Below, piece by piece: positions 1 to 64,000 of a stretch of 64,000 bases of DNA (positions are counted from its first letter, which is position 1; each line of letters starts with the position of its first letter). The notes below the pieces were generated by a model. The model saw only the letters and a program-made list of their open reading frames with translations, ran no database searches and was not told where the DNA came from. This stretch comes from Gammaproteobacteria bacterium (lineage in GTDB: Bacteria > Pseudomonadota > Gammaproteobacteria > Steroidobacterales > JABDLF01). The stretch is from NCBI GenBank assembly GCA_041565075.1, contig JBFGOQ010000006.1:724-64723 (forward strand), written 5' to 3'. The translations under genes were made by a program, and so were the position numbers.

Positions 1-114
1 GTCAACAGTTTTCCGACGCTGGCGCTGGACCGAGAAGGTAGCCTGAGCAAAATTACGGTCGATTATTTTTCCTATGAAACCTCGCTCAAAGAGATCGAGA
101 AGCTGGTTACGTGA
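1..114 (+). CDS. 3' end of an unidentified gene (partial, runs off the window)
   Basis: The frame is open from base 1 to the TGA at 112-114 (..DYFSYETSLKEIEKLVT*). I recognise no motif. Confidence 0.3.
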   Translation, partial: VNSFPTLALDREGSLSKITVDYFSYETSLKEIEKLVT

Positions 115-195
115 AAACCGCAAGGCAGAACTGGAAAGGCGAAATCAGCGCCGGGTAAGCTCCTGAAAATATTCTCCTGACCTTTTTCAATGCTG

Positions 196-3072
196 TCAGG
201 CGCGCCTGGCTTTTTTCTTACGTGACTTGTCGGGTTTGACGCCGAGCGTTTTCTTGAGGAACTCGCCGGTATAGGAACCGCGTGTTTCGGCTACCTGCTC
301 CGGGGTGCCGGTAGCGACCACTTCGCCGCCCCCGTCGCCGCCCTCCGGGCCCAGGTCGATGATCCAGTCCGCCGTTTTGATGACGTCGAGGTTATGCTCG
401 ATCACTACCACGGTATTGCCGTGATCGCGCAAGCTGTGCAGCACGTGCAACAACTGGGCGATGTCGTGGAAATGCAGACCGGTAGTGGGCTCGTCGAGAA
501 TATAAAGCGTACGCCCCGTGTCGCGCTTGGAAAGCTCGCGCGCAAGCTTGACACGCTGCGCCTCGCCGCCCGACAGCGTCGTCGCGTTTTGTCCGAGCTT
601 GATATATGTCAGACCAACATCGGTCAAGGTTTGCAGCTTGCGCTTGATGGCCGGGACCGGCGCAAAAAACTCTGCCGCATCTTCGACCGTCATATCGAGC
701 ACTTCGTGGATGTTCTTACCCTTGTAACGAATCTCCAGGGTCTCGCGGTTGTAGCGCTTGCCCTTGCACAGGTCGCAGGGTACGTAAATGTCAGGCAAAA
801 AGTGCATCTCCACCTTGATCACGCCATCACCCTGGCAGGCTTCGCAGCGGCCACCCTTCACATTGAAGCTGAAGCGGCCCGGCTTGTAACCGCGTGAACG
901 CGCCTCCTGGGTGCCTGCGAACAATTCGCGGATTGGCGTAAACAGCCCCGTGTAAGTGGCCGGGTTGGAGCGTGGCGTGCGGCCGATAGGGCTCTGGTTG
1001 ATATCGATGACTTTATCGACCTGCTCAAGGCCCTCGACGCGTTTGCATGGCGCGGCGTTTGCGGCACCCGCGGCGCGATTGAGCGCACGCGCCGCCTGCA
1101 GGTAAAGGGTGTCGTTGATCAGGGTGGACTTGCCCGAGCCCGACACGCCGGTAACACAGGTCATCAGGCCCAGCGGGATTTCCACATCGATCTTTTTGAG
1201 ATTGTTCCCCGTCGCACCGACAATTTTAATTGCGTGATCGATGGCCGGAATCTTGCGCTGAGCGGGCACTTCGATTCTGCGTCGGCCGGATATGTACTGA
1301 CCGGTCAAAGACGCCGTATTGGCCAGCAGTGCGGCGGGCGGACCCTCGGCCACCACGCGGCCCCCGTGCACACCGGCCCCGGGACCCATGTCCACGATAT
1401 GGTCGGCACTCATGATGGCCTCTTCGTCGTGCTCCACCACGATCACGGTATTGCCCAGGTCGCGCAAATGAGTCAGCGTTGCCAGCAGGCGCTGGTTGTC
1501 GCGCTGATGCAGGCCGATTGACGGCTCGTCCAGGATATACATGACGCCGACCAGCCCTGAACCGATCTGGCTGGCGAGCCGGATTCGTTGTGCTTCCCCG
1601 CCGGAGAGCGTTTCGGCGCTGCGGCTGAGACTCAGGTAATCCAGCCCCACATCGGTCAAAAAACTCAGCCGGTCGCCAATTTCCTTGACCACTTTCCTGG
1701 CGACCTCACCGCGCCAGCCAGGCAAGGCGAGGCCGGCGAAGAAATCTCTGGCGTCGCCCACGGACATGGCTGTGATGACGGGCAGGCTTTTCTCGCTGAC
1801 GAAAACGTTGCGGGCGGCGCGGTTGAGACGGTCGCCGCCGCAGTCGGGGCAGGGTTGCGTACTCTGGTACTTGGACAGCTCTTCGCGCACCGTGCCGGAT
1901 TCGGTCTCCCGGTAACGCCGTTGCATATTGGGGATGATGCCCTCGAAAGGGTGGCTGCGCTTGATGGTGCCGCCGCGTCCGTTGAAGTACCGGAACTCGA
2001 TGACCTGCTCGCCGCTGCCGTAGAGAATTTTTTCGCGGACCTTGCGCGGCAGTTTGGCGAATGGCTTTTCGATATCAAACTTGTAGTGTCTTGCCAGGCA
2101 CTTGATGAGCTGGAAGTAATAAGCATTACGCCGGTCCCAGCCGCGAATGGCACCGCCCGCCAGGCTCAGTTGCGGATGGACCACTACGCGCTCGGGGTCA
2201 AAAAAGCTGTCGACCCCCAGCCCGTCGCAGGCGCTGCAAGCCCCGGCCGGGTTGTTGAAGGAGAACAGGCGCGGTTCCAGCTCGGTGAGACTGTAGCCGC
2301 AGACGTTGCAGGCGAAGCGGTCGGAAAACTTGATCTGTTCCCGTTGCGGATCGTCCATCCAGGCGATGCTGGCAGAACCGTCGGCAAGTCGCAGCGCAGT
2401 CTCGAACGATTCGGCGAGGCGCAGGCCGATGTCGTCGCGCACCTTGAATCGATCTACAACCGCTTCGATCGTATGTTTGCGCCGCAGATCCAGCTTTGGC
2501 GGATCATCGAGTTCGTAGATTTCGCCGTCTATCCGGGCGCGAATAAAGCCCTGGGTGCGCAGTTCATTGATGACCTGAACATGTTCACCCTTGCGATGCT
2601 GCACAATCGGCGCGAGCAGCAGTAATTTTGTACCTGTCGGCAGAGTCAGCACCTGGTCCACCATCTGGCTGACCGTCTGGGCTTCGAGGTCGGTATGGTG
2701 ATCGGGGCAGCGCGGGATGCCGGCGCGCGCGTACAGAAGTCGCAGGTAGTCGTATATTTCGGTAACGGTACCCACGGTCGAACGTGGGTTGTGCGAGGTG
2801 GATTTTTGCTCGATGGAGATCGCCGGCGACAAGCCTTCGATGTGATCGACATCGGGCTTTTCCATCATCGACAGGAATTGCCGTGCATAAGCCGAGAGGG
2901 ATTCCACGTACCGGCGCTGGCCCTCGGCGTATATCGTGTCGAAGGCCAGCGACGATTTGCCGGAACCTGACAACCCGGTAATTACAATAAGTTTTTCGCG
3001 CGGCAGTTCGAGCTGCAGGTTCTGCAGGTTGTGGGTGCGAGCGCCTTGTATAAGTATTGTCTGCATGGACAT
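196..3072 (-). CDS. uvrA: Excinuclease ABC subunit A (UvrA)
   Basis: Two ABC ATPase modules ([14 protein letters not shown] and [13 protein letters not shown]) with Cys-rich zinc modules. [14 protein letters not shown] aligns with E. coli MDKIEVRGARTHNL. The ORF-track start at 3126 is trimmed to Met19 (3072); Met21 (3066) is equally possible. Confidence 0.97.
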
Positions 3073-3162
3073 GTGGTTGGTCCGGGTCAACCTGCTAATA
3101 TACGCCGCCTTCCGTCCGCGACGCAAAAGGATGCCCGCTTGAACCAGCCAGGCCTGACCGGC

Positions 3163-4335
3163 ATGCCAATGACCGGCACCGAGCGTCGCGCGGTAGCCGT
3201 ACTGGCCGCGGTTTTTTCGGTGCGCATGCTTGGCTTGTTCTTGCTGCTGCCTTTGGTCGCTTTGTATGCGGACAGCTTCCCCGGCATGACGCCACTGATG
3301 GTCGGGCTTGCGGTAGGCGCCTACGGGATCACCCAGGCACTCTTGCAGATTCCCTTTGGCCTCATGTCGGACAAGTTAGGGCGCAAGCCGGTCATTATTG
3401 CTGGGCTGCTGTTGTTTGTGCTCGGCAGCTTGCTCGCGGCTGCTGCCGACTCCGGTTTGACACTGCTGCTGGGCCGCGTCCTGCAGGGCGCCGGGGCCGT
3501 ATCCGCTGCCATCACAGCGATGGTCGCGGACCTGACCAGGATCGAGGTGCGCACGCGTGCGATGGCGCTGATCGGCATGACCATCGGCGCTTCCTTTGTC
3601 CTGGCGCTGATTGCCGGGCCGGCGCTCGCCGCCTGGCTGGGGATCGCCGGCGTATTCAATGTCACCGCGGGCCTGGCGCTGGCGGCGGCCATCGGGGTTG
3701 CCCTGGCCGTCCCCACGCCTGCGTTGGCTCGCGAGCCCGTGACCTCCAGGGAGGCTTTGCGCGAAGCGCTGGCCAACCGCGGACTCATGGAACTGAACTT
3801 TGGCGTGCTCATTCTGCACATGGTCCTGACGGCAAGTTTCGTGGTGGTGCCTTTTGCCTTGCAGGGCCTGACCGAAGCAGACCTTTCCGGGCATGCGCGC
3901 GTCTACCTGCTGGCCCTACTCCTGTCCTTGCCGCCGACGGTTGCCCTGATCATCAGCAACGAGCGGCTGCGCCGCCCGCCTGCACTGATGGCACTGGCCA
4001 TCTTGCTGGTGAGCCTGGCGCAGGGTCTGCTCTCGGGTGCCGCCAGCCTCTGGGCCATCACGCTTTCCCTGGCGGTGTTTTTCGCCGGCTTCAATTTCCT
4101 CGAGGCCCGCCTCCCGGCACGCATGACCGAGCTCGCCACTGCCGGCGCGCGCGGCGCGGCGCTCGGCGTTTTTGCCACCTGCCAGTTCCTGGGGGCATTC
4201 CTGGGCGGGCTGCTTGGTGGCTGGGTATTCGGCCTCGCCGGCAGCAGTGGCGTTCACCTCACCTGCGCCGTCCTGGTGGTCTTGTGGCTGGGTCTTGTCC
4301 TCAGGTCCTTCCGGCGCGGCAGCGTGCCTGCCTGA
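3163..4335 (+). CDS. MFS transporter
   Basis: Polytopic hydrophobic profile with the MFS loop motif [13 protein letters not shown]. The start is moved to ATG 3163 so it does not overlap the uvrA start region. Confidence 0.85.
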
Positions 4336-4380
4336 GCCCGATTTTCGCCCCTGCCTGGTGAGCCCGGGCCCTTTCCGGGC

Positions 4381-4386
4381 TATAAT
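4381..4386 (+). promoter_or_regulatory. Possible -10 box (TATAAT) upstream of ssb
   Basis: A perfect TATAAT lies 64 nt upstream of the ssb ATG. No convincing -35 hexamer is present (GTGAGC at 17-nt spacing). Confidence 0.35.
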
Positions 4387-4449
4387 GTCCGGCTCGTTAT
4401 CACCGGTGCCAGGACGGCGCCGATCACAAAGCAAGGTAAGGAGTAACCA

Positions 4450-4878
4450 ATGGCTCGCGGTATCAACAAAGTCATTCTCGTCGGCAACCTCGGGGCAGAT
4501 CCCGAGACGCGCTATATGCCCAGCGGCAGCGCCGTCACCAACATCAGGGTGGCGACTTCGGAATCATGGAAGGACAAGCAAACAGGTGACCAGCAAGAGC
4601 GCACGGAGTGGCACAACGTTGCCATGTTCAATCGCCTCGCGGAAATCGCTGCCGAGTACCTGCGCAAGGGCTCGCAGGTTTACATCGAGGGCAAGCTGCG
4701 CACCCGCAAGTGGCAGGACAAACAAGGTAACGATCGTTACACCACCGAGATCGTCGCCAACGAGATGCAAATGCTTGGTGGGCGCGGCGGCGGCGCTGGA
4801 GCACCCGAGCCCAGGCGGCAGCCGGCTGCAGTGGCAGAGACCGCCAGCGATGACCTGGACGACGATATCCCTTTCTGA
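4450..4878 (+). CDS. ssb: Single-stranded DNA-binding protein
   Basis: OB-fold N-terminus [19 protein letters not shown], a Gly-rich linker and the acidic tail DDDIPF. Shine-Dalgarno AAGGTAAGGAG lies upstream. Confidence 0.97.
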
Positions 4879-4903
4879 CCCAAGTATTTGCCCAACACCC
4901 AAG

Positions 4904-4940
4904 CAACCGCACCGGCCTATTCGACCGGTGCGGTTTTGTT
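4904..4940 (+). terminator. Rho-independent terminator after ssb
   Basis: Stem AACCGCACCGG (4904-4914) pairs with CCGGTGCGGTT (4925-4935) and is followed by TTTGTT. Confidence 0.6.
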
Positions 4941-4972
4941 ATCGGACCCGTTGAAACGGAGTTTGCGTACTT

Positions 4973-6685
4973 ATGCAACGATTGATCGAACCGCACGGCG
5001 GCGAATTGAAAGATCTTTACCTGCCGGCTGAAGAGGCGGAACAGGCAAAGCAAAAGTTGTTGGCTTACCCGTCCTGGGACATGACGCCGCGGCAGATCTG
5101 TGACATCGAATTGATATTAAACGGGGCGTTTTCGCCGCTTGAAGGATTCATGGGGCGTGATGATTATGACCGCGTGGTCGAGGAGATGCGTCTGGCGAGC
5201 GGTCTGCTGTGGCCGATTCCGATCAATCTTGAAGTCAGCGAAGAATTTGCTGCCACCCTCAGCCAGGGTGACAACATTGCCCTGCGTGACCAGGAGGGCG
5301 TGCCGGTTGCCACCATGCAGGTCAGCGATATCTGGACACCCGACAAAGGGCGCGAGGCGCGCAAGGTGTTTGGCAGCGAGGACGAGGTGCACCCGGCGGT
5401 GCATTACCTCATGCATCTCGCCGGACCGGTGTACCTCGGCGGGCGGCTGCAGGGTATCGAGCCGCCGATGCACTACGATTTCCGTCACCTGCGCGACACG
5501 CCGGGCGAATTACGCTCGCGGTTCAGCAAACTGGGCTGGCGCAAGGTTGTAGCCTTCCAGACCCGCAATCCCATGCACCGCGCACACCAGGAGCTGACAT
5601 TCCGGGCCGCGCGCCAGGTCGAGGCCAACCTGCTTATTCAACCGGTGGTGGGCCTGACCAAGCCGGGCGATGTCGATCATTTCACCCGGGTGCGTTGCTA
5701 CGAACACCTGCTTAATCGTTATCCCGAACAAACCACAGCTTTGAGCCTGTTGCCGCTGGCCATGCGCATGGGCGGCCCGCGTGAAGCCGTGTGGCACGCC
5801 ATCATTCGCAAGAATGATGGCTGCAGCCACTTCATCGTGGGCCGCGACCATGCAGGGCCCGGGCAGGACAGCAAGGGCCAGGACTTTTATGGCCACTACG
5901 ACGCCCAGGAGATGGTGCAGCGCTTTGCCGACGAGCTTGAAATCGAAATGGTGCCGTTCAAAATGATGGTTTATGTGCGCGATCGCGCGCAATACGTCGC
6001 CGTTGACGAAATCGAGGAGGGCGAAGAAGTACTGAGCGTGTCCGGCTCGGAATTGCGCAGGCGTCTGCAGGAAGGCCTGGAAATCCCGGACTGGTTTTCC
6101 TATCCCGATGTTATCGAGGAGCTGCGGCGCACGCATCCGCCTCGCCACAAGCAGGGGTTTACCTTGTTTTTAACCGGCCTCTCCGGGTCCGGAAAGTCCA
6201 CCATTGCCAACGCGGTCATGGTCAAGCTACTCGAAATGGGTGGTCGCAGGGTTACGTTGCTGGACGGCGATATCGTGCGCAAGAACCTTTCCAGCGAGCT
6301 GGGCTTTTCCAAGGAGCACCGCGACCTCAACATCTTGCGCATTGGTTTTGTGGCTTCGGAAATCACCAAAAACGGTGGCATCGCAATCTGTGCCCCGATC
6401 GCGCCGTACACGGCGACGCGGCGTCGGGTTCAGGACGCGGTTCGCCTGGCCGGTGGCTTCGTGGAAATTCATGTCGCCACGCCGATCGAGGTTTGCGAAG
6501 CACGCGATCGCAAAGGTCTTTATGCCAAGGCCCGGGCCGGCATCATCAAGGAGTTCACTGGAATCAGCGATCCTTACGAGGAGCCGCAGAATCCGGACAT
6601 GCGCATAGACACCTCGGATATCAGCCCGGACCACGCGGCGCACAGGGTCATTGTCAAGCTCGAAAGCCTGGGCTACATCCGCTGA
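4973..6685 (+). CDS. sat: Bifunctional sulfate adenylyltransferase / adenylylsulfate kinase (Sat-CysC fusion)
   Basis: ATP-sulfurylase motifs QTRNPMHRAH and GRDHAGPG, followed by the APS-kinase P-loop [12 protein letters not shown] in the C-terminal ~190 aa. Confidence 0.93.
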   Translation: MQRLIEPHGGELKDLYLPAEEAEQAKQKLLAYPSWDMTPRQICDIELILNGAFSPLEGFMGRDDYDRVVEEMRLASGLLWPIPINLEVSEEFAATLSQGDNIALRDQEGVPVATMQVSDIWTPDKGREARKVFGSEDEVHPAVHYLMHLAGPVYLGGRLQGIEPPMHYDFRHLRDTPGELRSRFSKLGWRKVVAFQTRNPMHRAHQELTFRAARQVEANLLIQPVVGLTKPGDVDHFTRVRCYEHLLNRYPEQTTALSLLPLAMRMGGPREAVWHAIIRKNDGCSHFIVGRDHAGPGQDSKGQDFYGHYDAQEMVQRFADELEIEMVPFKMMVYVRDRAQYVAVDEIEEGEEVLSVSGSELRRRLQEGLEIPDWFSYPDVIEELRRTHPPRHKQGFTLFLTGLSGSGKSTIANAVMVKLLEMGGRRVTLLDGDIVRKNLSSELGFSKEHRDLNILRIGFVASEITKNGGIAICAPIAPYTATRRRVQDAVRLAGGFVEIHVATPIEVCEARDRKGLYAKARAGIIKEFTGISDPYEEPQNPDMRIDTSDISPDHAAHRVIVKLESLGYIR

Positions 6686-6740
6686 TGAGTGTGCCTGGGT
6701 ACTGCTAAAATAGGACATAACGGTTCCACGCAAGGCATCT

Positions 6741-8084
6741 ATGAGCGGCAAACTTTACGTCAAGACCTTTGGTTGTCAGATGAACGAGTACGACTCTGAC
6801 AAAATGGCCGAGGTGCTGCGTGAGTCCCACCAGCTGGAGCCGACGAACGTACCTGAAGATGCAGATGTGCTGCTGCTCAATACCTGCTCCGTCCGCGAGA
6901 AAGCCCAGGAAAAAGTGTTCTCGCAGCTGGGCCGTTGGCGGCAGTGGAAGGAACAACGGCCGGAACTCGTGATCGGTGTGGGGGGTTGCGTAGCCAGCCA
7001 GGAGGGCTCTGCGATCACCGAGCGCGCGCCGTTTGTCGATCTGGTGTTTGGTCCTCAGACATTGCATCGTCTGCCCGCCATGATCGATGAGGCGCGCCGC
7101 GACAAGCGCGCTGTTGTCGACGTCAGTTTTCCCGAGATCGAGAAATTTGATCGGCTTCCCGAACCACGCGCCGACGGTCCCACGGCATTCGTGTCAGTCA
7201 TGGAAGGCTGCAGCAAGTACTGTACTTTTTGTGTTGTGCCTTATACCCGCGGCGAGGAAATCAGCCGGCCCTTCGACGACGTGATAGCGGAGGTGGCCGC
7301 GCTTGCCGATCAGGGCGTGCGCGAAGTTACTCTGCTGGGTCAGAACGTGAATGCGTATCGGGGTGCCATGCACGACGGGACACGGGCGGATCTTGCGACG
7401 CTGATCGAGTGGGTTGCAACCATCGAAGGCATCGAGCGAATACGCTTTACGACTTCACATCCGGTGGAATTTACCGACAGCCTGATTCGGGCTTATGCGG
7501 ACGTCCCCAAGCTTGCGAGTTACCTGCATTTACCTGTGCAGTCGGGGTCCGATCGCATTTTGTCGCTGATGAAACGCGGCCACACGGTGCTGGAATACAA
7601 GCAGAAAATTCGCAGGCTCAGGGAAGCCAGGCCGGATATCAGCCTGTCGTCCGACTTTATTATTGGCTTCCCCGGCGAAACCGAGCAAGACTTTCAGGAC
7701 ACCATGCAGCTGATCAGCGACGTGGGCTTCGATCAGTCATTCAGTTTCATTTACAGTCGCCGGCCAGGCACGCCTGCCGCATCGTTGCCGGACGACGTGG
7801 GACTGGCGCAAAAGAAACAACGCCTGGCAATCCTGCAGCACCGCATCAACCAGCAGGCCGCCGCGATTAGTGCCGCGATGGTGGGTACCACCCAGCGCGT
7901 ACTGGTGGAAAGGCCGTCTAAGAAAAATGCCATGCAGATGGCCGGACGCACCGCGAATAACCGCTGGGTGAACTTTGACGGGCCCGCTGGACTGCTCGGG
8001 CGATTCGTCGATATCGAGATTACCGAAGCATTACCGAACTCGCTGCGTGGCCGGTTGCTGGCTGACGCCGCCGTGGCGGTCTGA
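6741..8084 (+). CDS. miaB: tRNA-i6A37 methylthiotransferase MiaB
   Basis: N-terminal [12 protein letters not shown], the radical-SAM cluster [15 protein letters not shown] and a TRAM-like C-terminus. Confidence 0.96.
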
Positions 8085-8095
8085 AGGGTCCGGCC

Positions 8096-9100
8096 GTGTC
8101 TCCCCAGCATAGCCATGCCGACCTGAGCCTGGCGCCCGATGACAACAGGCGTCTGGCCAACCTTTGCGGGCAGTTCGATCAGCATTTGCGCCAGATCGAG
8201 CAACGCCTGGATGTCGAAATCAGTAACCGGGGCAGCCAGTTTCATATCGAAGGCACCCGGGAGGCGGTAGCGACCGCGACCGGTTTGCTTGAGCGACTGT
8301 ATGCCGAGACCGAGGCGACAGAGATCAGCCCGGAGCGTGTGCATGTGTTCTTGCAGGAGTCCGGGCTGGCTGACATGGCGCGCAATAAAGAGGCGCCTGA
8401 GGCCCCGACGATCAAGGTGCGGCGTGGCGTGGTCCAGGCACGCGGCCCTAATCAGGCCCATTACCTGGCGCATATTGAACGCTGCGATCTTTGTTTTGGT
8501 ATAGGTCCTGCGGGAACCGGCAAGACTTACCTTGCGGTTGCAGCGGCGGTCTCTGCGCTGGAGCGCGAACAGGTCAGGCGCATCGTCCTGGTACGACCGG
8601 CGGTGGAAGCTGGCGAGCGACTGGGATTCCTGCCCGGAGACATGTCGCAGAAAGTCGATCCTTACCTGCGGCCAATTTACGATGCGCTCTACGAAATGCT
8701 GGGCTTCGAAAAGGTTGCGCGCCTGGTGGATCGCAACGTGATTGAAGTTGCGCCGCTGGCGTTCATGCGCGGACGCACGCTGAACGAAGCGTTTGTGATT
8801 CTGGATGAAGCGCAGAACGCGACCATCGAGCAAATGAAGATGTTCCTGACGCGCATTGGCTTTGGCTCCCGCGCTGTGGTGACCGGCGATGTTACGCAGA
8901 CAGATTTGCCAAGCCACCGGTTGTCCGGCTTGCGTAACGCAATAGAAATCCTGCAACACATCAGTGGCGTGAGCTTCACTTTTTTCGATGCGCGTGACGT
9001 TGTTCGCCATCCGCTGGTCAAGCGCATCGTGCAAGCGTACGAAAAAAGTGATCGTGAAGCGGGGCGCAATCCTCCTGCGGCGCCGTCCGAGGAGCATTGA
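8096..9100 (+). CDS. ybeZ: PhoH-like ATPase (YbeZ)
   Basis: Walker A GPAGTGKTYLAVA. It occupies the expected position in the conserved miaB-ybeZ-ybeY-corC-lnt order. GTG start. Confidence 0.93.
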   Translation: MSPQHSHADLSLAPDDNRRLANLCGQFDQHLRQIEQRLDVEISNRGSQFHIEGTREAVATATGLLERLYAETEATEISPERVHVFLQESGLADMARNKEAPEAPTIKVRRGVVQARGPNQAHYLAHIERCDLCFGIGPAGTGKTYLAVAAAVSALEREQVRRIVLVRPAVEAGERLGFLPGDMSQKVDPYLRPIYDALYEMLGFEKVARLVDRNVIEVAPLAFMRGRTLNEAFVILDEAQNATIEQMKMFLTRIGFGSRAVVTGDVTQTDLPSHRLSGLRNAIEILQHISGVSFTFFDARDVVRHPLVKRIVQAYEKSDREAGRNPPAAPSEEH

Positions 9101-9558
9101 GCATCGAGGTCGACATATTGCGCGCGCCTGGTCTTGGTGGCGGGTTGTCGGGCAATGCGCTGCTGGTGACGTGGCTGCGCGCGGCGCTGGAGGATCATTA
9201 CCCGACTGGTGAGCTCAGTTTGCGCATAGTTGATGAGGTCGAAGGTCGCAACCTGAACAGCAAGTTTCGCGGACGTGATTATGCAACCAACGTGTTGAGC
9301 TTTCCGGTCGGCGATGCGCCCACCGTGCAACCGAGGCCGCTGGGTGACCTGGTGATCTGTGCGCCGGTGGTGGCGCGTGAAGCCGCACAACAGGGCAAAG
9401 ACCCCGAGGCGCATTGGGCGCACTTGTGCGTGCATGGCGCCTTGCACCTGGCAGGTCACGACCACGAAGACGATGAAGATGCGCGCATCATGGAAGCGCG
9501 CGAAGTGGAAATCCTGGCACGGTTGGGTTATCAAGACCCCTACCGTGCCGATGCGTGA
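9097..9558 (+). CDS. ybeY: rRNA maturation endoribonuclease YbeY
   Basis: Zinc motif HGALHLAGHDHE. The TTG start overlaps the ybeZ stop (TTGA). Confidence 0.92.
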   Translation: MSIEVDILRAPGLGGGLSGNALLVTWLRAALEDHYPTGELSLRIVDEVEGRNLNSKFRGRDYATNVLSFPVGDAPTVQPRPLGDLVICAPVVAREAAQQGKDPEAHWAHLCVHGALHLAGHDHEDDEDARIMEAREVEILARLGYQDPYRADA

Positions 9559-10453
9559 GGGCAATGCAGGCACTATGACAGACGACGTACCGAGTACCAA
9601 CGGCTCTGGGTTGGGCCACTGGTTCAGGCGCCTGCTGGGCGCCATAAGCGGCAAGCCTCAGGGTCGCGAAGATTTCATTGAGCTCCTGAAGGACGCTGAA
9701 GAACAGGAGATGTTCGACAGCGACGTCCAGTCGATGCTGGAAGGCGTGCTCGAAGTTTCTGACGCTCATGTGCGGGATATTATGATTCCGCGATCGCAGA
9801 TGACTGTGCTGGAACGCGATGCCCCTGTTGATGAAATGCTCAAGGTCATCGTCGAGTCCGGACACTCACGGTTTCCCGTAATTGGCGAGGACCGTGACGA
9901 AGTTCTCGGCATACTCCTGGCCAAGGACCTCCTGCGATTTTTTGTCGAGCATGAAGGACAGCCATTCGACATACGCGAGTGCCTGCGCCGCGCAGCTTTT
10001 GTTCCGGAAAGCAAGCGCCTGAATGTTTTACTCAAGGAATTTCGCGCCAATCGCAATCATATGGCGGTGGTGGTTGACGAATATGGTGGCGTTTCAGGCC
10101 TCGTTACTATCGAGGACGTGCTTGAGCAGATCGTCGGCGACATCGATGACGAGCACGATATAGAAGGAGACATCGATATTCAGAAAGAATCGAACGGGCG
10201 CTACATCGTGCGCGCGCTGACACGTATCGATGATTTCAATGAGTATTTCGAGACCGACCTTAACGATGATGACTTCGACACGGTTGGCGGGTTGATTATT
10301 TTCGAGCTGGGCAGATTGCCGAGGCGCGGAGAGAAAATCCCGTATGGACCCTTCGAGTTCCAGGTGCTGCGTGCGGACCGCCGGCGCGTGCACCTGCTGC
10401 GAGCCACGCGGCGCCCCGAATCGCGCAACGATGAGGCTGACGACGCCGCCTGA
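9551..10453 (+). CDS. corC: CorC/HlyC-family Mg/Co efflux-associated protein (CBS pair + CorC_HlyC domain)
   Basis: CBS-pair region (VRDIMIPRSQM.., ..MAVVVDEYGGVSGLVTIEDVLEQIVG) followed by the C-terminal transporter-associated domain. The start is trimmed to ATG 9551, overlapping the ybeY stop; ATG 9575 is also possible. Confidence 0.9.
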   Translation: MREGNAGTMTDDVPSTNGSGLGHWFRRLLGAISGKPQGREDFIELLKDAEEQEMFDSDVQSMLEGVLEVSDAHVRDIMIPRSQMTVLERDAPVDEMLKVIVESGHSRFPVIGEDRDEVLGILLAKDLLRFFVEHEGQPFDIRECLRRAAFVPESKRLNVLLKEFRANRNHMAVVVDEYGGVSGLVTIEDVLEQIVGDIDDEHDIEGDIDIQKESNGRYIVRALTRIDDFNEYFETDLNDDDFDTVGGLIIFELGRLPRRGEKIPYGPFEFQVLRADRRRVHLLRATRRPESRNDEADDAA

Positions 10454-10477
10454 CACGGCGCGTTAGACGGGCAGCGC

Positions 10478-11995
10478 TTGAACACCAGGGGGCGCTTGCC
10501 GGATTACCTTGTTTTCCTTAGCGCGCGCTATGGCAGCTGGCTGGCCTTTTTATCGGGGCTCGCTTTGCCGCTTGCCTTCGCCCCGTTTGCGTTCGCGCCC
10601 GTCGCCATTCTCAGCCTGGCCGTGCTGCTCCTGCTCTGGCAAGACGCCACGCCGGTCACTGCCGCAAGACGCGGGTTTGCCTGGGGCTTCGGTGCCTTTC
10701 TGGCAGGGCTCTACTGGCTCTACATATCCCTGCATATTTTTGGCAAGGCGCCCTTGTGGCTGTCCGTGCCGCTCATGCTGGGCGTGGTCGCCATCATGGC
10801 GCTTTATCCCGCTCTCGCGGGTTACGTGTATGCGCGTTTTGCGCCGGCCTCTGTACATCTTGCCTTGCTGCTTTTCTTGCCTGCCATCTGGGCATTGCTG
10901 GAATGGCTGCGCGGCTGGCTGGCGAGTGGCTTTCCCTGGCTGGCAATGGGCTACAGTCAGACCGACACTGTCCTGGCGGGCTTCGCGCCCATTGGCGGCG
11001 TTTACCTGGTGGGCGCACTGGTGGCGGCCAGCGCTGGGGCGCTGGTCGGCCTGATAATCGAGCGCCGGCGCGGATTGGTGCTTACTTGCCTGCTGAGCCT
11101 GTGGGTGATCGGTGCGGCAATCCGGCCCATGCCGTTTACGGTGCCAAAAAGCGAGACGCTGACCGTCAGCCTGCTGCAGGGCGCGGTGCCGCAGGATCAG
11201 AAATGGCTGCCCGAGCAGTTTGCGCCAACGCTGGATCTTTACCTGCGAATGACCCGCGACAACTGGACGAGCGACCTGGTGATCTGGCCGGAAGCGGCCA
11301 TACCGGCCTTGCTTGCCAACGTCGAAGACTATCTCGGTGCCGTATGGCAAGCGGCACGCGCCAATGACACGGCCCTGCTTATAGGCATTCCTAGAAAAGA
11401 CCCGGACAACGGGCAGTATTTTAATTCCGTCGTGGCGCTCGACGAAGTGCGCACGATTTACGACAAGCGTCATCTCGTGCCATTTGGAGAATACTTTCCG
11501 GTGCCGGATTTCGTGCGTCGCTGGATGCGACTTATGAACCTTCCTTATTCGGATTTTACTGCGGGTCGTGATGACCAGGCACCGGTCCAGGTGGCCGGTG
11601 AAACATTGGCGGTAACGATTTGCTATGAGGACGTATTCGGCGCCGAGCAATTGCGCGAGATCGCACACGCAAGCCTGTTGGTTAACGTCAGCAATGATGC
11701 CTGGTTTGGTGATTCCATCGCTCCCCACCAGCACTTGCAGATCGCGCGCATGCGGGCCATGGAAACCCGGCGCCCTATGTTGCGGGCGACGAATACCGGT
11801 ATCTCGGCATTCATTGGACCCGATGGCGGGATATTGCGCCGCTCGCAGCAATTCTCCAGCCAGGTGCTTACCGCCGAAGTGCGCGGGCATAAAGGCAAAA
11901 CGCCCTACATGGTGTTGCGTGACTGGTTGCTGGTGGTGCTGGCCGCGACGGCTGTCGCCGTGGCCCTGCTCGCCGACCGGCGGCGTCCTGTGTAG
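10478..11995 (+). CDS. lnt: Apolipoprotein N-acyltransferase
   Basis: Multi-TM N-terminus followed by a C-N hydrolase domain with the catalytic Cys context AVTICYEDVFG. TTG start. Confidence 0.93.
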   Translation: MNTRGRLPDYLVFLSARYGSWLAFLSGLALPLAFAPFAFAPVAILSLAVLLLLWQDATPVTAARRGFAWGFGAFLAGLYWLYISLHIFGKAPLWLSVPLMLGVVAIMALYPALAGYVYARFAPASVHLALLLFLPAIWALLEWLRGWLASGFPWLAMGYSQTDTVLAGFAPIGGVYLVGALVAASAGALVGLIIERRRGLVLTCLLSLWVIGAAIRPMPFTVPKSETLTVSLLQGAVPQDQKWLPEQFAPTLDLYLRMTRDNWTSDLVIWPEAAIPALLANVEDYLGAVWQAARANDTALLIGIPRKDPDNGQYFNSVVALDEVRTIYDKRHLVPFGEYFPVPDFVRRWMRLMNLPYSDFTAGRDDQAPVQVAGETLAVTICYEDVFGAEQLREIAHASLLVNVSNDAWFGDSIAPHQHLQIARMRAMETRRPMLRATNTGISAFIGPDGGILRRSQQFSSQVLTAEVRGHKGKTPYMVLRDWLLVVLAATAVAVALLADRRRPV

Positions 11996-12067
11996 CTTTC
12001 GCGATGGCTGCGTTATTCTTACCGGTTTAAGCATGGGCGCACGCCGGCGGGCGGTAGCAAGGATTTA

Positions 12068-14671
12068 ATGGAAGACCTTTACAAGCCTGAAGACATTGAA
12101 CCCCGGGTCCAGAAATACTGGGACGAGCATGGGTTTTTTCGCGTTGCGGAATCGCCCGGTGCCGACAAGTTCTATTGCCTGTCGATGTTGCCGTATCCGA
12201 GTGGCGCTCTGCACATGGGCCACGTGCGCAATTACACGATTGGCGACGTAATTTCACGATACCAGCGGATGCTGGGCAAGAAGGTGTTGCAGCCGATGGG
12301 CTGGGATGCGTTTGGTTTGCCAGCGGAAAACGCGGCGATAAAAAACCAGGTACCGCCAGCGAGCTGGACTTACCAGAACATCGATCATATGCGCATGCAG
12401 TTGCGCCGCCTCGGATTCGCCTACGACTGGTCGCGGGAGTTCGCGACCTGTGATCCGCAGTACTATCGCTGGGAACAGCAAATGTTCGTGCGCTTGTATG
12501 CCAAGGGTCTGGTGTACCGCAAGAACGCCACCGTCAACTGGGACCCGGTTGACCAGACGGTACTGGCAAACGAACAGGTTATCGACGGCAAGGGCTGGCG
12601 GTCCGGAGCACCGGTGCAGCGTAAGGAAATTCCACAGTGGTTTCTGAAAATCACGGACTATGCCCAGGAATTACTCGACTGCCTGGACGAACTGGATGGC
12701 TGGCCGGACTCCGTCAAGACCATGCAGCGCAACTGGATCGGTCGCTCCGAAGGCGCCGAGTTTGCGCTGTCTGTGTGCGACGAAAACGGCACACTACATG
12801 CCGATAATTTGCAGGTGCAGGTGTTTACCACGCGCCCGGATACGAGCTTTGGAATGACCTATGCGGTCCTGGCGCCGGAGCATCCGCTCGTGGCACGCAT
12901 AACCACCAAAGCACAGCGTGAGCAGGTTGAGTCGTTTGTGGTGCACGCGGCGCAGGAAGAAGATATCGAGCGCATGGCCGAAGGTGGTGCGCTGGAAAAA
13001 CGCGGCGTGTTTACCGGCGCTTACCTGCTTAACCCGTTCAACCGTAAACCCGTGCCCTTGTTTCTGGCCGATTACGTGCTCATGAGCTACGGCACCGGCG
13101 CCATCATGGCGGTGCCGGGTCAGGACCAGCGTGACTGGGACTTCGCCAGTGCGCATGGCCTGCCGATCGTGCGCACGGTACAGCCGCCCGACGATTTTGG
13201 CGATGGTCCATATCTTGGCGACGGACCTGCCATCAACAGCGAATGGCTGAATGGTCTCGAAGTTGATGCCGCCAAGGAGAAGGCAATTCAATGGATTGAG
13301 GAGCAGGGTATCGGCGTACGCAAGATCAACTTTCGCCTGCGCGACTGGGGTGTTTCCCGCCAGCGCTACTGGGGATGTCCCATCCCGATGATTTATTGCG
13401 AAACCTGTGGCGAAGTGCCGGTGCCCGAAGAGGACCTGCCCGTGGTGCTGCCCGAAGATGTCGAGTTCATGGGCGTGCAGTCACCGATCAAGGCCGACCC
13501 CCAGTGGCGCAAGACCAGCTGCCCCAGGTGCCAGGGCCCGGCGGAACGCGAGACCGACACTTTTGACACGTTCATGGAATCATCCTGGTATTACGCGCGT
13601 TATTGCTCGCCGGGCGCCGACAGCCAGATTGATGAACGTGCCAATTACTGGTTGCCGGTAGATCAGTACATTGGCGGTATCGAGCACGCGATCTTGCACC
13701 TGATGTACTTTCGTTTTTATCACAAGGTCATGCGCGATCTGGGTATGGTGCGTTCGGACGAACCTGCTACCCGATTGCTGTGCCAGGGCATGGTTGTGGC
13801 GGAAACCTATTACCGCGACGAAGCCGATGGATCGCGGGTCTATTTCAATCCCACCGAGGTCGAAGTCGAACGTGACACCCAGGGCGGTATAACCGGCGCA
13901 GTGCTCATTGCAGATGGCAAGCCAGTCACGGTAGGTCCCGTGGAAAAAATGTCCAAGTCACGTAATAACGGCGTCGATCCGCAGTCACTGATCGACCGCT
14001 ACGGCGCTGACACCGTGCGCCTGTTCACGATGTTCGCCTCGCCGCCGGACCAGTCGCTGGAGTGGTCCGAGAGCGGCGTTGAGGGTGCTGCACGATTTTT
14101 GCGCAAACTGTGGCGTAATGTCAGCGAGCACCTGCAGGCAGGTTCGCCGGCAAAACTGGATCTGCAAGCCTTGAACGATAAACAGCGCGCGCTCAGGCGC
14201 AAATTGCATGAGACCATCGCCAAGGTCGGCGACGATGTGGGTCGTCGTTACACTTTCAATACCGCCATCGCGGCGATCATGGAGCTGCAGAATGCGCTGG
14301 TTCGCCACCCGGACAAGGGACCGCAGGACATGGCGGTGGCCCGGGAAGCCTGGCGCGCCATTGTTCTGATGCTGGCGCCCATGGTGCCCCACGTCGCCGA
14401 GGACTTGTGGCCGCGCCTGGGTGGCGAGGGTGCCGTGGTGGATGCGCCGTGGCCGCAAGCGGACGAATCTGCGCTGCTAAAGAGCACGGTGGAAATCGTG
14501 GTGCAGGTCAACGGTAAGTTGCGTGGACGGGTAACGGTCGACGCCGACGCGGACCGCGAGCGAGTGACCGAGATGGCTCTGGCGGAAGAAAACGTCGTTC
14601 GTTTTATTGGCGAAAAACCGGTGCGCAAAGTGGTGGTGGTTCCCGGGCGCCTGGTCAACGTCGTGGTGTGA
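12068..14671 (+). CDS. leuS: Leucyl-tRNA synthetase
   Basis: Class I signatures PSGALHMGHVRNY (HIGH) and EKMSKSRNN (KMSKS). 867 aa. Confidence 0.98.
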   Translation: MEDLYKPEDIEPRVQKYWDEHGFFRVAESPGADKFYCLSMLPYPSGALHMGHVRNYTIGDVISRYQRMLGKKVLQPMGWDAFGLPAENAAIKNQVPPASWTYQNIDHMRMQLRRLGFAYDWSREFATCDPQYYRWEQQMFVRLYAKGLVYRKNATVNWDPVDQTVLANEQVIDGKGWRSGAPVQRKEIPQWFLKITDYAQELLDCLDELDGWPDSVKTMQRNWIGRSEGAEFALSVCDENGTLHADNLQVQVFTTRPDTSFGMTYAVLAPEHPLVARITTKAQREQVESFVVHAAQEEDIERMAEGGALEKRGVFTGAYLLNPFNRKPVPLFLADYVLMSYGTGAIMAVPGQDQRDWDFASAHGLPIVRTVQPPDDFGDGPYLGDGPAINSEWLNGLEVDAAKEKAIQWIEEQGIGVRKINFRLRDWGVSRQRYWGCPIPMIYCETCGEVPVPEEDLPVVLPEDVEFMGVQSPIKADPQWRKTSCPRCQGPAERETDTFDTFMESSWYYARYCSPGADSQIDERANYWLPVDQYIGGIEHAILHLMYFRFYHKVMRDLGMVRSDEPATRLLCQGMVVAETYYRDEADGSRVYFNPTEVEVERDTQGGITGAVLIADGKPVTVGPVEKMSKSRNNGVDPQSLIDRYGADTVRLFTMFASPPDQSLEWSESGVEGAARFLRKLWRNVSEHLQAGSPAKLDLQALNDKQRALRRKLHETIAKVGDDVGRRYTFNTAIAAIMELQNALVRHPDKGPQDMAVAREAWRAIVLMLAPMVPHVAEDLWPRLGGEGAVVDAPWPQADESALLKSTVEIVVQVNGKLRGRVTVDADADRERVTEMALAEENVVRFIGEKPVRKVVVVPGRLVNVVV

Positions 14672-14681
14672 CAGCACGTTC

Positions 14682-15170
14682 ATGAATCGCAACGTATTGA
14701 TTATGGCGGGCTTGCTGACATTCCTGACGGCCTGCGGGTTTCGCCTGCAGGGCACGGGGCAATTGCCGGCGCAGATGCAGCGTACCTGGATCGAATGGCC
14801 GACCAATGCGTCGCCAGGCTTGCAGCGCAGTCTCCCACGTTCCCTGGCGACTGCCAGAATCCAGATGGCGGACTCACCAGAGGAGGCGACGGCAGTGTTG
14901 TGGGTGCTGGAAAACCTGTACGGCGAACGGGTGTTGTCGGTATCCGCTACCAATATTCCGGAAGAACTCGAGGTGTATCACTCGGTGACCTTCGAATTGC
15001 GCACAGCCGACGAGGTAATTTTCCCCCGCGAGACTATCACCTTGACGCGTGATTACACGTTCGACGAAAAGGCCGTGCTTGCCAAATATCGAGAAGGCGA
15101 GGTCATTGCCGATGCGTTGGTGCGTGACGTGGTGCAGCAGATTCGCCGACGCCTTGCAGTTCTGGAGTGA
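14682..15170 (+). CDS. lptE: LPS-assembly lipoprotein LptE
   Basis: Signal peptide with lipobox (MNRNVLIMAGLLTFLTAC). Lies immediately downstream of leuS, as in other gammaproteobacteria. The start is trimmed from 14607 to ATG 14682. Confidence 0.85.
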   Translation: MNRNVLIMAGLLTFLTACGFRLQGTGQLPAQMQRTWIEWPTNASPGLQRSLPRSLATARIQMADSPEEATAVLWVLENLYGERVLSVSATNIPEELEVYHSVTFELRTADEVIFPRETITLTRDYTFDEKAVLAKYREGEVIADALVRDVVQQIRRRLAVLE

Positions 15171-15173
15171 AGC

Positions 15174-15709
15174 GTGACTGAATCGCCCGGCGTGCTGGAG
15201 TTGCGGGAAGTCGGAGAGCTCGCCGTCAATCGGCTTTTTCGCGTTACGGTCTCAGGCTCGCGCATTGCGCAGGCAACGCCATCATCCGCGGATCGTTCTG
15301 GGGTGCGCCGGAAGCGGGGCTCATCGGCGACACCATTTATGCGCGACCTGATACTCCCGTGCACTCCGTCCTGCATGAAGCCTGCCACAACCTGTGCATG
15401 ACGCCCGCCCGCCGCCTGCGCCTTCATACCGATGCCGGCGGAGACCATGCCGAAGAAAATTGCGTCTGCTACATGCAGATCGTACTTGCAGAATTCTTAC
15501 CCGGTATGGGCCGCGACCGCATGCTGGCTGATATGGACGCATGGGGGTACACATTCCGGCTGGGCTCGGCCAGGGCCTGGTTCGAGCATGATGCTGTGGG
15601 CGTTGTCAGGCAACTCTGCGGGTGGGGAATGCTGACTGCGGCAGGGCGGCCGACCTGGCACAGGCGCGGCGCAAGTGAGGCACCGGAGCTTGATGTCCTC
15701 CGGGCCTGA
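15174..15709 (+). pseudogene. Frameshifted (or mis-sequenced) small HExxH-motif protein gene
   Basis: Frame 0 reads MTESPGVLELREVGELAVNRLFRVTVSGSRIAQ. Frame 2 is open from 15182 and reads ..GNAIIRGSFWGAPEAGLIGDTIYARPDTPVHSVLHEACHNLCM.. through to 15709. Both look coding, and a 1-nt shift near 15270 joins them into about 178 aa. Confidence 0.4.
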
Positions 15710-17219
15710 TTACGGCGAACTGGCCCGGGCCCTGGGCGAAGGCCGCTACGAGCACGTCGCCGGGCAGGCTCGCGAGCTGCTTGCCAGCGGGCAGCGCGAA
15801 GCCGAGGTCTACGAGCTGCTGGCCCACGCACTGCGACGCCAAGGCCAGGCGGAGGCGGCCCTGGCCATTTGCGACGAACTGCTCAGCCGCTTTCCGACCC
15901 GTGCCAGCGCCTGGCGCGAGGCGGGTCGCACGCTGAACAACCTGGGGCGACTTGCGCGGGCGAGTGAAGCGCTCAGCAAAGCATGTGATCTCGGACCCGA
16001 GGACGCGGGCATTCGCCACGACCTGGCCCATGTGCAGCAGCGCCTCGGAGATCTCGACGGTGCGCGCACCGGATTCGACCGGGCCGCTCAGTTGCGACCG
16101 GATTGGGCGGCGCCGTTGCTGCGCCTGGGGTCTCTCGAAATCATGCAGGAAGATTTTGCCGCGGCAGAGAAAATCTCGTTACGCGCGACACAACTGGATG
16201 ACAGCAACGCGGATGCCTGGACGACACTCGGCGTCGCCCGACACAAGCTTGGCAAACATGCCAAGGCGAGCGCGGCCTACAGGCGGGCTCTGGAGTGCCA
16301 ACCCGGTCACGCCGAAGCCTGGGGCAATCTGGGGATCAGTCTGCACGATGAAGGCAAACTCGACGAGGCGGTCGAGGCGTATCATCAGGCACTTACGCTG
16401 AACCCGAAAGATACTCGTGCCGCCACTCACCTGGCCGACGCGTTCCTGGAAGCGGGTAACTGTGAGCAGGCGCTGGCAGTGGCCGAGGACCTGCTGGCCT
16501 GGTTTGCGGGGCACGGTGGGGCGCTTGCCAGCAAGGCCATTGCCCTCAATCGCCTGGGGCGCACTACAGACTATGCGCAGCTGGTGGATCTCGATGCTCT
16601 CGTCCTGGCCATCGATATCGAGGCACCGCCGGCATTTGCCGGACTCGATAAATTCAATGACGCTTTGTCGGCGCATGTTCTTGAGCATGAAAGCCTGCGC
16701 TACGAGCCAAGCGGTCACGCTACCCGGCATGGCCACCACACAGCCAACCTGCTGCAGTATGCGAAGGGGCCGGTTGCCGAGCTCGAAAGGGCCGTAGATA
16801 ACGCAGTGGCGTCCTACCGCAAACTGCTTGCGCGATTTCCTGATCACCCGGTGTGCGCCGCGGCGCCACGCGACTGGCGCCTGGCGCTCTGGTCGGTGGT
16901 CATGGGCAGCCAGGGACACCAGTTACCCCATATTCACCCCAGCGCCTGGCTGTCCGGCGTTTACTATGCGCGCATCCCCAGGGGCGTCAGCAGTGATGAC
17001 CAAGCCCAGGCCGGGTGGATAGAGTTTGGACGACCACCGCAGCACCTGGCAGGCGCGGCCCGGTTCCCGGTTCGCCGCCTGGTACCCCGCGAGGGTCGTA
17101 TGTTTCTGTTTCCTGCTTTTTTTTACCATCAGACAATTCCATTGCAAAGCGACGAGCCGCGAATCAGCCTGGCCTTTGACGTGGCACCGGTCTCGCCTGC
17201 CGGTGCTAACATAGGGTGA
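15693..17219 (+). CDS. TPR-repeat protein with a C-terminal 2OG-Fe(II)-oxygenase-like domain (TIGR02466 / 2OG-FeII_Oxy_5-like)
   Basis: The N-terminal ~270 aa are TPR-like (repeated A..Y..AL...P....A). The C-terminus carries HIHPSAWLSGVYYARIP and MFLFPAFFYHQTIPLQSDEPRISLAFDV. ATG 15693 is preferred over 15675. Confidence 0.8.
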   Translation: MSSGPDYGELARALGEGRYEHVAGQARELLASGQREAEVYELLAHALRRQGQAEAALAICDELLSRFPTRASAWREAGRTLNNLGRLARASEALSKACDLGPEDAGIRHDLAHVQQRLGDLDGARTGFDRAAQLRPDWAAPLLRLGSLEIMQEDFAAAEKISLRATQLDDSNADAWTTLGVARHKLGKHAKASAAYRRALECQPGHAEAWGNLGISLHDEGKLDEAVEAYHQALTLNPKDTRAATHLADAFLEAGNCEQALAVAEDLLAWFAGHGGALASKAIALNRLGRTTDYAQLVDLDALVLAIDIEAPPAFAGLDKFNDALSAHVLEHESLRYEPSGHATRHGHHTANLLQYAKGPVAELERAVDNAVASYRKLLARFPDHPVCAAAPRDWRLALWSVVMGSQGHQLPHIHPSAWLSGVYYARIPRGVSSDDQAQAGWIEFGRPPQHLAGAARFPVRRLVPREGRMFLFPAFFYHQTIPLQSDEPRISLAFDVAPVSPAGANIG

Positions 17220-17247
17220 AGGTGGTGCTTGTCCACCGCGCATCGAG

Positions 17248-17532
17248 GTGAATGCCGATATGTCTGTCGAAAATCTCAAGGCAATGCTGGGTAAAGTTCA
17301 TGCTGAGCTCGAAAACACGGAGGGCCTGGCCGAAACTGAAGAGGAGGCGCTGCGGGCACTGCTGGATGACATCGAGGAACGCCTCGATGAACTGGACGAG
17401 ACCCGCGATGGCGGCGAGACGGATATGGGGGAACGGGTGAATATGGCCATGGGCGATTTTCAGGCGTCACATCCGACCCTGGCATTCACCTTGCGCCGCC
17501 TCGTGGACACCCTGCAGAAAATGGGCATTTGA
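17248..17532 (+). CDS. Small acidic protein, DUF4404-like
   Basis: 94 aa, Glu/Asp-rich helical N-terminus, C-terminal HPTLAFTLRRLVDTLQKMGI. The family assignment is from memory. Alternative start at ATG 17260. Confidence 0.55.
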   Translation: MNADMSVENLKAMLGKVHAELENTEGLAETEEEALRALLDDIEERLDELDETRDGGETDMGERVNMAMGDFQASHPTLAFTLRRLVDTLQKMGI

Positions 17533-17661
17533 GCGACTGCACCGCCAGCCGATTTGTCGCCTCATACTCCAGTTCGTGCGCCCCGGCCAGAGCACGCCGG
17601 TGCTGGCCCGGTGACCTGCGTCCGGGTATCATGCCCCTATGAACTCCCGCCTGAGTGATAC

Positions 17662-18699
17662 GTGAAGACGGTTTCAGCCGATCAGCTTCCCGGTCTCCTG
17701 AAAAGCAAGCTCGCGCCCGCCTACCTGCTGTCCGGTGATGAACCGTTGCTGTTGGGAGAAGCGGCTGATGCCCTGCGAGCGCGCGCCCGTGAGCAGGGCT
17801 ACGAAAGTCGCGAGATCCTGTTCGCCGACGCGCGATTCGATTGGGACAAGCTGCACGCCAGCAGCGCGAATCTTTCCCTGTTTTCCGAGCGACGTATCCT
17901 CGAAGTAAGGCTGCCGGGTGGCAAGCCTGGCAAGGCGGGTGCCGCGGCACTGACGGAGTACCTCGGGAATCCGCCGGCAGATATCTTGCTGATCATGATT
18001 ACCGGCAAAGTGGACAAGCGGGTGAGCTGGGTTAAAGCATTTGTAAAACTCGGCGTGCATGTGCAGGCGTGGCCGGTCGACCGCGCGCGCCTGCCCCAGT
18101 GGATCCTGCAAAGGATGCGCGGCGCCGGACTCAAGTGCCCGCGCAGCGCGGCCGAGTTTCTCGCCGAGCGCGTCGAAGGCAACTTGCTCGCCGCCGCCCA
18201 GGAAATAGAAAAATTGCGCCTCTCTCACGGCGCCGGCGCGATTGATACCGAAACACTGATGCGCAGCGTCGCAGACAGTGCGAGATTTGACGTCTTTAAG
18301 CTGGCCGATACCGTGTTGCTGGGTGATGCGGCACGCGCACTGCGAATCATCGATGGATTACGCGCCGAGGGCGTCGCTGTGCAACTGGTGCAGTGGGCTT
18401 TGAACAGTGCGCTGCACGAAGTAGCGCGAGTGCAGGTACTGATGCAGGCGGGTCTGCCCGTTGCCGCCGCCATCGCCAAGGCGCGCATCTGGAGCAGCCG
18501 CCGTGAGACTGTCAAGGCCGGTGTCAGTCGCCACGAACTGGGACGCATTTACCGGATGATCGAATACGTCGTGCGGATCGATATGGCGGCCAAGGGACAG
18601 GGCGAGGGCGAACCCTGGGCCATGCTCAGCGATCTGGCCTGTGAATTGGCGGGCCAACCTGTATTTCGTACTGGCATCGCGCTCAGGAGAGCGGGTTAG
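17662..18699 (+). CDS. holA: DNA polymerase III delta subunit
   Basis: N-terminus LAPAYLLSGDEPLLLGEAADALR, 345 aa, in the conserved lptE-holA context. Confidence 0.92.
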   Translation: MKTVSADQLPGLLKSKLAPAYLLSGDEPLLLGEAADALRARAREQGYESREILFADARFDWDKLHASSANLSLFSERRILEVRLPGGKPGKAGAAALTEYLGNPPADILLIMITGKVDKRVSWVKAFVKLGVHVQAWPVDRARLPQWILQRMRGAGLKCPRSAAEFLAERVEGNLLAAAQEIEKLRLSHGAGAIDTETLMRSVADSARFDVFKLADTVLLGDAARALRIIDGLRAEGVAVQLVQWALNSALHEVARVQVLMQAGLPVAAAIAKARIWSSRRETVKAGVSRHELGRIYRMIEYVVRIDMAAKGQGEGEPWAMLSDLACELAGQPVFRTGIALRRAG

Positions 18700-18702
18700 G
18701 CA

Positions 18703-19392
18703 ATGAATCCAATCGGTGTATTTGGCGGCACATTCGACCCCATTCATTACGGCCACCTGCGCACCGCATTCGAGTTCCTGAAGTCCCTGCAGTTCTCGGA
18801 GGTTCGCTTCATTCCCTGCGGCATACCGCCGCACCGTGAAGTCCCGATAGCGGATGCCGCGACGCGCCTGGCTATGGTGCAGGCGGCGACCGAGGGCCAG
18901 CCCGGCTTCAACGTAGATGACCGGGAAATGCGCCGCGATGGTCCGTCTTATTCAGTGGACACCTTATTGTCGTTGCGTTCCGAGTATCCCCATCGATCCC
19001 TGTGCCTGATTATTGGTATGGACGCGTTTCTGGGACTGCCAAGCTGGCACCACTGGCGGGAACTGATGCAACTCGCACACGTGGTTGTCGCCCACAGACC
19101 GGGTTGGAAAACGCCTGACACAGGGCCACTGGCGGAACTCATGGTCGAAAGCGGCACGGCCAGCGTCAATGACTTGCACGAATACCGTGCCGGACGCATC
19201 TATGTGCATGCGGTAACGCAATTGGAGATTTCATCGACCGCGCTGCGTGACATTGTGCATGCTGGCCGTGACCCGCGTTACCTCATGCCTGAATCGGTAC
19301 GCAAGCTAATTATTGAAAGCGGTTGTTATAGCGGTGACGCTGCAGTCGCGAGCAGCAGAACGGCCGCCATGACCGAAGCCGCAAAGGAGTAA
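18703..19392 (+). CDS. nadD: Nicotinate-nucleotide adenylyltransferase
   Basis: GVFGGTFDPIHYGHL nucleotidyltransferase motif. Confidence 0.95.
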   Translation: MNPIGVFGGTFDPIHYGHLRTAFEFLKSLQFSEVRFIPCGIPPHREVPIADAATRLAMVQAATEGQPGFNVDDREMRRDGPSYSVDTLLSLRSEYPHRSLCLIIGMDAFLGLPSWHHWRELMQLAHVVVAHRPGWKTPDTGPLAELMVESGTASVNDLHEYRAGRIYVHAVTQLEISSTALRDIVHAGRDPRYLMPESVRKLIIESGCYSGDAAVASSRTAAMTEAAKE

Positions 19393-19402
19393 CCCGAACC
19401 CG

Positions 19403-19762
19403 ATGACCCCTAGCAAGCTGCACAGTCGCATCCTGCATGCGCTGGAAGAATTAAAGGCACGTGACGTAAAGGAGCTGGACGTGAGCGCGCTCACCAGCGT
19501 CACCGAAAGCATGATCATAGCGAGCGGTACCTCGAATCGTCATGTCAAATCACTGGCGGACAAAGTGATCGAAGAAGCCAAGGCAGGCGGCCACAGACCG
19601 CTGGGCGTAGAGGGTGCTGAAGAGGGTGAATGGGTCCTGGTAGATCTGGATGAGATAGTGGTGCACCTGATGTTGCCGCGAGTCAGGGATTTCTACAATC
19701 TCGAAAAGCTCTGGTCGCCGTCGCCCGGACGCGAAGACCTGGCCACCAGGCGCAGTTCCTGA
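19403..19762 (+). CDS. rsfS: Ribosomal silencing factor RsfS
   Basis: 119 aa with the RsfS/YbeB-like core (MIIASGTSNRHVKSLAD.., EWVLVDLDEIVVHLM). Lies in the nadD-rsfS-rlmH order. Confidence 0.93.
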   Translation: MTPSKLHSRILHALEELKARDVKELDVSALTSVTESMIIASGTSNRHVKSLADKVIEEAKAGGHRPLGVEGAEEGEWVLVDLDEIVVHLMLPRVRDFYNLEKLWSPSPGREDLATRRSS

Positions 19763-19774
19763 GCGCGGATCAAA

Positions 19775-20245
19775 GTGCGCTTCAGGCTGGTGGCGGCGGG
19801 TACACGGATGCCTGCCTGGGTAAACCAGGGGTTCGAATTCTATGCGGACCGTCTCCCGCGCGAATGTGCACTCGAGCTCGTCGAGATTCCACTCGGCGCG
19901 CGCAGCAAGGGCATGGATCCCGGGCGCGCCGTACTGGCAGAAGAAAAACGCATGCTGGCTGTGCCGGGCGCCAAGGATACGGTGGTCGCCATGGAAGTCG
20001 GCGGTACCCAGATGGACAGCGAGCGCCTGGCGGCGCGCATGGACCAGTGGTTCGCTGGCGGGGGTGACGTGATCTTCCTGATTGGCGGCCCGGACGGCCT
20101 TGGCTCAGGCTGTCGCCGGCGCGCCGGCCTGCAGTGGTCGCTGTCGCGCCTGACTTTGCCCCATGGCCTGGTGCGCATCGTACTGGCAGAGCAGCTCTAT
20201 CGCGCCTGGTCCATCCTCAAACACCACCCCTACCACCGCAACTGA
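19775..20245 (+). CDS. rlmH: 23S rRNA (pseudouridine1915-N3)-methyltransferase RlmH
   Basis: 156-aa SPOUT protein with FLIGGPDGL and LPHGLVRIVLAEQLYRAWSI. Confidence 0.95.
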   Translation: MRFRLVAAGTRMPAWVNQGFEFYADRLPRECALELVEIPLGARSKGMDPGRAVLAEEKRMLAVPGAKDTVVAMEVGGTQMDSERLAARMDQWFAGGGDVIFLIGGPDGLGSGCRRRAGLQWSLSRLTLPHGLVRIVLAEQLYRAWSILKHHPYHRN

Positions 20246-20322
20246 AGGCGGCAGCTCCTTGCGCCGGCAGGAGGTGACGGAATACCTTGCGCTCGGGGCC
20301 CGGAGCGGGGACACTATTTCTT

Positions 20323-20931
20323 GTGAATCAAGACTTTATATATCTCGCCTCGGCGTCGCCGAGGCGCCGGGAACTGCTCGCCCAGATTGGCGTGGCTTTT
20401 CGCGTCAGGCCGGCGGAGATTCCTGAAATACGCAACCAGGGCGAGGCAGTGGCAGACTTCGTGCAGCGCATGGCGCTGGCCAAGGCCAATACAGTCCGCC
20501 AGGCCCTCAATGCCGACGAGTACGCGGTGCTCGCTGCCGACACCGTAGTGGTGGTGGATGAAGAAATGCTGGGTAAGCCGGCTGACCGGGCTGAAGGGCT
20601 GGCGATGCTGGAGCAACTGTCCGGGCGCGACCACAAGGTGTTGTCGGCGGTGGCACTGGTTCGAGGCGATCGCAGTGACGTGGCGCTGGATATCAGCCGC
20701 GTCTGGTTCCGGGACCTGCAAGCGACAGAAATACAAGCGTATTGGCAAACCGGAGAACCGGCGGATAAGGCCGGCGCGTACGCGGTGCAAGGGACCGGTG
20801 CGGTATTCATCGAGAGGCTTGAGGGCAGTTTCTCCGGCGTGATGGGATTGCCTTTGTTTCACACCGCAAGATTACTGGCCAGCTTCGGTGTCGATATTCC
20901 CGGTCTGAAGGGGGAACGCGCTCATGCGTGA
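20323..20931 (+). CDS. maf: Maf-like nucleoside-triphosphate pyrophosphatase
   Basis: YLASASPRRRELL motif. GTG 20323 is preferred over the TTG at 20287. Confidence 0.9.
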   Translation: MNQDFIYLASASPRRRELLAQIGVAFRVRPAEIPEIRNQGEAVADFVQRMALAKANTVRQALNADEYAVLAADTVVVVDEEMLGKPADRAEGLAMLEQLSGRDHKVLSAVALVRGDRSDVALDISRVWFRDLQATEIQAYWQTGEPADKAGAYAVQGTGAVFIERLEGSFSGVMGLPLFHTARLLASFGVDIPGLKGERAHA

Positions 20932-22396
20932 AGAGCTGCTGGTCAATGTCACGCCTTCCGAGGTCAGGGTCGCTGTCGTGGAGAACGGCGTGCTGCAAGA
21001 AGTGTTCATTGAAAGAACCAGTCGCAAAGGCATCGTTGGCAATCTCTACAAGGGCCAGGTATCCCGTGTATTGCCGGGTATGCAGGCCGCATTTATCGAT
21101 ATCGGCCTTGAACGCACCGCGTTCCTGCATGTTTCGGATATAGCACGGCCGGTGGTCGAGGATGAAAACGGCATCGTGGCGCCCGGACCCGACAATATCC
21201 GCGAGCTGGTCACGGAAGGCGGCGATATCCTGGTGCAGGCACTGAAAGATCCACTGGGCAGCAAAGGCGCTCGGCTGACCACTTTCGTAACGATTCCTTC
21301 CCGTTACCTGGTTTACATGCCCAAAGGGCAGGGGATCGGCGTTTCCTCTCGCATAGAAGATGAAGATGAACGCAATCGCCTGCGGGACCTGGTCGACGAG
21401 CTGGCGGATGTCGGCGAGAACGGTGGTTTTATTGTTCGCACCGCGGCCGAGGGTACGACGCGCGAGGCACTGCGCGCCGACATGATGTTTCTGCTCAAAT
21501 TATGGGAGTTGGTGCATAAGCAGATCGCGCAGACCGAACCCGGCGGTCTGGTGCATGAAGATCTGGTCTTGCCATTGCGGGTGTTGCGCGATCTGCTCGG
21601 CACGGAAGTAGAACGCGTGCGGGTCGACGATGCAGCGACCTGCGGCCGTATGCAGCGATTCGTGCAGATCTTCATGCCGGAGCTGGCATCCCGTATCGAG
21701 GAGTACACGGGCAGCCGGCCGATATTCGATTTGTACGGTCTGGAGGACGAAATCTCACGGGCGCTGGACAGCAAAGTTCAACTCAAATCGGGCGGCTACC
21801 TGATTATCGACCAGACCGAGGCGATGACCACCATAGACGTTAATACAGGCGGCTATGTCGGACACCGCAATCTGGAAGAAACTATTTTCAAGACCAATCT
21901 CGAGGCAGCCCAGGCGATCGCCCGCCAATTGCGCCTGCGCAACCTTGGCGGGATCATAATTCTGGATTTCATCGACATGGAGGATGACGAACACCGCCAG
22001 CAGGTCATGCAGGCCTTGGAACGTTATCTCGCCAAGGATCATGCGCGAACGGCAATTTGTGAGGTGTCCTCGCTGGGTCTGGTAGAAATGACCCGGAAGC
22101 GGACCCGCGAAAGCCTGGAACATGTGCTGTGCATGCCTTGTCCAACCTGTGAGGGCCGTGGTTCCGTGAAGACGCCGGTGACGGTCTGCTACGAGATCTT
22201 CCGGGATATTATCCGCCAGACGCGTCAGTTCGATTTTCAGGAACTGATGGTGCTCGCGCACTCGGAAGTCATCGAACTGCTGCTGGACGAGGAATCCGCG
22301 AGCCTGGCCGAGCTTGAAGCAGTCACCGGCAAACCAATACGGCTGCAGGCGGAGGCGCTTTATTCCCAGGAACATTACGACGTTGTTTTGATGTGA
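20924..22396 (+). CDS. rng: Ribonuclease G
   Basis: S1 domain (GNLYKGQVSRVLPGMQAAFIDIG) and the RNase E/G catalytic core (TTIDVNTGGYVG). Overlaps the maf stop by 8 nt. Confidence 0.95.
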   Translation: MREELLVNVTPSEVRVAVVENGVLQEVFIERTSRKGIVGNLYKGQVSRVLPGMQAAFIDIGLERTAFLHVSDIARPVVEDENGIVAPGPDNIRELVTEGGDILVQALKDPLGSKGARLTTFVTIPSRYLVYMPKGQGIGVSSRIEDEDERNRLRDLVDELADVGENGGFIVRTAAEGTTREALRADMMFLLKLWELVHKQIAQTEPGGLVHEDLVLPLRVLRDLLGTEVERVRVDDAATCGRMQRFVQIFMPELASRIEEYTGSRPIFDLYGLEDEISRALDSKVQLKSGGYLIIDQTEAMTTIDVNTGGYVGHRNLEETIFKTNLEAAQAIARQLRLRNLGGIIILDFIDMEDDEHRQQVMQALERYLAKDHARTAICEVSSLGLVEMTRKRTRESLEHVLCMPCPTCEGRGSVKTPVTVCYEIFRDIIRQTRQFDFQELMVLAHSEVIELLLDEESASLAELEAVTGKPIRLQAEALYSQEHYDVVLM

Positions 22397-22421
22397 TCAC
22401 CATGAGCAATCGACAAGGCTG

Positions 22422-25400
22422 ATGATCTTCTCGCTGAAAAGGCTCTGGCGCTGGCTGGCAGGCACCTTCGCAGCCCTGGTCATCCTGTTGGCCGTGGCAC
22501 TGGGCCTGTTTCGTCTGATGCTGCCGCAGATCCCTGCTTACCATGCGCAGATCGAGGGTTGGGCAAGCAAGGCCGTGGGCTTGCCAGTAAAGCTGGGTCG
22601 CCTCGATGCCCGCTGGTCGTTTGGCGGGCCGGAACTGACCTTTCAGGCGGCACGTCTGTATGCACGCGATTCGGACCAGATACTGATCGAGGCTGCGGAA
22701 GGCAGCGTCGGCATCAGCCTCGGCGAGTTGTTGCGCGAAGGTACAGTACGCCCCGGTAAAGTCGTGCTGGAAGGGACACGCCTGTCGCTGGAGCGAAACG
22801 AAGCCGGCATCCTGCATCTCACTGGTCAGACGCCACCGGCCGGCGGCGCCAAGCGAGCCATGGCACCGGTTTTTCAGGTATTGCCCAGGGGCAGCATAGA
22901 GTTTCGTGATGCGGCCATTCTGTATGTAGACCGCGGCGCCGGGCACGGACCCTGGCGCTTTTCGAACGTGGACCTGGCCATTGATCACGGGCGCAGCAAG
23001 CTGTTGATTGAAGGCTCGGCCCGCCTGCCCGCGAGCCTGGGTGAATTCGCCGAATTCAAGCTCAATACCGCCGATGCGATCAACGACCCGCTGGCCATAC
23101 GCTGGCAGGCCTCCGTGCGACTGGAGCAGATCGACCTCGCCGGCGTCGGCGAGATTTTGCCCGAGGGCCTGCCGGAAGTACTTGATGGTCGGGCCGACCT
23201 GGTGGCCAATCTTGGCATGACCGGACGCGTGCTGCAGCACTTCAGCGCCAACATCAACCTGCGTGAATTTGTCTTTGCCGCACGCGAGCAGCAGCCTCAG
23301 GGCTGGTCACGAATTGGCGGGCTGATCGAGTGGGATCGTGAAGCGAGCGGCTGGAAAGCAGCCGCCAGCAACCTGGTTGTAGAGCGTGACGGCCTGGTTT
23401 GGCCGGCCAGCAGATTCACACTTGAGCACACCGCAAGCAGCGACAAGTCGGTCGAAATTGTCTACATGGACGCGAGCTATCTGCGCCTGGAGGACTTACA
23501 GCCCGTTGCCGACTGGTTACCAGAGGGAAGGCTGAGGGAAACACTCGGTGAGATGGCGCCGCGCGGTGAATTGCGTGAGCTGGTTATAAACAGGAGCCTG
23601 AGGGATGGTGAGACCTCAAGTTTCGCATTGCGCAGCGAATTCAGCGATCTCTCGGTCAACCCACACGAGTCATTGCCGGGCGCCAACGGGCTGACTGGCA
23701 AGTTGCGCATGGACGATACCGGTGGCTTTCTTGAAATGGACACTGCTGCTTCGTCCTTGCTCTTGCCGTCACTATTTGATGGGCCCATGCCGGTGGATTC
23801 GATGCGCGGCAGCCTGAGTTGGAAGCGAGTTACGGGCGCCTGGCAATTCGACAGCGAAGATTTCAAAATCGAAACGCCGGCTTTTGCAATGATCAGCAAC
23901 TTTTCCATGGCTTTGCCGGATGACGCTTCCCCTGTACTGGATCTCGATGCCCGCATATTGGACCTTGAGATTCTCGGCGCGCGCGACTACCTGCCAAAAA
24001 ACAAACTGCCGCCCATGGCTTATCGCTGGCTGTATGGCGCGCTGGTATCGGGGCGCGCCCCTGAGACGACTGTGCGATTCAATGGCCCGGTTCGAGCCTA
24101 TCCGTTTGCCAACGGGGAGGGCGTCTTTCGGGCCCGAACCGTCATCCAGAATATGCGCTTCGCCTTTGCCCGGGACTGGCCGGCCATTGAAGGTGCGCGC
24201 CTGGAAGCGGTCCTGGAAAATGCCAGTTACCGGGGGCGGATACTTTCCGGGAGCATTTCCGGCAATGACGTGTCCGGCTCCACGGCTGAAATCTCGGATT
24301 TCTCAGATCCCATACTGATCATGCAAGGTCAGGCACGGGGCACCGTTTCGGATTTGCTGGCCTTCATGCGCGAAAGTCCGGTGGCAAACGTGCTGGGTCC
24401 GCGACTCGACGATATCAGGGGTGCGGGTGGCGCGCAGACCGAGGTGGTCCTCAACTTGCCGCTCATGCGCATGAACGAATTCAGAGTGAATGGTAATACC
24501 GCAGTGCAGGCCGAATGGCTGGGCATCAGCGGATTGGATCAGCGATTCACTCAGGTAGACGGCGACATCAATTTTACCGAACAGGCAGTGCGCGCCAATG
24601 ATGTGAATGCCAACCTTTTTGGTCGAGCGGTTACGTTCGATATTCGTCCGGGCAGCAATGCAAACGGCATTGTAGATGCCACCCTGATCGAAATCGACGG
24701 CCGCCACTCCGCCACGAATCTGATCAACAATCTGCCCTTTCCAGTGCAGGCCGTGCTTGCAGGCGAGACTGACTGGCAGGCAACAGCGCGCTTTCCCCGG
24801 CCTTCTGCCAGCGATGAAAAGTTTAATATTTTTGTGCGGTCCAACCTCGCGGGCATGGCGGTCATTCTGCCGGAACCGGCCTATAAGCCGGCAGCTGAGA
24901 GTCGTCGCTTTACCGCGGATATTCGTTTTCCAGCTGACGGCCAGATCAGCATGCAGACTGAATTCGGTAACGTGCTGACCAGCAACAGCCAATTCGGCAA
25001 GACAGGTGCTGAATGGCGGCACGATCGCAGTGCCGTGCGCCTGGGTGGCCCGATACCTGGCTTGCCGCCAACCGAGGGCCTGGTGGTGACCGGCGAAGCG
25101 GACCTGCTGGCGCTGGACGATTGGATCAGCGTCGAATGGGGCGAAGACCAAAGGGACGAGGGGCCGCCATTGCTGCGCTCGGTCAACCTGCAGGTAAATC
25201 GACTGCTGGCCTATGGCCAGGTGATCCCCGCGGCCCGGGTCAAGCTTGATCGAAACGCGCGGGAATGGCTGGCCCAGGTGACCAGCGATCGCGTGGAGGG
25301 CTCGTTGCTGATTCCGGAGAATCTCGCAGGGGACGAACCGGTGTTCGCGGATATGGTACGCCTGGTATTGATGCCGGAAGATATCACCGAGGGCGAGCCG

Positions 25401-26282
25401 GAAACCGCCGACCCGCGCGACTTGCCTGCCATGCGCATTACGGCCGCGGAATTTATTTACGATGACATGAACTTCGGGTCCCTCGAAGCAAATATAACGC
25501 GTACGCCTTACGGCCTGTTGGCCGAAAGTATCAAGACCACGGATCCCGGGTTCACAATAGCGGGCAATGGCAGGTGGGAAGTGGCCGAAGGCCGCGAGAC
25601 CAGCAGCTTTGCGTTCGAATTAAACGCAAGCAACGTATTGCGAACCCTGGTGCAATTGGCATTTGATCCGATCATGAAGGCAGATGCCGCCACGGTCACA
25701 GCACAGCTTGAATGGCCAGGGCCGCCAGACCAGCGTTTTCGGGAGCAGCTCTCCGGCTCGGTCAGCGTGCGGGTGGGTGACGGTCAGCTGCTGGAAGTCG
25801 AACCCGGTGCCGGCCGCATGTTTGGTCTGCTTTCCATTGCGGCGCTGCCGCGGCGCCTGTCGCTTGATTTTCGTGACGTCTTCGATACCGGCTTCGGATT
25901 CGATTCAATTTCGGGCGATTTCGAACTGGTGGAAGGACAGGCCTACACCAATAACCTGATTCTGAAGGGGCCTGCTGCCGACATCGGTATTGCCGGGCGC
26001 GCCGGTCTGGTTGCCCGCGATTATGATCAGACAGCGGTGGTGCGGGCGAACTTCGGTTCTGCCCTGCCGGTAGCGGGTGCCCTGGCGGCCGGTCCCGCTG
26101 TCGGCGCAGCTCTGTTCATCTTCTCGGAGATACTCAAAGACCCCCTCAAGGACATGTCGAAAGTGTTTTATCGGGTAACGGGGTCCTGGGACGAACCGGA
26201 ATTCCTGCGTGTCGACCAGGCCGTGGCCGAGGCGCCCCGCGAGGACAACCCGCCGGTACCTGAGGAGGAACCGGGTGGCTGA
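22422..26282 (+). CDS. yhdP: YhdP-family (AsmA-like) large envelope protein
   Basis: 1286 aa with an N-terminal membrane anchor. Lies between rng and tldD, as E. coli yhdP does. Confidence 0.85.
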   Translation: MIFSLKRLWRWLAGTFAALVILLAVALGLFRLMLPQIPAYHAQIEGWASKAVGLPVKLGRLDARWSFGGPELTFQAARLYARDSDQILIEAAEGSVGISLGELLREGTVRPGKVVLEGTRLSLERNEAGILHLTGQTPPAGGAKRAMAPVFQVLPRGSIEFRDAAILYVDRGAGHGPWRFSNVDLAIDHGRSKLLIEGSARLPASLGEFAEFKLNTADAINDPLAIRWQASVRLEQIDLAGVGEILPEGLPEVLDGRADLVANLGMTGRVLQHFSANINLREFVFAAREQQPQGWSRIGGLIEWDREASGWKAAASNLVVERDGLVWPASRFTLEHTASSDKSVEIVYMDASYLRLEDLQPVADWLPEGRLRETLGEMAPRGELRELVINRSLRDGETSSFALRSEFSDLSVNPHESLPGANGLTGKLRMDDTGGFLEMDTAASSLLLPSLFDGPMPVDSMRGSLSWKRVTGAWQFDSEDFKIETPAFAMISNFSMALPDDASPVLDLDARILDLEILGARDYLPKNKLPPMAYRWLYGALVSGRAPETTVRFNGPVRAYPFANGEGVFRARTVIQNMRFAFARDWPAIEGARLEAVLENASYRGRILSGSISGNDVSGSTAEISDFSDPILIMQGQARGTVSDLLAFMRESPVANVLGPRLDDIRGAGGAQTEVVLNLPLMRMNEFRVNGNTAVQAEWLGISGLDQRFTQVDGDINFTEQAVRANDVNANLFGRAVTFDIRPGSNANGIVDATLIEIDGRHSATNLINNLPFPVQAVLAGETDWQATARFPRPSASDEKFNIFVRSNLAGMAVILPEPAYKPAAESRRFTADIRFPADGQISMQTEFGNVLTSNSQFGKTGAEWRHDRSAVRLGGPIPGLPPTEGLVVTGEADLLALDDWISVEWGEDQRDEGPPLLRSVNLQVNRLLAYGQVIPAARVKLDRNAREWLAQVTSDRVEGSLLIPENLAGDEPVFADMVRLVLMPEDITEGEPETADPRDLPAMRITAAEFIYDDMNFGSLEANITRTPYGLLAESIKTTDPGFTIAGNGRWEVAEGRETSSFAFELNASNVLRTLVQLAFDPIMKADAATVTAQLEWPGPPDQRFREQLSGSVSVRVGDGQLLEVEPGAGRMFGLLSIAALPRRLSLDFRDVFDTGFGFDSISGDFELVEGQAYTNNLILKGPAADIGIAGRAGLVARDYDQTAVVRANFGSALPVAGALAAGPAVGAALFIFSEILKDPLKDMSKVFYRVTGSWDEPEFLRVDQAVAEAPREDNPPVPEEEPGG

Positions 26283-27102
26283 TGAGCAGGACGCCGGGCT
26301 GGTCGTCGCGGCAATTCAAATGACCTCGGGCACAGAAGTGTCGGCCAATCTGTCTGCCGCCGCTGCGCTCATCGACAAGGCCAGGGCTGGCGGCGCATTG
26401 CTGGTGGTGCTTCCGGAGAACTTCGCATTTATGGGGCGCAGCGATGCACAGCGCCTGGCGATTGCGGAACAGCCGGGCGAGGGGCCCATACAGTCGTGGC
26501 TCGCGCAAACCGCTCGGCAAGCAAGCTGCTGGATCGCAGGTGGCACGATACCAATTCGTGCGGGCCAAGACCGCTTCCATTCTTCCTGTCTGGTATTTGA
26601 TCCTGCTGGCGAGCAACGCGCCCGCTACGACAAGGTGCATCTGTTCGACGTCAGGATTCCCGGCCGTGAGGAACAGTATCGCGAGTCCGAAAAGACAGTC
26701 GCCGGTCATGCGCCCGTGGTGTGTGAATCGCCGCTTGGCGGTCTGGGTTTGGCGGTCTGTTATGACCTGCGCTTTCCCGAGCAGTTTCGGGCAATGCTCG
26801 GCATGGGCATGCAGGCAATTGCCCTGCCTGCGGCGTTCACCAGGCCTACCGGCGCTGCCCACTGGCGCCTCCTGGTCCGTGCCCGGGCGGTCGAAAACCT
26901 GTGCCCGATTATTGCCGCGGCGCAGGGCGGTCGACATGCAAGTGGACGAACGACCTGGGGCCATTCCATGATCGTCGATCCATGGGGCGAGGTGCTGGCG
27001 GAATGTGCCGACGCGCCCGACATAGCGCTGGCGCGGCTCGACATGGCAAGGGCTGCGGCGATTCGGGCTGCATTTCCGGCGCTGGAGCACAGGCGCCTGT
27101 GA
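26275..27102 (+). CDS. Carbon-nitrogen hydrolase family protein (Nit-like)
   Basis: E-K-C triad contexts VVLPENF, YDKVHLFD and AVCYDLRFPE. The start is trimmed to GTG 26275, overlapping the yhdP stop. Confidence 0.85.
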   Translation: MADEQDAGLVVAAIQMTSGTEVSANLSAAAALIDKARAGGALLVVLPENFAFMGRSDAQRLAIAEQPGEGPIQSWLAQTARQASCWIAGGTIPIRAGQDRFHSSCLVFDPAGEQRARYDKVHLFDVRIPGREEQYRESEKTVAGHAPVVCESPLGGLGLAVCYDLRFPEQFRAMLGMGMQAIALPAAFTRPTGAAHWRLLVRARAVENLCPIIAAAQGGRHASGRTTWGHSMIVDPWGEVLAECADAPDIALARLDMARAAAIRAAFPALEHRRL

Positions 27103-27181
27103 ACTCGCTTCCCACGGCAGGCTGCATGTTTTCCGGTAGAATCCGCCGTTTCTTTGTTCCTGGCATGCAGCATCGATTGAT

Positions 27182-28627
27182 ATGACAACCAATCCACTGG
27201 AGATCGCCCGACAGACGCTCCTGGAGCCTACCGGCCTGGACGAGGGCCTCCTGCAGAAAACCCTGGGTCATATCATGGGCCACGCGGTCGACAATGCAGA
27301 TCTGTATTTTCAGCTCAGCCGCCATGAATCCTGGTCGCTCGAGGACGGCATCGTTCGGGACGCGCGTCACAGCATTGAGCAAGGTGTAGGTGTGCGCGCA
27401 ATGAGCGGAGAGAAGACCGGCTTCGCATACTCCGATGACCTGGTCTTGCCGGCCCTGACGCAAGCAGGCGAGGCCGCCCGCGCCATCGCCCGCCAGGGCG
27501 GCAAAAACGCGCTGTGCGCATGGAAAGCTGCGCCGGGACACAAGCTCTACTTGCCGATGGATCCTCTGGAAACGCTGGACGACGAGGCCAAGGTGCGGTT
27601 ATTGCAGGATGTGGATGCCCGCACGCGCGCATGTGATCCCCGGGTGAAGGAAGTGATGGTAAGCCTGGCCGGTGTTCATGAGGTTGTGCTTGTGGCGGCC
27701 AGCGACGGCACCCTGAATGCCGATATTCGCCCCCTGGTGCGATTGAACGTATCGGTGATCGTTGAACAGAATGGACGCCGCGAACAAGGCTATGTGGGCG
27801 GTGGCGGGCGCGTCGGCTACGAGTATTTTCTCGAAGGCGAACGGGCGGCGGATTATGGCCGCGAAGCTGTGCGCCAGGCACTGGTGCTGCTGGATGCTGT
27901 GGAGGCGCCGGCCGGAACCATGGATGTTGTGCTGGGCCCCGGCTGGCCAGGCATCTTGCTGCACGAGGCAATCGGGCATGGTCTCGAGGGTGACTTCAAT
28001 CGCAAGGGCACCTCGGCCTTCGCCGGGCGCAGGGGTGAAAAAGTCGCCTCCGAACTGTGTACTGTGGTTGACGATGGCACGCTGGAGAAGCGGCGTGGAT
28101 CGCTCAACATGGATGACGAAGGCACACCGACCCGCTGCACGACCTTGATCGAGAACGGTGTGCTGGTGGGTTACATGCAGGACAAGATGAACGCGCGTCT
28201 GATGGGCGAGGCGTCGACCGGCAACGGCCGCCGCGAATCTTTTGCTCACCTGCCCATGCCGCGCATGACCAACACTTATATGTTGGCCGGGGCCCACGAC
28301 CCGGCAGAAATTATCGCTTCGGTCGACAAGGGCCTTTACGCGGTCAATTTCGGTGGTGGTCAGGTCGATATTACTTCCGGCAAGTTCGTGTTCTCTGCAT
28401 CCGAGGCTTACCTCATTGAAAAGGGCAGGGTGACAAGTCCGGTCAAGGGCGCAACCCTGATTGGCAACGGACCCGACGTACTGACCCGTGTAAGTATGGT
28501 TGGCAGAGATCTGGCCATGGACGAAGGCGTTGGCGTATGCGGGAAGGAAGGGCAGAGCGTACCGGTGGGTGTGGGACAACCCACGCTCCGCATCGATGGG
28601 TTAACTGTTGGTGGCACGACCTCGTGA
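27182..28627 (+). CDS. tldD: Metalloprotease TldD
   Basis: 481 aa, TldD/PmbA family ([23 protein letters not shown]). Confidence 0.96.
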
Positions 28628-28646
28628 CAAAGTCTGACAGGAATGG

Positions 28647-29078
28647 GTGAATCACTTGCGGGAAGAAAAATACCAGGCACCGTCTCGGCTGCTGTTTGTC
28701 TGTGTCGAGAACTCAAATCGCAGCCAGATGGCGGAAGCCCTCGCGCGCATGCACGGTGGTGATGCAGTCGAGGTGTTCAGCGCCGGGTCGCGACCATCCG
28801 GGATTGTCAATCCGAAGGCCATCACTGCCATGGCGGAACTTGGCTATGATCTCAGGGTGCATGCTTCGAAATCTCTCGACGAAATCCCGGATGTTGAATA
28901 TGACTTTGTTGCCACCATGGGCTGTGGCGACGCCTGCCCGAATGTTCGTGCGCAGTGCCGAGAAGACTGGGTGATTCCGGACCCCCGTGATATGCCGCCC
29001 GGTGAATTCCGCCAGGTGAGAGATCTGATAGCAACAAAAGTGAAAGATACACTCGGTCGACTGCGGCAAGATGCCTGA
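28647..29078 (+). CDS. arsC: LMW-PTP-type arsenate reductase / phosphatase
   Basis: CX5R(S) P-loop CVENSNRS plus the downstream Cys pair GCGDACP. No arsR or arsB is nearby. Confidence 0.8.
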   Translation: MNHLREEKYQAPSRLLFVCVENSNRSQMAEALARMHGGDAVEVFSAGSRPSGIVNPKAITAMAELGYDLRVHASKSLDEIPDVEYDFVATMGCGDACPNVRAQCREDWVIPDPRDMPPGEFRQVRDLIATKVKDTLGRLRQDA

Positions 29079-29085
29079 GTGTCAC

Positions 29086-29715
29086 CTAGCGGTTTCTGGC
29101 GTCTCGCGATTTGCAATGCTCTTTTAGGTACTGCTTGCGCTCTTTCTGAAGTTCGCGCAGGAAACTCCTGTCTTCCGGTTTGAGGTACCCGCCTGCCCCG
29201 GTGCGGCGGGTTACCGGCAGGGCCACATTGGAAGTGAGGCGGGTTCCGGTTACCGGTGTCAGCAGATCTTTTTCCTCTTTTAGCATGGTGCGCATGACCT
29301 TGCAGTCGCCATACAAAGCCTGCAGATTCGCGTGATTTTCTTCGGCTTTATTCTGCGCCGCACTGTCAAGATTCTGCCAGACTTTATCGCTGAGCTGCAC
29401 GAACGCCTGGTCGTTGCGTTCGGCGGCCAACTTCAGCCAGGCCGCCGCGCGAACCGGATCGGCATCTTTGCCCAGGCCATTGAGATACATATAGCCGATC
29501 ATGTATTGGGCATACTTGTCGCCGCGCGGCGCGAGTACCTCCTGGTAAATTTCGTAAGCATCGGCATAGCGCTGATCGTCGAAGGCCCGTTCCGCCTCTT
29601 TTGCCTGTTCGGCGCTGTCATCCTTGATGGCCGAGGGAATAAAGTCGGCAGCCTGGACCAGAGACGCCAGCAACCAGAAAAAAAGAGTGCTCACGGATAT
29701 TTTGACAGGGCTCAT
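29086..29715 (-). CDS. Secreted Sel1-repeat protein
   Basis: Signal peptide MSPVKISVSTLFFWLLASLVQA. Sel1-like repeat YAQYMIGYMYLNGLGKDADPVRAAAWLKLAAE. Confidence 0.75.
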   Translation of the reverse strand: MSPVKISVSTLFFWLLASLVQAADFIPSAIKDDSAEQAKEAERAFDDQRYADAYEIYQEVLAPRGDKYAQYMIGYMYLNGLGKDADPVRAAAWLKLAAERNDQAFVQLSDKVWQNLDSAAQNKAEENHANLQALYGDCKVMRTMLKEEKDLLTPVTGTRLTSNVALPVTRRTGAGGYLKPEDRSFLRELQKERKQYLKEHCKSRDARNR

Positions 29716-29996
29716 TTCACTACCTCATTAGCAAATTAAATTCTCCGGTTGGCCGGGCGCAATGCCGGACACCCAGTGAGACATGCGCCGGTGCCACAAC
29801 ACGATTTACCGCCTACGAGTTTAGGACATTGAACGGCGCTTGGTGTTCCGTGGCAGAATGACCGAGGTCCCGGCCTGGCTATTCGTCCCGCCTGCCGGCG
29901 AGGGCGTCACCCAAAAAACTGACGGTTAGGCTGTGCATAAGGCAGGCGGAGCGGGACGCCAGGCAGTCATATGGTCCGAGGAGCGCATCGCGAAGA

Positions 29997-30551
29997 TTGG
30001 TGACTAAAGAGCGGGTTAAAGCAAACGCAGTTGTCATAAGGCAGGCGCAAACTGGAGACGTCCCCACCCTTGCGCAGCTGGGACAGGAAACCGGCATGGC
30101 CTGGTTCTCGGAAGTGTATTCGCCGCCAGAACTCAGAGCTTTTATCGAGCGCGATTTCTCGCCGGTGGTGCTGCGCGCGCAGCTTGCCAGTCCGCAGTTG
30201 CACACCTTCTTGTTGCTGGAAGTGCGTGGGCAGGCGGTTGGTTTTGCCCGCATTAACTGGGCACGCCCGGTGCCGCTGACAAATAACACTGGCGCCGAAT
30301 TACAGAAAATTTACTTTCTGCCGGCGTTTACAGGGCAAGGCCTGGGTCGCTTGTTGATGGAAGCCGTATTCGAAACCGTGTGGCAGCGCGGTGAGCGAGT
30401 ACTGTGGCTGGACGTGCTCAAATCGAATCCGCGGGCGCGTGCCCTGTATGAACGGCTCGGCTTCGAGTATCTGGGTGAGAAGCCGTTCGGGACAGCACTG
30501 GGCGAAATTGGCCTTGATGTGCTGATTCACCGATGGCGTCGCCAACGGTGA
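29997..30551 (+). CDS. GNAT family N-acetyltransferase
   Basis: Acetyl-CoA motif FTGQGLGRLLMEA followed by NPRARALYERLGFE. Confidence 0.85.
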   Translation: MVTKERVKANAVVIRQAQTGDVPTLAQLGQETGMAWFSEVYSPPELRAFIERDFSPVVLRAQLASPQLHTFLLLEVRGQAVGFARINWARPVPLTNNTGAELQKIYFLPAFTGQGLGRLLMEAVFETVWQRGERVLWLDVLKSNPRARALYERLGFEYLGEKPFGTALGEIGLDVLIHRWRRQR

Positions 30552-30649
30552 TCTTTGTCATCCGGTCAGCGGCGAATGCGGCTGCTATCCCTTATAGTCG
30601 GGGGGCACGGTTTGACCGGCCTCCGCATGCAACCAAAACGAGACCATAA

Positions 30650-32431
30650 ATGTCGCCAGAAAACCGATGGTTAGCACTCATGACCGCGACTTTGCTCGTC
30701 GGCTGCGGCGGCAGCAGTGACCCGGTTCTTGCGCCGCCGCCCGATCCGCCTCCACCGACCACCGTGACACTGGACCTGGCGGCAGCCTCGACTGGGCAAG
30801 GACGTTTCAAGGCCGATGGCGGCGATTCCACGGGGCGCTTCGGTGTGCCGGTTGCCGCGGGCTTCGACATCGACGGCGATGGACTTGAGGATTTTGCCAT
30901 GTCGGCGATGCAGGCCTCACCGCTGGGCCGCTCGGGTGCTGGCCTGGTGTCGCTGATATTCGGTGACGGTTTTGTCCTGGGTGGCGTCGATACGGCCTTA
31001 CCCGACCCGCGTGTTCTGAAGATCTATGGCGCAGGACCCGCAGAGGCCACCGGAGGCGAGATCTGGATGGACGACGTCACCGGCGATGGTCTTGGCGATC
31101 TCATTATCGGCCGGTTCAATTACCGGGCGTCTGGCCCGGACAGGCCTGGCGCGGGTGCGCTGTCGGTTGTGGTCGGTAACGCTGCCTTACGGGACCTTGC
31201 TGACAACGGCCAGGTCCTCGACCTTGCAGCGCCACCGCCGTCGGTCAACGTACTGACGCTGGTGGGTGCCGGCACACTCGATCGTCTTGGATTCTGGCTG
31301 CGCAGCGGTGATATCACCGGCGATGGCGTCGCCGACATCGTGGTGGGCGCGGACCAGGCCGATCACAACAGTATTTCAAATAGCGGCCTGGTGTACGTGC
31401 TGCGCGGCGGCGCGCATCTGGACATGAACCTGGATGTGGATCTGGCCGATTTCGGCACCAGTTTGCTGGCTGGCCACCTTTTGAAAATCGAGCCGCCGGC
31501 CGGCGCTGCCGATTACCATTTTGGCGGTACGGTGAGCGTGGCAGACCTCGACGGCAACGGGCGTAGCGAATTGCTGATAGCCGCTGCGCTGTCGCGAGTG
31601 GGCGGATTGATAGAGGCTGATGGAGCGCCGCCGGGTTCAGCAGTGCGCAATGGCGGCAACCCAGGTGGCAGCCTTTTTATCGTCTGGGATGACAACATTC
31701 CGGCATCCGATCCCTGGATGCCAGGCCTGCGTTTCGCGGTGGATGCTGCACCAGGATCGGTGAGCCGGATTGACGGCGGCGTACTGAGCAATGTTTTCAC
31801 CAGTGAGCGTTTTGGTGAGGACCTGCTCGGTGGAGAAGACTACGATGCGGATGGCGATGTAGATCTGTATGTCGGTGACATAAAGGGTGACGCCAATGGC
31901 TTGTTGGATGCCGGCCTCGGTCATGTCCTGTTTTCGGCTGGACAACTGAAGGGTCTGAATTTCAACATAGGGTCACCGCCGCCGTCCGTGCGCATCAGCC
32001 ATATCCTCGGCCAATCGATCTCGTCAATCTCCGGGGATACCTCAGCACACGGTGACCTGGACAACGACGGCAACTTCGATCTGGTCGTTGCTTCGCCATT
32101 GGCGGATCCCCTGGGCCGCACGGATGCAGGAATCGTGCACGTTTTGTGGGGTCAGTCAGGACCGTGGCCGGCGGTCATCGATCTGGCTGCAGGCCGGCGG
32201 CCCGACCCGGCACAGTTTCTGATTACCGACATTCTTGGTGCGCGCGGGCGCACATCCAGCGAAGATGAAGGCGATACCCTCATGTATAGCGCTGCCTGGG
32301 GCGATGTCGATGCCGACGGACGCACAGACCTGGTAATCAATGAGATGCGCGGCAATGGCCGGGATCCCGCAGCGCTGGACGTCGGCAACTTGCTGATAAT
32401 CGGCGGCAGCGCGATTCCCAAAGGCATGTAA
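30650..32431 (+). CDS. FG-GAP (integrin-alpha-like) repeat lipoprotein
   Basis: Lipobox LLVGC. At least seven Ca-binding-type repeats (DIDGDGLEDF, DVTGDGLGDLIIG, DITGDGVADIVVG, DLDGNGRSELLIA, DYDADGDVDLYVG, DLDNDGNFDLVVA, DVDADGRTDLVIN). Confidence 0.85.
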   Translation: MSPENRWLALMTATLLVGCGGSSDPVLAPPPDPPPPTTVTLDLAAASTGQGRFKADGGDSTGRFGVPVAAGFDIDGDGLEDFAMSAMQASPLGRSGAGLVSLIFGDGFVLGGVDTALPDPRVLKIYGAGPAEATGGEIWMDDVTGDGLGDLIIGRFNYRASGPDRPGAGALSVVVGNAALRDLADNGQVLDLAAPPPSVNVLTLVGAGTLDRLGFWLRSGDITGDGVADIVVGADQADHNSISNSGLVYVLRGGAHLDMNLDVDLADFGTSLLAGHLLKIEPPAGAADYHFGGTVSVADLDGNGRSELLIAAALSRVGGLIEADGAPPGSAVRNGGNPGGSLFIVWDDNIPASDPWMPGLRFAVDAAPGSVSRIDGGVLSNVFTSERFGEDLLGGEDYDADGDVDLYVGDIKGDANGLLDAGLGHVLFSAGQLKGLNFNIGSPPPSVRISHILGQSISSISGDTSAHGDLDNDGNFDLVVASPLADPLGRTDAGIVHVLWGQSGPWPAVIDLAAGRRPDPAQFLITDILGARGRTSSEDEGDTLMYSAAWGDVDADGRTDLVINEMRGNGRDPAALDVGNLLIIGGSAIPKGM

Positions 32432-32444
32432 AGGTAAGGTCGCG

Positions 32445-32852
32445 ATGCAACCGGACGAAGCGCAGTTTCTGATTGATTTCGAAAACTGTACCCTCGACCC
32501 GGAACTCTGGACCCACACCGCGCACGTGCGCATGGCATGGCTGTGCCTGAGGCAGGCCAGCTATCCCGAGGCACTGGAGAGAATTCGTGCAGGCATCATG
32601 CGCTATAACGGCGAGGTCCTCGACAAGTTGCCGGAATATCATGAAACTGTGACCGTCGCTTTTGCCAGGCTGATCGCTTCGCGAATCTGCCCCGGGGAAG
32701 ACTGGGAGACTTTTGCAGCGCGCAACGATGATTTGTTTACGCGCACGCCGCCGGCATTGTCAGCTTATTATTCGATGACCCGGCTCATGTCCGAAGAGGC
32801 GCGCAAAAACTTTGTCGAGCCGGATCTTCGCGCGCTACCGGAACTGCAATAA
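32445..32852 (+). CDS. Hypothetical protein (135 aa)
   Basis: Shine-Dalgarno AAGGTAAGG lies 13 nt after the FG-GAP gene stop. The composition looks coding. I cannot name a family with confidence. Confidence 0.6.
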   Translation: MQPDEAQFLIDFENCTLDPELWTHTAHVRMAWLCLRQASYPEALERIRAGIMRYNGEVLDKLPEYHETVTVAFARLIASRICPGEDWETFAARNDDLFTRTPPALSAYYSMTRLMSEEARKNFVEPDLRALPELQ

Positions 32853-32901
32853 GCCGTCGGCCGGTAGGGCGGGATGGCGCACAACTTGCAACGGGGGAAA
32901 C

Positions 32902-33321
32902 ATGGCAGCCAACAAGACAACAAAAAATCGACGCAGTGTCGCTAAGTTTCTCAACGCCGTAGAAAACGAGACACGTCGCAATGACGCATGGAAGATTCTC
33001 GAAGTCATGGAACAGGAAACTGGCGAAAAAGCAGCGATGTGGGGCGCCTCGCTGATAGGATTCGGCAGTTACCATTACCAGTACGAGAGCGGGCGCGAAG
33101 GTGATTTTATGCTGGTCGGTTTTTCACCGCGCAAGCAGAATCTCGTCCTTTACATCATGCCTGGTTTTGCGAATTACGAGCCGCTGATGGAGAAACTCGG
33201 CAAGCACAAAACGGGCAAGTCATGTCTTTACATAAACAAGCTCGATGATGTGCACTTGCCGACTTTGCGCAAGTTGATTCGTGAGTCGGTGAAGTGGATG
33301 AAAAAGAAATACCCATCCTGA
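32902..33321 (+). CDS. DUF1801 (YdhG-like) domain protein
   Basis: VAKFLNAVENETRRNDAWKILEVME.., WGASLIGFGSYHYQYESGREGDFMLVGFSPRKQNLVLYIM, GKHKTGKSCLYINKL. ATG 32902 is preceded by GGGGGAAA. Confidence 0.85.
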   Translation: MAANKTTKNRRSVAKFLNAVENETRRNDAWKILEVMEQETGEKAAMWGASLIGFGSYHYQYESGREGDFMLVGFSPRKQNLVLYIMPGFANYEPLMEKLGKHKTGKSCLYINKLDDVHLPTLRKLIRESVKWMKKKYPS

Positions 33322-33413
33322 ACCGGCGGAATCTGCGAGGATAGGCATCGTTTTCTCAAAAACCGCGCACGCTTTGAGTCTGGCCATTTCTGCAGGGTGA
33401 TCGGGAGAATTCT

Positions 33414-33650
33414 GTGAGCAAAGCACCAACATGTGTGGCCTGTAACACGACCATGAAAGAGGGATTTATCCCGGACATCGCCAGTTCGGAGGGATCCGCC
33501 CGGCAATTATCCTGGCACCCGGGCAAGGTCGAGGCGAGCAAGATGCTGGGCATAAAAACCGGGGGCGTGAAATACGACAAGAAAGCAGTACGCAAAATCA
33601 CGGCTTATCGCTGCAATTCCTGCGGGCTGGTTCTGCCATTTGCCCATTGA
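33414..33650 (+). CDS. Small zinc-ribbon protein (78 aa)
   Basis: CxxC pairs at both ends (CVAC .. CNSC). GTG start with GGGAGA upstream. Confidence 0.55.
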   Translation: MSKAPTCVACNTTMKEGFIPDIASSEGSARQLSWHPGKVEASKMLGIKTGGVKYDKKAVRKITAYRCNSCGLVLPFAH

Positions 33651-33662
33651 ACGGAGACTGCC

Positions 33663-34070
33663 ATGAATCAGTTATTCTGGCCCATGCTTGCGTTGTTCAT
33701 CTGGACCTTTCTCGTCACCCTGCGCAATTTGCAGGTAAGGCTGGCGGCGATGCGGGCGAGGCAACTCAAGGAAACCTACTTTGAAATTTTCCAGGGCGAT
33801 GCGCCCGCCGAGGTCGTCAAGGTGAGCAACCACCTGCGCAACCTGACAGAGTTTCCCCCGCTTTTTTATATCGCAATAATTCTGGTGGTAGTTGCTGGCA
33901 GAGTCGATGCGGTATTTGGCTGGCTGGCCTGGGGCTACGTGGTGTTGCGGGTGGGCCACAGCCTCATTCACCTGAGCATCAACAAAGTCAAGCCGCGATT
34001 TGTCATGTTCCTGGCGAGCCAGTTGTTGCTGTTGGCGATCTGGGTGCGGCTGGCATGGCAACTGGCGTAA
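33663..34070 (+). CDS. MAPEG-family membrane protein
   Basis: 135 aa with 3-4 TM segments. VLRVGHSLIHL-type motif. GGAGA Shine-Dalgarno lies 12 nt after the zinc-ribbon gene stop. Confidence 0.7.
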   Translation: MNQLFWPMLALFIWTFLVTLRNLQVRLAAMRARQLKETYFEIFQGDAPAEVVKVSNHLRNLTEFPPLFYIAIILVVVAGRVDAVFGWLAWGYVVLRVGHSLIHLSINKVKPRFVMFLASQLLLLAIWVRLAWQLA

Positions 34071-34301
34071 GCCCTGTCGTGAGCACGCCAGGTGCAAGTA
34101 GTTGAGCTGCAGGCGCAAATACCTGGCCGCGGACCGAGGTCGCGGATCGGCGTTATGGTTGGGACCACCGCGCACTCCGGCGAAGCAGAACCCAGGCAGC
34201 CTCGCGACTGAGGATCGCAAAATCCCGGGCAGCATTTTTGACAAGCCGCCGGGCGGCTGATAATTGTTGAGCTGCGATTGTTATTCGACAAGGAGGTCGA
34301 A

Positions 34302-34715
34302 ATGTTCAGATTGGCACTTTCTGTGCGCGGCGCATCGGCCGAGGCACTGCAAGCGGTTTCTCACCGCCTGTTCCCCGGCGCGCTGCCGGATTTTTTTACC
34401 GTCGCTTACGAAATCGAGCGCCAGCTCGGCTCCAGTCCGGCGTCAATGGGGGCGCATCGGGTGACTTGGTCATACTGGCGGGAAGACGCCAGCCTTGCGG
34501 CACCGTGCCCACGTCCGGCAGACATGCAGGTGTTCTCCTGGTATGACGGCCGGGTCCACTATCGCGTCAAGCGCGCCTACAAACGCGTGCTCGGGCGCTG
34601 GGCGTGGGTGGATTCAGGTATCCGGGTCAGTTGCAAGGGTGCGACGGGTATGCCTGCGGTCAGTCCTTCCGCGGATCAGGCTGCGCCAGCACCTTCTCGC
34701 GCTGTTTCTGCCTGA
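34302..34715 (+). CDS. Hypothetical protein (137 aa)
   Basis: A strong Shine-Dalgarno AAGGAGG lies 5 nt before ATG 34302. The 3' 56 nt overlap the convergent purE. I recognise no motif. Confidence 0.4.
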   Translation: MFRLALSVRGASAEALQAVSHRLFPGALPDFFTVAYEIERQLGSSPASMGAHRVTWSYWREDASLAAPCPRPADMQVFSWYDGRVHYRVKRAYKRVLGRWAWVDSGIRVSCKGATGMPAVSPSADQAAPAPSRAVSA

Positions 34716-35148
34716 AGCCGTCCAGGGCGGACTCGACCTCGGGATACTTGTTGGCCAGGATAGCGGCGGCCAGCAAAGCGGCATTGATGGCCCCAGCTTT
34801 GCCGATCGCCAGCGTGCCCACCGGTATGCCGGCCGGCATTTGCACCATGGACAAAAGTGAATCCAGGCCATCCAGCTTGGATTCCATGGGCATAGCGAGA
34901 ACCGGCAGGGTCGTATAGGCAGCCGCTACACCTGCCAGGTGCGCTGCGCCACCGGCGGCCGCGAGAATGACCTCGAGACCACGTTCCCTGGCGCTGGAAC
35001 AATACTGATGTACGGCATCGGGGGTGCGATGTGCAGAGATGGCGCGGGTCTCATGTTCAATGCCGAGCTCGTCCAGGGTACGTGAGGCGTGTTGTACCAC
35101 GCCCCAGTCAGACTTCGAGCCCATAATCACGCCGACCAGTGGTTTCAT
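34660..35148 (-). CDS. purE: N5-carboxyaminoimidazole ribonucleotide mutase
   Basis: VGVIMGSKSDW and AAGGAAHLAG motifs. 162 aa. Confidence 0.96.
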   Translation of the reverse strand: MKPLVGVIMGSKSDWGVVQHASRTLDELGIEHETRAISAHRTPDAVHQYCSSARERGLEVILAAAGGAAHLAGVAAAYTTLPVLAMPMESKLDGLDSLLSMVQMPAGIPVGTLAIGKAGAINAALLAAAILANKYPEVESALDGFRQKQREKVLAQPDPRKD

Positions 35149-35157
35149 CGGGTCATC

Positions 35158-35688
35158 TTACCAATCTCGTCCGGTTTGATCATCTGGAGTTTTCGGGGAC
35201 AGCGATTGCAGGTAGCGGAATAAGCTACGTGCGTGTGCCGGCGGCTTGTCATTGGCGCGCTCAAACTGCGCCAGGCGCACCAGCTGGCGAACGTGCTGGC
35301 GATCGGCGCCGGGAAATTCCTCGAGCAATTGTCCGAGCAGCGCGTCGCCCTGTTCCACAAGTCGGTCACGCCAGGTCTCCAGGTGATGAAAACGCCGTGC
35401 CGCCTGCTTCTGATCGGCGCTTTCTTTTGCCAGCGCCGCCTGCACGCCGCTGGCATCGATTTCGCGCATCAGCCGACCGATGTACTGACGTTGCCGATAA
35501 AGCGCCCGTCTGCTTTTCATCTGGCGGGCAGTCATGACCGCCTCGCGCAGGACATCGGGCATCGGAATCGCAAGCAAGCGGGCCTGGGGCATATCGATCA
35601 GCTGCTCGCCAAGCTTTTGCAGCGCAGCGCTTTCCCGTTTCAGCTGGGATTTGCTGGGCCCCCCATCCTTTGCATTGGATTCAGTCAT
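35158..35688 (-). CDS. yjgA: Ribosome-associated protein YjgA (DUF615 / DarP)
   Basis: SKSQLKRESAALQKLGEQL.., RRALYRQRQYIGRLMRE. The start overlaps the upstream gene's stop by 4 nt. Confidence 0.9.
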   Translation of the reverse strand: MTESNAKDGGPSKSQLKRESAALQKLGEQLIDMPQARLLAIPMPDVLREAVMTARQMKSRRALYRQRQYIGRLMREIDASGVQAALAKESADQKQAARRFHHLETWRDRLVEQGDALLGQLLEEFPGADRQHVRQLVRLAQFERANDKPPAHARSLFRYLQSLSPKTPDDQTGRDW

Positions 35689-36932
35689 AGCGCGCGATCG
35701 AGCGCGCCGATAAGGCGCTCGACTTCCTTGCCGGTGTTGTAGTGCACGAGCGAAGCCCGCACCACGCCGTTCTGCGGAGCGAGTCCGAGGTGCTCAATCA
35801 GTCGCGGCGCATAAAAATGTCCCCAGCGAATCGCGATCTTGTGCGGATCTATTGCCGGCGGGATGGTTGCCGAATCGCGATCTGCCACCACGAATGAAAT
35901 AGTCGGCGTGCGCACTGCCGAAGCCGCCGACGGATTGCCGATGATCCGAACCCGCGGGTGGCCGTCAAGAAATTCCAGCAACGGAGCAGCGATGCTTGCT
36001 TCGTGACGGCTGATCCAGTCCACGGCAAATTTCATTTTTACCTGGTCATCCCCCCCATCGGGTGCGCCGGCAGCCACACCGAGTTCATGGTAGTACTCGG
36101 GAATACCGCCACTTGCGTAAGCGAGTTCATAATTCACGCCGCCGGGTTGCAACTTGAGGGGCACATCGCCGGCTTCAAAAAAGTAGTGGTTGATGTTGTC
36201 CAGCGCTTCCAGCAGTGGCCGCTTGCCAATCATTACAGCCTGGTGCGGTCCATAGACCTTGTACAGGCTGAAGGTGTAGTAATCGACATCCCAGGCTTGC
36301 ACGTCAATGGCATGATGGGGCGCATAAGCGACGCCATCAACGCACACTTGCGCATTGCGCTCATGAACGAACCGGGTTATCTCGGCCACCGGTTCGATAC
36401 TGCCAAGTATGTTTGACGTGTGCGTAAAGCACACGAGTCGCGTGCGCGCGTTCATGAGCGTCCCGAGATCGTCCAGTTCCAGACGCAGGCTGTCACGATT
36501 GAGTTCCCAGGTACGCAGCACGATGCCGCGTTCGGCGAGCCGGCACCATGGGCTGATATTGGCCTCGTGATCGACGTTGGTCACGATAATCTCGTCGCCC
36601 TTGTGCAGACGAGGTGCGAGCGCGCGTGACAGGCGGGAAATGAGCGCGCTGGTCGATGGTCCCAGGATTATCTCGGCCGGATCCCGCGCATTGGTGAATC
36701 GGGTAAGCGCTGCCACGGACGCGTCCAGGCGTTGTTGGGCGAGCATGGAGACTTCGTAGCTGGCGCCCAGCTGGACCGGGCATTCGCGCAGGTAGCGTGT
36801 CGCGCGGTCGATCACGCGGCCGAGCGGCAGCGAGCCGCCGGCGTTGTCCATGAACACCCAGTCATTCGCGAGGCCGGGAAACTGAGCGCGCACGAAATCG
36901 AGGGTGGCGGACGGCGGTTCAGGCGGCTTCAT
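35685..36932 (-). CDS. Class-V PLP-dependent enzyme (cysteine-desulfurase-like, VC1184-type by recollection)
   Basis: Fold-type I features: TNVDHEANISPW and the putative PLP lysine in FSLYKVYGPH. 415 aa. Confidence 0.85.
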   Translation of the reverse strand: MKPPEPPSATLDFVRAQFPGLANDWVFMDNAGGSLPLGRVIDRATRYLRECPVQLGASYEVSMLAQQRLDASVAALTRFTNARDPAEIILGPSTSALISRLSRALAPRLHKGDEIIVTNVDHEANISPWCRLAERGIVLRTWELNRDSLRLELDDLGTLMNARTRLVCFTHTSNILGSIEPVAEITRFVHERNAQVCVDGVAYAPHHAIDVQAWDVDYYTFSLYKVYGPHQAVMIGKRPLLEALDNINHYFFEAGDVPLKLQPGGVNYELAYASGGIPEYYHELGVAAGAPDGGDDQVKMKFAVDWISRHEASIAAPLLEFLDGHPRVRIIGNPSAASAVRTPTISFVVADRDSATIPPAIDPHKIAIRWGHFYAPRLIEHLGLAPQNGVVRASLVHYNTGKEVERLIGALDRAL

Positions 36933-38598
36933 GTTGTTCCTTGTCTTTCAGCCAGGCGCGAATTTCGGTGGCATCCGCGAGGGCGAGCATGATCACGAGG
37001 TCGCCGCGTTCGGCGCGCTTCATCGCCAGTCTCAGCGACGCCATCTCGTTCGGACAATGCTCGATCTGGGCAGATGTCGCGCCGGCCTTTCTGAGGGCTC
37101 GCGACATGATGTCAAAGACTTCGCCGGCCTCACGGCCGCGGTAATACTTCTCAAGTTCCGAGATGACCACCAGGTCCAGGCCAATGGCCCAGGCGCTTTC
37201 CGCCAGACTCTCGATAGCGGAATCCGGTCTGTCGCCGGCCTGGCCGAAGCACAGCAAACGCCGCTTTGCGGGCAGTTTATGCGCGAGGTGAAAAAGAGCG
37301 TGCATGGCCTCAACATTGTGCGCGAAGTCGACCAGCACCTTGACGCCGTCCACCTCATAAAGATTGCATCGCCCCGGGTTGTCGCCGCGGCGCGTTTCCA
37401 GCAAGCCGCGACGAATAGCATCGTCCGCCAGACCAAGTGCGTTGGCGAGGCCGATAGCGCCCAGCGCGTTGGCAACGTTATGCTGTGCCGCACCGCCGAA
37501 AGTGATGGGAACGTCGGCGACCCGCGCAAGCCGTGTCCATTCGCCATTCACACCGCGGGCAAACTCGCCATCGATAACCGTCGTGACGCTGCCGCCCTCT
37601 GCAAAATGACTGCGCAGCGCCGGCGCATCGGCGTCGGGGCTGAAAAAACACAGACGCTTGCCGGCATTTTCGGCGCGCGCCACCAGCAGTGGATCGTCGG
37701 CATTTATTACCAGCGGGCGTTCGTCATCAAGCGCGCGCGCGACCACCCACTTGATGTCCAGCAGCTCGGCAAGACTGCGGGAGCCGAAATCACCCAGGTG
37801 GTCCTCCGAAATATTGGTGATGAGCGCTGCGTCGGCATGCTCGACAGCAAGACCACGTCGCAGGAGGCCGCCGCGTGCAGTCTCGAGGATCGCGATTTCA
37901 ACCTGCTGATGGCGCAGCACGGTGCGGGCGCCGCCCGGACCGGCATAGTCACCCTCGTCAATAATCTCACTGCCCACCGCCATCCAGTCAGTGGATGTCA
38001 GGCCGCAGGTCTTGCCCGCGGCAGCGGCCATGTTGGCCACCAGCCTCGACGAGGTGGTTTTGCCATTGGTACCGGTGATCAGTCCGACAGGAATGTCGCA
38101 AAGGACCGCCCAGTCCACGTCCCGTGGCGTCGGGACCGCGCTCGCTGCCCAGCTGCGCGAATGCCGACCGAGCCCCAACGAGACCTCGTCATCATCCACC
38201 AGGCAGCTAACCGACTTTGCCCTGGCGGCGGCCAGCAGGTCTATGAGCCGCGGGTTTCGCTCTTGCGCTATGGAATTTCTCAGTGCGACCAGCAATGCGT
38301 CCTCGCCGCCGGTTGCTTTGCCAATATGCAAAGCCCACGCTGCTTCGAGAATTTCGGTGGCCGCATAAAGGGCGTCGAGCGGGGCCGAGACGGCAAGGCT
38401 GATGCCGCCGCTGCACTTGCGCGCCGCGAGCCCTTCTTCTGCCCATCCCACGGCTGCCAGCAGGCCTTCGAGCCGGTCGGCGAGCGCAGCGATCAGTTCG
38501 CCGGCCTGGTCGTCGTCACAGGCGATGTCCAGCACCGCGCCGGGGTGATCCCAGATCACGTTCGGGCCGGTCAGGCGGCGGCAGTCCAGAACCTCCAC
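36919..38598 (-). CDS. CphA paralogue lacking the ATP-grasp domain (N-domain-like region + Mur-ligase-like M domain)
   Basis: The first ~165 aa resemble the CphA N domain (RRLTGPNVIWDHPGAVLDI vs TNVYVGPNVYARFPVIRHVLDLG). The sequence then runs directly into GLITGTNGKTTSSRL..ILETARGGLLRRGL..ISEDHLG. That stretch parallels the CphA M domain ITGTNGKTTTARM..VLETARGGMLRSGL..VASDHLG. Confidence 0.85.
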   Translation of the reverse strand: MEVLDCRRLTGPNVIWDHPGAVLDIACDDDQAGELIAALADRLEGLLAAVGWAEEGLAARKCSGGISLAVSAPLDALYAATEILEAAWALHIGKATGGEDALLVALRNSIAQERNPRLIDLLAAARAKSVSCLVDDDEVSLGLGRHSRSWAASAVPTPRDVDWAVLCDIPVGLITGTNGKTTSSRLVANMAAAAGKTCGLTSTDWMAVGSEIIDEGDYAGPGGARTVLRHQQVEIAILETARGGLLRRGLAVEHADAALITNISEDHLGDFGSRSLAELLDIKWVVARALDDERPLVINADDPLLVARAENAGKRLCFFSPDADAPALRSHFAEGGSVTTVIDGEFARGVNGEWTRLARVADVPITFGGAAQHNVANALGAIGLANALGLADDAIRRGLLETRRGDNPGRCNLYEVDGVKVLVDFAHNVEAMHALFHLAHKLPAKRRLLCFGQAGDRPDSAIESLAESAWAIGLDLVVISELEKYYRGREAGEVFDIMSRALRKAGATSAQIEHCPNEMASLRLAMKRAERGDLVIMLALADATEIRAWLKDKEQHEAA

Positions 38599-38613
38599 GG
38601 CTTAAGTCTCCGC

Positions 38614-41400
38614 CTAATCCGCTTCTTCGCGAGCGATGCGCACGCCGCGTTCGTCGCGAATGATCTCGAGGTCGGCCGGCAACTCAAAGCCAGGCACGTC
38701 CATGGTTTGCACGCGTGCCATGCCGCCGGTTTGGTCGCTGCCGGCATGTTCCCCTGGCTTGAAGTAAATAATCTGCTTCCAGCAGCGCTTGATCTTGTCG
38801 CCGAGTACCAGGACTACATCGCCCGGACCGGCAAGTTCCAGCGCACGCTGGGTAGCCTCCTGTTCGTCCGGGATGATGTGAATGCTGTCGTCAGGGACAT
38901 CGTTGGCCAGCAGGGTCTTGCGTAACATCTGCGGCACTTCGTCGTCACCGCGCCCGCGTCGATAGTCATCGCGTCGACAGACATAGATATCGAAATGTCC
39001 CGCTGCGGCGGTCGCGATTTCCTCGACATCTTCGTCGCGGCGATCGCCCGGTGCGGCGAGCACGACAATGCGCCTGCCGGTGACCTCGAGACGGTCGATG
39101 ACGTCGCACATGGCTTTGACGGCCGCCGGGTTGTGCGCGTAATCGAGAATAACCTTGAAAGGATGCTCATCAAATACATTCATGCGACCCGGCGCCTGGA
39201 AGAAATTGCTGCCGAAAGTCCGCAGGCCCTGAATGATATGTTCCAGGCTGACCTCCATGTTATAGGCCAGGGCGGCGGCAAACATGGCGTTTTGCACGTT
39301 ATGGGTCGCGCGACCTTCGAGGGTGGCCGGAATGAGATGCGTCCACATGAGCGGTATGTGCCGCATGTTGTCATAGATGGTAATCATGTAGCCGTTCATG
39401 CCCTGCTCGAGGACGACGGCCCGCCCGCCTGCCTGGATGTGTTCTTTGACCAGCGGGTGAGCCGGATTCATGGTGACGTAGCAGACATGGCGTGCGTCGG
39501 TATAGTCCGCCATTTGCAGGCAACGGGGATCATCGGCGTTGAGAACGGCCGCCACCTGGGCGACTTCCACGGGCACGCGCTTGAGTTCAGCCAACTGGTC
39601 AAGCGTGTCGATACCCTTGAGGCCAAGATGATCCGACGCGACGTTCAGGCAGCAGGCCACATCGCACTCGCTGAAGCCCAGCCCGCTGCGCAGCATGCCG
39701 CCACGCGCAGTTTCGAGTACCGCGGCGTCAATCATGGGATCCCGCAGGATCATGCGCGCGGAAATCGGGCCGGTCATGTCACCTTCTACCGATAACTGCC
39801 CATCAATGTAAACGCCATCCGTGGTTGTCAGCCCGACAACATGGCCTTTCATCTTGAGTACATGTGCCAGCATTCGCGCGGTGGTGGTCTTGCCATTGGT
39901 GCCGGTAATGGCTGCGATTGGAATACGACTGGCAGCCCCTGGCGGGAACAGCATCTCCACGACAGGTCCCGCCACGTCCCGCGGCGACCCTTCACTGGGC
40001 GCCACATGCATACGGAACCCCGGGCCCGCATTGACCTCACAAATGCCGCCACCGGTTACGCGATAAGACTCGGCGATATCGGAGGTGAGGAAATCCACGC
40101 CGCCCACGTCGAGACCTATGGCCATGATCGCGCGAATGGCCATTTCCTGGTTGTCGGGATGAATGATGTCGGTAACGTCGATGGCGGTGCCGCCGGTTGA
40201 TAAATTGGCGGTGGAACGCAGGAATACGACCTCGTCTTCTGATGGCACGGACTGCCGGTCATATCCCATCTGGCCCAGCAGCCGGTCAGCCTGATGATCG
40301 AACTCCAGGCGCGTCAGCACTTTCTCATGGCCAACGCCACGGCGCGGATCCTTGTTTACCTCCTCGACAAGTTGTTCGACCGTCGAACTGCCATCACCGA
40401 CGACATGCCCCGGTACACGCTTGGCCGCCGCCACCACTTTGCCGTTGACCACCAGAATCCGATGATCCATGCCGTCGATATAGGACTCCACGACCACGGT
40501 GCGCCCGTGTTCGCGGGCCTTTTCGAAAGCCACGCTGACTTGTTCGTCAGTATTGAGGTTGATGGATACGCCACGGCCATGATTGCCGCTGAGTGGCTTC
40601 AGCACTACCGGGAATCCTATGCGATTGGCTGCGCGCACGGCTTGCGTGGCCGTCTGCACCATAATTTGCTTTGGAACGGGCAGGCCCAGGTCCCGCAGAA
40701 TTGCGTTGGTTTCTTCCTTGTCCGAGGCCAGATCGACACCGATATTCGAGGTGTTGCTGGTGACGGTAGCCTGGATGCGCTTTTGAAAACGGCCATGCCC
40801 GAGTTGCAGCAAGCTATAGCGATTTAATCGTATCCATGGAATGCCCTTTGCTTCCGCTGCACGCGCAATCGATGCTGTACTTGGGCCGAGCTCGCGTCGC
40901 TGCGCGTACTTGATGAACTGGTCGCGTTCCTGATTGAAGTCCCAGTCGTCGCCGGGTGCCTGCGCCGGTCGCAGCTGTGCCGGCAGCAGGTAGTGCAGGA
41001 TATCGAGAGCGATACGCCCGGCCTCGCGACCCACAGCTTCGTCATGATATTCGAATACCATATTGTAGAAGCCGGGCTGGCCGTCTACCGAGCGGGTGCG
41101 GCCGAAACTCACATCGGAACCCGCGACGTTTTGCAGTTCGATGGCTACATGCTCCATGACATGACCGAGCCACGTGCCCTGATCTTCGCGCATGCGCCTT
41201 ACAAAGCCGCCTGGCTCCCGGTAGGAGCAACCGTGTTTGTTGAGTCCGGGTAACATCTCCAGCAGGCGCTCTATATATTCAGCGCCGAGCCGCGAGGTTG
41301 GCCAGGCCTCCAGTTCGCCGAGGTCGAGGACATGTCGGATAACAGGGAATCGGGCATAGACGTTTGGCCCTACATAAACATTGGTCTCGGTTATTCTCAT
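38614..41400 (-). CDS. cphA: Cyanophycin synthetase
   Basis: 928 aa. It has an N domain, an ATP-grasp region (VVLKPLSGNHGRGVSINL, ICEVNAGPG) and a Mur-ligase-like M domain (AITGTNGKTTTARM). Confidence 0.95.
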   Translation of the reverse strand: MRITETNVYVGPNVYARFPVIRHVLDLGELEAWPTSRLGAEYIERLLEMLPGLNKHGCSYREPGGFVRRMREDQGTWLGHVMEHVAIELQNVAGSDVSFGRTRSVDGQPGFYNMVFEYHDEAVGREAGRIALDILHYLLPAQLRPAQAPGDDWDFNQERDQFIKYAQRRELGPSTASIARAAEAKGIPWIRLNRYSLLQLGHGRFQKRIQATVTSNTSNIGVDLASDKEETNAILRDLGLPVPKQIMVQTATQAVRAANRIGFPVVLKPLSGNHGRGVSINLNTDEQVSVAFEKAREHGRTVVVESYIDGMDHRILVVNGKVVAAAKRVPGHVVGDGSSTVEQLVEEVNKDPRRGVGHEKVLTRLEFDHQADRLLGQMGYDRQSVPSEDEVVFLRSTANLSTGGTAIDVTDIIHPDNQEMAIRAIMAIGLDVGGVDFLTSDIAESYRVTGGGICEVNAGPGFRMHVAPSEGSPRDVAGPVVEMLFPPGAASRIPIAAITGTNGKTTTARMLAHVLKMKGHVVGLTTTDGVYIDGQLSVEGDMTGPISARMILRDPMIDAAVLETARGGMLRSGLGFSECDVACCLNVASDHLGLKGIDTLDQLAELKRVPVEVAQVAAVLNADDPRCLQMADYTDARHVCYVTMNPAHPLVKEHIQAGGRAVVLEQGMNGYMITIYDNMRHIPLMWTHLIPATLEGRATHNVQNAMFAAALAYNMEVSLEHIIQGLRTFGSNFFQAPGRMNVFDEHPFKVILDYAHNPAAVKAMCDVIDRLEVTGRRIVVLAAPGDRRDEDVEEIATAAAGHFDIYVCRRDDYRRGRGDDEVPQMLRKTLLANDVPDDSIHIIPDEQEATQRALELAGPGDVVLVLGDKIKRCWKQIIYFKPGEHAGSDQTGGMARVQTMDVPGFELPADLEIIRDERGVRIAREEAD

Positions 41401-42251
41401 GCGTCTTCCCCGCGCGGCTTGCTGATATCGGGCGCAGCGCTGGCCCGCCGGGAGGCAATTTCGAAATGGCCGCCAGCCACCAGAATGTGCAGGCGTACGC
41501 CAATCAGGCTGACTGGTTGATCGCGGCGCGCCTTGGCCATGGAGGAATGCTCGATTTCCGATGGATCTACGATGGTGATGCCGCCGCTGCCGACGACGTC
41601 AAGGGTATCGCCTGGCCGGATAAAAGCAGCAGTGTCCTCGTCGAGGCCGATGCCGACCGCGAATGGGTTGTAGGCGAGCGCAGTCAGCAGACGGCCGAGG
41701 CGGTCGCGCTGTCTGAAATGCTGGTCAATGATGAAGTTGTTGGTGAGCCCCAGACCCGGCGCCAGGGTCACCATGTTGGGGCTGGGTGTGCTGCCTTCGA
41801 GACCGCCGGCAATCATGTGCTCCGGCATGAAGGCCGCACCGGCAGAAGTGCCGGCCACATGCATGCCGGCGGCGTTCTGACGGCGAATGGCCTGGGCGAC
41901 TTTGGTGCCCCCCAGAGTGGTGGACAGGCGCAGCTGGTTGCCGCCGGTCATGAAGACGCCATCCGCTTCTTCGATAGCGCCAATATGTTGCTGCGCGTTG
42001 CAGTCCGCCCGTGTTTCGATGGGCAGGACATGTGCATGATCGACACCCAGGCGACGAAACAGGCGCTCGTAACGCTTGCCGGTGTCGGCTCTCTGGGATG
42101 CGGTGGGTATGATAGCCACCCGCGCACGCCTGCCACCGCACAAGCCGACAAATTTTTCGAGAATTTCGGGGTTGTTGAATTTTTCCTCGGCACCACCGAT
42201 CGGCACGATGTGTCCGCGCTCATTGCTGGGATGACTGGGTGACGGGCACAT
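41397..42251 (-). CDS. cphB: Cyanophycinase (peptidase S51), no signal peptide
   Basis: IVPIGGAEEK, FMTGGNQLRL and the catalytic-Ser context VAGTSAGAA. The stop overlaps the cphA start (ATGA). Confidence 0.92.
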   Translation of the reverse strand: MCPSPSHPSNERGHIVPIGGAEEKFNNPEILEKFVGLCGGRRARVAIIPTASQRADTGKRYERLFRRLGVDHAHVLPIETRADCNAQQHIGAIEEADGVFMTGGNQLRLSTTLGGTKVAQAIRRQNAAGMHVAGTSAGAAFMPEHMIAGGLEGSTPSPNMVTLAPGLGLTNNFIIDQHFRQRDRLGRLLTALAYNPFAVGIGLDEDTAAFIRPGDTLDVVGSGGITIVDPSEIEHSSMAKARRDQPVSLIGVRLHILVAGGHFEIASRRASAAPDISKPRGEDA

Positions 42252-43436
42252 TCAGATTTGCTCCTCGCACTGGTCTTCTTCGAACCTTCCGGCCACCACC
42301 TGGATGTTGTCGCGCAGGTGCCAGCGCCCCCTCGCCATGACGCCGTTAACCTTCAGCTCATCGTCGAGTACCACGAGGTCGGCATCGTTGCCCACCGCGA
42401 TGGCGCCTTTGCCGGCAAGGCGCAACAGGCGGGCCGGATTGGTGGTAATACTTGGCAATACCTGTGCCAGCGTCAGGCCGCGGCCCACTGCGCGGCGCAG
42501 CATGTCCGCCAGTGCACCAGGCTGGCCGACATCCATGCTTAACATTTCACCGTGCTTGTCGAAAACCGGCAGACAGCCGCCACCGTCGGAGCTGACCGTG
42601 ACATGGGCCGCCGGTGCGCCGCTTTCAAGATAACGGTACAAGGCCTCGTCTGCCCACCATGCGTCGTCTGCCTGGTCCACCGGAAAAGCAGTCAGATCTA
42701 TGGTGCATCCTGCATGCGCCAGTTCCAGTGCCTCGTCAAACAGGGCGCGCTTGCGGTTCACATGTGTGGGATTAAATACTCTGGCGGGCAGTTCGCTGCC
42801 GGCCAGAGCCGCGCGCACCAGTTCCAGACCGCGCGCACCGTCACCGAGGTGCAAATGTAAAATACCCGCCTTGCGGCTGATGAGTCCGGCGACATGAACT
42901 TCGCTGGCCAGGCGCAGGATTTCGTCAAGTGTTGGCTGGCTGGAACGGTGGTCACTGATAGCGATTTCACCGGCTCCTATTACAGGGTCCAGGAAAACGA
43001 TATCGTCGCGTGCGCTGCCGGTAAGTGTTACAGGTGGCAAATGATAACCACCTGTATGACACCAGGCCGACAGGCCTTCTTCCCGCAGCGCCTGCGCACA
43101 GGCAAGCAAATCCCGCGTATGGCGCGTGCAGTCGTCGGTGCCAAGAACGCCCACAACGCTGGTCACGCCAGCGCGGGTGTAGCGCGACAGGCCCAGCGGC
43201 GGCACTCGTGATGCAAAACCGCTCTCGCCGCCGCCCCCGGTAAGATGTACATGCCCGTCGATGAAGCCGGGCACAACACGGTGGCCCTGCACATCGAGCG
43301 AAGGCGTGCCAGCAGGCACAGCAGGCACATCCTCGCCCATCCAGACGATTTTTTCGCCGGCAATGACGAGCTGCTTCAGGCCTTGCTCGTCCGGCGCAAA
43401 GACGCGGGCATTCAGGATCAGAGACAGCGGTTTCAT
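42252..43436 (-). CDS. iadA: Isoaspartyl (beta-aspartyl) dipeptidase
   Basis: PGFIDGHVHLTGGGGESG and AGVTSVVGVLGTD align closely with E. coli IadA. Confidence 0.92.
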   Translation of the reverse strand: MKPLSLILNARVFAPDEQGLKQLVIAGEKIVWMGEDVPAVPAGTPSLDVQGHRVVPGFIDGHVHLTGGGGESGFASRVPPLGLSRYTRAGVTSVVGVLGTDDCTRHTRDLLACAQALREEGLSAWCHTGGYHLPPVTLTGSARDDIVFLDPVIGAGEIAISDHRSSQPTLDEILRLASEVHVAGLISRKAGILHLHLGDGARGLELVRAALAGSELPARVFNPTHVNRKRALFDEALELAHAGCTIDLTAFPVDQADDAWWADEALYRYLESGAPAAHVTVSSDGGGCLPVFDKHGEMLSMDVGQPGALADMLRRAVGRGLTLAQVLPSITTNPARLLRLAGKGAIAVGNDADLVVLDDELKVNGVMARGRWHLRDNIQVVAGRFEEDQCEEQI

Positions 43437-43541
43437 ACTTGTTTTTGGCCGCGGAAAAAGGGCGCAAGTGTACCATGCAGGGTGTTCCCCCCCAGCCGGC
43501 GCGGGTAGAATGCCGCGTTCTGTCCAGGCACGCTGAATTAC

Positions 43542-44891
43542 ATGAATGCTGAAGCGAAACAGGACCTGAGTCCGGGTCGCGAGAAACTCGAGTCGCTGGT
43601 CGCGATGATTCTCGATGAGGCACGTCGCGCTGGTGCTGCCCAGGCAGCCGCAGGCGTCAGCGTGGACGAGGGCCTGTCAGTGACGGTGCGACTCGGTGAA
43701 GTCGAGACCATCGAGTACCAGCGCGATCGCGGTCTGGGCGTGACCGTGTACTTCGGCAAGCGCAAGGGCGCAGCCAGCACGGCCGATCTGAGTACAGCTG
43801 CCATCCGCGAGACGGTAAGCAAGGCCTGCAGTATTGCGCGTTATACCGCGGAGGATGAGTGTGCGGGCCTGGCGGATGCCGCACGCATGGCGACCGAGGT
43901 GCCGGACCTCGAGCTGTGCGCGCCCTGGGACCTCGCGCCTGAGCAGGCCATAGACCTGGCACGGGAATGCGAAGATGCAGCGCGTGCGTATGACGCGCGG
44001 ATCACCAACTCCGAGGGTGCCTCGGTAAGTCGCCATCAGGCCTTGCGCGTATACGGTAACACCCACGGTTTTCTCGGCGGCTATCCAACCACCAGCCACA
44101 GCATCGGTTGCGCTGTGCTGGGCAGCGAAGGCGGCAGCATGCAGCGCGATTACTGGTACACAGCTGCTCGTTATTCGGACGCCCTGGACAGCGCGGCCGA
44201 TGTCGGGCGGGTAGCCGCGCAACGAACGGTTGCGCGCCTTGGCGCCAGCAAGATCTCCACGCGCAAGGCGCCGGTACTGTTTCCCGCCGAGCTTGCGCGC
44301 GGCCTGATCGGTCACCTTGTTTCGGCTGTCAGCGGCACGAGCCAGTACAGGCGCGCCTCCTTTTTGCTTGGGGCAAGCGGGGAGACATTGTTTCCGGAAT
44401 TCGTGAGCCTCTCAGAACGGCCCCATATTGCCCGTGCCTTCGGCAGCCGTGCCTATGACCGTGAAGGCGTGGCAACCGTCGACCGGGAGCTGGTGGACAA
44501 GGGTGTGCTTACCGGCTACGTGTTATCCAGTTATTCGGCACGCCGCCTGGGCCTGGAAACCACCGGTAACGCGGGTGGGATTCATAATCTGCTGGTGTCA
44601 CCGGGGGAACACGACCTCGATGGCCTGGTCCGCGAAATGGATACCGGTTTTCTCGTATCGGAACTGATTGGCCATGGCGTCAACACGGTCACGGGAGATT
44701 ATTCCCGGGGCGCTGCCGGTTTCTGGGTGCAGGGCGGCAAGATCGTGCAGGCAGTGGAAGAAGTGACCATTGCAGGCCATTTGCGCGATATGTTTCGCAA
44801 TATCGTGGCTGTGGGCAAGGACGTGGATGAGCGCAGCACCATCCGCAGTGGCTCAATCTTGCTCGACAACATGACCATCGCGGGCAGCTGA
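43542..44891 (+). CDS. pmbA: Metalloprotease PmbA (TldE)
   Basis: 449 aa, PmbA/TldD family. Divergent from the yjgA-side gene string. Confidence 0.95.
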   Translation: MNAEAKQDLSPGREKLESLVAMILDEARRAGAAQAAAGVSVDEGLSVTVRLGEVETIEYQRDRGLGVTVYFGKRKGAASTADLSTAAIRETVSKACSIARYTAEDECAGLADAARMATEVPDLELCAPWDLAPEQAIDLARECEDAARAYDARITNSEGASVSRHQALRVYGNTHGFLGGYPTTSHSIGCAVLGSEGGSMQRDYWYTAARYSDALDSAADVGRVAAQRTVARLGASKISTRKAPVLFPAELARGLIGHLVSAVSGTSQYRRASFLLGASGETLFPEFVSLSERPHIARAFGSRAYDREGVATVDRELVDKGVLTGYVLSSYSARRLGLETTGNAGGIHNLLVSPGEHDLDGLVREMDTGFLVSELIGHGVNTVTGDYSRGAAGFWVQGGKIVQAVEEVTIAGHLRDMFRNIVAVGKDVDERSTIRSGSILLDNMTIAGS

Positions 44892-44919
44892 AGCAGCTCC
44901 GCCCACAGTCAATACTCCG

Positions 44920-44925
44920 TATAAT
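44920..44925 (+). promoter_or_regulatory. Possible -10 box (TATAAT) 9 nt upstream of the 44935 ATG
   Basis: A perfect TATAAT. No Shine-Dalgarno lies between it and the ATG (CGACAGCCC), and there is no convincing -35. Confidence 0.3.
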
Positions 44926-44934
44926 CGACAGCCC

Positions 44935-45927
44935 ATGTCTGAGCTCTATTATGCGGCTGCCTGCCAGACCGATTTCGAGAGTCCTGCGGAACGCGGGGAG
45001 ATCGCGGCGCGCACCCGTCGCATGTGCCAGATCGTCGAGCAAACGATAGTCGGATACGAGCCTTTTTTCGATGTCAGGCTGCTGGTCTTTCCCGAGTTTG
45101 CCCACGCGGTGCCCGCCTACGATTCCGCCCGGACCTTGCTCGAGAAGCTGGCTGTGGAAGTGCCAAACGAGCATACCGACGCCTACGAAAAACTGACCAG
45201 GAAATACGGCTGCTATATTCAGACCGGCACCTTTCTCGAGCGCGATCCGGCGTTTGCGGGCATGGTGTTCAATACCACCGTGCTGATAGGGCCAGGCGGT
45301 GTGCTGTGCAAGTACCGCAAGGTCAATCCGTGGATTCCCTGGGAGGTGCACACGAGCCCGCACGATATCGAAGACTATGATCTTGACCTGTTTCCTGTCG
45401 CAGATACCGAACTGGGCAAGCTCGGCGTCGCGATTTGTTATGACTGGCTGTTCCCCGAAGTTACGCGCCAACTCGCATTCAATGGCGCAGAAGTACTGAT
45501 ACGCCTCTCCGCTTACATGGATCCCTGGGGTGCGACGCCACCCATGGATTGGTGGACCCTGTTCAATCGGGCGCGAGCGGCGGAGAACACGGCCTTTGTC
45601 GTGGCCGCCAACCAGGGCGCCAGCCTCGAACACTATCCACCCTTCAGCTGGCCCGGTGGCAGTATGGTGGTCGATTTTGACGGGCGCATTCTCGCCCAGG
45701 CGGACCCGGGTCCAGGTGAGAAAGTAGTGGTCGCGCCGATCGATATCGGTGCTCTGCGGCATGAGCGTGCACGGCGGCAGGGCCACGATATGCGCAGTCA
45801 CCTGCGCAGTGAGGCTTACGATTACCTGGACGCGCCGAGACTGGGGAAAGCGGTGCCCGAGGATCACCCGCTTGAGGTCGAATCGTTGCGCCAGCGTATC
45901 AAGGCTGCGCGAGACAAGTTGTCATGA
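44935..45927 (+). CDS. Carbon-nitrogen hydrolase, aliphatic-amidase/formamidase-like
   Basis: E-K-C contexts LLVFPEFAH, CKYRKVNPWIPWE and AICYDWLFPE. The 330-aa length and the YRK..PW motif resemble AmiE/AmiF. Confidence 0.85.
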   Translation: MSELYYAAACQTDFESPAERGEIAARTRRMCQIVEQTIVGYEPFFDVRLLVFPEFAHAVPAYDSARTLLEKLAVEVPNEHTDAYEKLTRKYGCYIQTGTFLERDPAFAGMVFNTTVLIGPGGVLCKYRKVNPWIPWEVHTSPHDIEDYDLDLFPVADTELGKLGVAICYDWLFPEVTRQLAFNGAEVLIRLSAYMDPWGATPPMDWWTLFNRARAAENTAFVVAANQGASLEHYPPFSWPGGSMVVDFDGRILAQADPGPGEKVVVAPIDIGALRHERARRQGHDMRSHLRSEAYDYLDAPRLGKAVPEDHPLEVESLRQRIKAARDKLS

Positions 45928-48900
45928 TCATGCTGATCCGGCTGCGCGCGTTCGTATTGTCATCAGTGGCCTGTTTTCTGGTGGCGTGCAGCGCGCATGA
46001 TGCTGGCCCGGCATTAAGCGAACAGGATATCGCGGACAACAACCGCGGTGTCGGGCTCATGGGCTATTTCGACTACGAAGGAGCGCGCCAGATTTTTGCA
46101 CAACTCGCGCAGCGACATCCGCTGTGGCACGACGTGCAGGTGAATCTTGCGATTGCAACCCTGAATCGCCAGCAGCAGGGCGATGAACAGACTGCACTGG
46201 ATCTGGTGATGCAAGTTCTGCTGGCAAACCCCGAACACTTGCGCGCCCGTTACGTGGCAGGGCTGCTGCGGCTCAATGCCGGCGATTCTGCGATGGCCCT
46301 GGCGGATTTCGAGCACGTGGCCCGGGCCGATCCTGACGACCCTTTCGCGGCGTATTACAGCGCGCTGTGTCGCGCACAGCTGGGCGACGCCGAGCGGGCG
46401 CTTGCCGATTACCGGCGGGCGATCGAGCTCGATCCGTACTTGCGCAGCGCCTACTATGGGGCGTTCCAGGCCTTGCAGCGACTGAAGCGTCGCGAAGAAG
46501 CCAGGGAAATGCTGGCGCAATTCCAGCGCCTCGCTGACAACCCCCAGGCCCGCTTGGCCGAGTTCAAGTACACACGCATGGGGGACAAGGGCGCAGCGCA
46601 GGTCGTCAACCTGCAGGCACCTGCAGAAATCCAGCAGCCCGAAGGCGAATTGTTTGTCGCGGCCCGCCCTATGGCGGATCTGCCGCCGCTGGTGGGTGCG
46701 CAGGAGACGGCCATGACGGTTGCCGATGCGAATGGCGATGGCGTTCTTGATCTTTATATCGCCCAGACTGCCAACGGCAGCTTGCTGGTGACAGGTGGCG
46801 CAGACGGTACTTTCACAATGCAGGCGCAGCACAAACTTTCTGGTATCGCCAACGTTCGGGCGGCATTGTGGGGCGACGTCGACAATGATGGCCTGCTCGA
46901 TGCCTACCTGTTACGCGACGGCCCGAACCAGCTATGGCAGCAGGTTGCACAGGGCGAATGGCGGGACGTCAGTGAAACCTCTGCCAGCAGTGGTGGCGAC
47001 ACGGACAGCATCGATGGCGCAATGTTCGACGCCGACCACGACGGTGACCTCGATATATTTGTTATCAACGCCGATGCTCCGGTGGAACTTTTCAATAACA
47101 ACCTGGATGGCACATTTCGTCCGCTGGCGAAGACCCAGGATTTGGCGCGCAGCGGGCGGCGTGCGCGCAGCGTAGTGGTTACTGACCTGGATCATGACCG
47201 CGACACCGATATCCTGGTGGTCTATGCATCGCCACCGCATGACGTGTTCCTGAATGACCGCTTGTGGGCTTACCGCAGTGCACAGGACATGGCACTGTTC
47301 AGCGAGGCAAGCCTTGCGGCCGCCGTGGCTGGCGACGTCGATGCCGACGGCAGTGCCGAAATTTATGCCATTGCCGAGGATGGCGCGCTGCTCAGGTTTA
47401 CGCGCGCAGCAAGTCACGCCTGGCAACAAGAGAGCCTGGCCCCGGCCGGCACGGCGAGTGCCGCAGGGATTGCTCAGCTTGCGCTTGCCGACCTGGATGG
47501 CGACGGGCGTCAGGAACTTATTTATTCCATCGACGAAGGTTGGCAGGTTGGCCGTCTCGATGGCGAAGGTTTTGAGCCTGGTTTCACCGGCAAGCTCGGT
47601 TCGCACGGGCATTGGTTGCTGGCCAACCTCGAGCTGCCCGCGGGCCCGTCAATAATCGGGGCCGTAAATGACGGGCCGCCGTTGATCTGGAAGCCGGGCC
47701 GGGGACGCCACGCTTTCATCGGGCTCAGCTTCACGGGGCTCGAGGAAAAAGCCGAGTCGATGCGCTCCAATGCATCGGGCATCGGTACACGCGTCGACCT
47801 GCGCATTGATTCGCGATGGCGCTCGCATGACACCCTGCGCAACCACACTGGGCCCGGGCAGAGCCTGCAGCCATTGTTTGTCGGCGCGGGCGGTTATGAA
47901 AGCATCGACTACGTCGCTCTGACATGGTCGGACGGTGTTTTTCAAACCGAGCTGGGGCTGCGCCCCGGGACCCTGCACAAGATCACCGAAACCCAGCGAC
48001 AGCTGTCGAGTTGCCCGGTGCTGTTTGCCTGGGACGGGGAAAAGTTCGCCTTCGTCAGTGATCTGCTGGGCGTCGGCGGAATTGGATTCAATACCGGCTT
48101 CGGACAGTATGCGACGCCACGGCCGTGGGAGTTTTTTCTGCTTCCCCGGAACAGTGTCAGGGACCATGCAGGCAGCATTGAGCTGAAAATTGCGGAACCC
48201 ATGGAAGAGGTCGCCTATATCGATACTGCACGGCTGCGGGCCTATTCGTTGCCTGCTGGCTGGCAAATGGTCCTGGACGAACGCATGGGGCTGTCTGAAC
48301 CGCTGCCGAGCGGGCGAGCAATTTTTTACCGCACCGAAAGCCTGCCCGTCAGCGCACGCAATGACAGGGATGCCGACGTCCTGGCTGCGCTCATGGCAGC
48401 AGATGGCAGTGCTGCGCCCGTAGGAGAAAGAGATCGGCGCTTTATTGGCCGCCTCGCCGAGCAACATGTTCTGGAACTCGAATTTCCGGCGCCACTGAAT
48501 GATGAGCAGCGCATCCCGTGGCTGGTTGTGGATGGTTGGGTGGAGTACCCGTATTCGCAAACCGGCTTTGCGGCCTGGCAGGCCGGTGCTGCCTTCGAAG
48601 CCCCGAGCCTCGCAGCCGGCAATGCAGCGGGCGAGTGGGTCGAAATTGCCCACCAGTTCGGCTACCCGGCGGGCATGCCACGGCGCATGGCCTTCCCGCT
48701 CGACAAACTGCCGGCAGCAACCACGCGCCTGCGACTTGCGACCAATCTCGAGGTCTATTGGGACCGCATTTCGGTCGTGTTTGAAGAACCTGCGCCTGAT
48801 GAGCTGCAAGTGGAAGAATTAACCTTGCTGAAAGCAGTGCTTGAGGCTCCGGGTTTTCCTTTGCGTAAAGATGGCCCACAACGCCGCCCGGACTATGATT

Positions 48901-49226
48901 TTGACCGCAGGACGCCGTTATGGGACACACGCCATCCCAAGGGCCATTACACGGCCTTCGGTGATGCTACCGAACTTGTGGCCGCTAACGATGACGCGCT
49001 CGCAATAGTCGGACCGGGCGAGGCGCTGTCGTTGACCTTTGCCGCACCAACGCGGGCCGGGGGGCAGACGCACCTGGTTTTGGAAGCCAGGGGATGGGCC
49101 AAGGACATGGATCTGTATACCAATAGCGGCGGTACGGTGGGCCCGCTGCCCGCCCTGGGCCTTGATCCGACGCGACGCGAGGCATTGCACGAGCGTTACA
49201 ATACGCGGTTTGAAGCCGGCTACTGA
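45924..49226 (+). CDS. TPR + FG-GAP/VCBS + UnbV/ASPIC-like lipoprotein (1100 aa)
   Basis: Lipobox FLVAC. TPR region at about aa 30-200. FG-GAP repeats (DANGDGVLDLYIA, GDVDNDGLLDAYLL, DADHDGDLDIFVI, DLDHDRDTDILVV, GDVDADGSAEIYA, DLDGDGRQELIY). UnbV-like segment SNASGIGTRVDLRI. The start overlaps the upstream stop (ATGA). Confidence 0.85.
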   Translation: MIMLIRLRAFVLSSVACFLVACSAHDAGPALSEQDIADNNRGVGLMGYFDYEGARQIFAQLAQRHPLWHDVQVNLAIATLNRQQQGDEQTALDLVMQVLLANPEHLRARYVAGLLRLNAGDSAMALADFEHVARADPDDPFAAYYSALCRAQLGDAERALADYRRAIELDPYLRSAYYGAFQALQRLKRREEAREMLAQFQRLADNPQARLAEFKYTRMGDKGAAQVVNLQAPAEIQQPEGELFVAARPMADLPPLVGAQETAMTVADANGDGVLDLYIAQTANGSLLVTGGADGTFTMQAQHKLSGIANVRAALWGDVDNDGLLDAYLLRDGPNQLWQQVAQGEWRDVSETSASSGGDTDSIDGAMFDADHDGDLDIFVINADAPVELFNNNLDGTFRPLAKTQDLARSGRRARSVVVTDLDHDRDTDILVVYASPPHDVFLNDRLWAYRSAQDMALFSEASLAAAVAGDVDADGSAEIYAIAEDGALLRFTRAASHAWQQESLAPAGTASAAGIAQLALADLDGDGRQELIYSIDEGWQVGRLDGEGFEPGFTGKLGSHGHWLLANLELPAGPSIIGAVNDGPPLIWKPGRGRHAFIGLSFTGLEEKAESMRSNASGIGTRVDLRIDSRWRSHDTLRNHTGPGQSLQPLFVGAGGYESIDYVALTWSDGVFQTELGLRPGTLHKITETQRQLSSCPVLFAWDGEKFAFVSDLLGVGGIGFNTGFGQYATPRPWEFFLLPRNSVRDHAGSIELKIAEPMEEVAYIDTARLRAYSLPAGWQMVLDERMGLSEPLPSGRAIFYRTESLPVSARNDRDADVLAALMAADGSAAPVGERDRRFIGRLAEQHVLELEFPAPLNDEQRIPWLVVDGWVEYPYSQTGFAAWQAGAAFEAPSLAAGNAAGEWVEIAHQFGYPAGMPRRMAFPLDKLPAATTRLRLATNLEVYWDRISVVFEEPAPDELQVEELTLLKAVLEAPGFPLRKDGPQRRPDYDFDRRTPLWDTRHPKGHYTAFGDATELVAANDDALAIVGPGEALSLTFAAPTRAGGQTHLVLEARGWAKDMDLYTNSGGTVGPLPALGLDPTRREALHERYNTRFEAGY

Positions 49227-49259
49227 GCCGTCCTGCGTCGACCGGACTAATTTGCTGTT

Positions 49260-52052
49260 GTGAAAGTCGCTGATCAGAATCAGTCATCGTCCGCGCCTTC
49301 CCGGCGAACCTACGTGCCTGCCGTCGGCCCACGCTTGCGCAAGCTGCTGTTCTTCGTATTCGGCTTGTTCGCGCTGCTGGCCATAAACGCGTTTTACCTG
49401 GCAGCCGTTACTTTCGCGGAATGGTTCACGGGATCGACATTCCAGGGTTACTTTTACCAGTTCATGTTCCTCGGGCACCTGGCACTGGGATTGCTGCTGA
49501 TCATGCCAGTGCTTGTTTACGGCGCTATCCATATCAGCAATGCCCATGACCGGCCAAACCGGCGCGCCGTAAAAGCCGGTTTCGCCCTGTTCACGACGGT
49601 ACTGATCCTGCTGGCCAGCGGCCTGGTGCTCACCCGTGGAATCCCGATTATCGAGGTACGCGATCCGGCCGGCCGCCAGCTTGCTTACTGGGTGCACGTG
49701 GTTGCACCGCTGGTGGTGGCCTGGTTGTTCGTGCTGCACCGGCTCGCGGGCAAGCGCATCAACTGGCGGGCAGGCGCGTGGGTCGCGGGCGTCGCCGCCG
49801 CCTTCGCAGCAGTGGCTATCCTCCTGCAGATCCAGGACCCGCGGCAATGGAACGTGGCCGGCCCAGCCAGCGGTGAAGCCTATTTCTTTCCGTCTCTGGC
49901 GCGCACGGCGAGTGGCAACTTCATACCGGCCAGGTCACTCATGAAAGATGCATATTGCCAGGAGTGCCACGCGGACGTTCACGACGCCTGGTCGGTGAGT
50001 GCGCACCGCTTCGCATCGTTCAATAATCCGGCTTACCTGTTTTCGGTGCGCAATACGCGCGAGAAATCTCTGGCCCGCGATGGCACCGTTCAGGCGGCGC
50101 GATTCTGTGCGGGTTGTCATGATCTCGTGCCGTTCTTCAGTGGCGCATTTGACGATCCCGCATTCGATGACGTTAATCATCCGACAGCAGCGGCCGGCAT
50201 TACCTGCACGGGCTGTCACGCCATCACCCATATCAACAGCCCCAGGGGCAACGCCGATTACACTATCGAAGAGCCATTGCATTACCCCTTCGTGGACAGC
50301 GACCAGGCCTTGCTGGCGTGGCTTAACCGTTTCATGGTCAAGGCCAAGCCGGCGTTCCACAAAAAGACCTTCCTGAAGCCCCTGCACCAGAGCACAGAAT
50401 TTTGCGGTGCCTGCCACAAGGTTCATTTGCCGGAGGAGCTCAACCAGTACCGATGGCTGCGCGGCCAGAACCACTATGATTCATTCTTGCTGAGCGGCGT
50501 TTCCGGGCATGGTGTAACCAGTTTCTACTACCCTGAGCAGGCTGAGACCAATTGCAACGGCTGTCATATGCCGCTCACAGTTTCAGACGACTTTGGTGCC
50601 CGGGTGCGCGATGCCAGCGCCGAACTCAAAGTGCACGATCACCAGTTTCCTGCAGCCAACACCGCCATTCCGCATTTACTCGGCCTGGGCGAGGCAGCGA
50701 TCAGGGCGCACGAAGCATTCACAACTGACAGCGTGCGCGTGGACTTGTTTGCCCTGCGCAGAGATGGCCTGATCGATGGCGAACTCCTGGGGCCGCTACG
50801 GCCCGACCTGCCGGCCGTCGAGCCTGGCTCGACATATCTGTTGGAAACCGTCGTTCGGACTCTGAAACTCGGTCACCTGTTTACCCAGGGCACAGCGGAC
50901 TCCAATGAAGTGTGGCTCGATGTGGAACTGCATGCCGATGGCAAACTGCTGGGAAGAAGCGGCGCAATGGCCGAGGATGGAACGGTCGATCCCTGGTCGC
51001 ATTTTATCAACGCTTATGTTCTTGATCGCAACGGCGATCGGATTGACCGGCGCAACGCCGAGGATATTTTCACCGCGCTATACAACAACCAGATCCCGCC
51101 GGGAGCCGCTGACACCGTACATTATCGGTTCAAGGTGCCGGCAACGGCATCGCGATCGATAAGCATCAGTGTGCGGCTCAAGTATCGCAAGTTCGATACC
51201 AACTACATGCGCCTGTTCCAGGGGGCGAGTTTCGACGGCAATGACTTGCCGGTGATGGTCATCGCCGAGGACAGTGTCACGCTGCCGGTTGCGGGTACGC
51301 AGCTGACCACAGAAGTACGCGATATTCCCGAGTGGCAACGCTGGAACGATTACGGCATTGGTCTGTTACGCAAGTCCGGTCGCGGTCAGTTACGCCAGGC
51401 AGAAGAGGCCTTTACCAAAGTCGGTGCTCTGGGACGTCCCGACGGCCCGTTGAACCTGGCGCGGGTCTATGTGCGCGAGGGGCGCCTTTTGGAGGCGGTG
51501 GATGCACTGGATGCGGCGGCACGCCACGATCCGCCTGCGCCGCCGTGGTCGGTCAGCTATTTCACCGGCCTGGTAAATATGCAAAACGGTTATCTCGACG
51601 AGGCCATTGAGAATTTCCGCAGTCTGGCCGAAACCCGGTTCAACGAAGCGCGAGCCCGGGGCTTCGATTTTTCCCTGGATTACCGGCTTTTGAATGAGCT
51701 GGCCCTGGCCTTGTTCGAACGCTCCAAGCTGGAGCGCGGTGCGTCTCGCAAGGCGGCCCGCGAAGCGCTGCAGGAGGAAGCCATGCGCTGGTTCTCCCGC
51801 AGCCTGGCAATCGATCCCGAGAATGCCGAGGCGCATTACGGTCTCGCCCAGATCCACACAGCCCGTGGCGCAGGCGAGCAGGCCACCCGGCACCGTGCGC
51901 TGCACGCGCGTTATAAAGTTGATGACAATGCCCGCGATCGCGCCGTGGCGGCCGCACGCCGCCGTGATGCCGCTGCCGATCATGCTGCCAACGCCGTGGT
52001 CATCTATGACTTGCAGCGCCCGGCAGACGCAGCCGGCGGGAAAGGCCCGTGA
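49260..52052 (+). CDS. Membrane-anchored multiheme c-type cytochrome with C-terminal TPR domain (930 aa)
   Basis: Five predicted TM helices (aa ~28-190). Five CxxCH motifs: CQECH 49956-49970, CAGCH 50106-50120, CTGCH 50205-50219, CGACH 50403-50417, CNGCH 50553-50567. TPR-like C-terminal ~230 aa. Confidence 0.85.
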   Translation: MKVADQNQSSSAPSRRTYVPAVGPRLRKLLFFVFGLFALLAINAFYLAAVTFAEWFTGSTFQGYFYQFMFLGHLALGLLLIMPVLVYGAIHISNAHDRPNRRAVKAGFALFTTVLILLASGLVLTRGIPIIEVRDPAGRQLAYWVHVVAPLVVAWLFVLHRLAGKRINWRAGAWVAGVAAAFAAVAILLQIQDPRQWNVAGPASGEAYFFPSLARTASGNFIPARSLMKDAYCQECHADVHDAWSVSAHRFASFNNPAYLFSVRNTREKSLARDGTVQAARFCAGCHDLVPFFSGAFDDPAFDDVNHPTAAAGITCTGCHAITHINSPRGNADYTIEEPLHYPFVDSDQALLAWLNRFMVKAKPAFHKKTFLKPLHQSTEFCGACHKVHLPEELNQYRWLRGQNHYDSFLLSGVSGHGVTSFYYPEQAETNCNGCHMPLTVSDDFGARVRDASAELKVHDHQFPAANTAIPHLLGLGEAAIRAHEAFTTDSVRVDLFALRRDGLIDGELLGPLRPDLPAVEPGSTYLLETVVRTLKLGHLFTQGTADSNEVWLDVELHADGKLLGRSGAMAEDGTVDPWSHFINAYVLDRNGDRIDRRNAEDIFTALYNNQIPPGAADTVHYRFKVPATASRSISISVRLKYRKFDTNYMRLFQGASFDGNDLPVMVIAEDSVTLPVAGTQLTTEVRDIPEWQRWNDYGIGLLRKSGRGQLRQAEEAFTKVGALGRPDGPLNLARVYVREGRLLEAVDALDAAARHDPPAPPWSVSYFTGLVNMQNGYLDEAIENFRSLAETRFNEARARGFDFSLDYRLLNELALALFERSKLERGASRKAAREALQEEAMRWFSRSLAIDPENAEAHYGLAQIHTARGAGEQATRHRALHARYKVDDNARDRAVAAARRRDAAADHAANAVVIYDLQRPADAAGGKGP

Positions 52053-53905
52053 ACGAGAAAGTGCCCGAGCGACCACAGCTGCAAGGCGATGCGCAAGATG
52101 TGCCGCAAGACGACCGGATTATCGCGACCGCCTTTCGCTACTCCGTGGCTGGCCTGTTGTTTATTGCGGTAATCGGTGCGGGCCTCACCTGGTGGCTCAA
52201 TCGTCCGCCGGCAGTGGAAGATGTGCAGGAAAGCGTTCTGAGCGGTCCTGAGCGCGGCTTGCAGGGCGCGCAGCTGACGCCACCCTTGGTCGGCTTTACC
52301 GAGGTCGGCGAAGCTGCAGGCATCGACTTCGTTCATGTCAATGGCGCCTATGGCGAACGGCTGTTGCCGGAGACCATGGGCAGCGGCGTGGCGGTACTCG
52401 ATTTTGACGGCGACGGCTTGCAGGATCTCTTGTTCGTCAATGCCCGGGGCTGGCCCTGGCGTAAGTCAGCCATCCAGGCAACGCAAGGCCTATATCGCAA
52501 CCTTGGCAACGGGCGTTTCGCCGATGTTACCGCCGGCTCCGGTCTGGCACTCAGCTTTTACGGTGTCGGTGTGGCGGTGGCCGATTATGATGGCGATGGG
52601 CACACCGACATATTCATAACTGCACTGGGCGAAAACCGCTTATTTCGCAATACTGGCAAGGGCACTTTCGAAGAGCGCAGTGCCTACGCCGGTGTCAGCG
52701 GCGCTGCGGACGCCTGGAGCACAAGTGCCGCGTTTCTGGATTACGATCGCGACGGTGATCTTGACCTGTTTGTCGCCAATTACGTGCGCTGGTCACGGGA
52801 GATCGACCTGGAGGTCGATTACCAGCTCACCGGTATCGGTCGCGCCTACGGCCCGCCCAGCAACTATGAAGGCACCCACAACTATCTTTATCGCAACGAC
52901 GGCGAGGGCCGCTTCAGCGACGTGTCGCGCGCGGCCGGCATCGAGGTCGATAACCCGGCTACCGCGCGCGCGGCAGGCAAAGGCCTGGCTGTTGTGCCGC
53001 TCGATGTCGACGCCGACGGCTGGACGGATCTCGCTGTCGCCAACGACACCGTAGGTAATTTCCTCTATCACAATCTGGGTAACGGCCAATTCGAGGAAAT
53101 CGGCGCGCAGGCGGGGCTGGCCTTCGATAACCAGGGTAATGCCACGGGCGCCATGGGCATCGATGCCGCCCTGTTCAACGAGGATGACGATCTCGCCGTT
53201 GCCATCGGAAATTTCGCTAACGAGATGACCTCGTTCTATGTTGCCCGTGGCAGCAGCGGCTTGTTTACAGACGAAGCGATCATTACGGGTGTCGGACCGG
53301 ACAGTCGTCTGGCGCTGAGCTTCGGGCTGTTTTTTTTCGATTACGATCTGGATGGCCGGCTTGATATGTTGCAAACCAACGGCCATGTGGAAAACGAGAT
53401 CAACACTGTGCAGCCCAGCCAGCAATATGCCCAACCCACCCAGCTGTTCTGGAATTGCGGACGCAAATGTCCGCGCGAATTCGTCAAGGTGCCTGATGAC
53501 ATCACCGGCGACCTGGCGTCCCCCGTGGTAGGTCGCGGAGCTGCCTATCTCGACTACGACGAGGACGGTGACCTGGATCTGGTCATCACCCAGGTCGCGC
53601 GCAGGCCATACTTGCTGCGCAATGACCAGTTACTGGGGCACCACTGGCTCAGGGTCAAACTTGCCGGCAAGCCACCCAATACCGCGGCCATCGGTGCGCA
53701 CATCGAACTGGTGGCGGACGGACGTCGTCAGCGGCAGGTCGTCAGGCCATCGCGGAGCTACCTTTCGCAGGTGGAATTACCGGTAACTTTTGGTCTCGGC
53801 GGTCACGCCGGTGCGGTAACCGTCAATGTTGTATGGCCAAATGGCGAGCGCAGCAGCTTTGACATTACACAAACCGATCGTTTGGTTACGCTCGCCCAGC
53901 CCTGA
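52049..53905 (+). CDS. CRTAC1-family FG-GAP/VCBS + UnbV/ASPIC protein with N-terminal membrane anchor
   Basis: Repeats LYRNLGNGRFADVT, LFRNTGKGTFEE, LYRNDGEGRFSDVS and LYHNLGNGQFEEIG with D.DGDG loops. C-terminal UnbV segment NTAAIGAHIELV..SYLSQVELPVTFGLG. The GTG start overlaps the upstream stop (GTGA). Confidence 0.88.
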   Translation: MNEKVPERPQLQGDAQDVPQDDRIIATAFRYSVAGLLFIAVIGAGLTWWLNRPPAVEDVQESVLSGPERGLQGAQLTPPLVGFTEVGEAAGIDFVHVNGAYGERLLPETMGSGVAVLDFDGDGLQDLLFVNARGWPWRKSAIQATQGLYRNLGNGRFADVTAGSGLALSFYGVGVAVADYDGDGHTDIFITALGENRLFRNTGKGTFEERSAYAGVSGAADAWSTSAAFLDYDRDGDLDLFVANYVRWSREIDLEVDYQLTGIGRAYGPPSNYEGTHNYLYRNDGEGRFSDVSRAAGIEVDNPATARAAGKGLAVVPLDVDADGWTDLAVANDTVGNFLYHNLGNGQFEEIGAQAGLAFDNQGNATGAMGIDAALFNEDDDLAVAIGNFANEMTSFYVARGSSGLFTDEAIITGVGPDSRLALSFGLFFFDYDLDGRLDMLQTNGHVENEINTVQPSQQYAQPTQLFWNCGRKCPREFVKVPDDITGDLASPVVGRGAAYLDYDEDGDLDLVITQVARRPYLLRNDQLLGHHWLRVKLAGKPPNTAAIGAHIELVADGRRQRQVVRPSRSYLSQVELPVTFGLGGHAGAVTVNVVWPNGERSSFDITQTDRLVTLAQP

Positions 53906-55066
53906 TCAGCCTGTGCGCGTGGCGCGTTTACGCAACAGGATTTCTGCTGGCGGCGCGGTGCGCAGGACTTTGACGATGCGCTCGGCGGCATGCCCATCCC
54001 CGTAAGGGTTCTCGTTGCTACCCGAAAGCGACTTCCTGACCCCGGAACTGAGCCCGCGCCGCACCGCTGCCACGATGGCTTCTGCTTGCGCCGGCGCGTC
54101 AATAATATTGGCGGCCTTTTCGCGGCCCGTCTGCCGCAGACCCACATTCACCGTTGGCAATGCCAGCGACGGTGTTTCCATGATGCCGCTGCTGGAGTTG
54201 CCCAGCATCAGCGAGGCCTCGCGCATCAGCGCCCAGAAATCCAGGTGTGCCAGGTTGACGAACACCCGGGCGTTTTTGCGCGTGTCGCAAAAAGAGTCTG
54301 CCCGGGCAATCAATGCCTGCGAGCCTGCGTCCGCATTGGGAAAACAAAAAATCAGCTGTTGCGGCAGGGCCGCCAGGGCCGTGTAAAACTCCTCAACCTC
54401 GCACAGGGTATCGCGCGCCAGCGTCACGGGATGGTAAGCAACGACTATAAACTCCGGTGCCAGCTTGAGGCCCAGGGTAGCTTCCAGTGTGGCGCGCGCG
54501 GGCAGCGCGCTTTTTTGCAGGTGGTCCAGGGATGGCGCGCCGACCCGGTGTACCCGCCAGGCCTCCTCGCCCATTGCAATTACGCGCTGCTGTGCACGCT
54601 GCGTAGGCGTGAAATGCAAATGGCTGAGCTTGGTCAGGGCATTGCGAACGGCATCGTCAATAGCGCCTTCGCTGATCTCACCGCCCTCAATATGCGCAAT
54701 CGGGATTCGCAGGGCCAGGGCGACCGATGCCGGGGCGAGCAGCTCGTAACGATCGGCAATGAGCAGGAGGATGTCCGGGCGGAGATCTGCGAGTACATCG
54801 GTAAAGCCCAATGTTGCCTTGCCGATGGTGCGGGCCATATCGGTATCCGCGTCCCCCGGTTCCAGGCAAGGCACAGTCTCGTGCACCTCGAAGCCTTCGG
54901 CGCGAATCTGGTCAACCGTGTTCCCGTAACGTTCGCACAGGTGGGCAGCGGTGACGATCAGCCGCAAATCAATCCCGGGTGAATCCAGGAGCGCGCGCAG
55001 GGGCCAGTACAGATGCCCGTAGTCGGCGCGGGAAGTGCTAACGACAGCGATGCGGCGACGCGGCAT
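53906..55066 (-). CDS. neuC: UDP-N-acetylglucosamine 2-epimerase (hydrolysing), NeuC-like
   Basis: IAVVSTSRADYGHLYWPL, ADRYELLAPA and PIAHIEGGEISEGAIDDAVRNALTKLSHLHF match the NeuC pattern. Confidence 0.85.
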   Translation of the reverse strand: MPRRRIAVVSTSRADYGHLYWPLRALLDSPGIDLRLIVTAAHLCERYGNTVDQIRAEGFEVHETVPCLEPGDADTDMARTIGKATLGFTDVLADLRPDILLLIADRYELLAPASVALALRIPIAHIEGGEISEGAIDDAVRNALTKLSHLHFTPTQRAQQRVIAMGEEAWRVHRVGAPSLDHLQKSALPARATLEATLGLKLAPEFIVVAYHPVTLARDTLCEVEEFYTALAALPQQLIFCFPNADAGSQALIARADSFCDTRKNARVFVNLAHLDFWALMREASLMLGNSSSGIMETPSLALPTVNVGLRQTGREKAANIIDAPAQAEAIVAAVRRGLSSGVRKSLSGSNENPYGDGHAAERIVKVLRTAPPAEILLRKRATRTG

Positions 55067-55090
55067 GGCGCAACAGGTAGGGGGCGCTGT

Positions 55091-56419
55091 TCAGCTGGTC
55101 TGCGGATCGTCGCCGGCCGGCGTAACCAGTTCGCGCAGACTCTGCGAACCAAGCGTATCGCCAATGGCGTTATCGATCCGGCCAATGAGATCGGTGACCG
55201 CCGGCGTGCTCAGTTCGATTCCCTTGTGGTCGGCGTCAGGCGTACTGCGAACCGCCGTGACGATGTCAATCACTTTGATACTTTGCAGGTCCCGGCCAGG
55301 CAAAAGCGTATCCTCCTCGCTCTCGATCAGCAGGCCAGCAGTCTGCAGGGCGTTGATCACATACCACAGTGCATCGCCGGGCAGGCCAATGCGCGCAGAG
55401 AGACCATTGGCGGTCCAGCGTCGTTTGCCCTTACTGAAATCTTCTCCAACGTAGTACATCACCAGCAGCGCGAGTTCCTCGCGCAGCCGGTTGCTGAGAT
55501 AGATTCTTGCCCTGCCCGAGCGCAAGAATTGAGGATTCTGGTGATAAAAACTTATCTGAGCGCCGAGCAATAAGATCAGCCAGTTGAGGTAAAGAAGAAT
55601 CATGAACAGGACCAGCACCGCGAACCCGGAATAAATGGCGTCATATCGTGTCGCCGAGGCAGCAAATCCGGAAAACAAGAAGTGCGCGCTGGACCAGAGT
55701 ACGCCAGCTACCAGAGCGCCGAGCGAAGCCGAGCTGACATGTACTCTGGTGTTGGGAATAAAAATGTAAATGAACAGAAATGCGCTGATTACCAGCAGGA
55801 AAGGTACCAGCTTGCCGGCCAGCAGCAGGCTTGTGCCGAAGGGTTCAACCGCAATCAGCTTCTGTACAAGTGTATTGCTGCTGATCGAGGCGATGATGCC
55901 AAGGGCCGTGAAAATCAGCACGGGACCGACGAGAATTACCGAAATGTAAGCGGACAGCCGGGTAGCAAAGTTGGTGGATGGGCGCACCCGCCAGATATGG
56001 TTGAAACCGTCTTCAATTTTGCGTACCAGGGAAATCACCATGTACAACAAAAAAGCGAGACCCAGCGAGCCGAGGACATCAACCCGGACGTTATCGACAA
56101 ATCCAACGAGATTGCGGGCGAGTTCTTCCCCCTTTGGTCCCAGGGGTTCGGCCATGCGATAAAGCAGCGGTTCAACCTGGCGGTGTACCCCAAAACCTTT
56201 CAGCACAGAGAAACTGAGGGCGATGAGCGGTACGAGCGAGAGCAGGGTGGTGTACACCAGACTCATGGCGCGCAGGGTGAGCTGCCCTTCCATAACGTCG
56301 CGTATCAGCGCGACGGCGTAGCGGCCGGCGCGCACGGTCCAGCGCAGCGGCAACGGCAGGCCGTCGAGACGGGTATTCCAGATCAGCTTGTCGAGGCGCT
56401 TTTGGGTGTCTGTAAACAT
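55091..56419 (-). CDS. YihY/BrkB-family inner-membrane protein with a C-terminal soluble extension
   Basis: YihY-type N-terminus (LTLRAMSLVYTTLLSLVPLIAL) and six TM segments, followed by a C-terminal extension of about 150 aa. Confidence 0.85.
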   Translation of the reverse strand: MFTDTQKRLDKLIWNTRLDGLPLPLRWTVRAGRYAVALIRDVMEGQLTLRAMSLVYTTLLSLVPLIALSFSVLKGFGVHRQVEPLLYRMAEPLGPKGEELARNLVGFVDNVRVDVLGSLGLAFLLYMVISLVRKIEDGFNHIWRVRPSTNFATRLSAYISVILVGPVLIFTALGIIASISSNTLVQKLIAVEPFGTSLLLAGKLVPFLLVISAFLFIYIFIPNTRVHVSSASLGALVAGVLWSSAHFLFSGFAASATRYDAIYSGFAVLVLFMILLYLNWLILLLGAQISFYHQNPQFLRSGRARIYLSNRLREELALLVMYYVGEDFSKGKRRWTANGLSARIGLPGDALWYVINALQTAGLLIESEEDTLLPGRDLQSIKVIDIVTAVRSTPDADHKGIELSTPAVTDLIGRIDNAIGDTLGSQSLRELVTPAGDDPQTS

Positions 56420-56542
56420 CGCTTTTTCACGTGAATACTTACACCAAGGGTTACACGCTGCGATGCTCCCCGCAAGCTCAACCGCTGGCTGCCATTGGAC
56501 ACATTGCGCAGGCTTGGCGCCCGTTTCTCGGGTTCGGAGATT

Positions 56543-56662
56543 ATGAGCGCGCAGTTCTCACAACGTATCGTCTGCCTGACGGAGGAGACTACGAAGACCC
56601 CTTACCTGCTGGGTGAAGACTGGCGCATGGTAGGCATTTCCGGATTCACCGTGCGCCCCCCG
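56543..56662 (+). pseudogene. Possible 5' remnant of a periplasmic (cobalamin/siderophore-type) substrate-binding protein gene
   Basis: MSAQFSQRIVCLTEETTKTPYLLGEDWRMVGISGFTVRPP resembles, from memory, the N-termini of the ..QRIVCLTEE..LYLLGE.DRIVGISG..VRPP family. Similarity ends at a G/C palindrome, and the frame then runs into the purC 3' end. Confidence 0.35.
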
Positions 56663-56675
56663 GGGGGCTGCAAAA

Positions 56676-57575
56676 TCAAGCGGTCAGCAGGCGCAACGCC
56701 TCGGCGTATTTTTCGCTGGTCTTGCGCAGAATATCCTTAGGAAGACGAGGTCCCGGTGCGCGCTTGTTCCAGTCCAGGGTTTCCAGGTAATCGCGTACAA
56801 ACTGTTTGTCGAAACTCGGCGGGCTGATGCCCTGGCGGTAAGAGCTTGCTGGCCAGAACCGTGACGAATCCGGCGTCAGCGCTTCATCGATAAGAATGAG
56901 CGTACCGTTTTCGTCAACACCGAATTCGAATTTGGTATCCGCAATAATGATTCCCCTTTGCAGCGCGAAGTCTGCTGCAAACCTGTAGAGTGCCAGGGCA
57001 GTCTCGCGCACCTTCGCGGCCATGTCCTCACCGACGAGCTCACAAGTTTGTTCGAAACTGATGTTTTCGTCGTGCTCGCCAACTGCGGCCTTGCTGGATG
57101 GCGTATACAGGGCCTCAGGGAGTTTCTGCGCGAGTTCGAGCCCGTCGGGTAACGGCAGCCCGCAAACTTTGCCGCTGGCACGATAGTCCTTCCAGCCGGA
57201 TCCGATTAGATAGCCCCTCACAACTGCTTCAATGGGCAGCGCCTTGAGGCGCTTGACGAGCATTGCGCGGCCTTCAACCTGGCTGCGCTCCTCGTCGTCA
57301 GACAGCACATCCTCCAGCGCGAGCGGGGCCAGGTGGTTGGGAATCATGTGTCGTGTCTTGTCAAACCAGAATTTCGAGATGCTGTTGAGAATCATGCCCT
57401 TGCCAGGAATAGGATCCGGCAAAATTACGTCGAAAGCGGACAGGCGATCGCTGGTCACGATCAGCATGTGGCGATCGTCGATGGCGTAGATATCGCGCAC
57501 CTTGCCGCGGTGCAGCCTTTCCAGGCTATTGATATCTGACTCGTAAAGGGTTTCAGGCGGAGAAATGACAGTCAT
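56676..57575 (-). CDS. purC: Phosphoribosylaminoimidazole-succinocarboxamide synthase (long form)
   Basis: [38 protein letters not shown]. 299 aa. Confidence 0.96.
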
Positions 57576-57644
57576 GTGTAAGTCCAGTCTGGCTAAATAA
57601 ATAATGCTTCCTGCGGCGGCAGTACCAGCAGCGTATTCAAAAAA

Positions 57645-58121
57645 TTAGTGCTCGATGCGATCCTTTTCTGGATCGATCTCGCGTGGAAAATTCTGCGGAT
57701 CCTCAAGCAATTCCCGAAATCGATGGGTCGCCTCCGGGTCTTTGTCCACGGTAAGCCGCCTGAAGGCCTCAGCACCCTCACGCATGGTATTGTGCGCATA
57801 AACGTCATCAACCTGACCCACCATCAACACAAATGTGCGAATTTTCTGCTTGCTTTCAGGCTCAAGAAAACTCATCGCCTGGGCAAGCGCAGAGAGTTTC
57901 TGCTGGCGGTCGAGAGGTTTGGCCGGGCGCAGATTATCGCCTAACCAGAGGATCGCGCCAAATACGAAGAATAGGTAATAATTGTGAATGACGGGATCGT
58001 CAAAGATCTCCGGATCGACAGGACGGGCACAGGCAACGCCAAATTGGTAAGCCTGATCCGCGACCTTGGCAATAAGTGCGGCTGTTTCAGCCGTCGGCGC
58101 CAAGTCGTTGTCGTTGCTCAT
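57645..58121 (-). CDS. Hypothetical protein (158 aa)
   Basis: The composition looks coding. I recognise no motif and the ribosome-binding site is weak. Confidence 0.5.
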   Translation of the reverse strand: MSNDNDLAPTAETAALIAKVADQAYQFGVACARPVDPEIFDDPVIHNYYLFFVFGAILWLGDNLRPAKPLDRQQKLSALAQAMSFLEPESKQKIRTFVLMVGQVDDVYAHNTMREGAEAFRRLTVDKDPEATHRFRELLEDPQNFPREIDPEKDRIEH

Positions 58122-58210
58122 CTGTCACATCCAATTGGCCGATACCCGGGCCCGGGATTCTGGCAACGGCTATGCCTGTCAGTCAAGGCAGGCAGGGAGA
58201 GAATGCGCTG

Positions 58211-59011
58211 ATGCGAGGCTGGGCGGGCAAGATTATCGGTGCCTTTGTGGGATATCTGCTGGGCAGGCTGCTTGGCGCGGTCATTGGGCTGGTGCTGGGC
58301 CACCAGTTCGATCGCGGTTTTGGGGCAGCACGGCGTGAGCAGCTGTTTCCCGGATTCGGTGCCAGCGGTGCGCGCGTGCGCGAGCTTTTCTTTCGCGCGA
58401 CGTTTTCCGTTATGGGGCATCTTGCCAAGGTTGACGGACGCGTTTCCGAGCAGGAGATCCAGGCGGCTCGCAGCGTGATGTATCACATGCGCCTTAGCCC
58501 CGAGCAGGTGAAGGAAGCAATTGCCCTGTTCAACGAAGGCAAACGGCCGGATTTCCCCCTGCGTGAGACGCTCGCGGCCTTCCGACGGGCTGTCGGTTTC
58601 CATCGCGAGCTGATAACTGCGTTCGTCGAGATCCAGGTACAGGCCGCGGCAGCCGACGGCAATATTTCAGGTAGCCGGCGCAACTTGCTGTGGGAAATCT
58701 GTCAGCAGCTGGGGGTTTCGCGGGTCCAGCTGGCGCAGATCGAGGCGCTGGTATTTGCCCAGCGTCATGGCCACCAGCCTGCCGGGGACAGCACGGGAGG
58801 GCTGCGCCAGGCTTACCGGGTCTTGGGGGTGGAATCCGCTGCCAGTGACAAGGACATCAAGACTGCATACCGCCGACTCATGAGCCAGCATCATCCGGAC
58901 AAGCTGGTTGCGCGCGGTCTGCCAGAGGAAATGTTGCAGGACTCGAAAGAAAAGATTCGCGAAATTCGTGCTGCTTATGACGCGATCAAGGCCAGCCGCA
59001 AACTGCGCTAA
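58211..59011 (+). CDS. djlA: Co-chaperone DjlA
   Basis: N-terminal TM segment (IIGAFVGYLLGRLLGAVIGLVLG), a TerB-like middle region and a C-terminal J domain (AYRVLGV..YRRLMSQHHPDKL). The start is trimmed from 58076 to ATG 58211. Confidence 0.88.
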   Translation: MRGWAGKIIGAFVGYLLGRLLGAVIGLVLGHQFDRGFGAARREQLFPGFGASGARVRELFFRATFSVMGHLAKVDGRVSEQEIQAARSVMYHMRLSPEQVKEAIALFNEGKRPDFPLRETLAAFRRAVGFHRELITAFVEIQVQAAAADGNISGSRRNLLWEICQQLGVSRVQLAQIEALVFAQRHGHQPAGDSTGGLRQAYRVLGVESAASDKDIKTAYRRLMSQHHPDKLVARGLPEEMLQDSKEKIREIRAAYDAIKASRKLR

Positions 59012-59078
59012 TGCGGCTGCAATGCGCGTGGCCTTGGGTTAAAGTCAGTTGCGCTCGGGCTGCCGGATGATACCCACC

Positions 59079-59750
59079 ATGAAATACATGATCGCGCCCT
59101 CAATACTTTCTGCCGATTTCGCACGCTTGGGCGAAGAGGTTGATGCGGTGCTTGCTGCGGGGGCGGACATTGTCCATTTCGATGTCATGGACAACCACTA
59201 CGTGCCCAATTTGACGATTGGCCCGATGGTCTGCAAAGCCTTGCGCGAGCACGGCGTTACGGCACCTATCGACGTCCATCTCATGGTCAAGCCGGTGGAC
59301 CGGATAATTCCTGATTTTGCGAGTGCGGGCGCCAGCTATATCACCTTTCATCCGGAGGCCAGCGAGCATGTCGATCGCTCGCTGCAACTGATTCGCGAAC
59401 ACGGCTGCAAGGCGGGCCTGGTCTTTAATCCGGCAACCCCGCTGAACTGGCTGGAACATGTCATCGACAAGGTCGACATGGTTTTGATCATGTCTGTGAA
59501 CCCTGGATTCGGTGGTCAGGCATTTATCCCGGAGGCGCTCGCAAAACTTCACAGTGCGCGCCGCATCATCGCAGCCAGCGGCCGCGATATCCGCCTTGAG
59601 GTCGACGGCGGGGTCAAAGTTGAAAATATTCGTGAGATAGCCGAGGCCGGCGCGGACACTTTCGTCGCGGGTTCTGCGATATTCAATACGGACGACTACC
59701 CGACGACCATCGCGGCAATGCGAAAAGAACTGGCCGCTGCTGGCGGCTAA
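59079..59750 (+). CDS. rpe: Ribulose-phosphate 3-epimerase
   Basis: [40 protein letters not shown]. Confidence 0.95.
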
Positions 59751-59763
59751 GACCAGCCGCCTG

Positions 59764-60438
59764 CTAGCGCGGTGCCGGCGTAAGCTTCATATTTTCGCCG
59801 GGTCGAACGTTATAGATAACGATCGTCTTGCCACTGGCCTGAATGAGCCCCTGGTTTTCCAGCACCTTCAGTACCCGCCCCGCCATTTCCCGCGAGCAAC
59901 CCACAAGTCGGCTCAGTTCCTGTCGACTCACCTTGATTTGCATGCCCTGGGGGTGCGTCATGGCATCGGGTTCCCGGCACAGGTCAATGAGCGCATGTGC
60001 GACGCGGCCGGTGACGTCTACAAAGGCAAGGTCGCTGAGTTTTCGATTGGTGCGATCCAGTCGGGTTGCCAGCTGGGTCGCCAACTCGAAAATCAGGCCG
60101 GGGCTTTCATTGGCGATCTGGCGAAATCTCGGATAGGTCATTTCCGCCAGTTCACACTCAGTACGTGTGCGCACCCAGGCACTGCGGGTTGGCTTTTCAT
60201 AAAACAGGCCCATCTCACCGAAAAACTCACCCTTATTGAGGTAAGCGAGCACCATTTCATTGCCGTCTTCATCTTCAATCATTACTTCGACTGATCCTTC
60301 GACAATGAAATACAGAATGTCAGGAAGATCGCCGGCGTGAATCACCGTTGTCTTCGGTGACACAGTACGAATCCTGCAGTAACTGAGGAAGCGGTTTATC
60401 GCGGGGATGTCGGTCAGTTCTCGCGCGGACTGGCTCAT
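59764..60438 (-). CDS. crp: cAMP receptor protein family regulator (CRP/Vfr orthologue)
   Basis: Collinear with E. coli CRP: RSAWVRTRT.CE.AE, LAFVDVTGRVAHAL, PDAMTHPQGMQIKVSRQEL..VGCSREMAGRVLK. Confidence 0.92.
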   Translation of the reverse strand: MSQSARELTDIPAINRFLSYCRIRTVSPKTTVIHAGDLPDILYFIVEGSVEVMIEDEDGNEMVLAYLNKGEFFGEMGLFYEKPTRSAWVRTRTECELAEMTYPRFRQIANESPGLIFELATQLATRLDRTNRKLSDLAFVDVTGRVAHALIDLCREPDAMTHPQGMQIKVSRQELSRLVGCSREMAGRVLKVLENQGLIQASGKTIVIYNVRPGENMKLTPAPR

Positions 60439-60565
60439 ATATCTTTTCCTCGGGTCACCCCAATATCAGGCACAGCAAAGAAGGTATCTTAGACGGCTCG
60501 CAAGCTCAAGGGCGCATCATTTGACAGGTGCCGGCAAACTGCCTGATTTCTAAACAATTCCGCGT

Positions 60566-60587
60566 TCGAGAAAAGCCCTGCGCGGGC
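60566..60587 (-). terminator. Weak candidate terminator downstream of coq7
   Basis: On the minus strand, GGCCC-GCGCA-GGGCT is followed by TTTTCTC. The stem is only 5 bp. Confidence 0.3.
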
Positions 60588-60611
60588 CAATACCGGCCAC
60601 GGCGCCGCACA

Positions 60612-61256
60612 TCAGAGTCGATATGCCGTGCGCGTCATGATGCCTGCCACAAGGCGCATTAAGCGGCGCGCCACGCCGGGCAACGGTTCGCCGCCCGCAG
60701 CAGTCGCCGTATCGCGATGTGCGGCCTCTTCGTCGCGCATCCTGGCAACGATCGCGCGGCTACGCAGATCTTCTGGCGGCAATTTGCCCAGGTGTTCATC
60801 CAGGTGCTCCACAACTTGCTGCTCGGTTTCCGCGAGGAAACCAAGACTCCAACGGTCGCCCGCGAAGCCCGCCAGCGCGCCAATAGCAAAAGAACCGGAG
60901 TACCACAGCGGGTTCAGCAGGCTCGGCCGACTGCCCAGTTCCTTGAGGCGGGCTTCACACCACGCCAGGTGATCCTGTTCCTCCTGCGCAGCTTCTTCCA
61001 TGGTTGCACGTACGTTCTCGAGACGCGCCGTCAATGCCTGTCCCTGGTAAAGTGCCTGGGCCGCCACTTCGCCGGCATGATTGACACGCATGAGTCCTGC
61101 CGCGTGGCTGCGGGCATCGCCTTCCAGCGTTGCCTCAGGGATCGCATCCGCCGGGTAGGCGCGCCTGGACGTGGTCGAAAACCCTGCGCTGTGGCGCAGG
61201 AGTTTGTCTGCCTCGCAAAGCAGGCTGTCGAGCAATGTGTAACGACGATCTTGCAT
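60612..61256 (-). CDS. coq7: Demethoxyubiquinone hydroxylase (di-iron Coq7)
   Basis: [53 protein letters not shown] (paired ExxH di-iron motifs). Confidence 0.93.
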
Positions 61257-61293
61257 GTGGACGATTATACGCTCCCCTGCGTGCCCCTTCGCC

Positions 61294-62565
61294 TCAGCCT
61301 GGCAGCGCCATTGCCAATATGCTCAGAGGGTGCAGCACACGTGTCTTGGCCGGCAACCGCGCCACGGCGGCTTGCAGGTGCAATGCACAACCGATATTTG
61401 TCGTCAGCAGGTAGTCTGGTGCCGCTGTGGCAAGTGCAGCGACGTGGCGTCCGGCAAGTTCGTTGGCAATATCCTGATGCCGGATCATGTAGTCTCCGGC
61501 CGCGCCGCAGCAGTTATCCGGCGCATCCAGTGGCCGCCAGATCAGATTGTCAACCTTGTCGAGCAGCATGCCGATGATATGTTCGTTGCGCAGGACATTC
61601 TTTTGCGTACAGGGGATTTGCACCGCACATGTCACGGGTTCCGGGAGTGCAAGCACCGGCAGGCGATCGCTGTGCTCGGCGACAAATTGCATCACGTCGA
61701 GAAACTGCACTGACTGGACCTGATCGTTGTCGAGCAATTGGCCGTATTCGACCAGCGTTGCGGTACAGCCGCTGGCCAGACCCAGCACCGGGCCCGGTGC
61801 CGCCTTGAACGCCTCGCAGTTAGCACGCGCAAGTTTCGCCGCCTGTTCACGTCGCCCGTCATGCAAGTGCAGCGCGCCACAGCATCGCTGAGCCTTCTCT
61901 GCCTGAACTTGCAGCCCCATGGCCTGCAATACTGCAACGGCGTCACCGAGCGTCCGGCTATCCAGGTGTGGCAGCATACAGCCGGTAAACAGGCTGACGG
62001 CTTCGCCTGGCTCGGTAACTGCATTCGCAGGCCGCTGCTGCCAGCGAGGCAATGTCAGCGGGATCATCTGCGCTATGCGCGCAATCCGTTGGGGACCACG
62101 TTGCGCGAGCAGTGCGACAAGCCCGGTCCACCTCGCAAGATTTAAAATACGAACAAGGACTCCCATCAGCCCTGGCCGGCTTAGTACGGCTGCCAGGAGC
62201 CGCGCTGTCACGGGTCGATCTGCACCGCGACCAGTGAGGTCCGCCCGCACCGCATCGATCAGTTGTCCATAAGGCACGGTGGCGGGGCAGACACGTTCGC
62301 AGCTTCGGCAGGCGAGGCAGGTGTCCAGGTGTGTCAGCAGCGCTTCGGACACCGGGAGCTGCCCCCTTGCCAGCCCCTGCATGAGCGAGATCCGACCGCG
62401 AGGCGAGTCGCCTTCATTTCTGGCCAACCCATAGGTCGGGCAATGCGGCAGGCACAATCCGCACTTGACGCAGCGATCAGCCAGCTCAAGCGGAAATATT
62501 TCCGTTTGCTTTGTTTCTAATGTTTGCAATTGAGGTCGTGGCAAGCAGGCCAGGTAATTTGCCAT
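61294..62565 (-). CDS. GlcF-like (Fe-S)-binding protein with two CCG domains
   Basis: Two ferredoxin-type clusters ([26 protein letters not shown]) and two CCG motifs ([17 protein letters not shown]). The start is trimmed from 62682 to ATG 62565. Confidence 0.85.
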
Positions 62566-62672
62566 GTTTCGTATAATAGCAAGCTGAGTCAGATAAAGAG
62601 CCTGGCACGAACGCAGGGAACGCGAGTCGTTGACAGGCATTTTTTGTGCAGCAAAATCGGGAGGAATTTTCC

Positions 62673-63398
62673 GTGAATTCAAATTTTTTCAAAAGCGTGA
62701 TTCTGATCAGCCTGGCCCTGCCAATGTTTGGGCAGGGCGTGTATGCCGCGGACGATGGTGGCCCCTGGTCGGGTAAAGCCGGTCTGGGTTACCTGGCTAC
62801 TTCGGGAAATAGCGACAATACCAGTCTCAATGCCCTGTTCAGACTGTCTTACGATCTCGATTCCTGGCACCACCAGTTCACTGCCCAGGCAATCGGCAAC
62901 GTAAGCAACGAAGTCACTACGGCTGAGCGCTATCAGGCGGGTTTCAAGAGCAAGTATGACTTTACTGAGCATGACTACGTTTTTGGCCTGGTTAACTGGG
63001 AAAAAGACCGATTTGGCGGCTATGCCGAACAGATGTCCGAAGCTGTAGGTTATGGCCGCCGCCTGCTGAATTCCCCAACCCAGGTACTCAATGTCGAACT
63101 GGGTATTGGCGCGAAGCAATCAGATCTGTTCGACGGAACCAGGGAAACCGGCCTGATTGGCAGGGCAGGTGCTGACTACCTGTGGAAATTCAGTGAAACC
63201 GCAGAGTTCAGCCAGTTGCTGACGGTCGAAAGTGGCTCAGGAAATACCTATATCGAATCCATTTCTGCGGTCACCGCCAAACTGCTGGAGTCGCTGGCGC
63301 TCAGCATCAGCTATACGATCAAGAACAACAGCGATGTCCCGGTGGGGCGGGACAAGACCGACACGTTTACCGCTCTTAATCTCGAATACGCCTTCTGA
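62673..63398 (+). CDS. DUF481 (YdiY-like) outer-membrane beta-barrel protein
   Basis: Signal peptide ending VYAADD. WSGKAGLGYLATSGNSDNTSLNA.. pattern with a C-terminal aromatic residue (..LNLEYAF). GTG 62673 is preceded by GGGAGG. Confidence 0.8.
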   Translation: MNSNFFKSVILISLALPMFGQGVYAADDGGPWSGKAGLGYLATSGNSDNTSLNALFRLSYDLDSWHHQFTAQAIGNVSNEVTTAERYQAGFKSKYDFTEHDYVFGLVNWEKDRFGGYAEQMSEAVGYGRRLLNSPTQVLNVELGIGAKQSDLFDGTRETGLIGRAGADYLWKFSETAEFSQLLTVESGSGNTYIESISAVTAKLLESLALSISYTIKNNSDVPVGRDKTDTFTALNLEYAF

Positions 63399-63472
63399 TC
63401 CGGCTTGCCGCTGCCGTGAGGTGGCGGCACACTGGCGGCTATGGCTCCTGGGACTGGCGAGGGCGGTGCGGT

Positions 63473-63784
63473 ATGAGTTACTACAAGCGGCATGTGTTTT
63501 TCTGCACCAACAAACGCGAGGGGGAGCGGCGCTCCAGTTGCGAGAACTGTGGTGCCTCTCGCATGCGTGCTTACGCCAAACTGAAAATCAAGAAAATGGG
63601 CCTTGCGGGGCCGGGGGGCGTCCGTATTAACAGTGCGGGTTGCCTCGATCGTTGCGAAGAGGGACCGGTGGTCGTGATTTATCCCGAAGGCACCTGGTAT
63701 ACCTATGTGGACAAGGAGGATATCGACGAACTCATCGAGGAGCATATCGTAGGCGGCCGCCCGGTCGCGCGGCTCATGATCTGA
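63473..63784 (+). CDS. Thioredoxin-like [2Fe-2S] ferredoxin
   Basis: HVFFCTN..SCENCGA..AGCLDRCEEGPVVVIYPEGTWY. ATG 63473 is preferred over 63416. Confidence 0.85.
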   Translation: MSYYKRHVFFCTNKREGERRSSCENCGASRMRAYAKLKIKKMGLAGPGGVRINSAGCLDRCEEGPVVVIYPEGTWYTYVDKEDIDELIEEHIVGGRPVARLMI

Positions 63785-63865
63785 ATGCGCCAGGTGGCTG
63801 ATAGTTATAAATAAATCAATCCATTCCGGGCGCCCCAATCCATGGATTCACGGCCCCCTCCATCA

Positions 63866-63894
63866 TTGCATTGCCCGCAGCCCTTCAGTAGAAT
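63866..63894 (+). promoter_or_regulatory. Candidate sigma70 promoter of rplM
   Basis: TTGCAT (63866-63871), a 17-nt spacer, then TAGAAT (63889-63894), 48 nt upstream of the rplM ATG. Confidence 0.5.
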
Positions 63895-63941
63895 GGCCGG
63901 CTTTTCGCGCACTTGCGCACTGTTTTTCGGAGCACGGGATA

Positions 63942-64000
63942 ATGAAGACCTTTTCGGCCAAGGCAGGCGAAGTCAGGCGCGACTGGTTTGTCGTCGATGC
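63942..64000 (+). CDS. rplM: 50S ribosomal protein L13 (5' end only, runs off the window)
   Basis: MKTFSAKAGEVRRDWFVVDA compared with E. coli L13 [20 protein letters not shown]. Confidence 0.9.
   Translation, partial: MKTFSAKAGEVRRDWFVVD

Follow-up and report, generated by a model that had tools for sequence, protein, structure and literature searches.

The window, a 64,000-nucleotide stretch of contig JBFGOQ010000006.1 from a Gammaproteobacteria bacterium (assembly GCA_041565075.1), carries on its reverse strand the genes iadA, cphB and cphA1, followed by a gene for a CphA paralogue without an ATP-grasp (G) domain, here called X (Table 1). The sequence is found only in DNA runs of a marine metagenome. 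In Pfam, the cphA1 product matches Cyanophycin_syn, ATP-grasp families, Mur_ligase_M and Mur_ligase_C. The GGAG element of the cphA1-X junction lies 9 nt before the GTG start codon of X, and a promoter and terminator scan between the two genes gave no signal above chance; junctions of 7-12 nt are found in three other loci (L001, L081 and L082). In the alignment, the start MEVLD.RRLTGPN matches all homologues. The last 14 nt of X overlap the start (ATG) of a class-V aminotransferase gene, and this gene was rejected as a member of the cluster, not being downstream of X in the other loci.

Table 1. Features of the cphA1-X region, with positions in the window and the evidence for each
Feature	Position	Strand	Evidence
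iadA, isoaspartyl (beta-aspartyl) dipeptidase, first gene of the conserved cluster	42252..43436	-	TIGR01975, 392.8 bits (cutoff 331)
cphB, cyanophycinase (S51 peptidase)	41397..42251	-	TIGR02069, 260 bits (cutoff 126.6)
cphA1, full-length cyanophycin synthetase 1, 928 aa; N, G and M intact, HVMEH present	38614..41400	-	TIGR02068, 1146 bits (cutoff 850)
cphA1-X junction, 15 nt, GGAG Shine-Dalgarno-like element	38599..38613	-	sequence TAG gcGGAGacttaagcc GTG
X, 559-aa G-less CphA paralogue	36919..38598	-	ORF listing, Pfam/NCBIfam, BLASTP, alignment, structure model
X 1-115, reduced CphA-type N domain (beta1-beta2-helix-hairpin-helix-helix)	38254..38598	-	N-only AF2 model, PDB fold matches, conservation
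X 116-151, remnant of the G domain (Gcore), first helix and three strands	38146..38253	-	hhalign, TeCphA1 borders
X 152-167, 16-residue linker	38098..38145	-	boundaries from BLASTP, PDB and hhalign alignments
X 168-400, Mcore	37399..38097	-	Pfam, PDB match, residue mapping
X 401-559, Mlid (Mur_ligase_C)	36922..37398	-	Pfam, PDB match, alignment
Class-V aminotransferase / cysteine-desulfurase-like gene	35685..36932	-	Pfam Aminotran_5; TIGR01976, 328 bits (below cutoff 352)

Domain organization of X

The sequence-only reading had taken X for a CphA paralogue with N and M domains and no ATP-grasp domain, and sequence, profile and fold evidence agree in confirming this. Residues 1-151 correspond to CphA residues 1-211 and residues 168-538 to CphA residues 489-866, and the approximately 277 residues in between (ATP-grasp region, about 212-488 in CphA1, with Glid, G-omega and most of Gcore) are reduced to the 16-residue linker. 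The ATP-grasp region was said to be omitted altogether, which is correct except for a 36-residue G-domain remnant (116-151) that X keeps. No ATP-grasp match was found in X with Pfam or NCBIfam, while the neighbouring CphA1 matches ten ATP-grasp families, and residues 1-168 are not a cryptic ATP-grasp fold, their only significant PDB fold matches being CphA1 and CphA2. The HxxEH motif is likewise absent from the sequence of residues 1-167. Against the curated model for full-length CphA1 (TIGR02068), X scores 339 bits, below the 850 cutoff, and aligns with model positions 478-848 only.

The N-terminal part of X escaped pairwise and family detection. Residues 1-167 gave no match by pairwise BLASTP, Pfam (including PF18921) or NCBIfam, a profile of the N module compared with all PDB sequences returned chance matches only (best E 0.19, no CphA), and a phmmer search of the module against 1.84 billion representatives showed no protein of CphA1 length among the 150 best matches listed. 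Profile-profile alignment with hhalign paired RRLTGPN with LRGPN and DEVSLGLGRHSRSW with SLLQLGHGRFQKRI (E 1e-4 to 4e-4), as had been done by eye; VSLGLGRHSRSW, also placed in the N domain on that occasion, represents the first strands of the G domain instead. For an AF2 model of residues 1-168 (pLDDT 92.1), the only PDB folds matched at E<=1e-3 were CphA1 and CphA2 (E 1e-5 to 6e-4; TMq 0.50-0.60), with CphA1 alignments of about 205 columns that comprise the N domain and the start of Gcore. The homology of this part to the N domain of CphA is thus derived from the profile-profile alignment, which is weak, and from the fold comparison, which is strong, and structure prediction settles its identity at the level of the modelled fold. 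The domain is reduced and lacks the HxxEH peptidase helix.

Among the 167 columns of the N module 30 are invariant, including, within the N domain, D5, R7, R8, L9, T10, G11, P12, D24, C27, W52, D75, Y78, E85 and W88. The stretch of lowest conservation in the module (residues 29-56, column identity 0.50) is the counterpart of the polymer-tethering helix. The Gcore remnant, with the translation PRLIDLLAAARAKSVSCLVDDDEVSLGLGRHSRSWA, pairs in hhalign with CphA1 residues 165-211, and Gcore of TeCphA1 begins at residue 162 (PMC9427784). It contains a family-specific, invariant acidic motif, DD(D)xxSxGxG, and in the same pairing the CphA1 of the window has RLNR opposite the DD(D) patch.

Residues 168-540 form a complete Mur-ligase M domain, with the M domains of CphA1 as closest relatives (PDB 7lg5, E 4e-60) and with Pfam matches above cutoff to Mur_ligase_M (PF08245, residues 174-385, 79.1 bits) and Mur_ligase_C (PF02875, residues 409-537, 50.2 bits). 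BLASTP aligned residues 138-538 with residues 455-866 of the neighbouring CphA1 at 32% identity (E 1e-50). The M-domain motifs noticed in the sequence-only reading are in place: the P-loop TGTNGKTT occupies residues 175-182 (nt 38053-38076), and ETARGG and DHLG belong to the 145 columns that are invariant among 20 sequences of the family. Further motif residues are T203, E239, D266-H267 and H373-N374 in Mcore, and N407-P408-G409-R410, D424-x-A-H427-N428, G455-D456-R457 and R487-G488-R489 in Mlid. A decayed gene had been considered, in which key ATP and substrate residues of the M domain would be missing; X has K180, T181, T203, E239, N178, R410 and H427, the full set of ATP/Mg residues described in TeCphA1, and none of them varies in the family. 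TeCphA1 residues K499, T500, T522, E558, N497 and F692 map onto Mcore positions that are all invariant in the family, and R410 and H427 are the equivalents of R731 and H748. Judged from this conservation, the predicted ATP/Mg site is shown to be intact and under purifying selection. Fifty-nine positions are conserved jointly in the X family and 76 CphA1 M domains, among them the P-loop, T203, E239, DH, PGR, H427 (D-x-A-H-N), GDR and RGR. Three residues, G223 (Ser in 96% of CphA1), N407 (Thr or Ala in CphA1) and R248, separate X and an actinobacterial G-less family from CphA1, and may reflect a different substrate or binding geometry.

The model of full-length X (pLDDT 89, pTM 0.87) superimposes on whole CphA1 chains with a TMq of 0.80 over about 875 target columns, compared with only about 0.5 for Mur ligases, and in this model the N and M modules are shown to be placed relative to each other as in CphA1. 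X has in common with CphA1 (PDB 7lg5, 7wae; gene next door) the N-domain fold, the modelled arrangement of the modules, the operon and an M domain that is 32-40% identical and has the complete set of ATP/Mg residues, and differs from it in the missing ATP-grasp residues, the missing HxxEH primer-generating site and the X-specific G223, N407, R248 and DD(D) motif. Like X, CphA2 (PDB 8fxi) is a shortened CphA paralogue that combines a single catalytic domain with an N domain lacking peptidase function, and it is encoded alongside CphA1-type metabolism. It consists of N, an active G and a truncated, inactive M domain (PMC10273328), whereas X has no G and a complete M including Mlid, which makes the two mirror images, as the sequence-only reading had stated; CphA2 polymerises beta-Asp-Arg, which X cannot do. 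A literature search for the G-less N+M architecture found no paper describing it, and under the name 'CphA3' only an Aeromonas beta-lactamase.

Family, relatives and genomic neighbours

The N-module family comprises 546 clusters at 50% identity (phmmer, E<=1e-3). Of the full-length homologues, more than 120 share 50% identity or more, and the full-length members among the 150 best matches listed all measure 552-620 aa. As far as sequences tell, the architecture is conserved far beyond chance. Public annotation calls the homologues 'Mur ligase' or 'UDP-N-acetylmuramyl tripeptide synthase' and Pfam sees only Mur domains, which would fit a misplaced or misannotated peptidoglycan Mur ligase; alternatively, X could be a decaying remnant of a duplicated cphA. 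We regard both as highly improbable. X shares with MurE, MurF and other Mur ligases the Mur_ligase_M/Mur_ligase_C fold, the P-loop, the Mg ligands and the DH and HN motifs, but it lacks their UDP-MurNAc-binding N-terminal domain, which is replaced by the CphA N-domain fold, and it scores far below all Mur equivalog cutoffs (for murE, 87.6 vs 257 bits). Its best matches are CphA1, not MurC-F. In a neighbour-joining (NJ) tree of M domains X grouped with actinobacterial G-less proteins, outside the clade of the adjacent CphA1s. Bootstrap values (of 100) were 37 for X, 70 for the actinobacterial proteins, 29 for the two together and 80 for the partner CphA1 clade, so that only the separateness of this last clade is reasonably supported and the tree does not establish a single origin of G loss. 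The constant length, the invariant columns, the tree, the CphA1 matches and the CphA N-domain fold together refute both a decayed cphA copy and an ordinary Mur ligase.

The second family of G-less N+M proteins is found in Actinomycetota and Chloroflexota, for example in Kribbella (locus L012, 7413-9251), and we know of no account of these proteins in the literature. As in X, the M domain directly follows the N domain, and G223 and N407 are common to both families. In six of ten cases cphA1 lies within the 17-kb locus, and the gene is not immediately downstream of it. Unlike X, these proteins have an N domain whose sequence clearly resembles that of CphA1 (hhalign probability 97%, E 4e-11) and no Gcore remnant, and some end in a C-terminal TPR_5.

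A full-length cphA1 is adjacent to the gene for X in all 16 loci with upstream DNA, which represent 15 distinct proteins from four phyla (Gammaproteobacteria, Myxococcota, Planctomycetota and Acidobacteriota), usually in the order iadA-cphB-cphA1-X. The cphB gene is upstream of cphA1 in every locus reaching that far, and iadA is also found upstream in L002, L004, L081, L082 and L084. Two cphA1 genes of the same clade have no X downstream (L066 and L045), and X is therefore accessory, not required. The partner CphA1s keep all catalytic residues, HxxEH and an intact M domain, and their few clade-specific substitutions include none at a catalytic residue named in the published CphA1 descriptions consulted; compensation for a defective partner was rejected on these grounds. 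The C-terminal ..DERGVRIA.. of CphA1 was considered as an X-specific docking peptide and rejected, since it also occurs in the CphA1s of Tatumella and Acinetobacter and in L066, where no X is adjacent.

The strict adjacency and the short junctions, which may reflect translational coupling, could point to X as an obligate subunit of a hetero-oligomer with CphA1, supplying extra M sites or regulating or stabilising CphA1 and not acting as a free enzyme. In agreement with this, X retains the N module together with the first strands of Gcore, and CphA1 assembles into a tetramer through contacts of Mcore with the N domain and Gcore of adjacent protomers (PMC9427784). Tandem cphA/cphA' pairs with one reduced copy occur in Betaproteobacteria (L059, Nitrosomonas europaea, and L013), where, unlike in X, both copies contain a G domain; the shorter copy of L059 corresponds to CphA residues 1-658 and has lost the end of M, not G. 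However, two unrelated genes separate cphA1 and X in L004, the two genes are convergent in L005, and a purely structural, non-catalytic role is unlikely given the invariant catalytic residues. We consider an obligate hetero-oligomer quite unlikely.

Proposed role and its alternatives

Our preferred though tentative proposal, held with slightly less than even confidence, is that X works as an independent and catalytically competent version of that half of cyanophycin synthetase which ligates the side chain, and that it acts on cyanophycin in trans. Encoded in the same operon as an intact, predicted functional CphA1, it would bind the C-terminal region of the cyanophycin chain in a CphA1-like groove between the N module and Mcore, activate with ATP the beta-carboxylate left free on an aspartate added by CphA1, and ligate to this carboxylate an amino acid, most likely arginine. 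X would be unable to extend the backbone, because the ATP-grasp residues are missing, or to make primers, because it has no HxxEH site. The poorly conserved counterpart of the tethering helix, G223, N407 and R248, and the cphA1 loci without X count against this proposal.

A simple second arginine ligase looks redundant because the M domain of the partner CphA1 is intact. The maintenance across phyla of a second M domain beside it suggests a different job, and X could be a neofunctionalised ligase with a polymer of different chemistry as its product. It could link Lys, Orn, citrulline, Glu or yet another residue instead of arginine to the beta-carboxylates of aspartate, or it could use another carboxylate, such as the free alpha-carboxylate of side-chain arginines or internal unmodified aspartates. 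G223, N407 and R248, fixed in X, mostly shared with the actinobacterial G-less family and absent from CphA1, argue for this reading, as does the invariant acidic patch of the Gcore remnant. Nevertheless, RGR, GDR and PGR of Mlid are conserved with CphA1 and the neighbourhood holds no supplier of an unusual amino acid, and we see neofunctionalisation as rather unlikely.

The presence of the dipeptide-handling CphB and IadA in the operon and the weak conservation of the tethering-helix region would also be compatible with an X that acts on small molecules, for example by joining free amino acids into beta-Asp-Arg or a different isopeptide that would serve as a primer or recycling intermediate. 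Yet the partner CphA1 keeps the HxxEH site, which makes CphA1 primer-independent (PMC9262961), the modelled arrangement of N and Mcore is that of CphA1, and dipeptide synthesis beside the IadA dipeptidase would amount to a futile cycle, which leaves this activity improbable.

Returning to X as an enzyme of the polymer, a broader and, in our estimate, unlikely extension is that X and its actinobacterial counterpart represent a third, previously unrecognised class of cyanophycin enzymes, which would decorate or edit CphA1 chains beyond the canonical single arginine, by attaching another amino acid, by adding a second layer of branching on the alpha-carboxylate of arginine or by filling gaps at internal aspartates.

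Implications for cyanophycin storage

X is a candidate extra enzyme of the cyanophycin nitrogen-storage pathway. Cyanophycin biosynthesis is now described with two enzymes, CphA1 (N, G and M) and CphA2 (N, G and a dead M), and a widespread, strongly conserved N+M protein whose gene directly follows cphA1 would supply the complementary reduction that is missing from this pair. X would escape surveys of cyanophycin genes because the curated databases (Pfam, NCBIfam) label it only as a generic Mur ligase. If active in trans, it would be a naturally occurring side-chain ligase that works alone; it would be useful for taking the two half-reactions apart mechanistically and could help to engineer cyanophycin or polyaspartate derivatives with altered side chains. 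Its function could be tested directly in two carriers that can be cultured, Luteimonas lutimaris JCM 16916 and Plesiocystis pacifica SIR-1. X may also lie behind differences between heterotrophic bacteria in the composition, solubility or turnover of the polymer. Should a third enzyme class prove true, the storage polymer of many heterotrophs in sea and soil would differ chemically from textbook cyanophycin.

The M domain of X and the extent of its family

The C-terminal two thirds of X, the 559-aa CphA paralogue, are a complete CphA-type M domain. All motifs quoted for X in the sequence-only reading are present, with the P-loop TGTNGKTT at residues 175-182, and Pfam assigns Mur_ligase_M to residues 174-385 and Mur_ligase_C to 409-537. 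The NCBIfam cyanophycin synthetase model TIGR02068 matched X with 339 bits over model positions 478-848 only, and BLASTP aligned X 138-538 with residues 455-866 of the neighbouring CphA1 at 32% identity. The closest solved structures by sequence are those of CphA1 (7lg5, E 4e-60, X 168-538 against 487-855), Mur ligase structures giving much lower scores.

Using an ungapped alignment of X to Synechocystis CphA1 and the ATP/Mg-site residue roles described for Trichodesmium CphA1 (TeCphA1; PMC9427784), we mapped TeCphA1 N497, K499, T500, T522, E558, F692, R731 and H748 to X N178, K180, T181, T203, E239, H373, R410 and H427, respectively; the window's own CphA1 also carries His at the F692 position. 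The eight X residues are invariant in a 20-member family alignment that is only ~50% identical overall, and 59 positions are jointly conserved among 30 X-family and 76 CphA1 M domains, which argues that the gene is not decayed. The ATP/Mg site is intact and under selection; the invariance of the catalytic residues across the family excludes a pseudogene and makes a non-catalytic role for X unlikely. In the X of a Planctomycetaceae MAG (L004), NEGR replaces an otherwise invariant NPGR.

A word-indexed search retrieved more than 120 full-length homologues of X (555-610 aa, at least 50% identity, 95-100% coverage), the named ones being annotated as 'Mur ligase', 'UDP-N-acetylmuramyl tripeptide synthase' or 'cyanophycin synthetase'. 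At E≤1e-3, phmmer with the N module alone matched 546 clusters among 1.84 billion representatives, of which 298 remained at E≤1e-10; in the best 150 of the 546 the full-length proteins were all of 552-620 aa with the module always N-terminal, and none was of CphA1 size. Constraint on the N module almost equals that on the catalytic part (column identity 0.64 versus 0.73); 30 of its columns are invariant, and many of these hold charged residues (D5, R7, R8, D24, D75, E85, E113, D135, D136). The X family is large, conserved and dedicated.

The N module and the replaced ATP-grasp region

The N-terminal part of X gave no Pfam match even at E≤1 and no BLASTP match, and its profile matched no PDB sequence. 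Profile-profile alignment with 69 CphA1 N termini reached E 1e-4 to 4e-4, pairing MExLDxRRLTGPN of X with MkIxxxRxLRGPN of CphA1 and NPxLLxLxxAAxxHxVxFLxDDDEVSLGLG with GPSTxxIVxAAxxRGIPxxRLNxxSLVQLGxG. The AlphaFold2 model of full-length X (pLDDT 89.2, pTM 0.87) has whole CphA1 chains (7wae, 7lgj, 7lg5) as its best PDB fold matches, with E about 1e-36 and a query-normalised TM-score of 0.80 over about 875 target columns; both ends of X are therefore predicted to lie in a CphA1-like mutual arrangement with the G domain skipped, and the model shows a CphA1-like N-Mcore geometry. A peptidoglycan Mur ligase is excluded, MurC-F reaching a TM of only about 0.5.

Modelled alone, residues 1-168 (pLDDT 92.1) matched eight PDB chains at E≤1e-3, all cyanophycin synthetases (six CphA1, two CphA2), with query-normalised TM-scores of 0.50-0.60. 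The alignments to CphA1 cover about 205 columns and therefore imply a ~40-residue insertion in CphA1 relative to the X module, which is the region bearing the HxxEH metallopeptidase motif that makes primers in most CphA1s (PMC9262961). This motif occurs nowhere in X residues 1-167 and is present in the partner CphA1 as HVMEH. Residues 116-151 (PRLIDLLAAARAKSVSCLVDDDEVSLGLGRHSRSWA) are the counterpart of the first helix and three strands of Gcore, which starts at TeCphA1 residue 162 (PMC9427784). Structure prediction is decisive here, and by it the N-terminal 168 residues are predicted to be a reduced N domain of CphA type followed by a G-domain stub. The earlier N-domain assignment consequently holds for the start of X, by the RRLTGPN pairing and the fold, and not for segment 116-151, which is the G-domain remnant. 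In place of about 277 aa of CphA1 (~212-488), comprising Glid, G-omega and the bulk of Gcore, X has a 16-residue linker, and both of its ends superpose on CphA1, in agreement with the proposed N+M architecture devoid of ATP-grasp. The Luteimonas lutimaris homologue carries a ~70-aa insertion in the variable N-module segment, residues 88-130.

Operon context and linkage to cphA1

X is encoded in an operon with an intact CphA1 (928 aa), whose TAG stop lies 15 nt from the X start; GGAG stands nine bases ahead of the GTG.

Features in the window and, where an L-number is given, in homologue loci with their own coordinates
Feature	Position	Strand	Remarks
X	36919-38598	-	intact 559-codon ORF, GTG start
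Cyanophycin synthetase 1 (cphA1)	38614-41400	-	TIGR02068 1146 bits, cutoff 850
CphA1 C-terminus	38614-38670	-	variable linker, then conserved end
Cyanophycinase	41397-42251	-	TIGR02069
Isoaspartyl dipeptidase	42252-43436	-	TIGR01975
Class-V aminotransferase/cysteine-desulfurase-like	35685-36932	-	TIGR01976 328 bits, just under cutoff
FG-GAP repeat protein	30650-32431	+	593 aa
FG-GAP repeat protein	45924-49226	+	1100 aa, N-terminal TPR repeats
Antisense ORF	36904-38925	+	673 aa, stop-free, antisense to X and cphA1 end
L004 (Planctomycetaceae MAG)	6007-8001		
L005 (Thermoanaerobaculia MAG)	9759-12544		
L015 (Luteimonas lutimaris), N-module insertion of X homologue	8252-8589		
L059 (Nitrosomonas europaea)	4318-9143		tandem cphA paralogues
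L013	3678-9137		tandem cphA paralogues
Second G-less family, Kribbella (L012)	7413-9251	+	N domain ELRVLDGPNLYF...

The ATG of the aminotransferase-like gene overlaps the final 14 nt of X, an arrangement not kept in other X loci; in L084 an Aminotran_5 gene lies ~4.5 kb downstream. The two large FG-GAP repeat proteins flanking the region have, as far as seen, no relation to the cyanophycin cluster, and the antisense ORF is most probably no gene but a long open frame of the kind usual opposite coding DNA of ~61% G+C.

A full-length or contig-truncated cphA1 neighbours X in all 16 loci with any DNA upstream of the X homologue (15 distinct proteins, 36-56% identical to the window X), usually in the order (iadA)-cphB-cphA1-X; X then comes last, across a junction of 7-15 nt. 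Carriers include Gammaproteobacteria MAGs, Lysobacterales, Luteimonas lutimaris, Steroidobacteraceae, Plesiocystis pacifica SIR-1 and Nannocystis (Myxococcota), Planctomycetaceae and Thermoanaerobaculia. In L004 two unrelated ORFs (236 and 405 aa) separate cphA1 from X, and in L005 a cphB-cphA1 pair converges on X; the L005 CphA1 matched in pieces only (residues 1-246 and 403-737), which could reflect gene decay or faulty assembly.

Partner CphA1s are 55-74% identical to that of the window and form their own clade in 80 of 100 bootstrap replicates; since X branches outside this clade in the NJ tree, it is not a recent local duplicate. X is accessory, and same-clade CphA1 genes with no X downstream occur in L066 and L045. 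At their extreme C-terminus the CphA1s of the partner clade carry a conserved ..(I/L)xxDERGV(R)(I/L)A.. motif, which the CphA1s of cyanobacteria, Bacteroidota, betaproteobacteria and actinobacteria lack. Because Tatumella and Acinetobacter CphA1 (7lgn, 7lgm) bear a related tail, the motif is not restricted to X carriers. The first cphA copy of the L059 tandem pair matches CphA 1-658 only, having lost the end of M, and is thus reduced otherwise than X.

A second G-less family and the proposed role of X

Actinomycetota and a Sphaerobacteraceae MAG encode proteins of about 545-730 aa with an N domain joined directly to an M domain, forming a second G-less family (Actinomycetota, Chloroflexota; L008, L010, L011, L012, L019, L020, L043, L050, L051, L056). 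Pfam detects only their Mur domains, plus a C-terminal TPR_5 domain in some, and their N domain is clearly CphA-like (hhalign probability 97%, E 4e-11 against CphA1 N). Six of ten such 17-kb loci also contain a cphA1, often a few kb away on the opposite strand; the Kribbella gene sits after fabG/inhA-like genes. Both families have G223, where 96% of CphA1 carry Ser, and N407, where CphA1 has Thr/Ala, and X shares R248 with most second-family proteins; the NJ tree joins them with a weak bootstrap of 29/100.

Because both modules and their arrangement are preserved, X most likely would bind cyanophycin chain ends and ligate an amino acid to free aspartate beta-carboxylates, in trans to CphA1; backbone elongation and primer cutting should be impossible for it. 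Plain redundancy is an unsatisfying explanation, given the intact M domain of the partner CphA1. The G223/N407/R248 differences fixed in X, together with its specific acidic DD(D) motif, make it quite conceivable that X uses another donor or acceptor, or that it is part of an obligate hetero-complex.

X shares the N and M domains with CphA1, from which it is set apart by the loss of most of the G domain, the absence of HxxEH and a score below the curated cutoff. It is a member of the Mur-ligase superfamily outside MurC-F. We know of no characterisation of this architecture. Full-text searches of the openly readable literature found no description of it, a 2023 bioinformatic survey of cyanophycin genes and a 2025 Mur-domain phylogeny being among the papers covered; all that the phylogeny notes is that two divergent sequences annotated as 'MurE/MurF' group with CphA. 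As the sequence-only reading had anticipated, X is the mirror image of CphA2, which consists of N, G and a truncated inactive M (PMC10273328): M is kept and G is lost. With a function that we can only infer, X is a real, widespread and uncharacterised variant within the cyanophycin synthetase family.

Follow-up and report, generated by a model that had tools for sequence, protein, structure and literature searches.

A cytochrome and propeller gene cluster as the probable sign of an undescribed redox enzyme in the bacterial cell envelope

Four adjacent genes in a genome assembly of a gammaproteobacterium (Steroidobacterales) encode an amidase-like hydrolase, a large lipoprotein, a multiheme membrane cytochrome and a CRTAC1-type propeller protein, and the question raised by this locus is what such products might do together. 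The window analysed is a stretch of 64,000 nucleotides (contig JBFGOQ010000006.1, positions 724 to 64,723), and all coordinates below refer to it. The original prediction, made from the sequence alone, was that the genes form one operon for an envelope complex built around a redox protein, with no characterised function for the combination. Literature searches that paired CRTAC1, UnbV or ASPIC with cytochromes, or FG-GAP with multiheme proteins or TPR, returned no description of the cluster, and no function for the combination was found. We conclude that the cluster probably marks an undescribed cell-envelope redox enzyme.

Gene layout and predicted products

The cluster (44935-53905, forward strand) consists of four tightly packed open reading frames in one direction, at positions exactly as first described. 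The extended cluster is headed by the CN-hydrolase gene (44935-45927; 330 aa, ATG start), followed by the genes for the TPR/FG-GAP lipoprotein (45924-49226; 1100 aa, ATG start), the multiheme cytochrome (49260-52052; 930 aa, GTG start) and the CRTAC1-type propeller (52049-53905; 618 aa, GTG start). The junctions also read as predicted, with an ATGA overlap at 45924-45927, a 33-nt gap at 49227-49259 and a GTGA overlap at 52049-52052. Pattern scans for promoters and terminators inside the cluster gave nothing above shuffled expectation, so we infer co-transcription from gene spacing only. The gene pmbA lies 43 nt upstream of the cluster, and is not a conserved neighbour elsewhere. On the other side, a convergent UDP-GlcNAc 2-epimerase gene (53906-55066, reverse strand; Pfam Epimerase_2, 264 bits) abuts the cluster. 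In Rfam searches of the window and four related loci, neither riboswitches nor other RNA elements were identified close to the cluster, and none of the four proteins matched the PADLOC anti-phage defence models.

A Pfam search recovered each of the domains predicted, namely CN_hydrolase, TPR, FG-GAP_3, Cytochrome_C554 and UnbV_ASPIC, the last weakly in the 1100-aa protein. The three large products had been expected to be extracytoplasmic, and all carry export or anchor signals that are conserved in their homologues. The CN-hydrolase (Pfam CN_hydrolase, 133 bits) is cytoplasmic, with neither a signal peptide nor a transmembrane segment. Its place in the cluster had been considered without obvious explanation; instead it proves to be a conserved cluster member with an intact catalytic tetrad (E54, K129, E137 and C168), invariant in 13 homologues.

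The 1100-aa protein begins with a predicted signal peptide and lipobox (aa 1-22; M-I-M-L-I-R-L-R-A-F-V-L-S-S-V-A-C-F-L-V-A-C22), and the terminal L-V-A-C22 fits the pattern [LVI][ASTVI][GAS]C, in agreement with the lipobox first proposed. In most gammaproteobacterial homologues a Cys closes the hydrophobic stretch at the N terminus, and in four or five it belongs to a strict lipobox. Planctomycete homologues are anchored by a transmembrane segment. The signal peptide is followed by TPRs (aa ~48-215; nt 46065-46568), an FG-GAP propeller (aa ~255-610; nt 46686-47753; FG-GAP_3, 104 bits), a weak UnbV_ASPIC match (aa 619-683; nt 47778-47972; 19.4 bits, under the 23.4-bit cut-off) and a conserved C-terminal domain (aa 690-1100; nt 47991-49223). 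These last 410 residues include 24 invariant columns, in which Asp, Glu and Trp are frequent. Searches of Pfam and the PDB with this domain, also as a profile of 23 sequences, retrieved no relative.

The 618-aa protein has the predicted N-terminal membrane anchor, a single hydrophobic stretch at about residues 24-50 (nt 52118-52198) that is present in essentially all homologues of this partner. Pfam matches are strong for the propeller (FG-GAP_3, 126 bits; FG-GAP, 55 bits) and for a C-terminal UnbV_ASPIC domain (aa 547-613; nt 53687-53887; 57 bits, cut-off 23.4). No Cys or His is conserved among the partner propellers, and most of their invariant positions are Asp, as is typical of Ca sites. 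Bacterial CRTAC1/UnbV homologues are very numerous, with at least 8,000 at E <= 1e-20, which was every candidate scored. Some homologues of the partner are named "enediyne biosynthesis protein E4" by JGI.

The cytochrome is inherited together with a CRTAC1-type propeller

The core of the cluster is a gene pair. In 59 of 64 informative loci a CRTAC1-type propeller gene lies directly downstream of the cytochrome gene, and these loci span Pseudomonadota, Planctomycetota, Acidobacteriota, Verrucomicrobiota and Latescibacterota. In members of the cytochrome family that are ~32-33% identical the gene order is reversed and the pair retained. Distance matrices of the cytochrome and its partner propeller are correlated (Mantel r = 0.89; best of 999 permutations, 0.20). 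In at least five phyla, then, the cytochrome is co-inherited with a membrane-anchored propeller of the CRTAC1 type.

The CN-hydrolase gene and the 1100-aa TPR/FG-GAP gene constitute a second tight pair, which accompanies the core in part of the genomes. The CN-hydrolase gene was immediately 5' of the ~1100-aa homologue in five of six independent look-ups. Of 80 loci, 20 have a homologue of the 1100-aa protein no more than 10 kb from the cytochrome; the lipoprotein is missing from most loci that retain the cytochrome-propeller pair. The full cluster is also found in Planctomycetota and Gammaproteobacteria, and its fullest form has six genes, the additions often being one more TPR gene and a second gene of the CRTAC1-like kind. 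The genes are thus syntenic in other genomes, and this part of the original prediction stands; the set of four recurs in a subset of genomes, and the deeply conserved unit is the cytochrome and CRTAC1-type pair. Recurrence of these genes together in many unrelated genomes puts the arrangement far beyond chance. We further infer that the cluster's products could form a single physical complex in the envelope.

Clustering of neighbouring genes from the 80 loci revealed no further universally conserved partner. The remaining neighbours vary by lineage and offer no clue to the substrate; ten representatives of the neighbour clusters were assigned by Pfam to TPR, transpeptidase, ABC exporter and similar families. 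The epimerase is a recurrent neighbour in gammaproteobacterial loci, with homologues of 52-59% identity near the cluster in five (L002, L006, L067, L072 and L079). In Pseudoalteromonas sp. P1-9 the epimerase, a CRTAC1-like protein, a TPR protein and a 1096-aa protein are encoded in that order on a single strand, two junctions being gaps (8 and 23 nt) and one an overlap of 10 nt. The epimerase is a possible associate of the cluster.

The cytochrome is the most conserved member of the cluster, at 55-70% identity across phyla. Its family comprises more than 6,500 proteins in a word-indexed search, and an exhaustive search, with clusters formed at 50% identity, gave 788 of them at E < 1e-30. Carriers include gammaproteobacterial metagenome-assembled genomes from soil and sediment, Thermoanaerobaculia, Planctomycetota and Verrucomicrobiota, lineages that are abundant and poorly cultured.

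The membrane cytochrome and its proposed function

Pfam assigns the 930-aa protein to Cytochrome_C554 and TPR. An AlphaFold2 model (pLDDT 91.6, pTM 0.88) displays four domains: a five-helix transmembrane domain with four conserved histidines (aa 24-191; nt 49329-49832), a helical pentaheme c domain (aa ~229-470; nt 49944-50669), an Ig-like beta-sandwich (aa ~490-680; nt 50727-51299) and a TPR domain (aa ~690-910; nt 51327-51989). The odd number of transmembrane helices expected was borne out, with hydrophobic helices at about residues 29-47, 68-86, 106-124, 141-163 and 171-189. What the first reading overlooked are the four histidines, H73 and H91 on TM2 and H146 and H160 on TM4, which suggest two b hemes. 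These residues are at least 90% conserved in 35 family members, down to 28% identity, and invariant in a second alignment of the family. In the model, which is of high confidence, they lie on helices 64-95 and 136-162. They would sit at matching depths, H73 and H146 close to the periplasmic face and H91 and H160 close to the cytoplasmic face. Position and conservation suggest that the four are putative ligands of two b hemes. The domain matched no Pfam model in the window protein or the 35 members, and no NCBIfam model. The HydC/FdnI-type family Ni_hydr_CYTB was found neither in the window protein nor among the 25 Pfam families commonest among the 35 members, and hhalign comparison of the domain profile with Escherichia coli FdnI gave a probability of 1%.

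The periplasmic part contains exactly five CXXCH motifs, which take up all 10 cysteines of the protein. All five motifs and H249, H367, H461 and H539 are invariant in 35 family members. There are thus only four invariant non-motif histidines for five c hemes, so one heme may be catalytic. An invariant loop of the Ig-like domain, G538-H-x-F-T-x-G-T545-x-D-S-N-E-x-W552, includes the last of these histidines.

Profile comparisons placed the cytochrome closest, among solved structures, to the pentaheme cytochrome c552 5ze8 (1.2e-7) and to the polysulfide reductase MccSep (7e-5), the latter over three collinear segments in which heme 2 of the cytochrome is aligned to MccSep H122. The NCBIfam model ExtKL (NF040886) scored 14.9 bits with the window cytochrome (E = 0.0075; cut-off 250 bits) and matched 34 of the 35 family members, with a best E of 4.6e-12 and all scores far under the cut-off. 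Such scores indicate remote homology and not membership. This kinship of the heme and Ig-like part to the characterised MccSep/ExtKL proteins had also escaped the first reading, and on this ground the cytochrome may be the catalyst and not merely a redox hub. Only profiles gave matches: a single-sequence PDB search with residues 1-700 returned nothing significant. Foldseek searches of the PDB with the full-length model returned TPR proteins only, and the model of a natural 741-aa homologue that lacks the TPR domain (P0125), which likewise shows the beta-sandwich, had no significant match, the weak ones being to Ig-like or sandwich domains; no significant solved relative was thus identified for the transmembrane or heme domains. 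Thr545 falls opposite MccSep Sec325 in a sub-threshold HMMER segment, an alignment that is tentative. The cytochrome has no Cys outside the heme motifs and no in-frame TGA, and so no equivalent of MccSep C239 or U325. As these residues define catalysis in MccSep, its chemistry is not transferable to the cytochrome.

We estimate a probability of about 0.5 that the gene products make up a redox module of the envelope, centred on a membrane-integral "bc-type" multiheme oxidoreductase. On our best reading of the sequences, this oxidoreductase would work in the periplasm, be coupled to quinone and have the propeller as its obligate partner. Two b hemes on the TM2 and TM4 histidines would pass electrons across the membrane, either into or out of the quinone pool, and the electrons would traverse the five c hemes. 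Heme 2 (C283-H287) would be the counterpart of the MccSep catalytic heme, probably without a histidine as distal ligand, and would be capped by the Ig-domain loop G538-W552 to give a catalytic site for a small substrate. The TPR domain might dock the propeller, as well as the lipoprotein in genomes that have it, and these two would bind or present the substrate; in the cytoplasm the CN-hydrolase could act on a related nitrogen-containing compound.

We propose more tentatively that the cytochrome and CRTAC1-type pair is an unrecognised quinone-linked respiratory or detoxifying enzyme, widespread among aerobic heterotrophs in soils, sediments and oceans, with a non-His-ligated heme under the Ig-domain loop, a substrate unlike that of any known multiheme enzyme and the propeller as an obligate subunit. 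A nitrogen species could be the substrate; the same amidase family and CRTAC1-type propellers also adjoin hydrazine-synthase-like heme proteins. If the enzyme is quinone-coupled, it would add to models of the carrier organisms an electron sink or source so far unaccounted for, and it would provide a first way into the function of bacterial CRTAC1/UnbV proteins, whose domain pair is also that of human CRTAC1 and enediyne E4/UnbV. Should the propeller be an obligate subunit, this would be the first function for the bacterial family. The question is experimentally tractable, as Pseudoalteromonas sp. P1-9 is a cultured carrier.

The alternative that survives best, although we regard it as rather unlikely, is that the cytochrome is an electron relay only, a quinol dehydrogenase like CymA or CbcL, and that catalysis takes place on the propeller, the C-terminal domain of the lipoprotein or an unlinked partner. 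TPR domains suit the docking of such partners, the lipoprotein domain with its invariant Asp, Glu and Trp columns could be an enzyme, and CRTAC1-type genes accompany unrelated heme proteins too, among them hydrazine-synthase homologues (PMC12758564; locus L086). However, the partner propeller lacks conserved redox-type residues, most loci with the pair have no lipoprotein, and the heme and Ig-like architecture, with its four distal histidines, mirrors a catalytic pentaheme enzyme.

It is improbable that the cytochrome serves extracellular electron transfer or metal redox, such as Fe or Mn oxidation or reduction, by sending electrons toward the outer membrane. The b/c fusion is analogous to CbcL/MtoC (PMC6295460) and many hosts come from sediments, but among the neighbour-gene clusters no outer-membrane porin and no other cytochrome family was seen to recur, and the weak matches to MtrC/MtrF and DmsE-type models reflect generic CXXCH similarity. 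We hold it equally improbable that the products assemble or remodel envelope or surface glycans, with the TPR and propeller scaffolds doing the work and the cytochrome as redox sensor or accessory. Three TPR modules, up to three integrin-like propellers, the epimerase with its gene string in Pseudoalteromonas and TPR-sulfotransferase genes near three loci (L004, L006 and L009) would fit this role; yet most non-gammaproteobacterial loci lack the epimerase and sulfotransferases, and so high a conservation of the cytochrome would be unusual for an accessory sensor. Chance adjacency of four genes with no common function draws on the uninformative promoter and terminator scans and is strongly disfavoured by synteny kept across five phyla, also after rearrangement, and by the overlapping start and stop codons.

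Comparison with known systems

The reading as a quinone-coupled oxidoreductase can be set against systems related to each part of the cluster. For the CN-hydrolase the best matches are formamidase (AmiF) and aliphatic amidase (AmiE) of the nitrilase superfamily, with which it has the Glu-Lys-Glu-Cys tetrad in common and which are its closest solved relatives (e.g., 5g3o at 4e-27). Unlike these, it falls far short of the NCBIfam equivalog cut-offs (109 against 406 bits and 80 against 427 bits), as a separate subfamily.

The partner propeller shares its architecture, an FG-GAP propeller with a C-terminal UnbV_ASPIC domain, with vertebrate cartilage acidic protein 1 (CRTAC1/ASPIC; 1e-16 to human 9etn) and with UnbV/E4 of enediyne clusters. 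In contrast to these, the bacterial partner is held by an N-terminal transmembrane helix and genetically locked to a cytochrome. The literature searched held no experimentally established function for any bacterial CRTAC1/UnbV member. Clusters of hydrazine-synthase homologues in non-anammox Planctomycetota and Desulfobacterota also place a CRTAC1-family gene amid genes for periplasmic c-type heme proteins (PMC12758564), and at L086 a 73%-identical copy of the CN-hydrolase gene product is encoded beside a cluster of this type. The hydrazine-synthase-like cytochrome at L086 was rejected as a homologue, its similarity to the 930-aa cytochrome being confined to CXXCH motifs.

MccSep/ExtKL, a selenoprotein polysulfide reductase of Geobacter sulfurreducens (9wt8; NF040886), likewise has a helical domain with five CXXCH motifs followed by an Ig-like beta-sandwich, and the pentaheme cytochrome c552 of Thermochromatium tepidum (5ze8) is related to MccSep and detectably similar by profile to the cytochrome. 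In MccSep a five-heme cap sits on an Ig-like stem with the active site at heme 2, hemes 1, 3, 4 and 5 being bis-His (bioRxiv 10.1101/2025.11.18.688581). Four bis-His hemes and one special heme fit the four distal histidines of the cytochrome, and the catalytic heme 2 aligns with its heme 2 motif. The distal ligand of MccSep heme 2, C239, is strictly conserved in that family, whereas the cytochrome, with no Cys to spare outside its heme motifs, has no His/Cys ligation. The cytochrome also differs in its added N-terminal five-helix and C-terminal TPR domains, in its pairing with a CRTAC1-type gene and in its hosts, mostly aerobic heterotroph lineages as opposed to Desulfobacterota and Nitrospirota.

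CbcL of Geobacter provides a precedent for a fused b/c membrane quinol oxidase (PMC6295460). Together with MtoC and MtrH it represents inner-membrane bc-type quinol oxidases or quinone reductases, which combine in one polypeptide a multi-helix domain, thought to hold two b hemes, and a periplasmic multiheme c domain (PMC6295460). The transmembrane domain is C-terminal in CbcL and N-terminal in the cytochrome, where it has no detectable HydC/FdnI similarity; CbcL has nine c hemes and the cytochrome five; and the Ig-like domain, TPR domain and propeller partner are features of the cytochrome system and not of CbcL. CbcL, MtoC and MtrH offer the best analogy for how the cytochrome may work.

Organization and conservation of the gene cluster

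The window carries the four-gene form of a real, modular cluster. Its four co-directional genes encode a CN-hydrolase of 330 aa (44935-45927; CN_hydrolase in Pfam), a lipoprotein of 1100 aa (45924-49226; TPR, FG-GAP and a weak UnbV_ASPIC match), a cytochrome of 930 aa (49260-52052; Cytochrome_C554-type heme motifs and TPR) and a CRTAC1-type propeller of 618 aa (52049-53905; FG-GAP and UnbV_ASPIC). The first junction reads ATGA (45924-45927), the second is a 33-nt spacer (49227-49259) and the third reads GTGA (52049-52052). ORF coordinates, junction sequences and Pfam matches bear out the original prediction of four packed co-directional ORFs with these overlaps, gap and domains. At its N-terminus the 1100-aa protein carries a signal peptide whose last residues are L-V-A-C22, and the 618-aa protein has one hydrophobic helix, at its N-terminus.

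The cytochrome family is very large. A word-indexed search brought up over 6,500 proteins, and the best 120 of these matches are full-length and 65-80% identical; in an exhaustive search of 50%-identity representatives, 3,527 clusters scored E < 1e-3, and 788 of them E < 1e-30. Scanning genomes confirmed at least 595 cytochrome loci, the best 80 of which come from Pseudomonadota, Planctomycetota, Acidobacteriota (mainly Thermoanaerobaculia), Verrucomicrobiota and Latescibacterota, with cytochromes 55-70% identical over the whole length. One cultured strain, Pseudoalteromonas sp. P1-9, is among these best 80.

With the window proteins as tblastn queries, a CRTAC1-type homologue (at least 45% identity) was found directly downstream of the cytochrome on the same strand in 59 of the 64 loci with enough sequence. 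Members of the cytochrome family that are only 32-33% identical have an FG-GAP/UnbV_ASPIC gene immediately upstream rather than downstream; because these distant members keep the pair in flipped order, the pairing outlasts rearrangement. When 60 cytochromes are compared with their partners, the pairwise distance matrices correlate at r = 0.89 (best of 999 permutations, 0.20), which fits a core pair inherited or transferred as a unit. Among the 80 loci compared, cytochromes of Planctomycetota and Acidobacteriota are 62-66% identical to that of the window, and some from Gammaproteobacteria are less like it (Pseudoalteromonas, 55%; locus L065, 58%). This suggests that the pair moved horizontally between phyla, or that some MAGs are mis-binned.

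The full order of CN-hydrolase, 1100-aa protein, cytochrome and propeller was found by tblastn in six of the 54 loci with enough upstream sequence. The 1100-aa gene also lies directly upstream of the cytochrome on several short contigs, and a rearranged version of the cluster occurs in Pseudoalteromonas sp. P1-9 and in locus L072. A second survey consisted of six context look-ups starting from the CN-hydrolase family (homologues 70-85% identical). Four returned complete clusters extended by genes for an approximately 500-aa TPR protein and another CRTAC1-like protein (about 570 aa), these being divergent from the CN-hydrolase in three clusters and co-directional and upstream in the other (locus L091). 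One gave the pair of CN-hydrolase and 1094-aa protein alone, and in one the copy adjoined a different cluster of CRTAC1 and heme proteins (locus L086). On the strength of the tblastn synteny, the flipped pairs, the distance correlation and the CN-hydrolase look-ups, we conclude that the cluster is real and modular: the cytochrome-propeller core is universal, the amidase and the lipoprotein make up a second pair, and a TPR-propeller pair is optional.

Partner proteins and flanking genes

The CRTAC1-type partner matches human CRTAC1 (9etn; 1e-16), and its strongly hydrophobic N-terminal anchor is kept in essentially all homologues. Most of its invariant positions are Asp, a feature of Ca-binding FG-GAP loops, and its conserved residues include no Cys or His; a role in binding or scaffolding is more plausible than redox catalysis. 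Homologues are named “CRTAC1 family protein” in databases, or “enediyne biosynthesis protein E4” (UnbV) by JGI, and our literature search found no paper on the function of any bacterial CRTAC1/UnbV member. In the lipoprotein, a CRTAC1-like core is preceded by a TPR domain at the N-terminus and followed by a conserved C-terminal domain of 410 aa (aa 690-1100; 47991-49223) with 24 invariant columns, including G-W-A-K-D-M-D-L-Y-T. This C-terminal domain has no match in Pfam or the PDB and is a candidate new domain family. Elsewhere in the window are a separate FG-GAP protein of 593 aa (30650-32431, + strand) and a 514-aa protein with many TPR repeats and a C-terminal putative 2OG-Fe(II) oxygenase domain (PF13759; 15675-17219, + strand).

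The CN-hydrolase has no export signal, and its Glu-Lys-Glu-Cys tetrad is invariant. It is nearest to formamidases and aliphatic amidases, well outside those equivalogs. A second, unrelated CN-hydrolase (26209-27102, + strand; about 30% identical to the first) sits between yhdP (22422-26282) and tldD (27182-28627). The copy in L086 (positions 1-10032; Phycisphaerales CP070827) is 73% identical to that of the cluster and neighbors an FG-GAP/UnbV protein, a 969-aa Cytochrome_C554 and beta-propeller protein, a Reg_prop protein and two Peripla_BP_6 proteins, an arrangement matching the hydrazine-synthase-homologue clusters described in PMC12758564.

Genes flanking the window cluster are not themselves conserved partners of it, with the exception of the downstream, convergent UDP-GlcNAc 2-epimerase gene (53906-55066, - strand), whose stop codon directly adjoins that of the propeller gene (53905/53906), with neither a spacer nor a terminator in between. 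The epimerase is again near the cluster in five gammaproteobacterial loci (L002, L006, L067, L072 and L079). In L067, that of Pseudoalteromonas sp. P1-9, it lies at 21200-22348 and is first in a tight string of genes, followed by a CRTAC1-like protein (570 aa), a TPR protein (507 aa) and a 1096-aa protein. Upstream of the window cluster are pmbA and, just beyond it, a cyanophycin gene set (36919-43436, - strand) comprising a 928-aa cyanophycin synthetase (Cyanophycin_syn, ATP-grasp and Mur ligase), a 559-aa paralogue (Mur ligase only), a cyanophycinase (Peptidase_S51) and an amidohydrolase of the isoaspartyl-dipeptidase type. Two planctomycete versions have an arginine repressor gene (ArgR) inside or beside the cluster, and from these gene neighborhoods a tie to arginine or nitrogen storage is conceivable. 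An ATP-sulfurylase/APS-kinase fusion gene lies at 4973-6685, a gene of this type (L085, 1-922) immediately precedes P0270, a distant homologue of the cytochrome, and TPR-sulfotransferase fusion genes are near the cluster in L004 (17598-19838), L006 and L009; these placements may be coincidence. No RNA element was detected for the cluster, and no link to phage defense was found.

Architecture of the cytochrome

The cytochrome has five hydrophobic helices and exactly five CXXCH motifs, which take up all ten cysteines. Across 35 aligned members, with identities as low as 28%, all five motifs are invariant, as are H249, H367, H461 and H539; membrane-domain residues H73, H91, H146 and H160 reach 90% conservation or more and do not vary in a second alignment. 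An AlphaFold2 model from the 35-member alignment (pLDDT 91.6, pTM 0.88) shows five long helices and a heme region that is mostly helical; a beta-sandwich follows at about residues 490-680, and the TPR superhelix starts near residue 690. The odd number of helices had been taken to place the heme domain outside the cytoplasm; the positively charged N-terminus agrees, and by both criteria the heme region and the Ig-like and TPR domains are periplasmic. Counted from the periplasmic side, TM2 and TM4 carry H73 and H146 about 9-10 residues in, and H91 and H160 are 2-4 residues off the cytoplasmic helix ends, the pattern to be expected if two b hemes, each with bis-His ligation, were stacked across the membrane. 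The 5-TM domain has no model in Pfam or NCBIfam, profile comparison with E. coli FdnI was negative, and Foldseek returned no solved relative of the TM and heme domains. Some members of about 710-750 aa (P0219, P0224, P0225, P0251 and P0269) align only from the heme domain on, beginning at their residues ~36-94; they may either be variants that lack the 5-TM domain or reflect partial gene calls. P0205-P0209, among other members, have a longer and different N-terminus, and the membrane module looks exchangeable from these alignments.

Proposed mechanism and relation to known systems

Profile searches against solved structures matched the heme and Ig-like part to pentaheme cytochrome c552 of Thermochromatium tepidum (5ze8; E 6e-10 and 1e-7), to the multiheme cytochrome c selenoprotein MccSep (9wt8/9wt9; E 7e-5) and weakly to cytochrome c554 and MccA. 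The ExtKL/MccSep NCBIfam model was the most often matched non-TPR family (34 of 35 members, best E 4.6e-12), with all 34 matches far under the 250-bit cut-off. MccSep, which reduces polysulfide, combines a helical five-heme cap with an Ig-like stem; four of its hemes (1, 3, 4 and 5) have bis-His ligation, heme 2 has one His and one Cys ligand, and the catalytic selenocysteine is on an Ig-domain loop (bioRxiv 10.1101/2025.11.18.688581). The cytochrome shares this arrangement of two domains, and C283-H287, the motif of its heme 2, aligns with H122 of MccSep. Its invariant non-motif histidines number exactly four against five hemes. The Ig loop G538-H-x-F-T-x-G-T545-x-D-S-N-E-x-W552, among the most conserved motifs of the family's periplasmic part, aligns with the MccSep Sec loop in a segment that is collinear but sub-threshold. 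Unlike MccSep, the cytochrome lacks the defining Cys and Sec residues, and it is a remote relative with different chemistry, outside the family. Because of the parallel with MccSep, the cytochrome is itself likely catalytic, at heme 2.

Beyond the observed architecture, export signals, conservation and co-inheritance, we infer the mechanism by which the module most likely works. The 5-TM domain would bind two b hemes and trade electrons with the quinone pool, and the five c hemes would pass electrons to a substrate-binding heme 2 beneath the Ig loop. The TPR domain would hold the propeller, which is anchored in the membrane, and in clusters that have them also the lipoprotein and the additional TPR/propeller pair; all of these partners would bind or present substrate, and the cytoplasmic amidase would act on a related nitrogen-containing compound. 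Two hints as to substrate, neither strong, point different ways: to nitrogen, as in L086 hydrazine-synthase-like heme proteins have a CRTAC1-type gene and a member of the same amidase family beside them, and to envelope glycans, given the recurrent epimerase and the TPR-sulfotransferases near some clusters.

Alternatively, the cytochrome may do no more than relay electrons, and catalysis would then take place on the propeller or on the C-terminal domain of the lipoprotein. Another possibility is an envelope or glycan assembly scaffold to which the redox part is accessory. The module may instead serve extracellular electron transfer, although the neighboring genes yielded no recurrent porin or surface-cytochrome family. 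Chance adjacency of the four genes is excluded by synteny.

For the membrane part of the cytochrome, the closest functional analogy is CbcL of Geobacter, a quinol oxidase of the fused b/c type (PMC6295460), although homology between the two is not detectable. Every domain type, fused b/c membrane cytochromes and pentaheme enzymes are already known. We found no description in the literature of the combination of 5-TM (four His), pentaheme, Ig and TPR domains, of the near-obligate pairing of the cytochrome with a CRTAC1-type propeller, or of the extended amidase/lipoprotein cluster. There is a realistic chance that the cluster is a new enzyme, and it offers a first functional context for bacterial CRTAC1/UnbV proteins.
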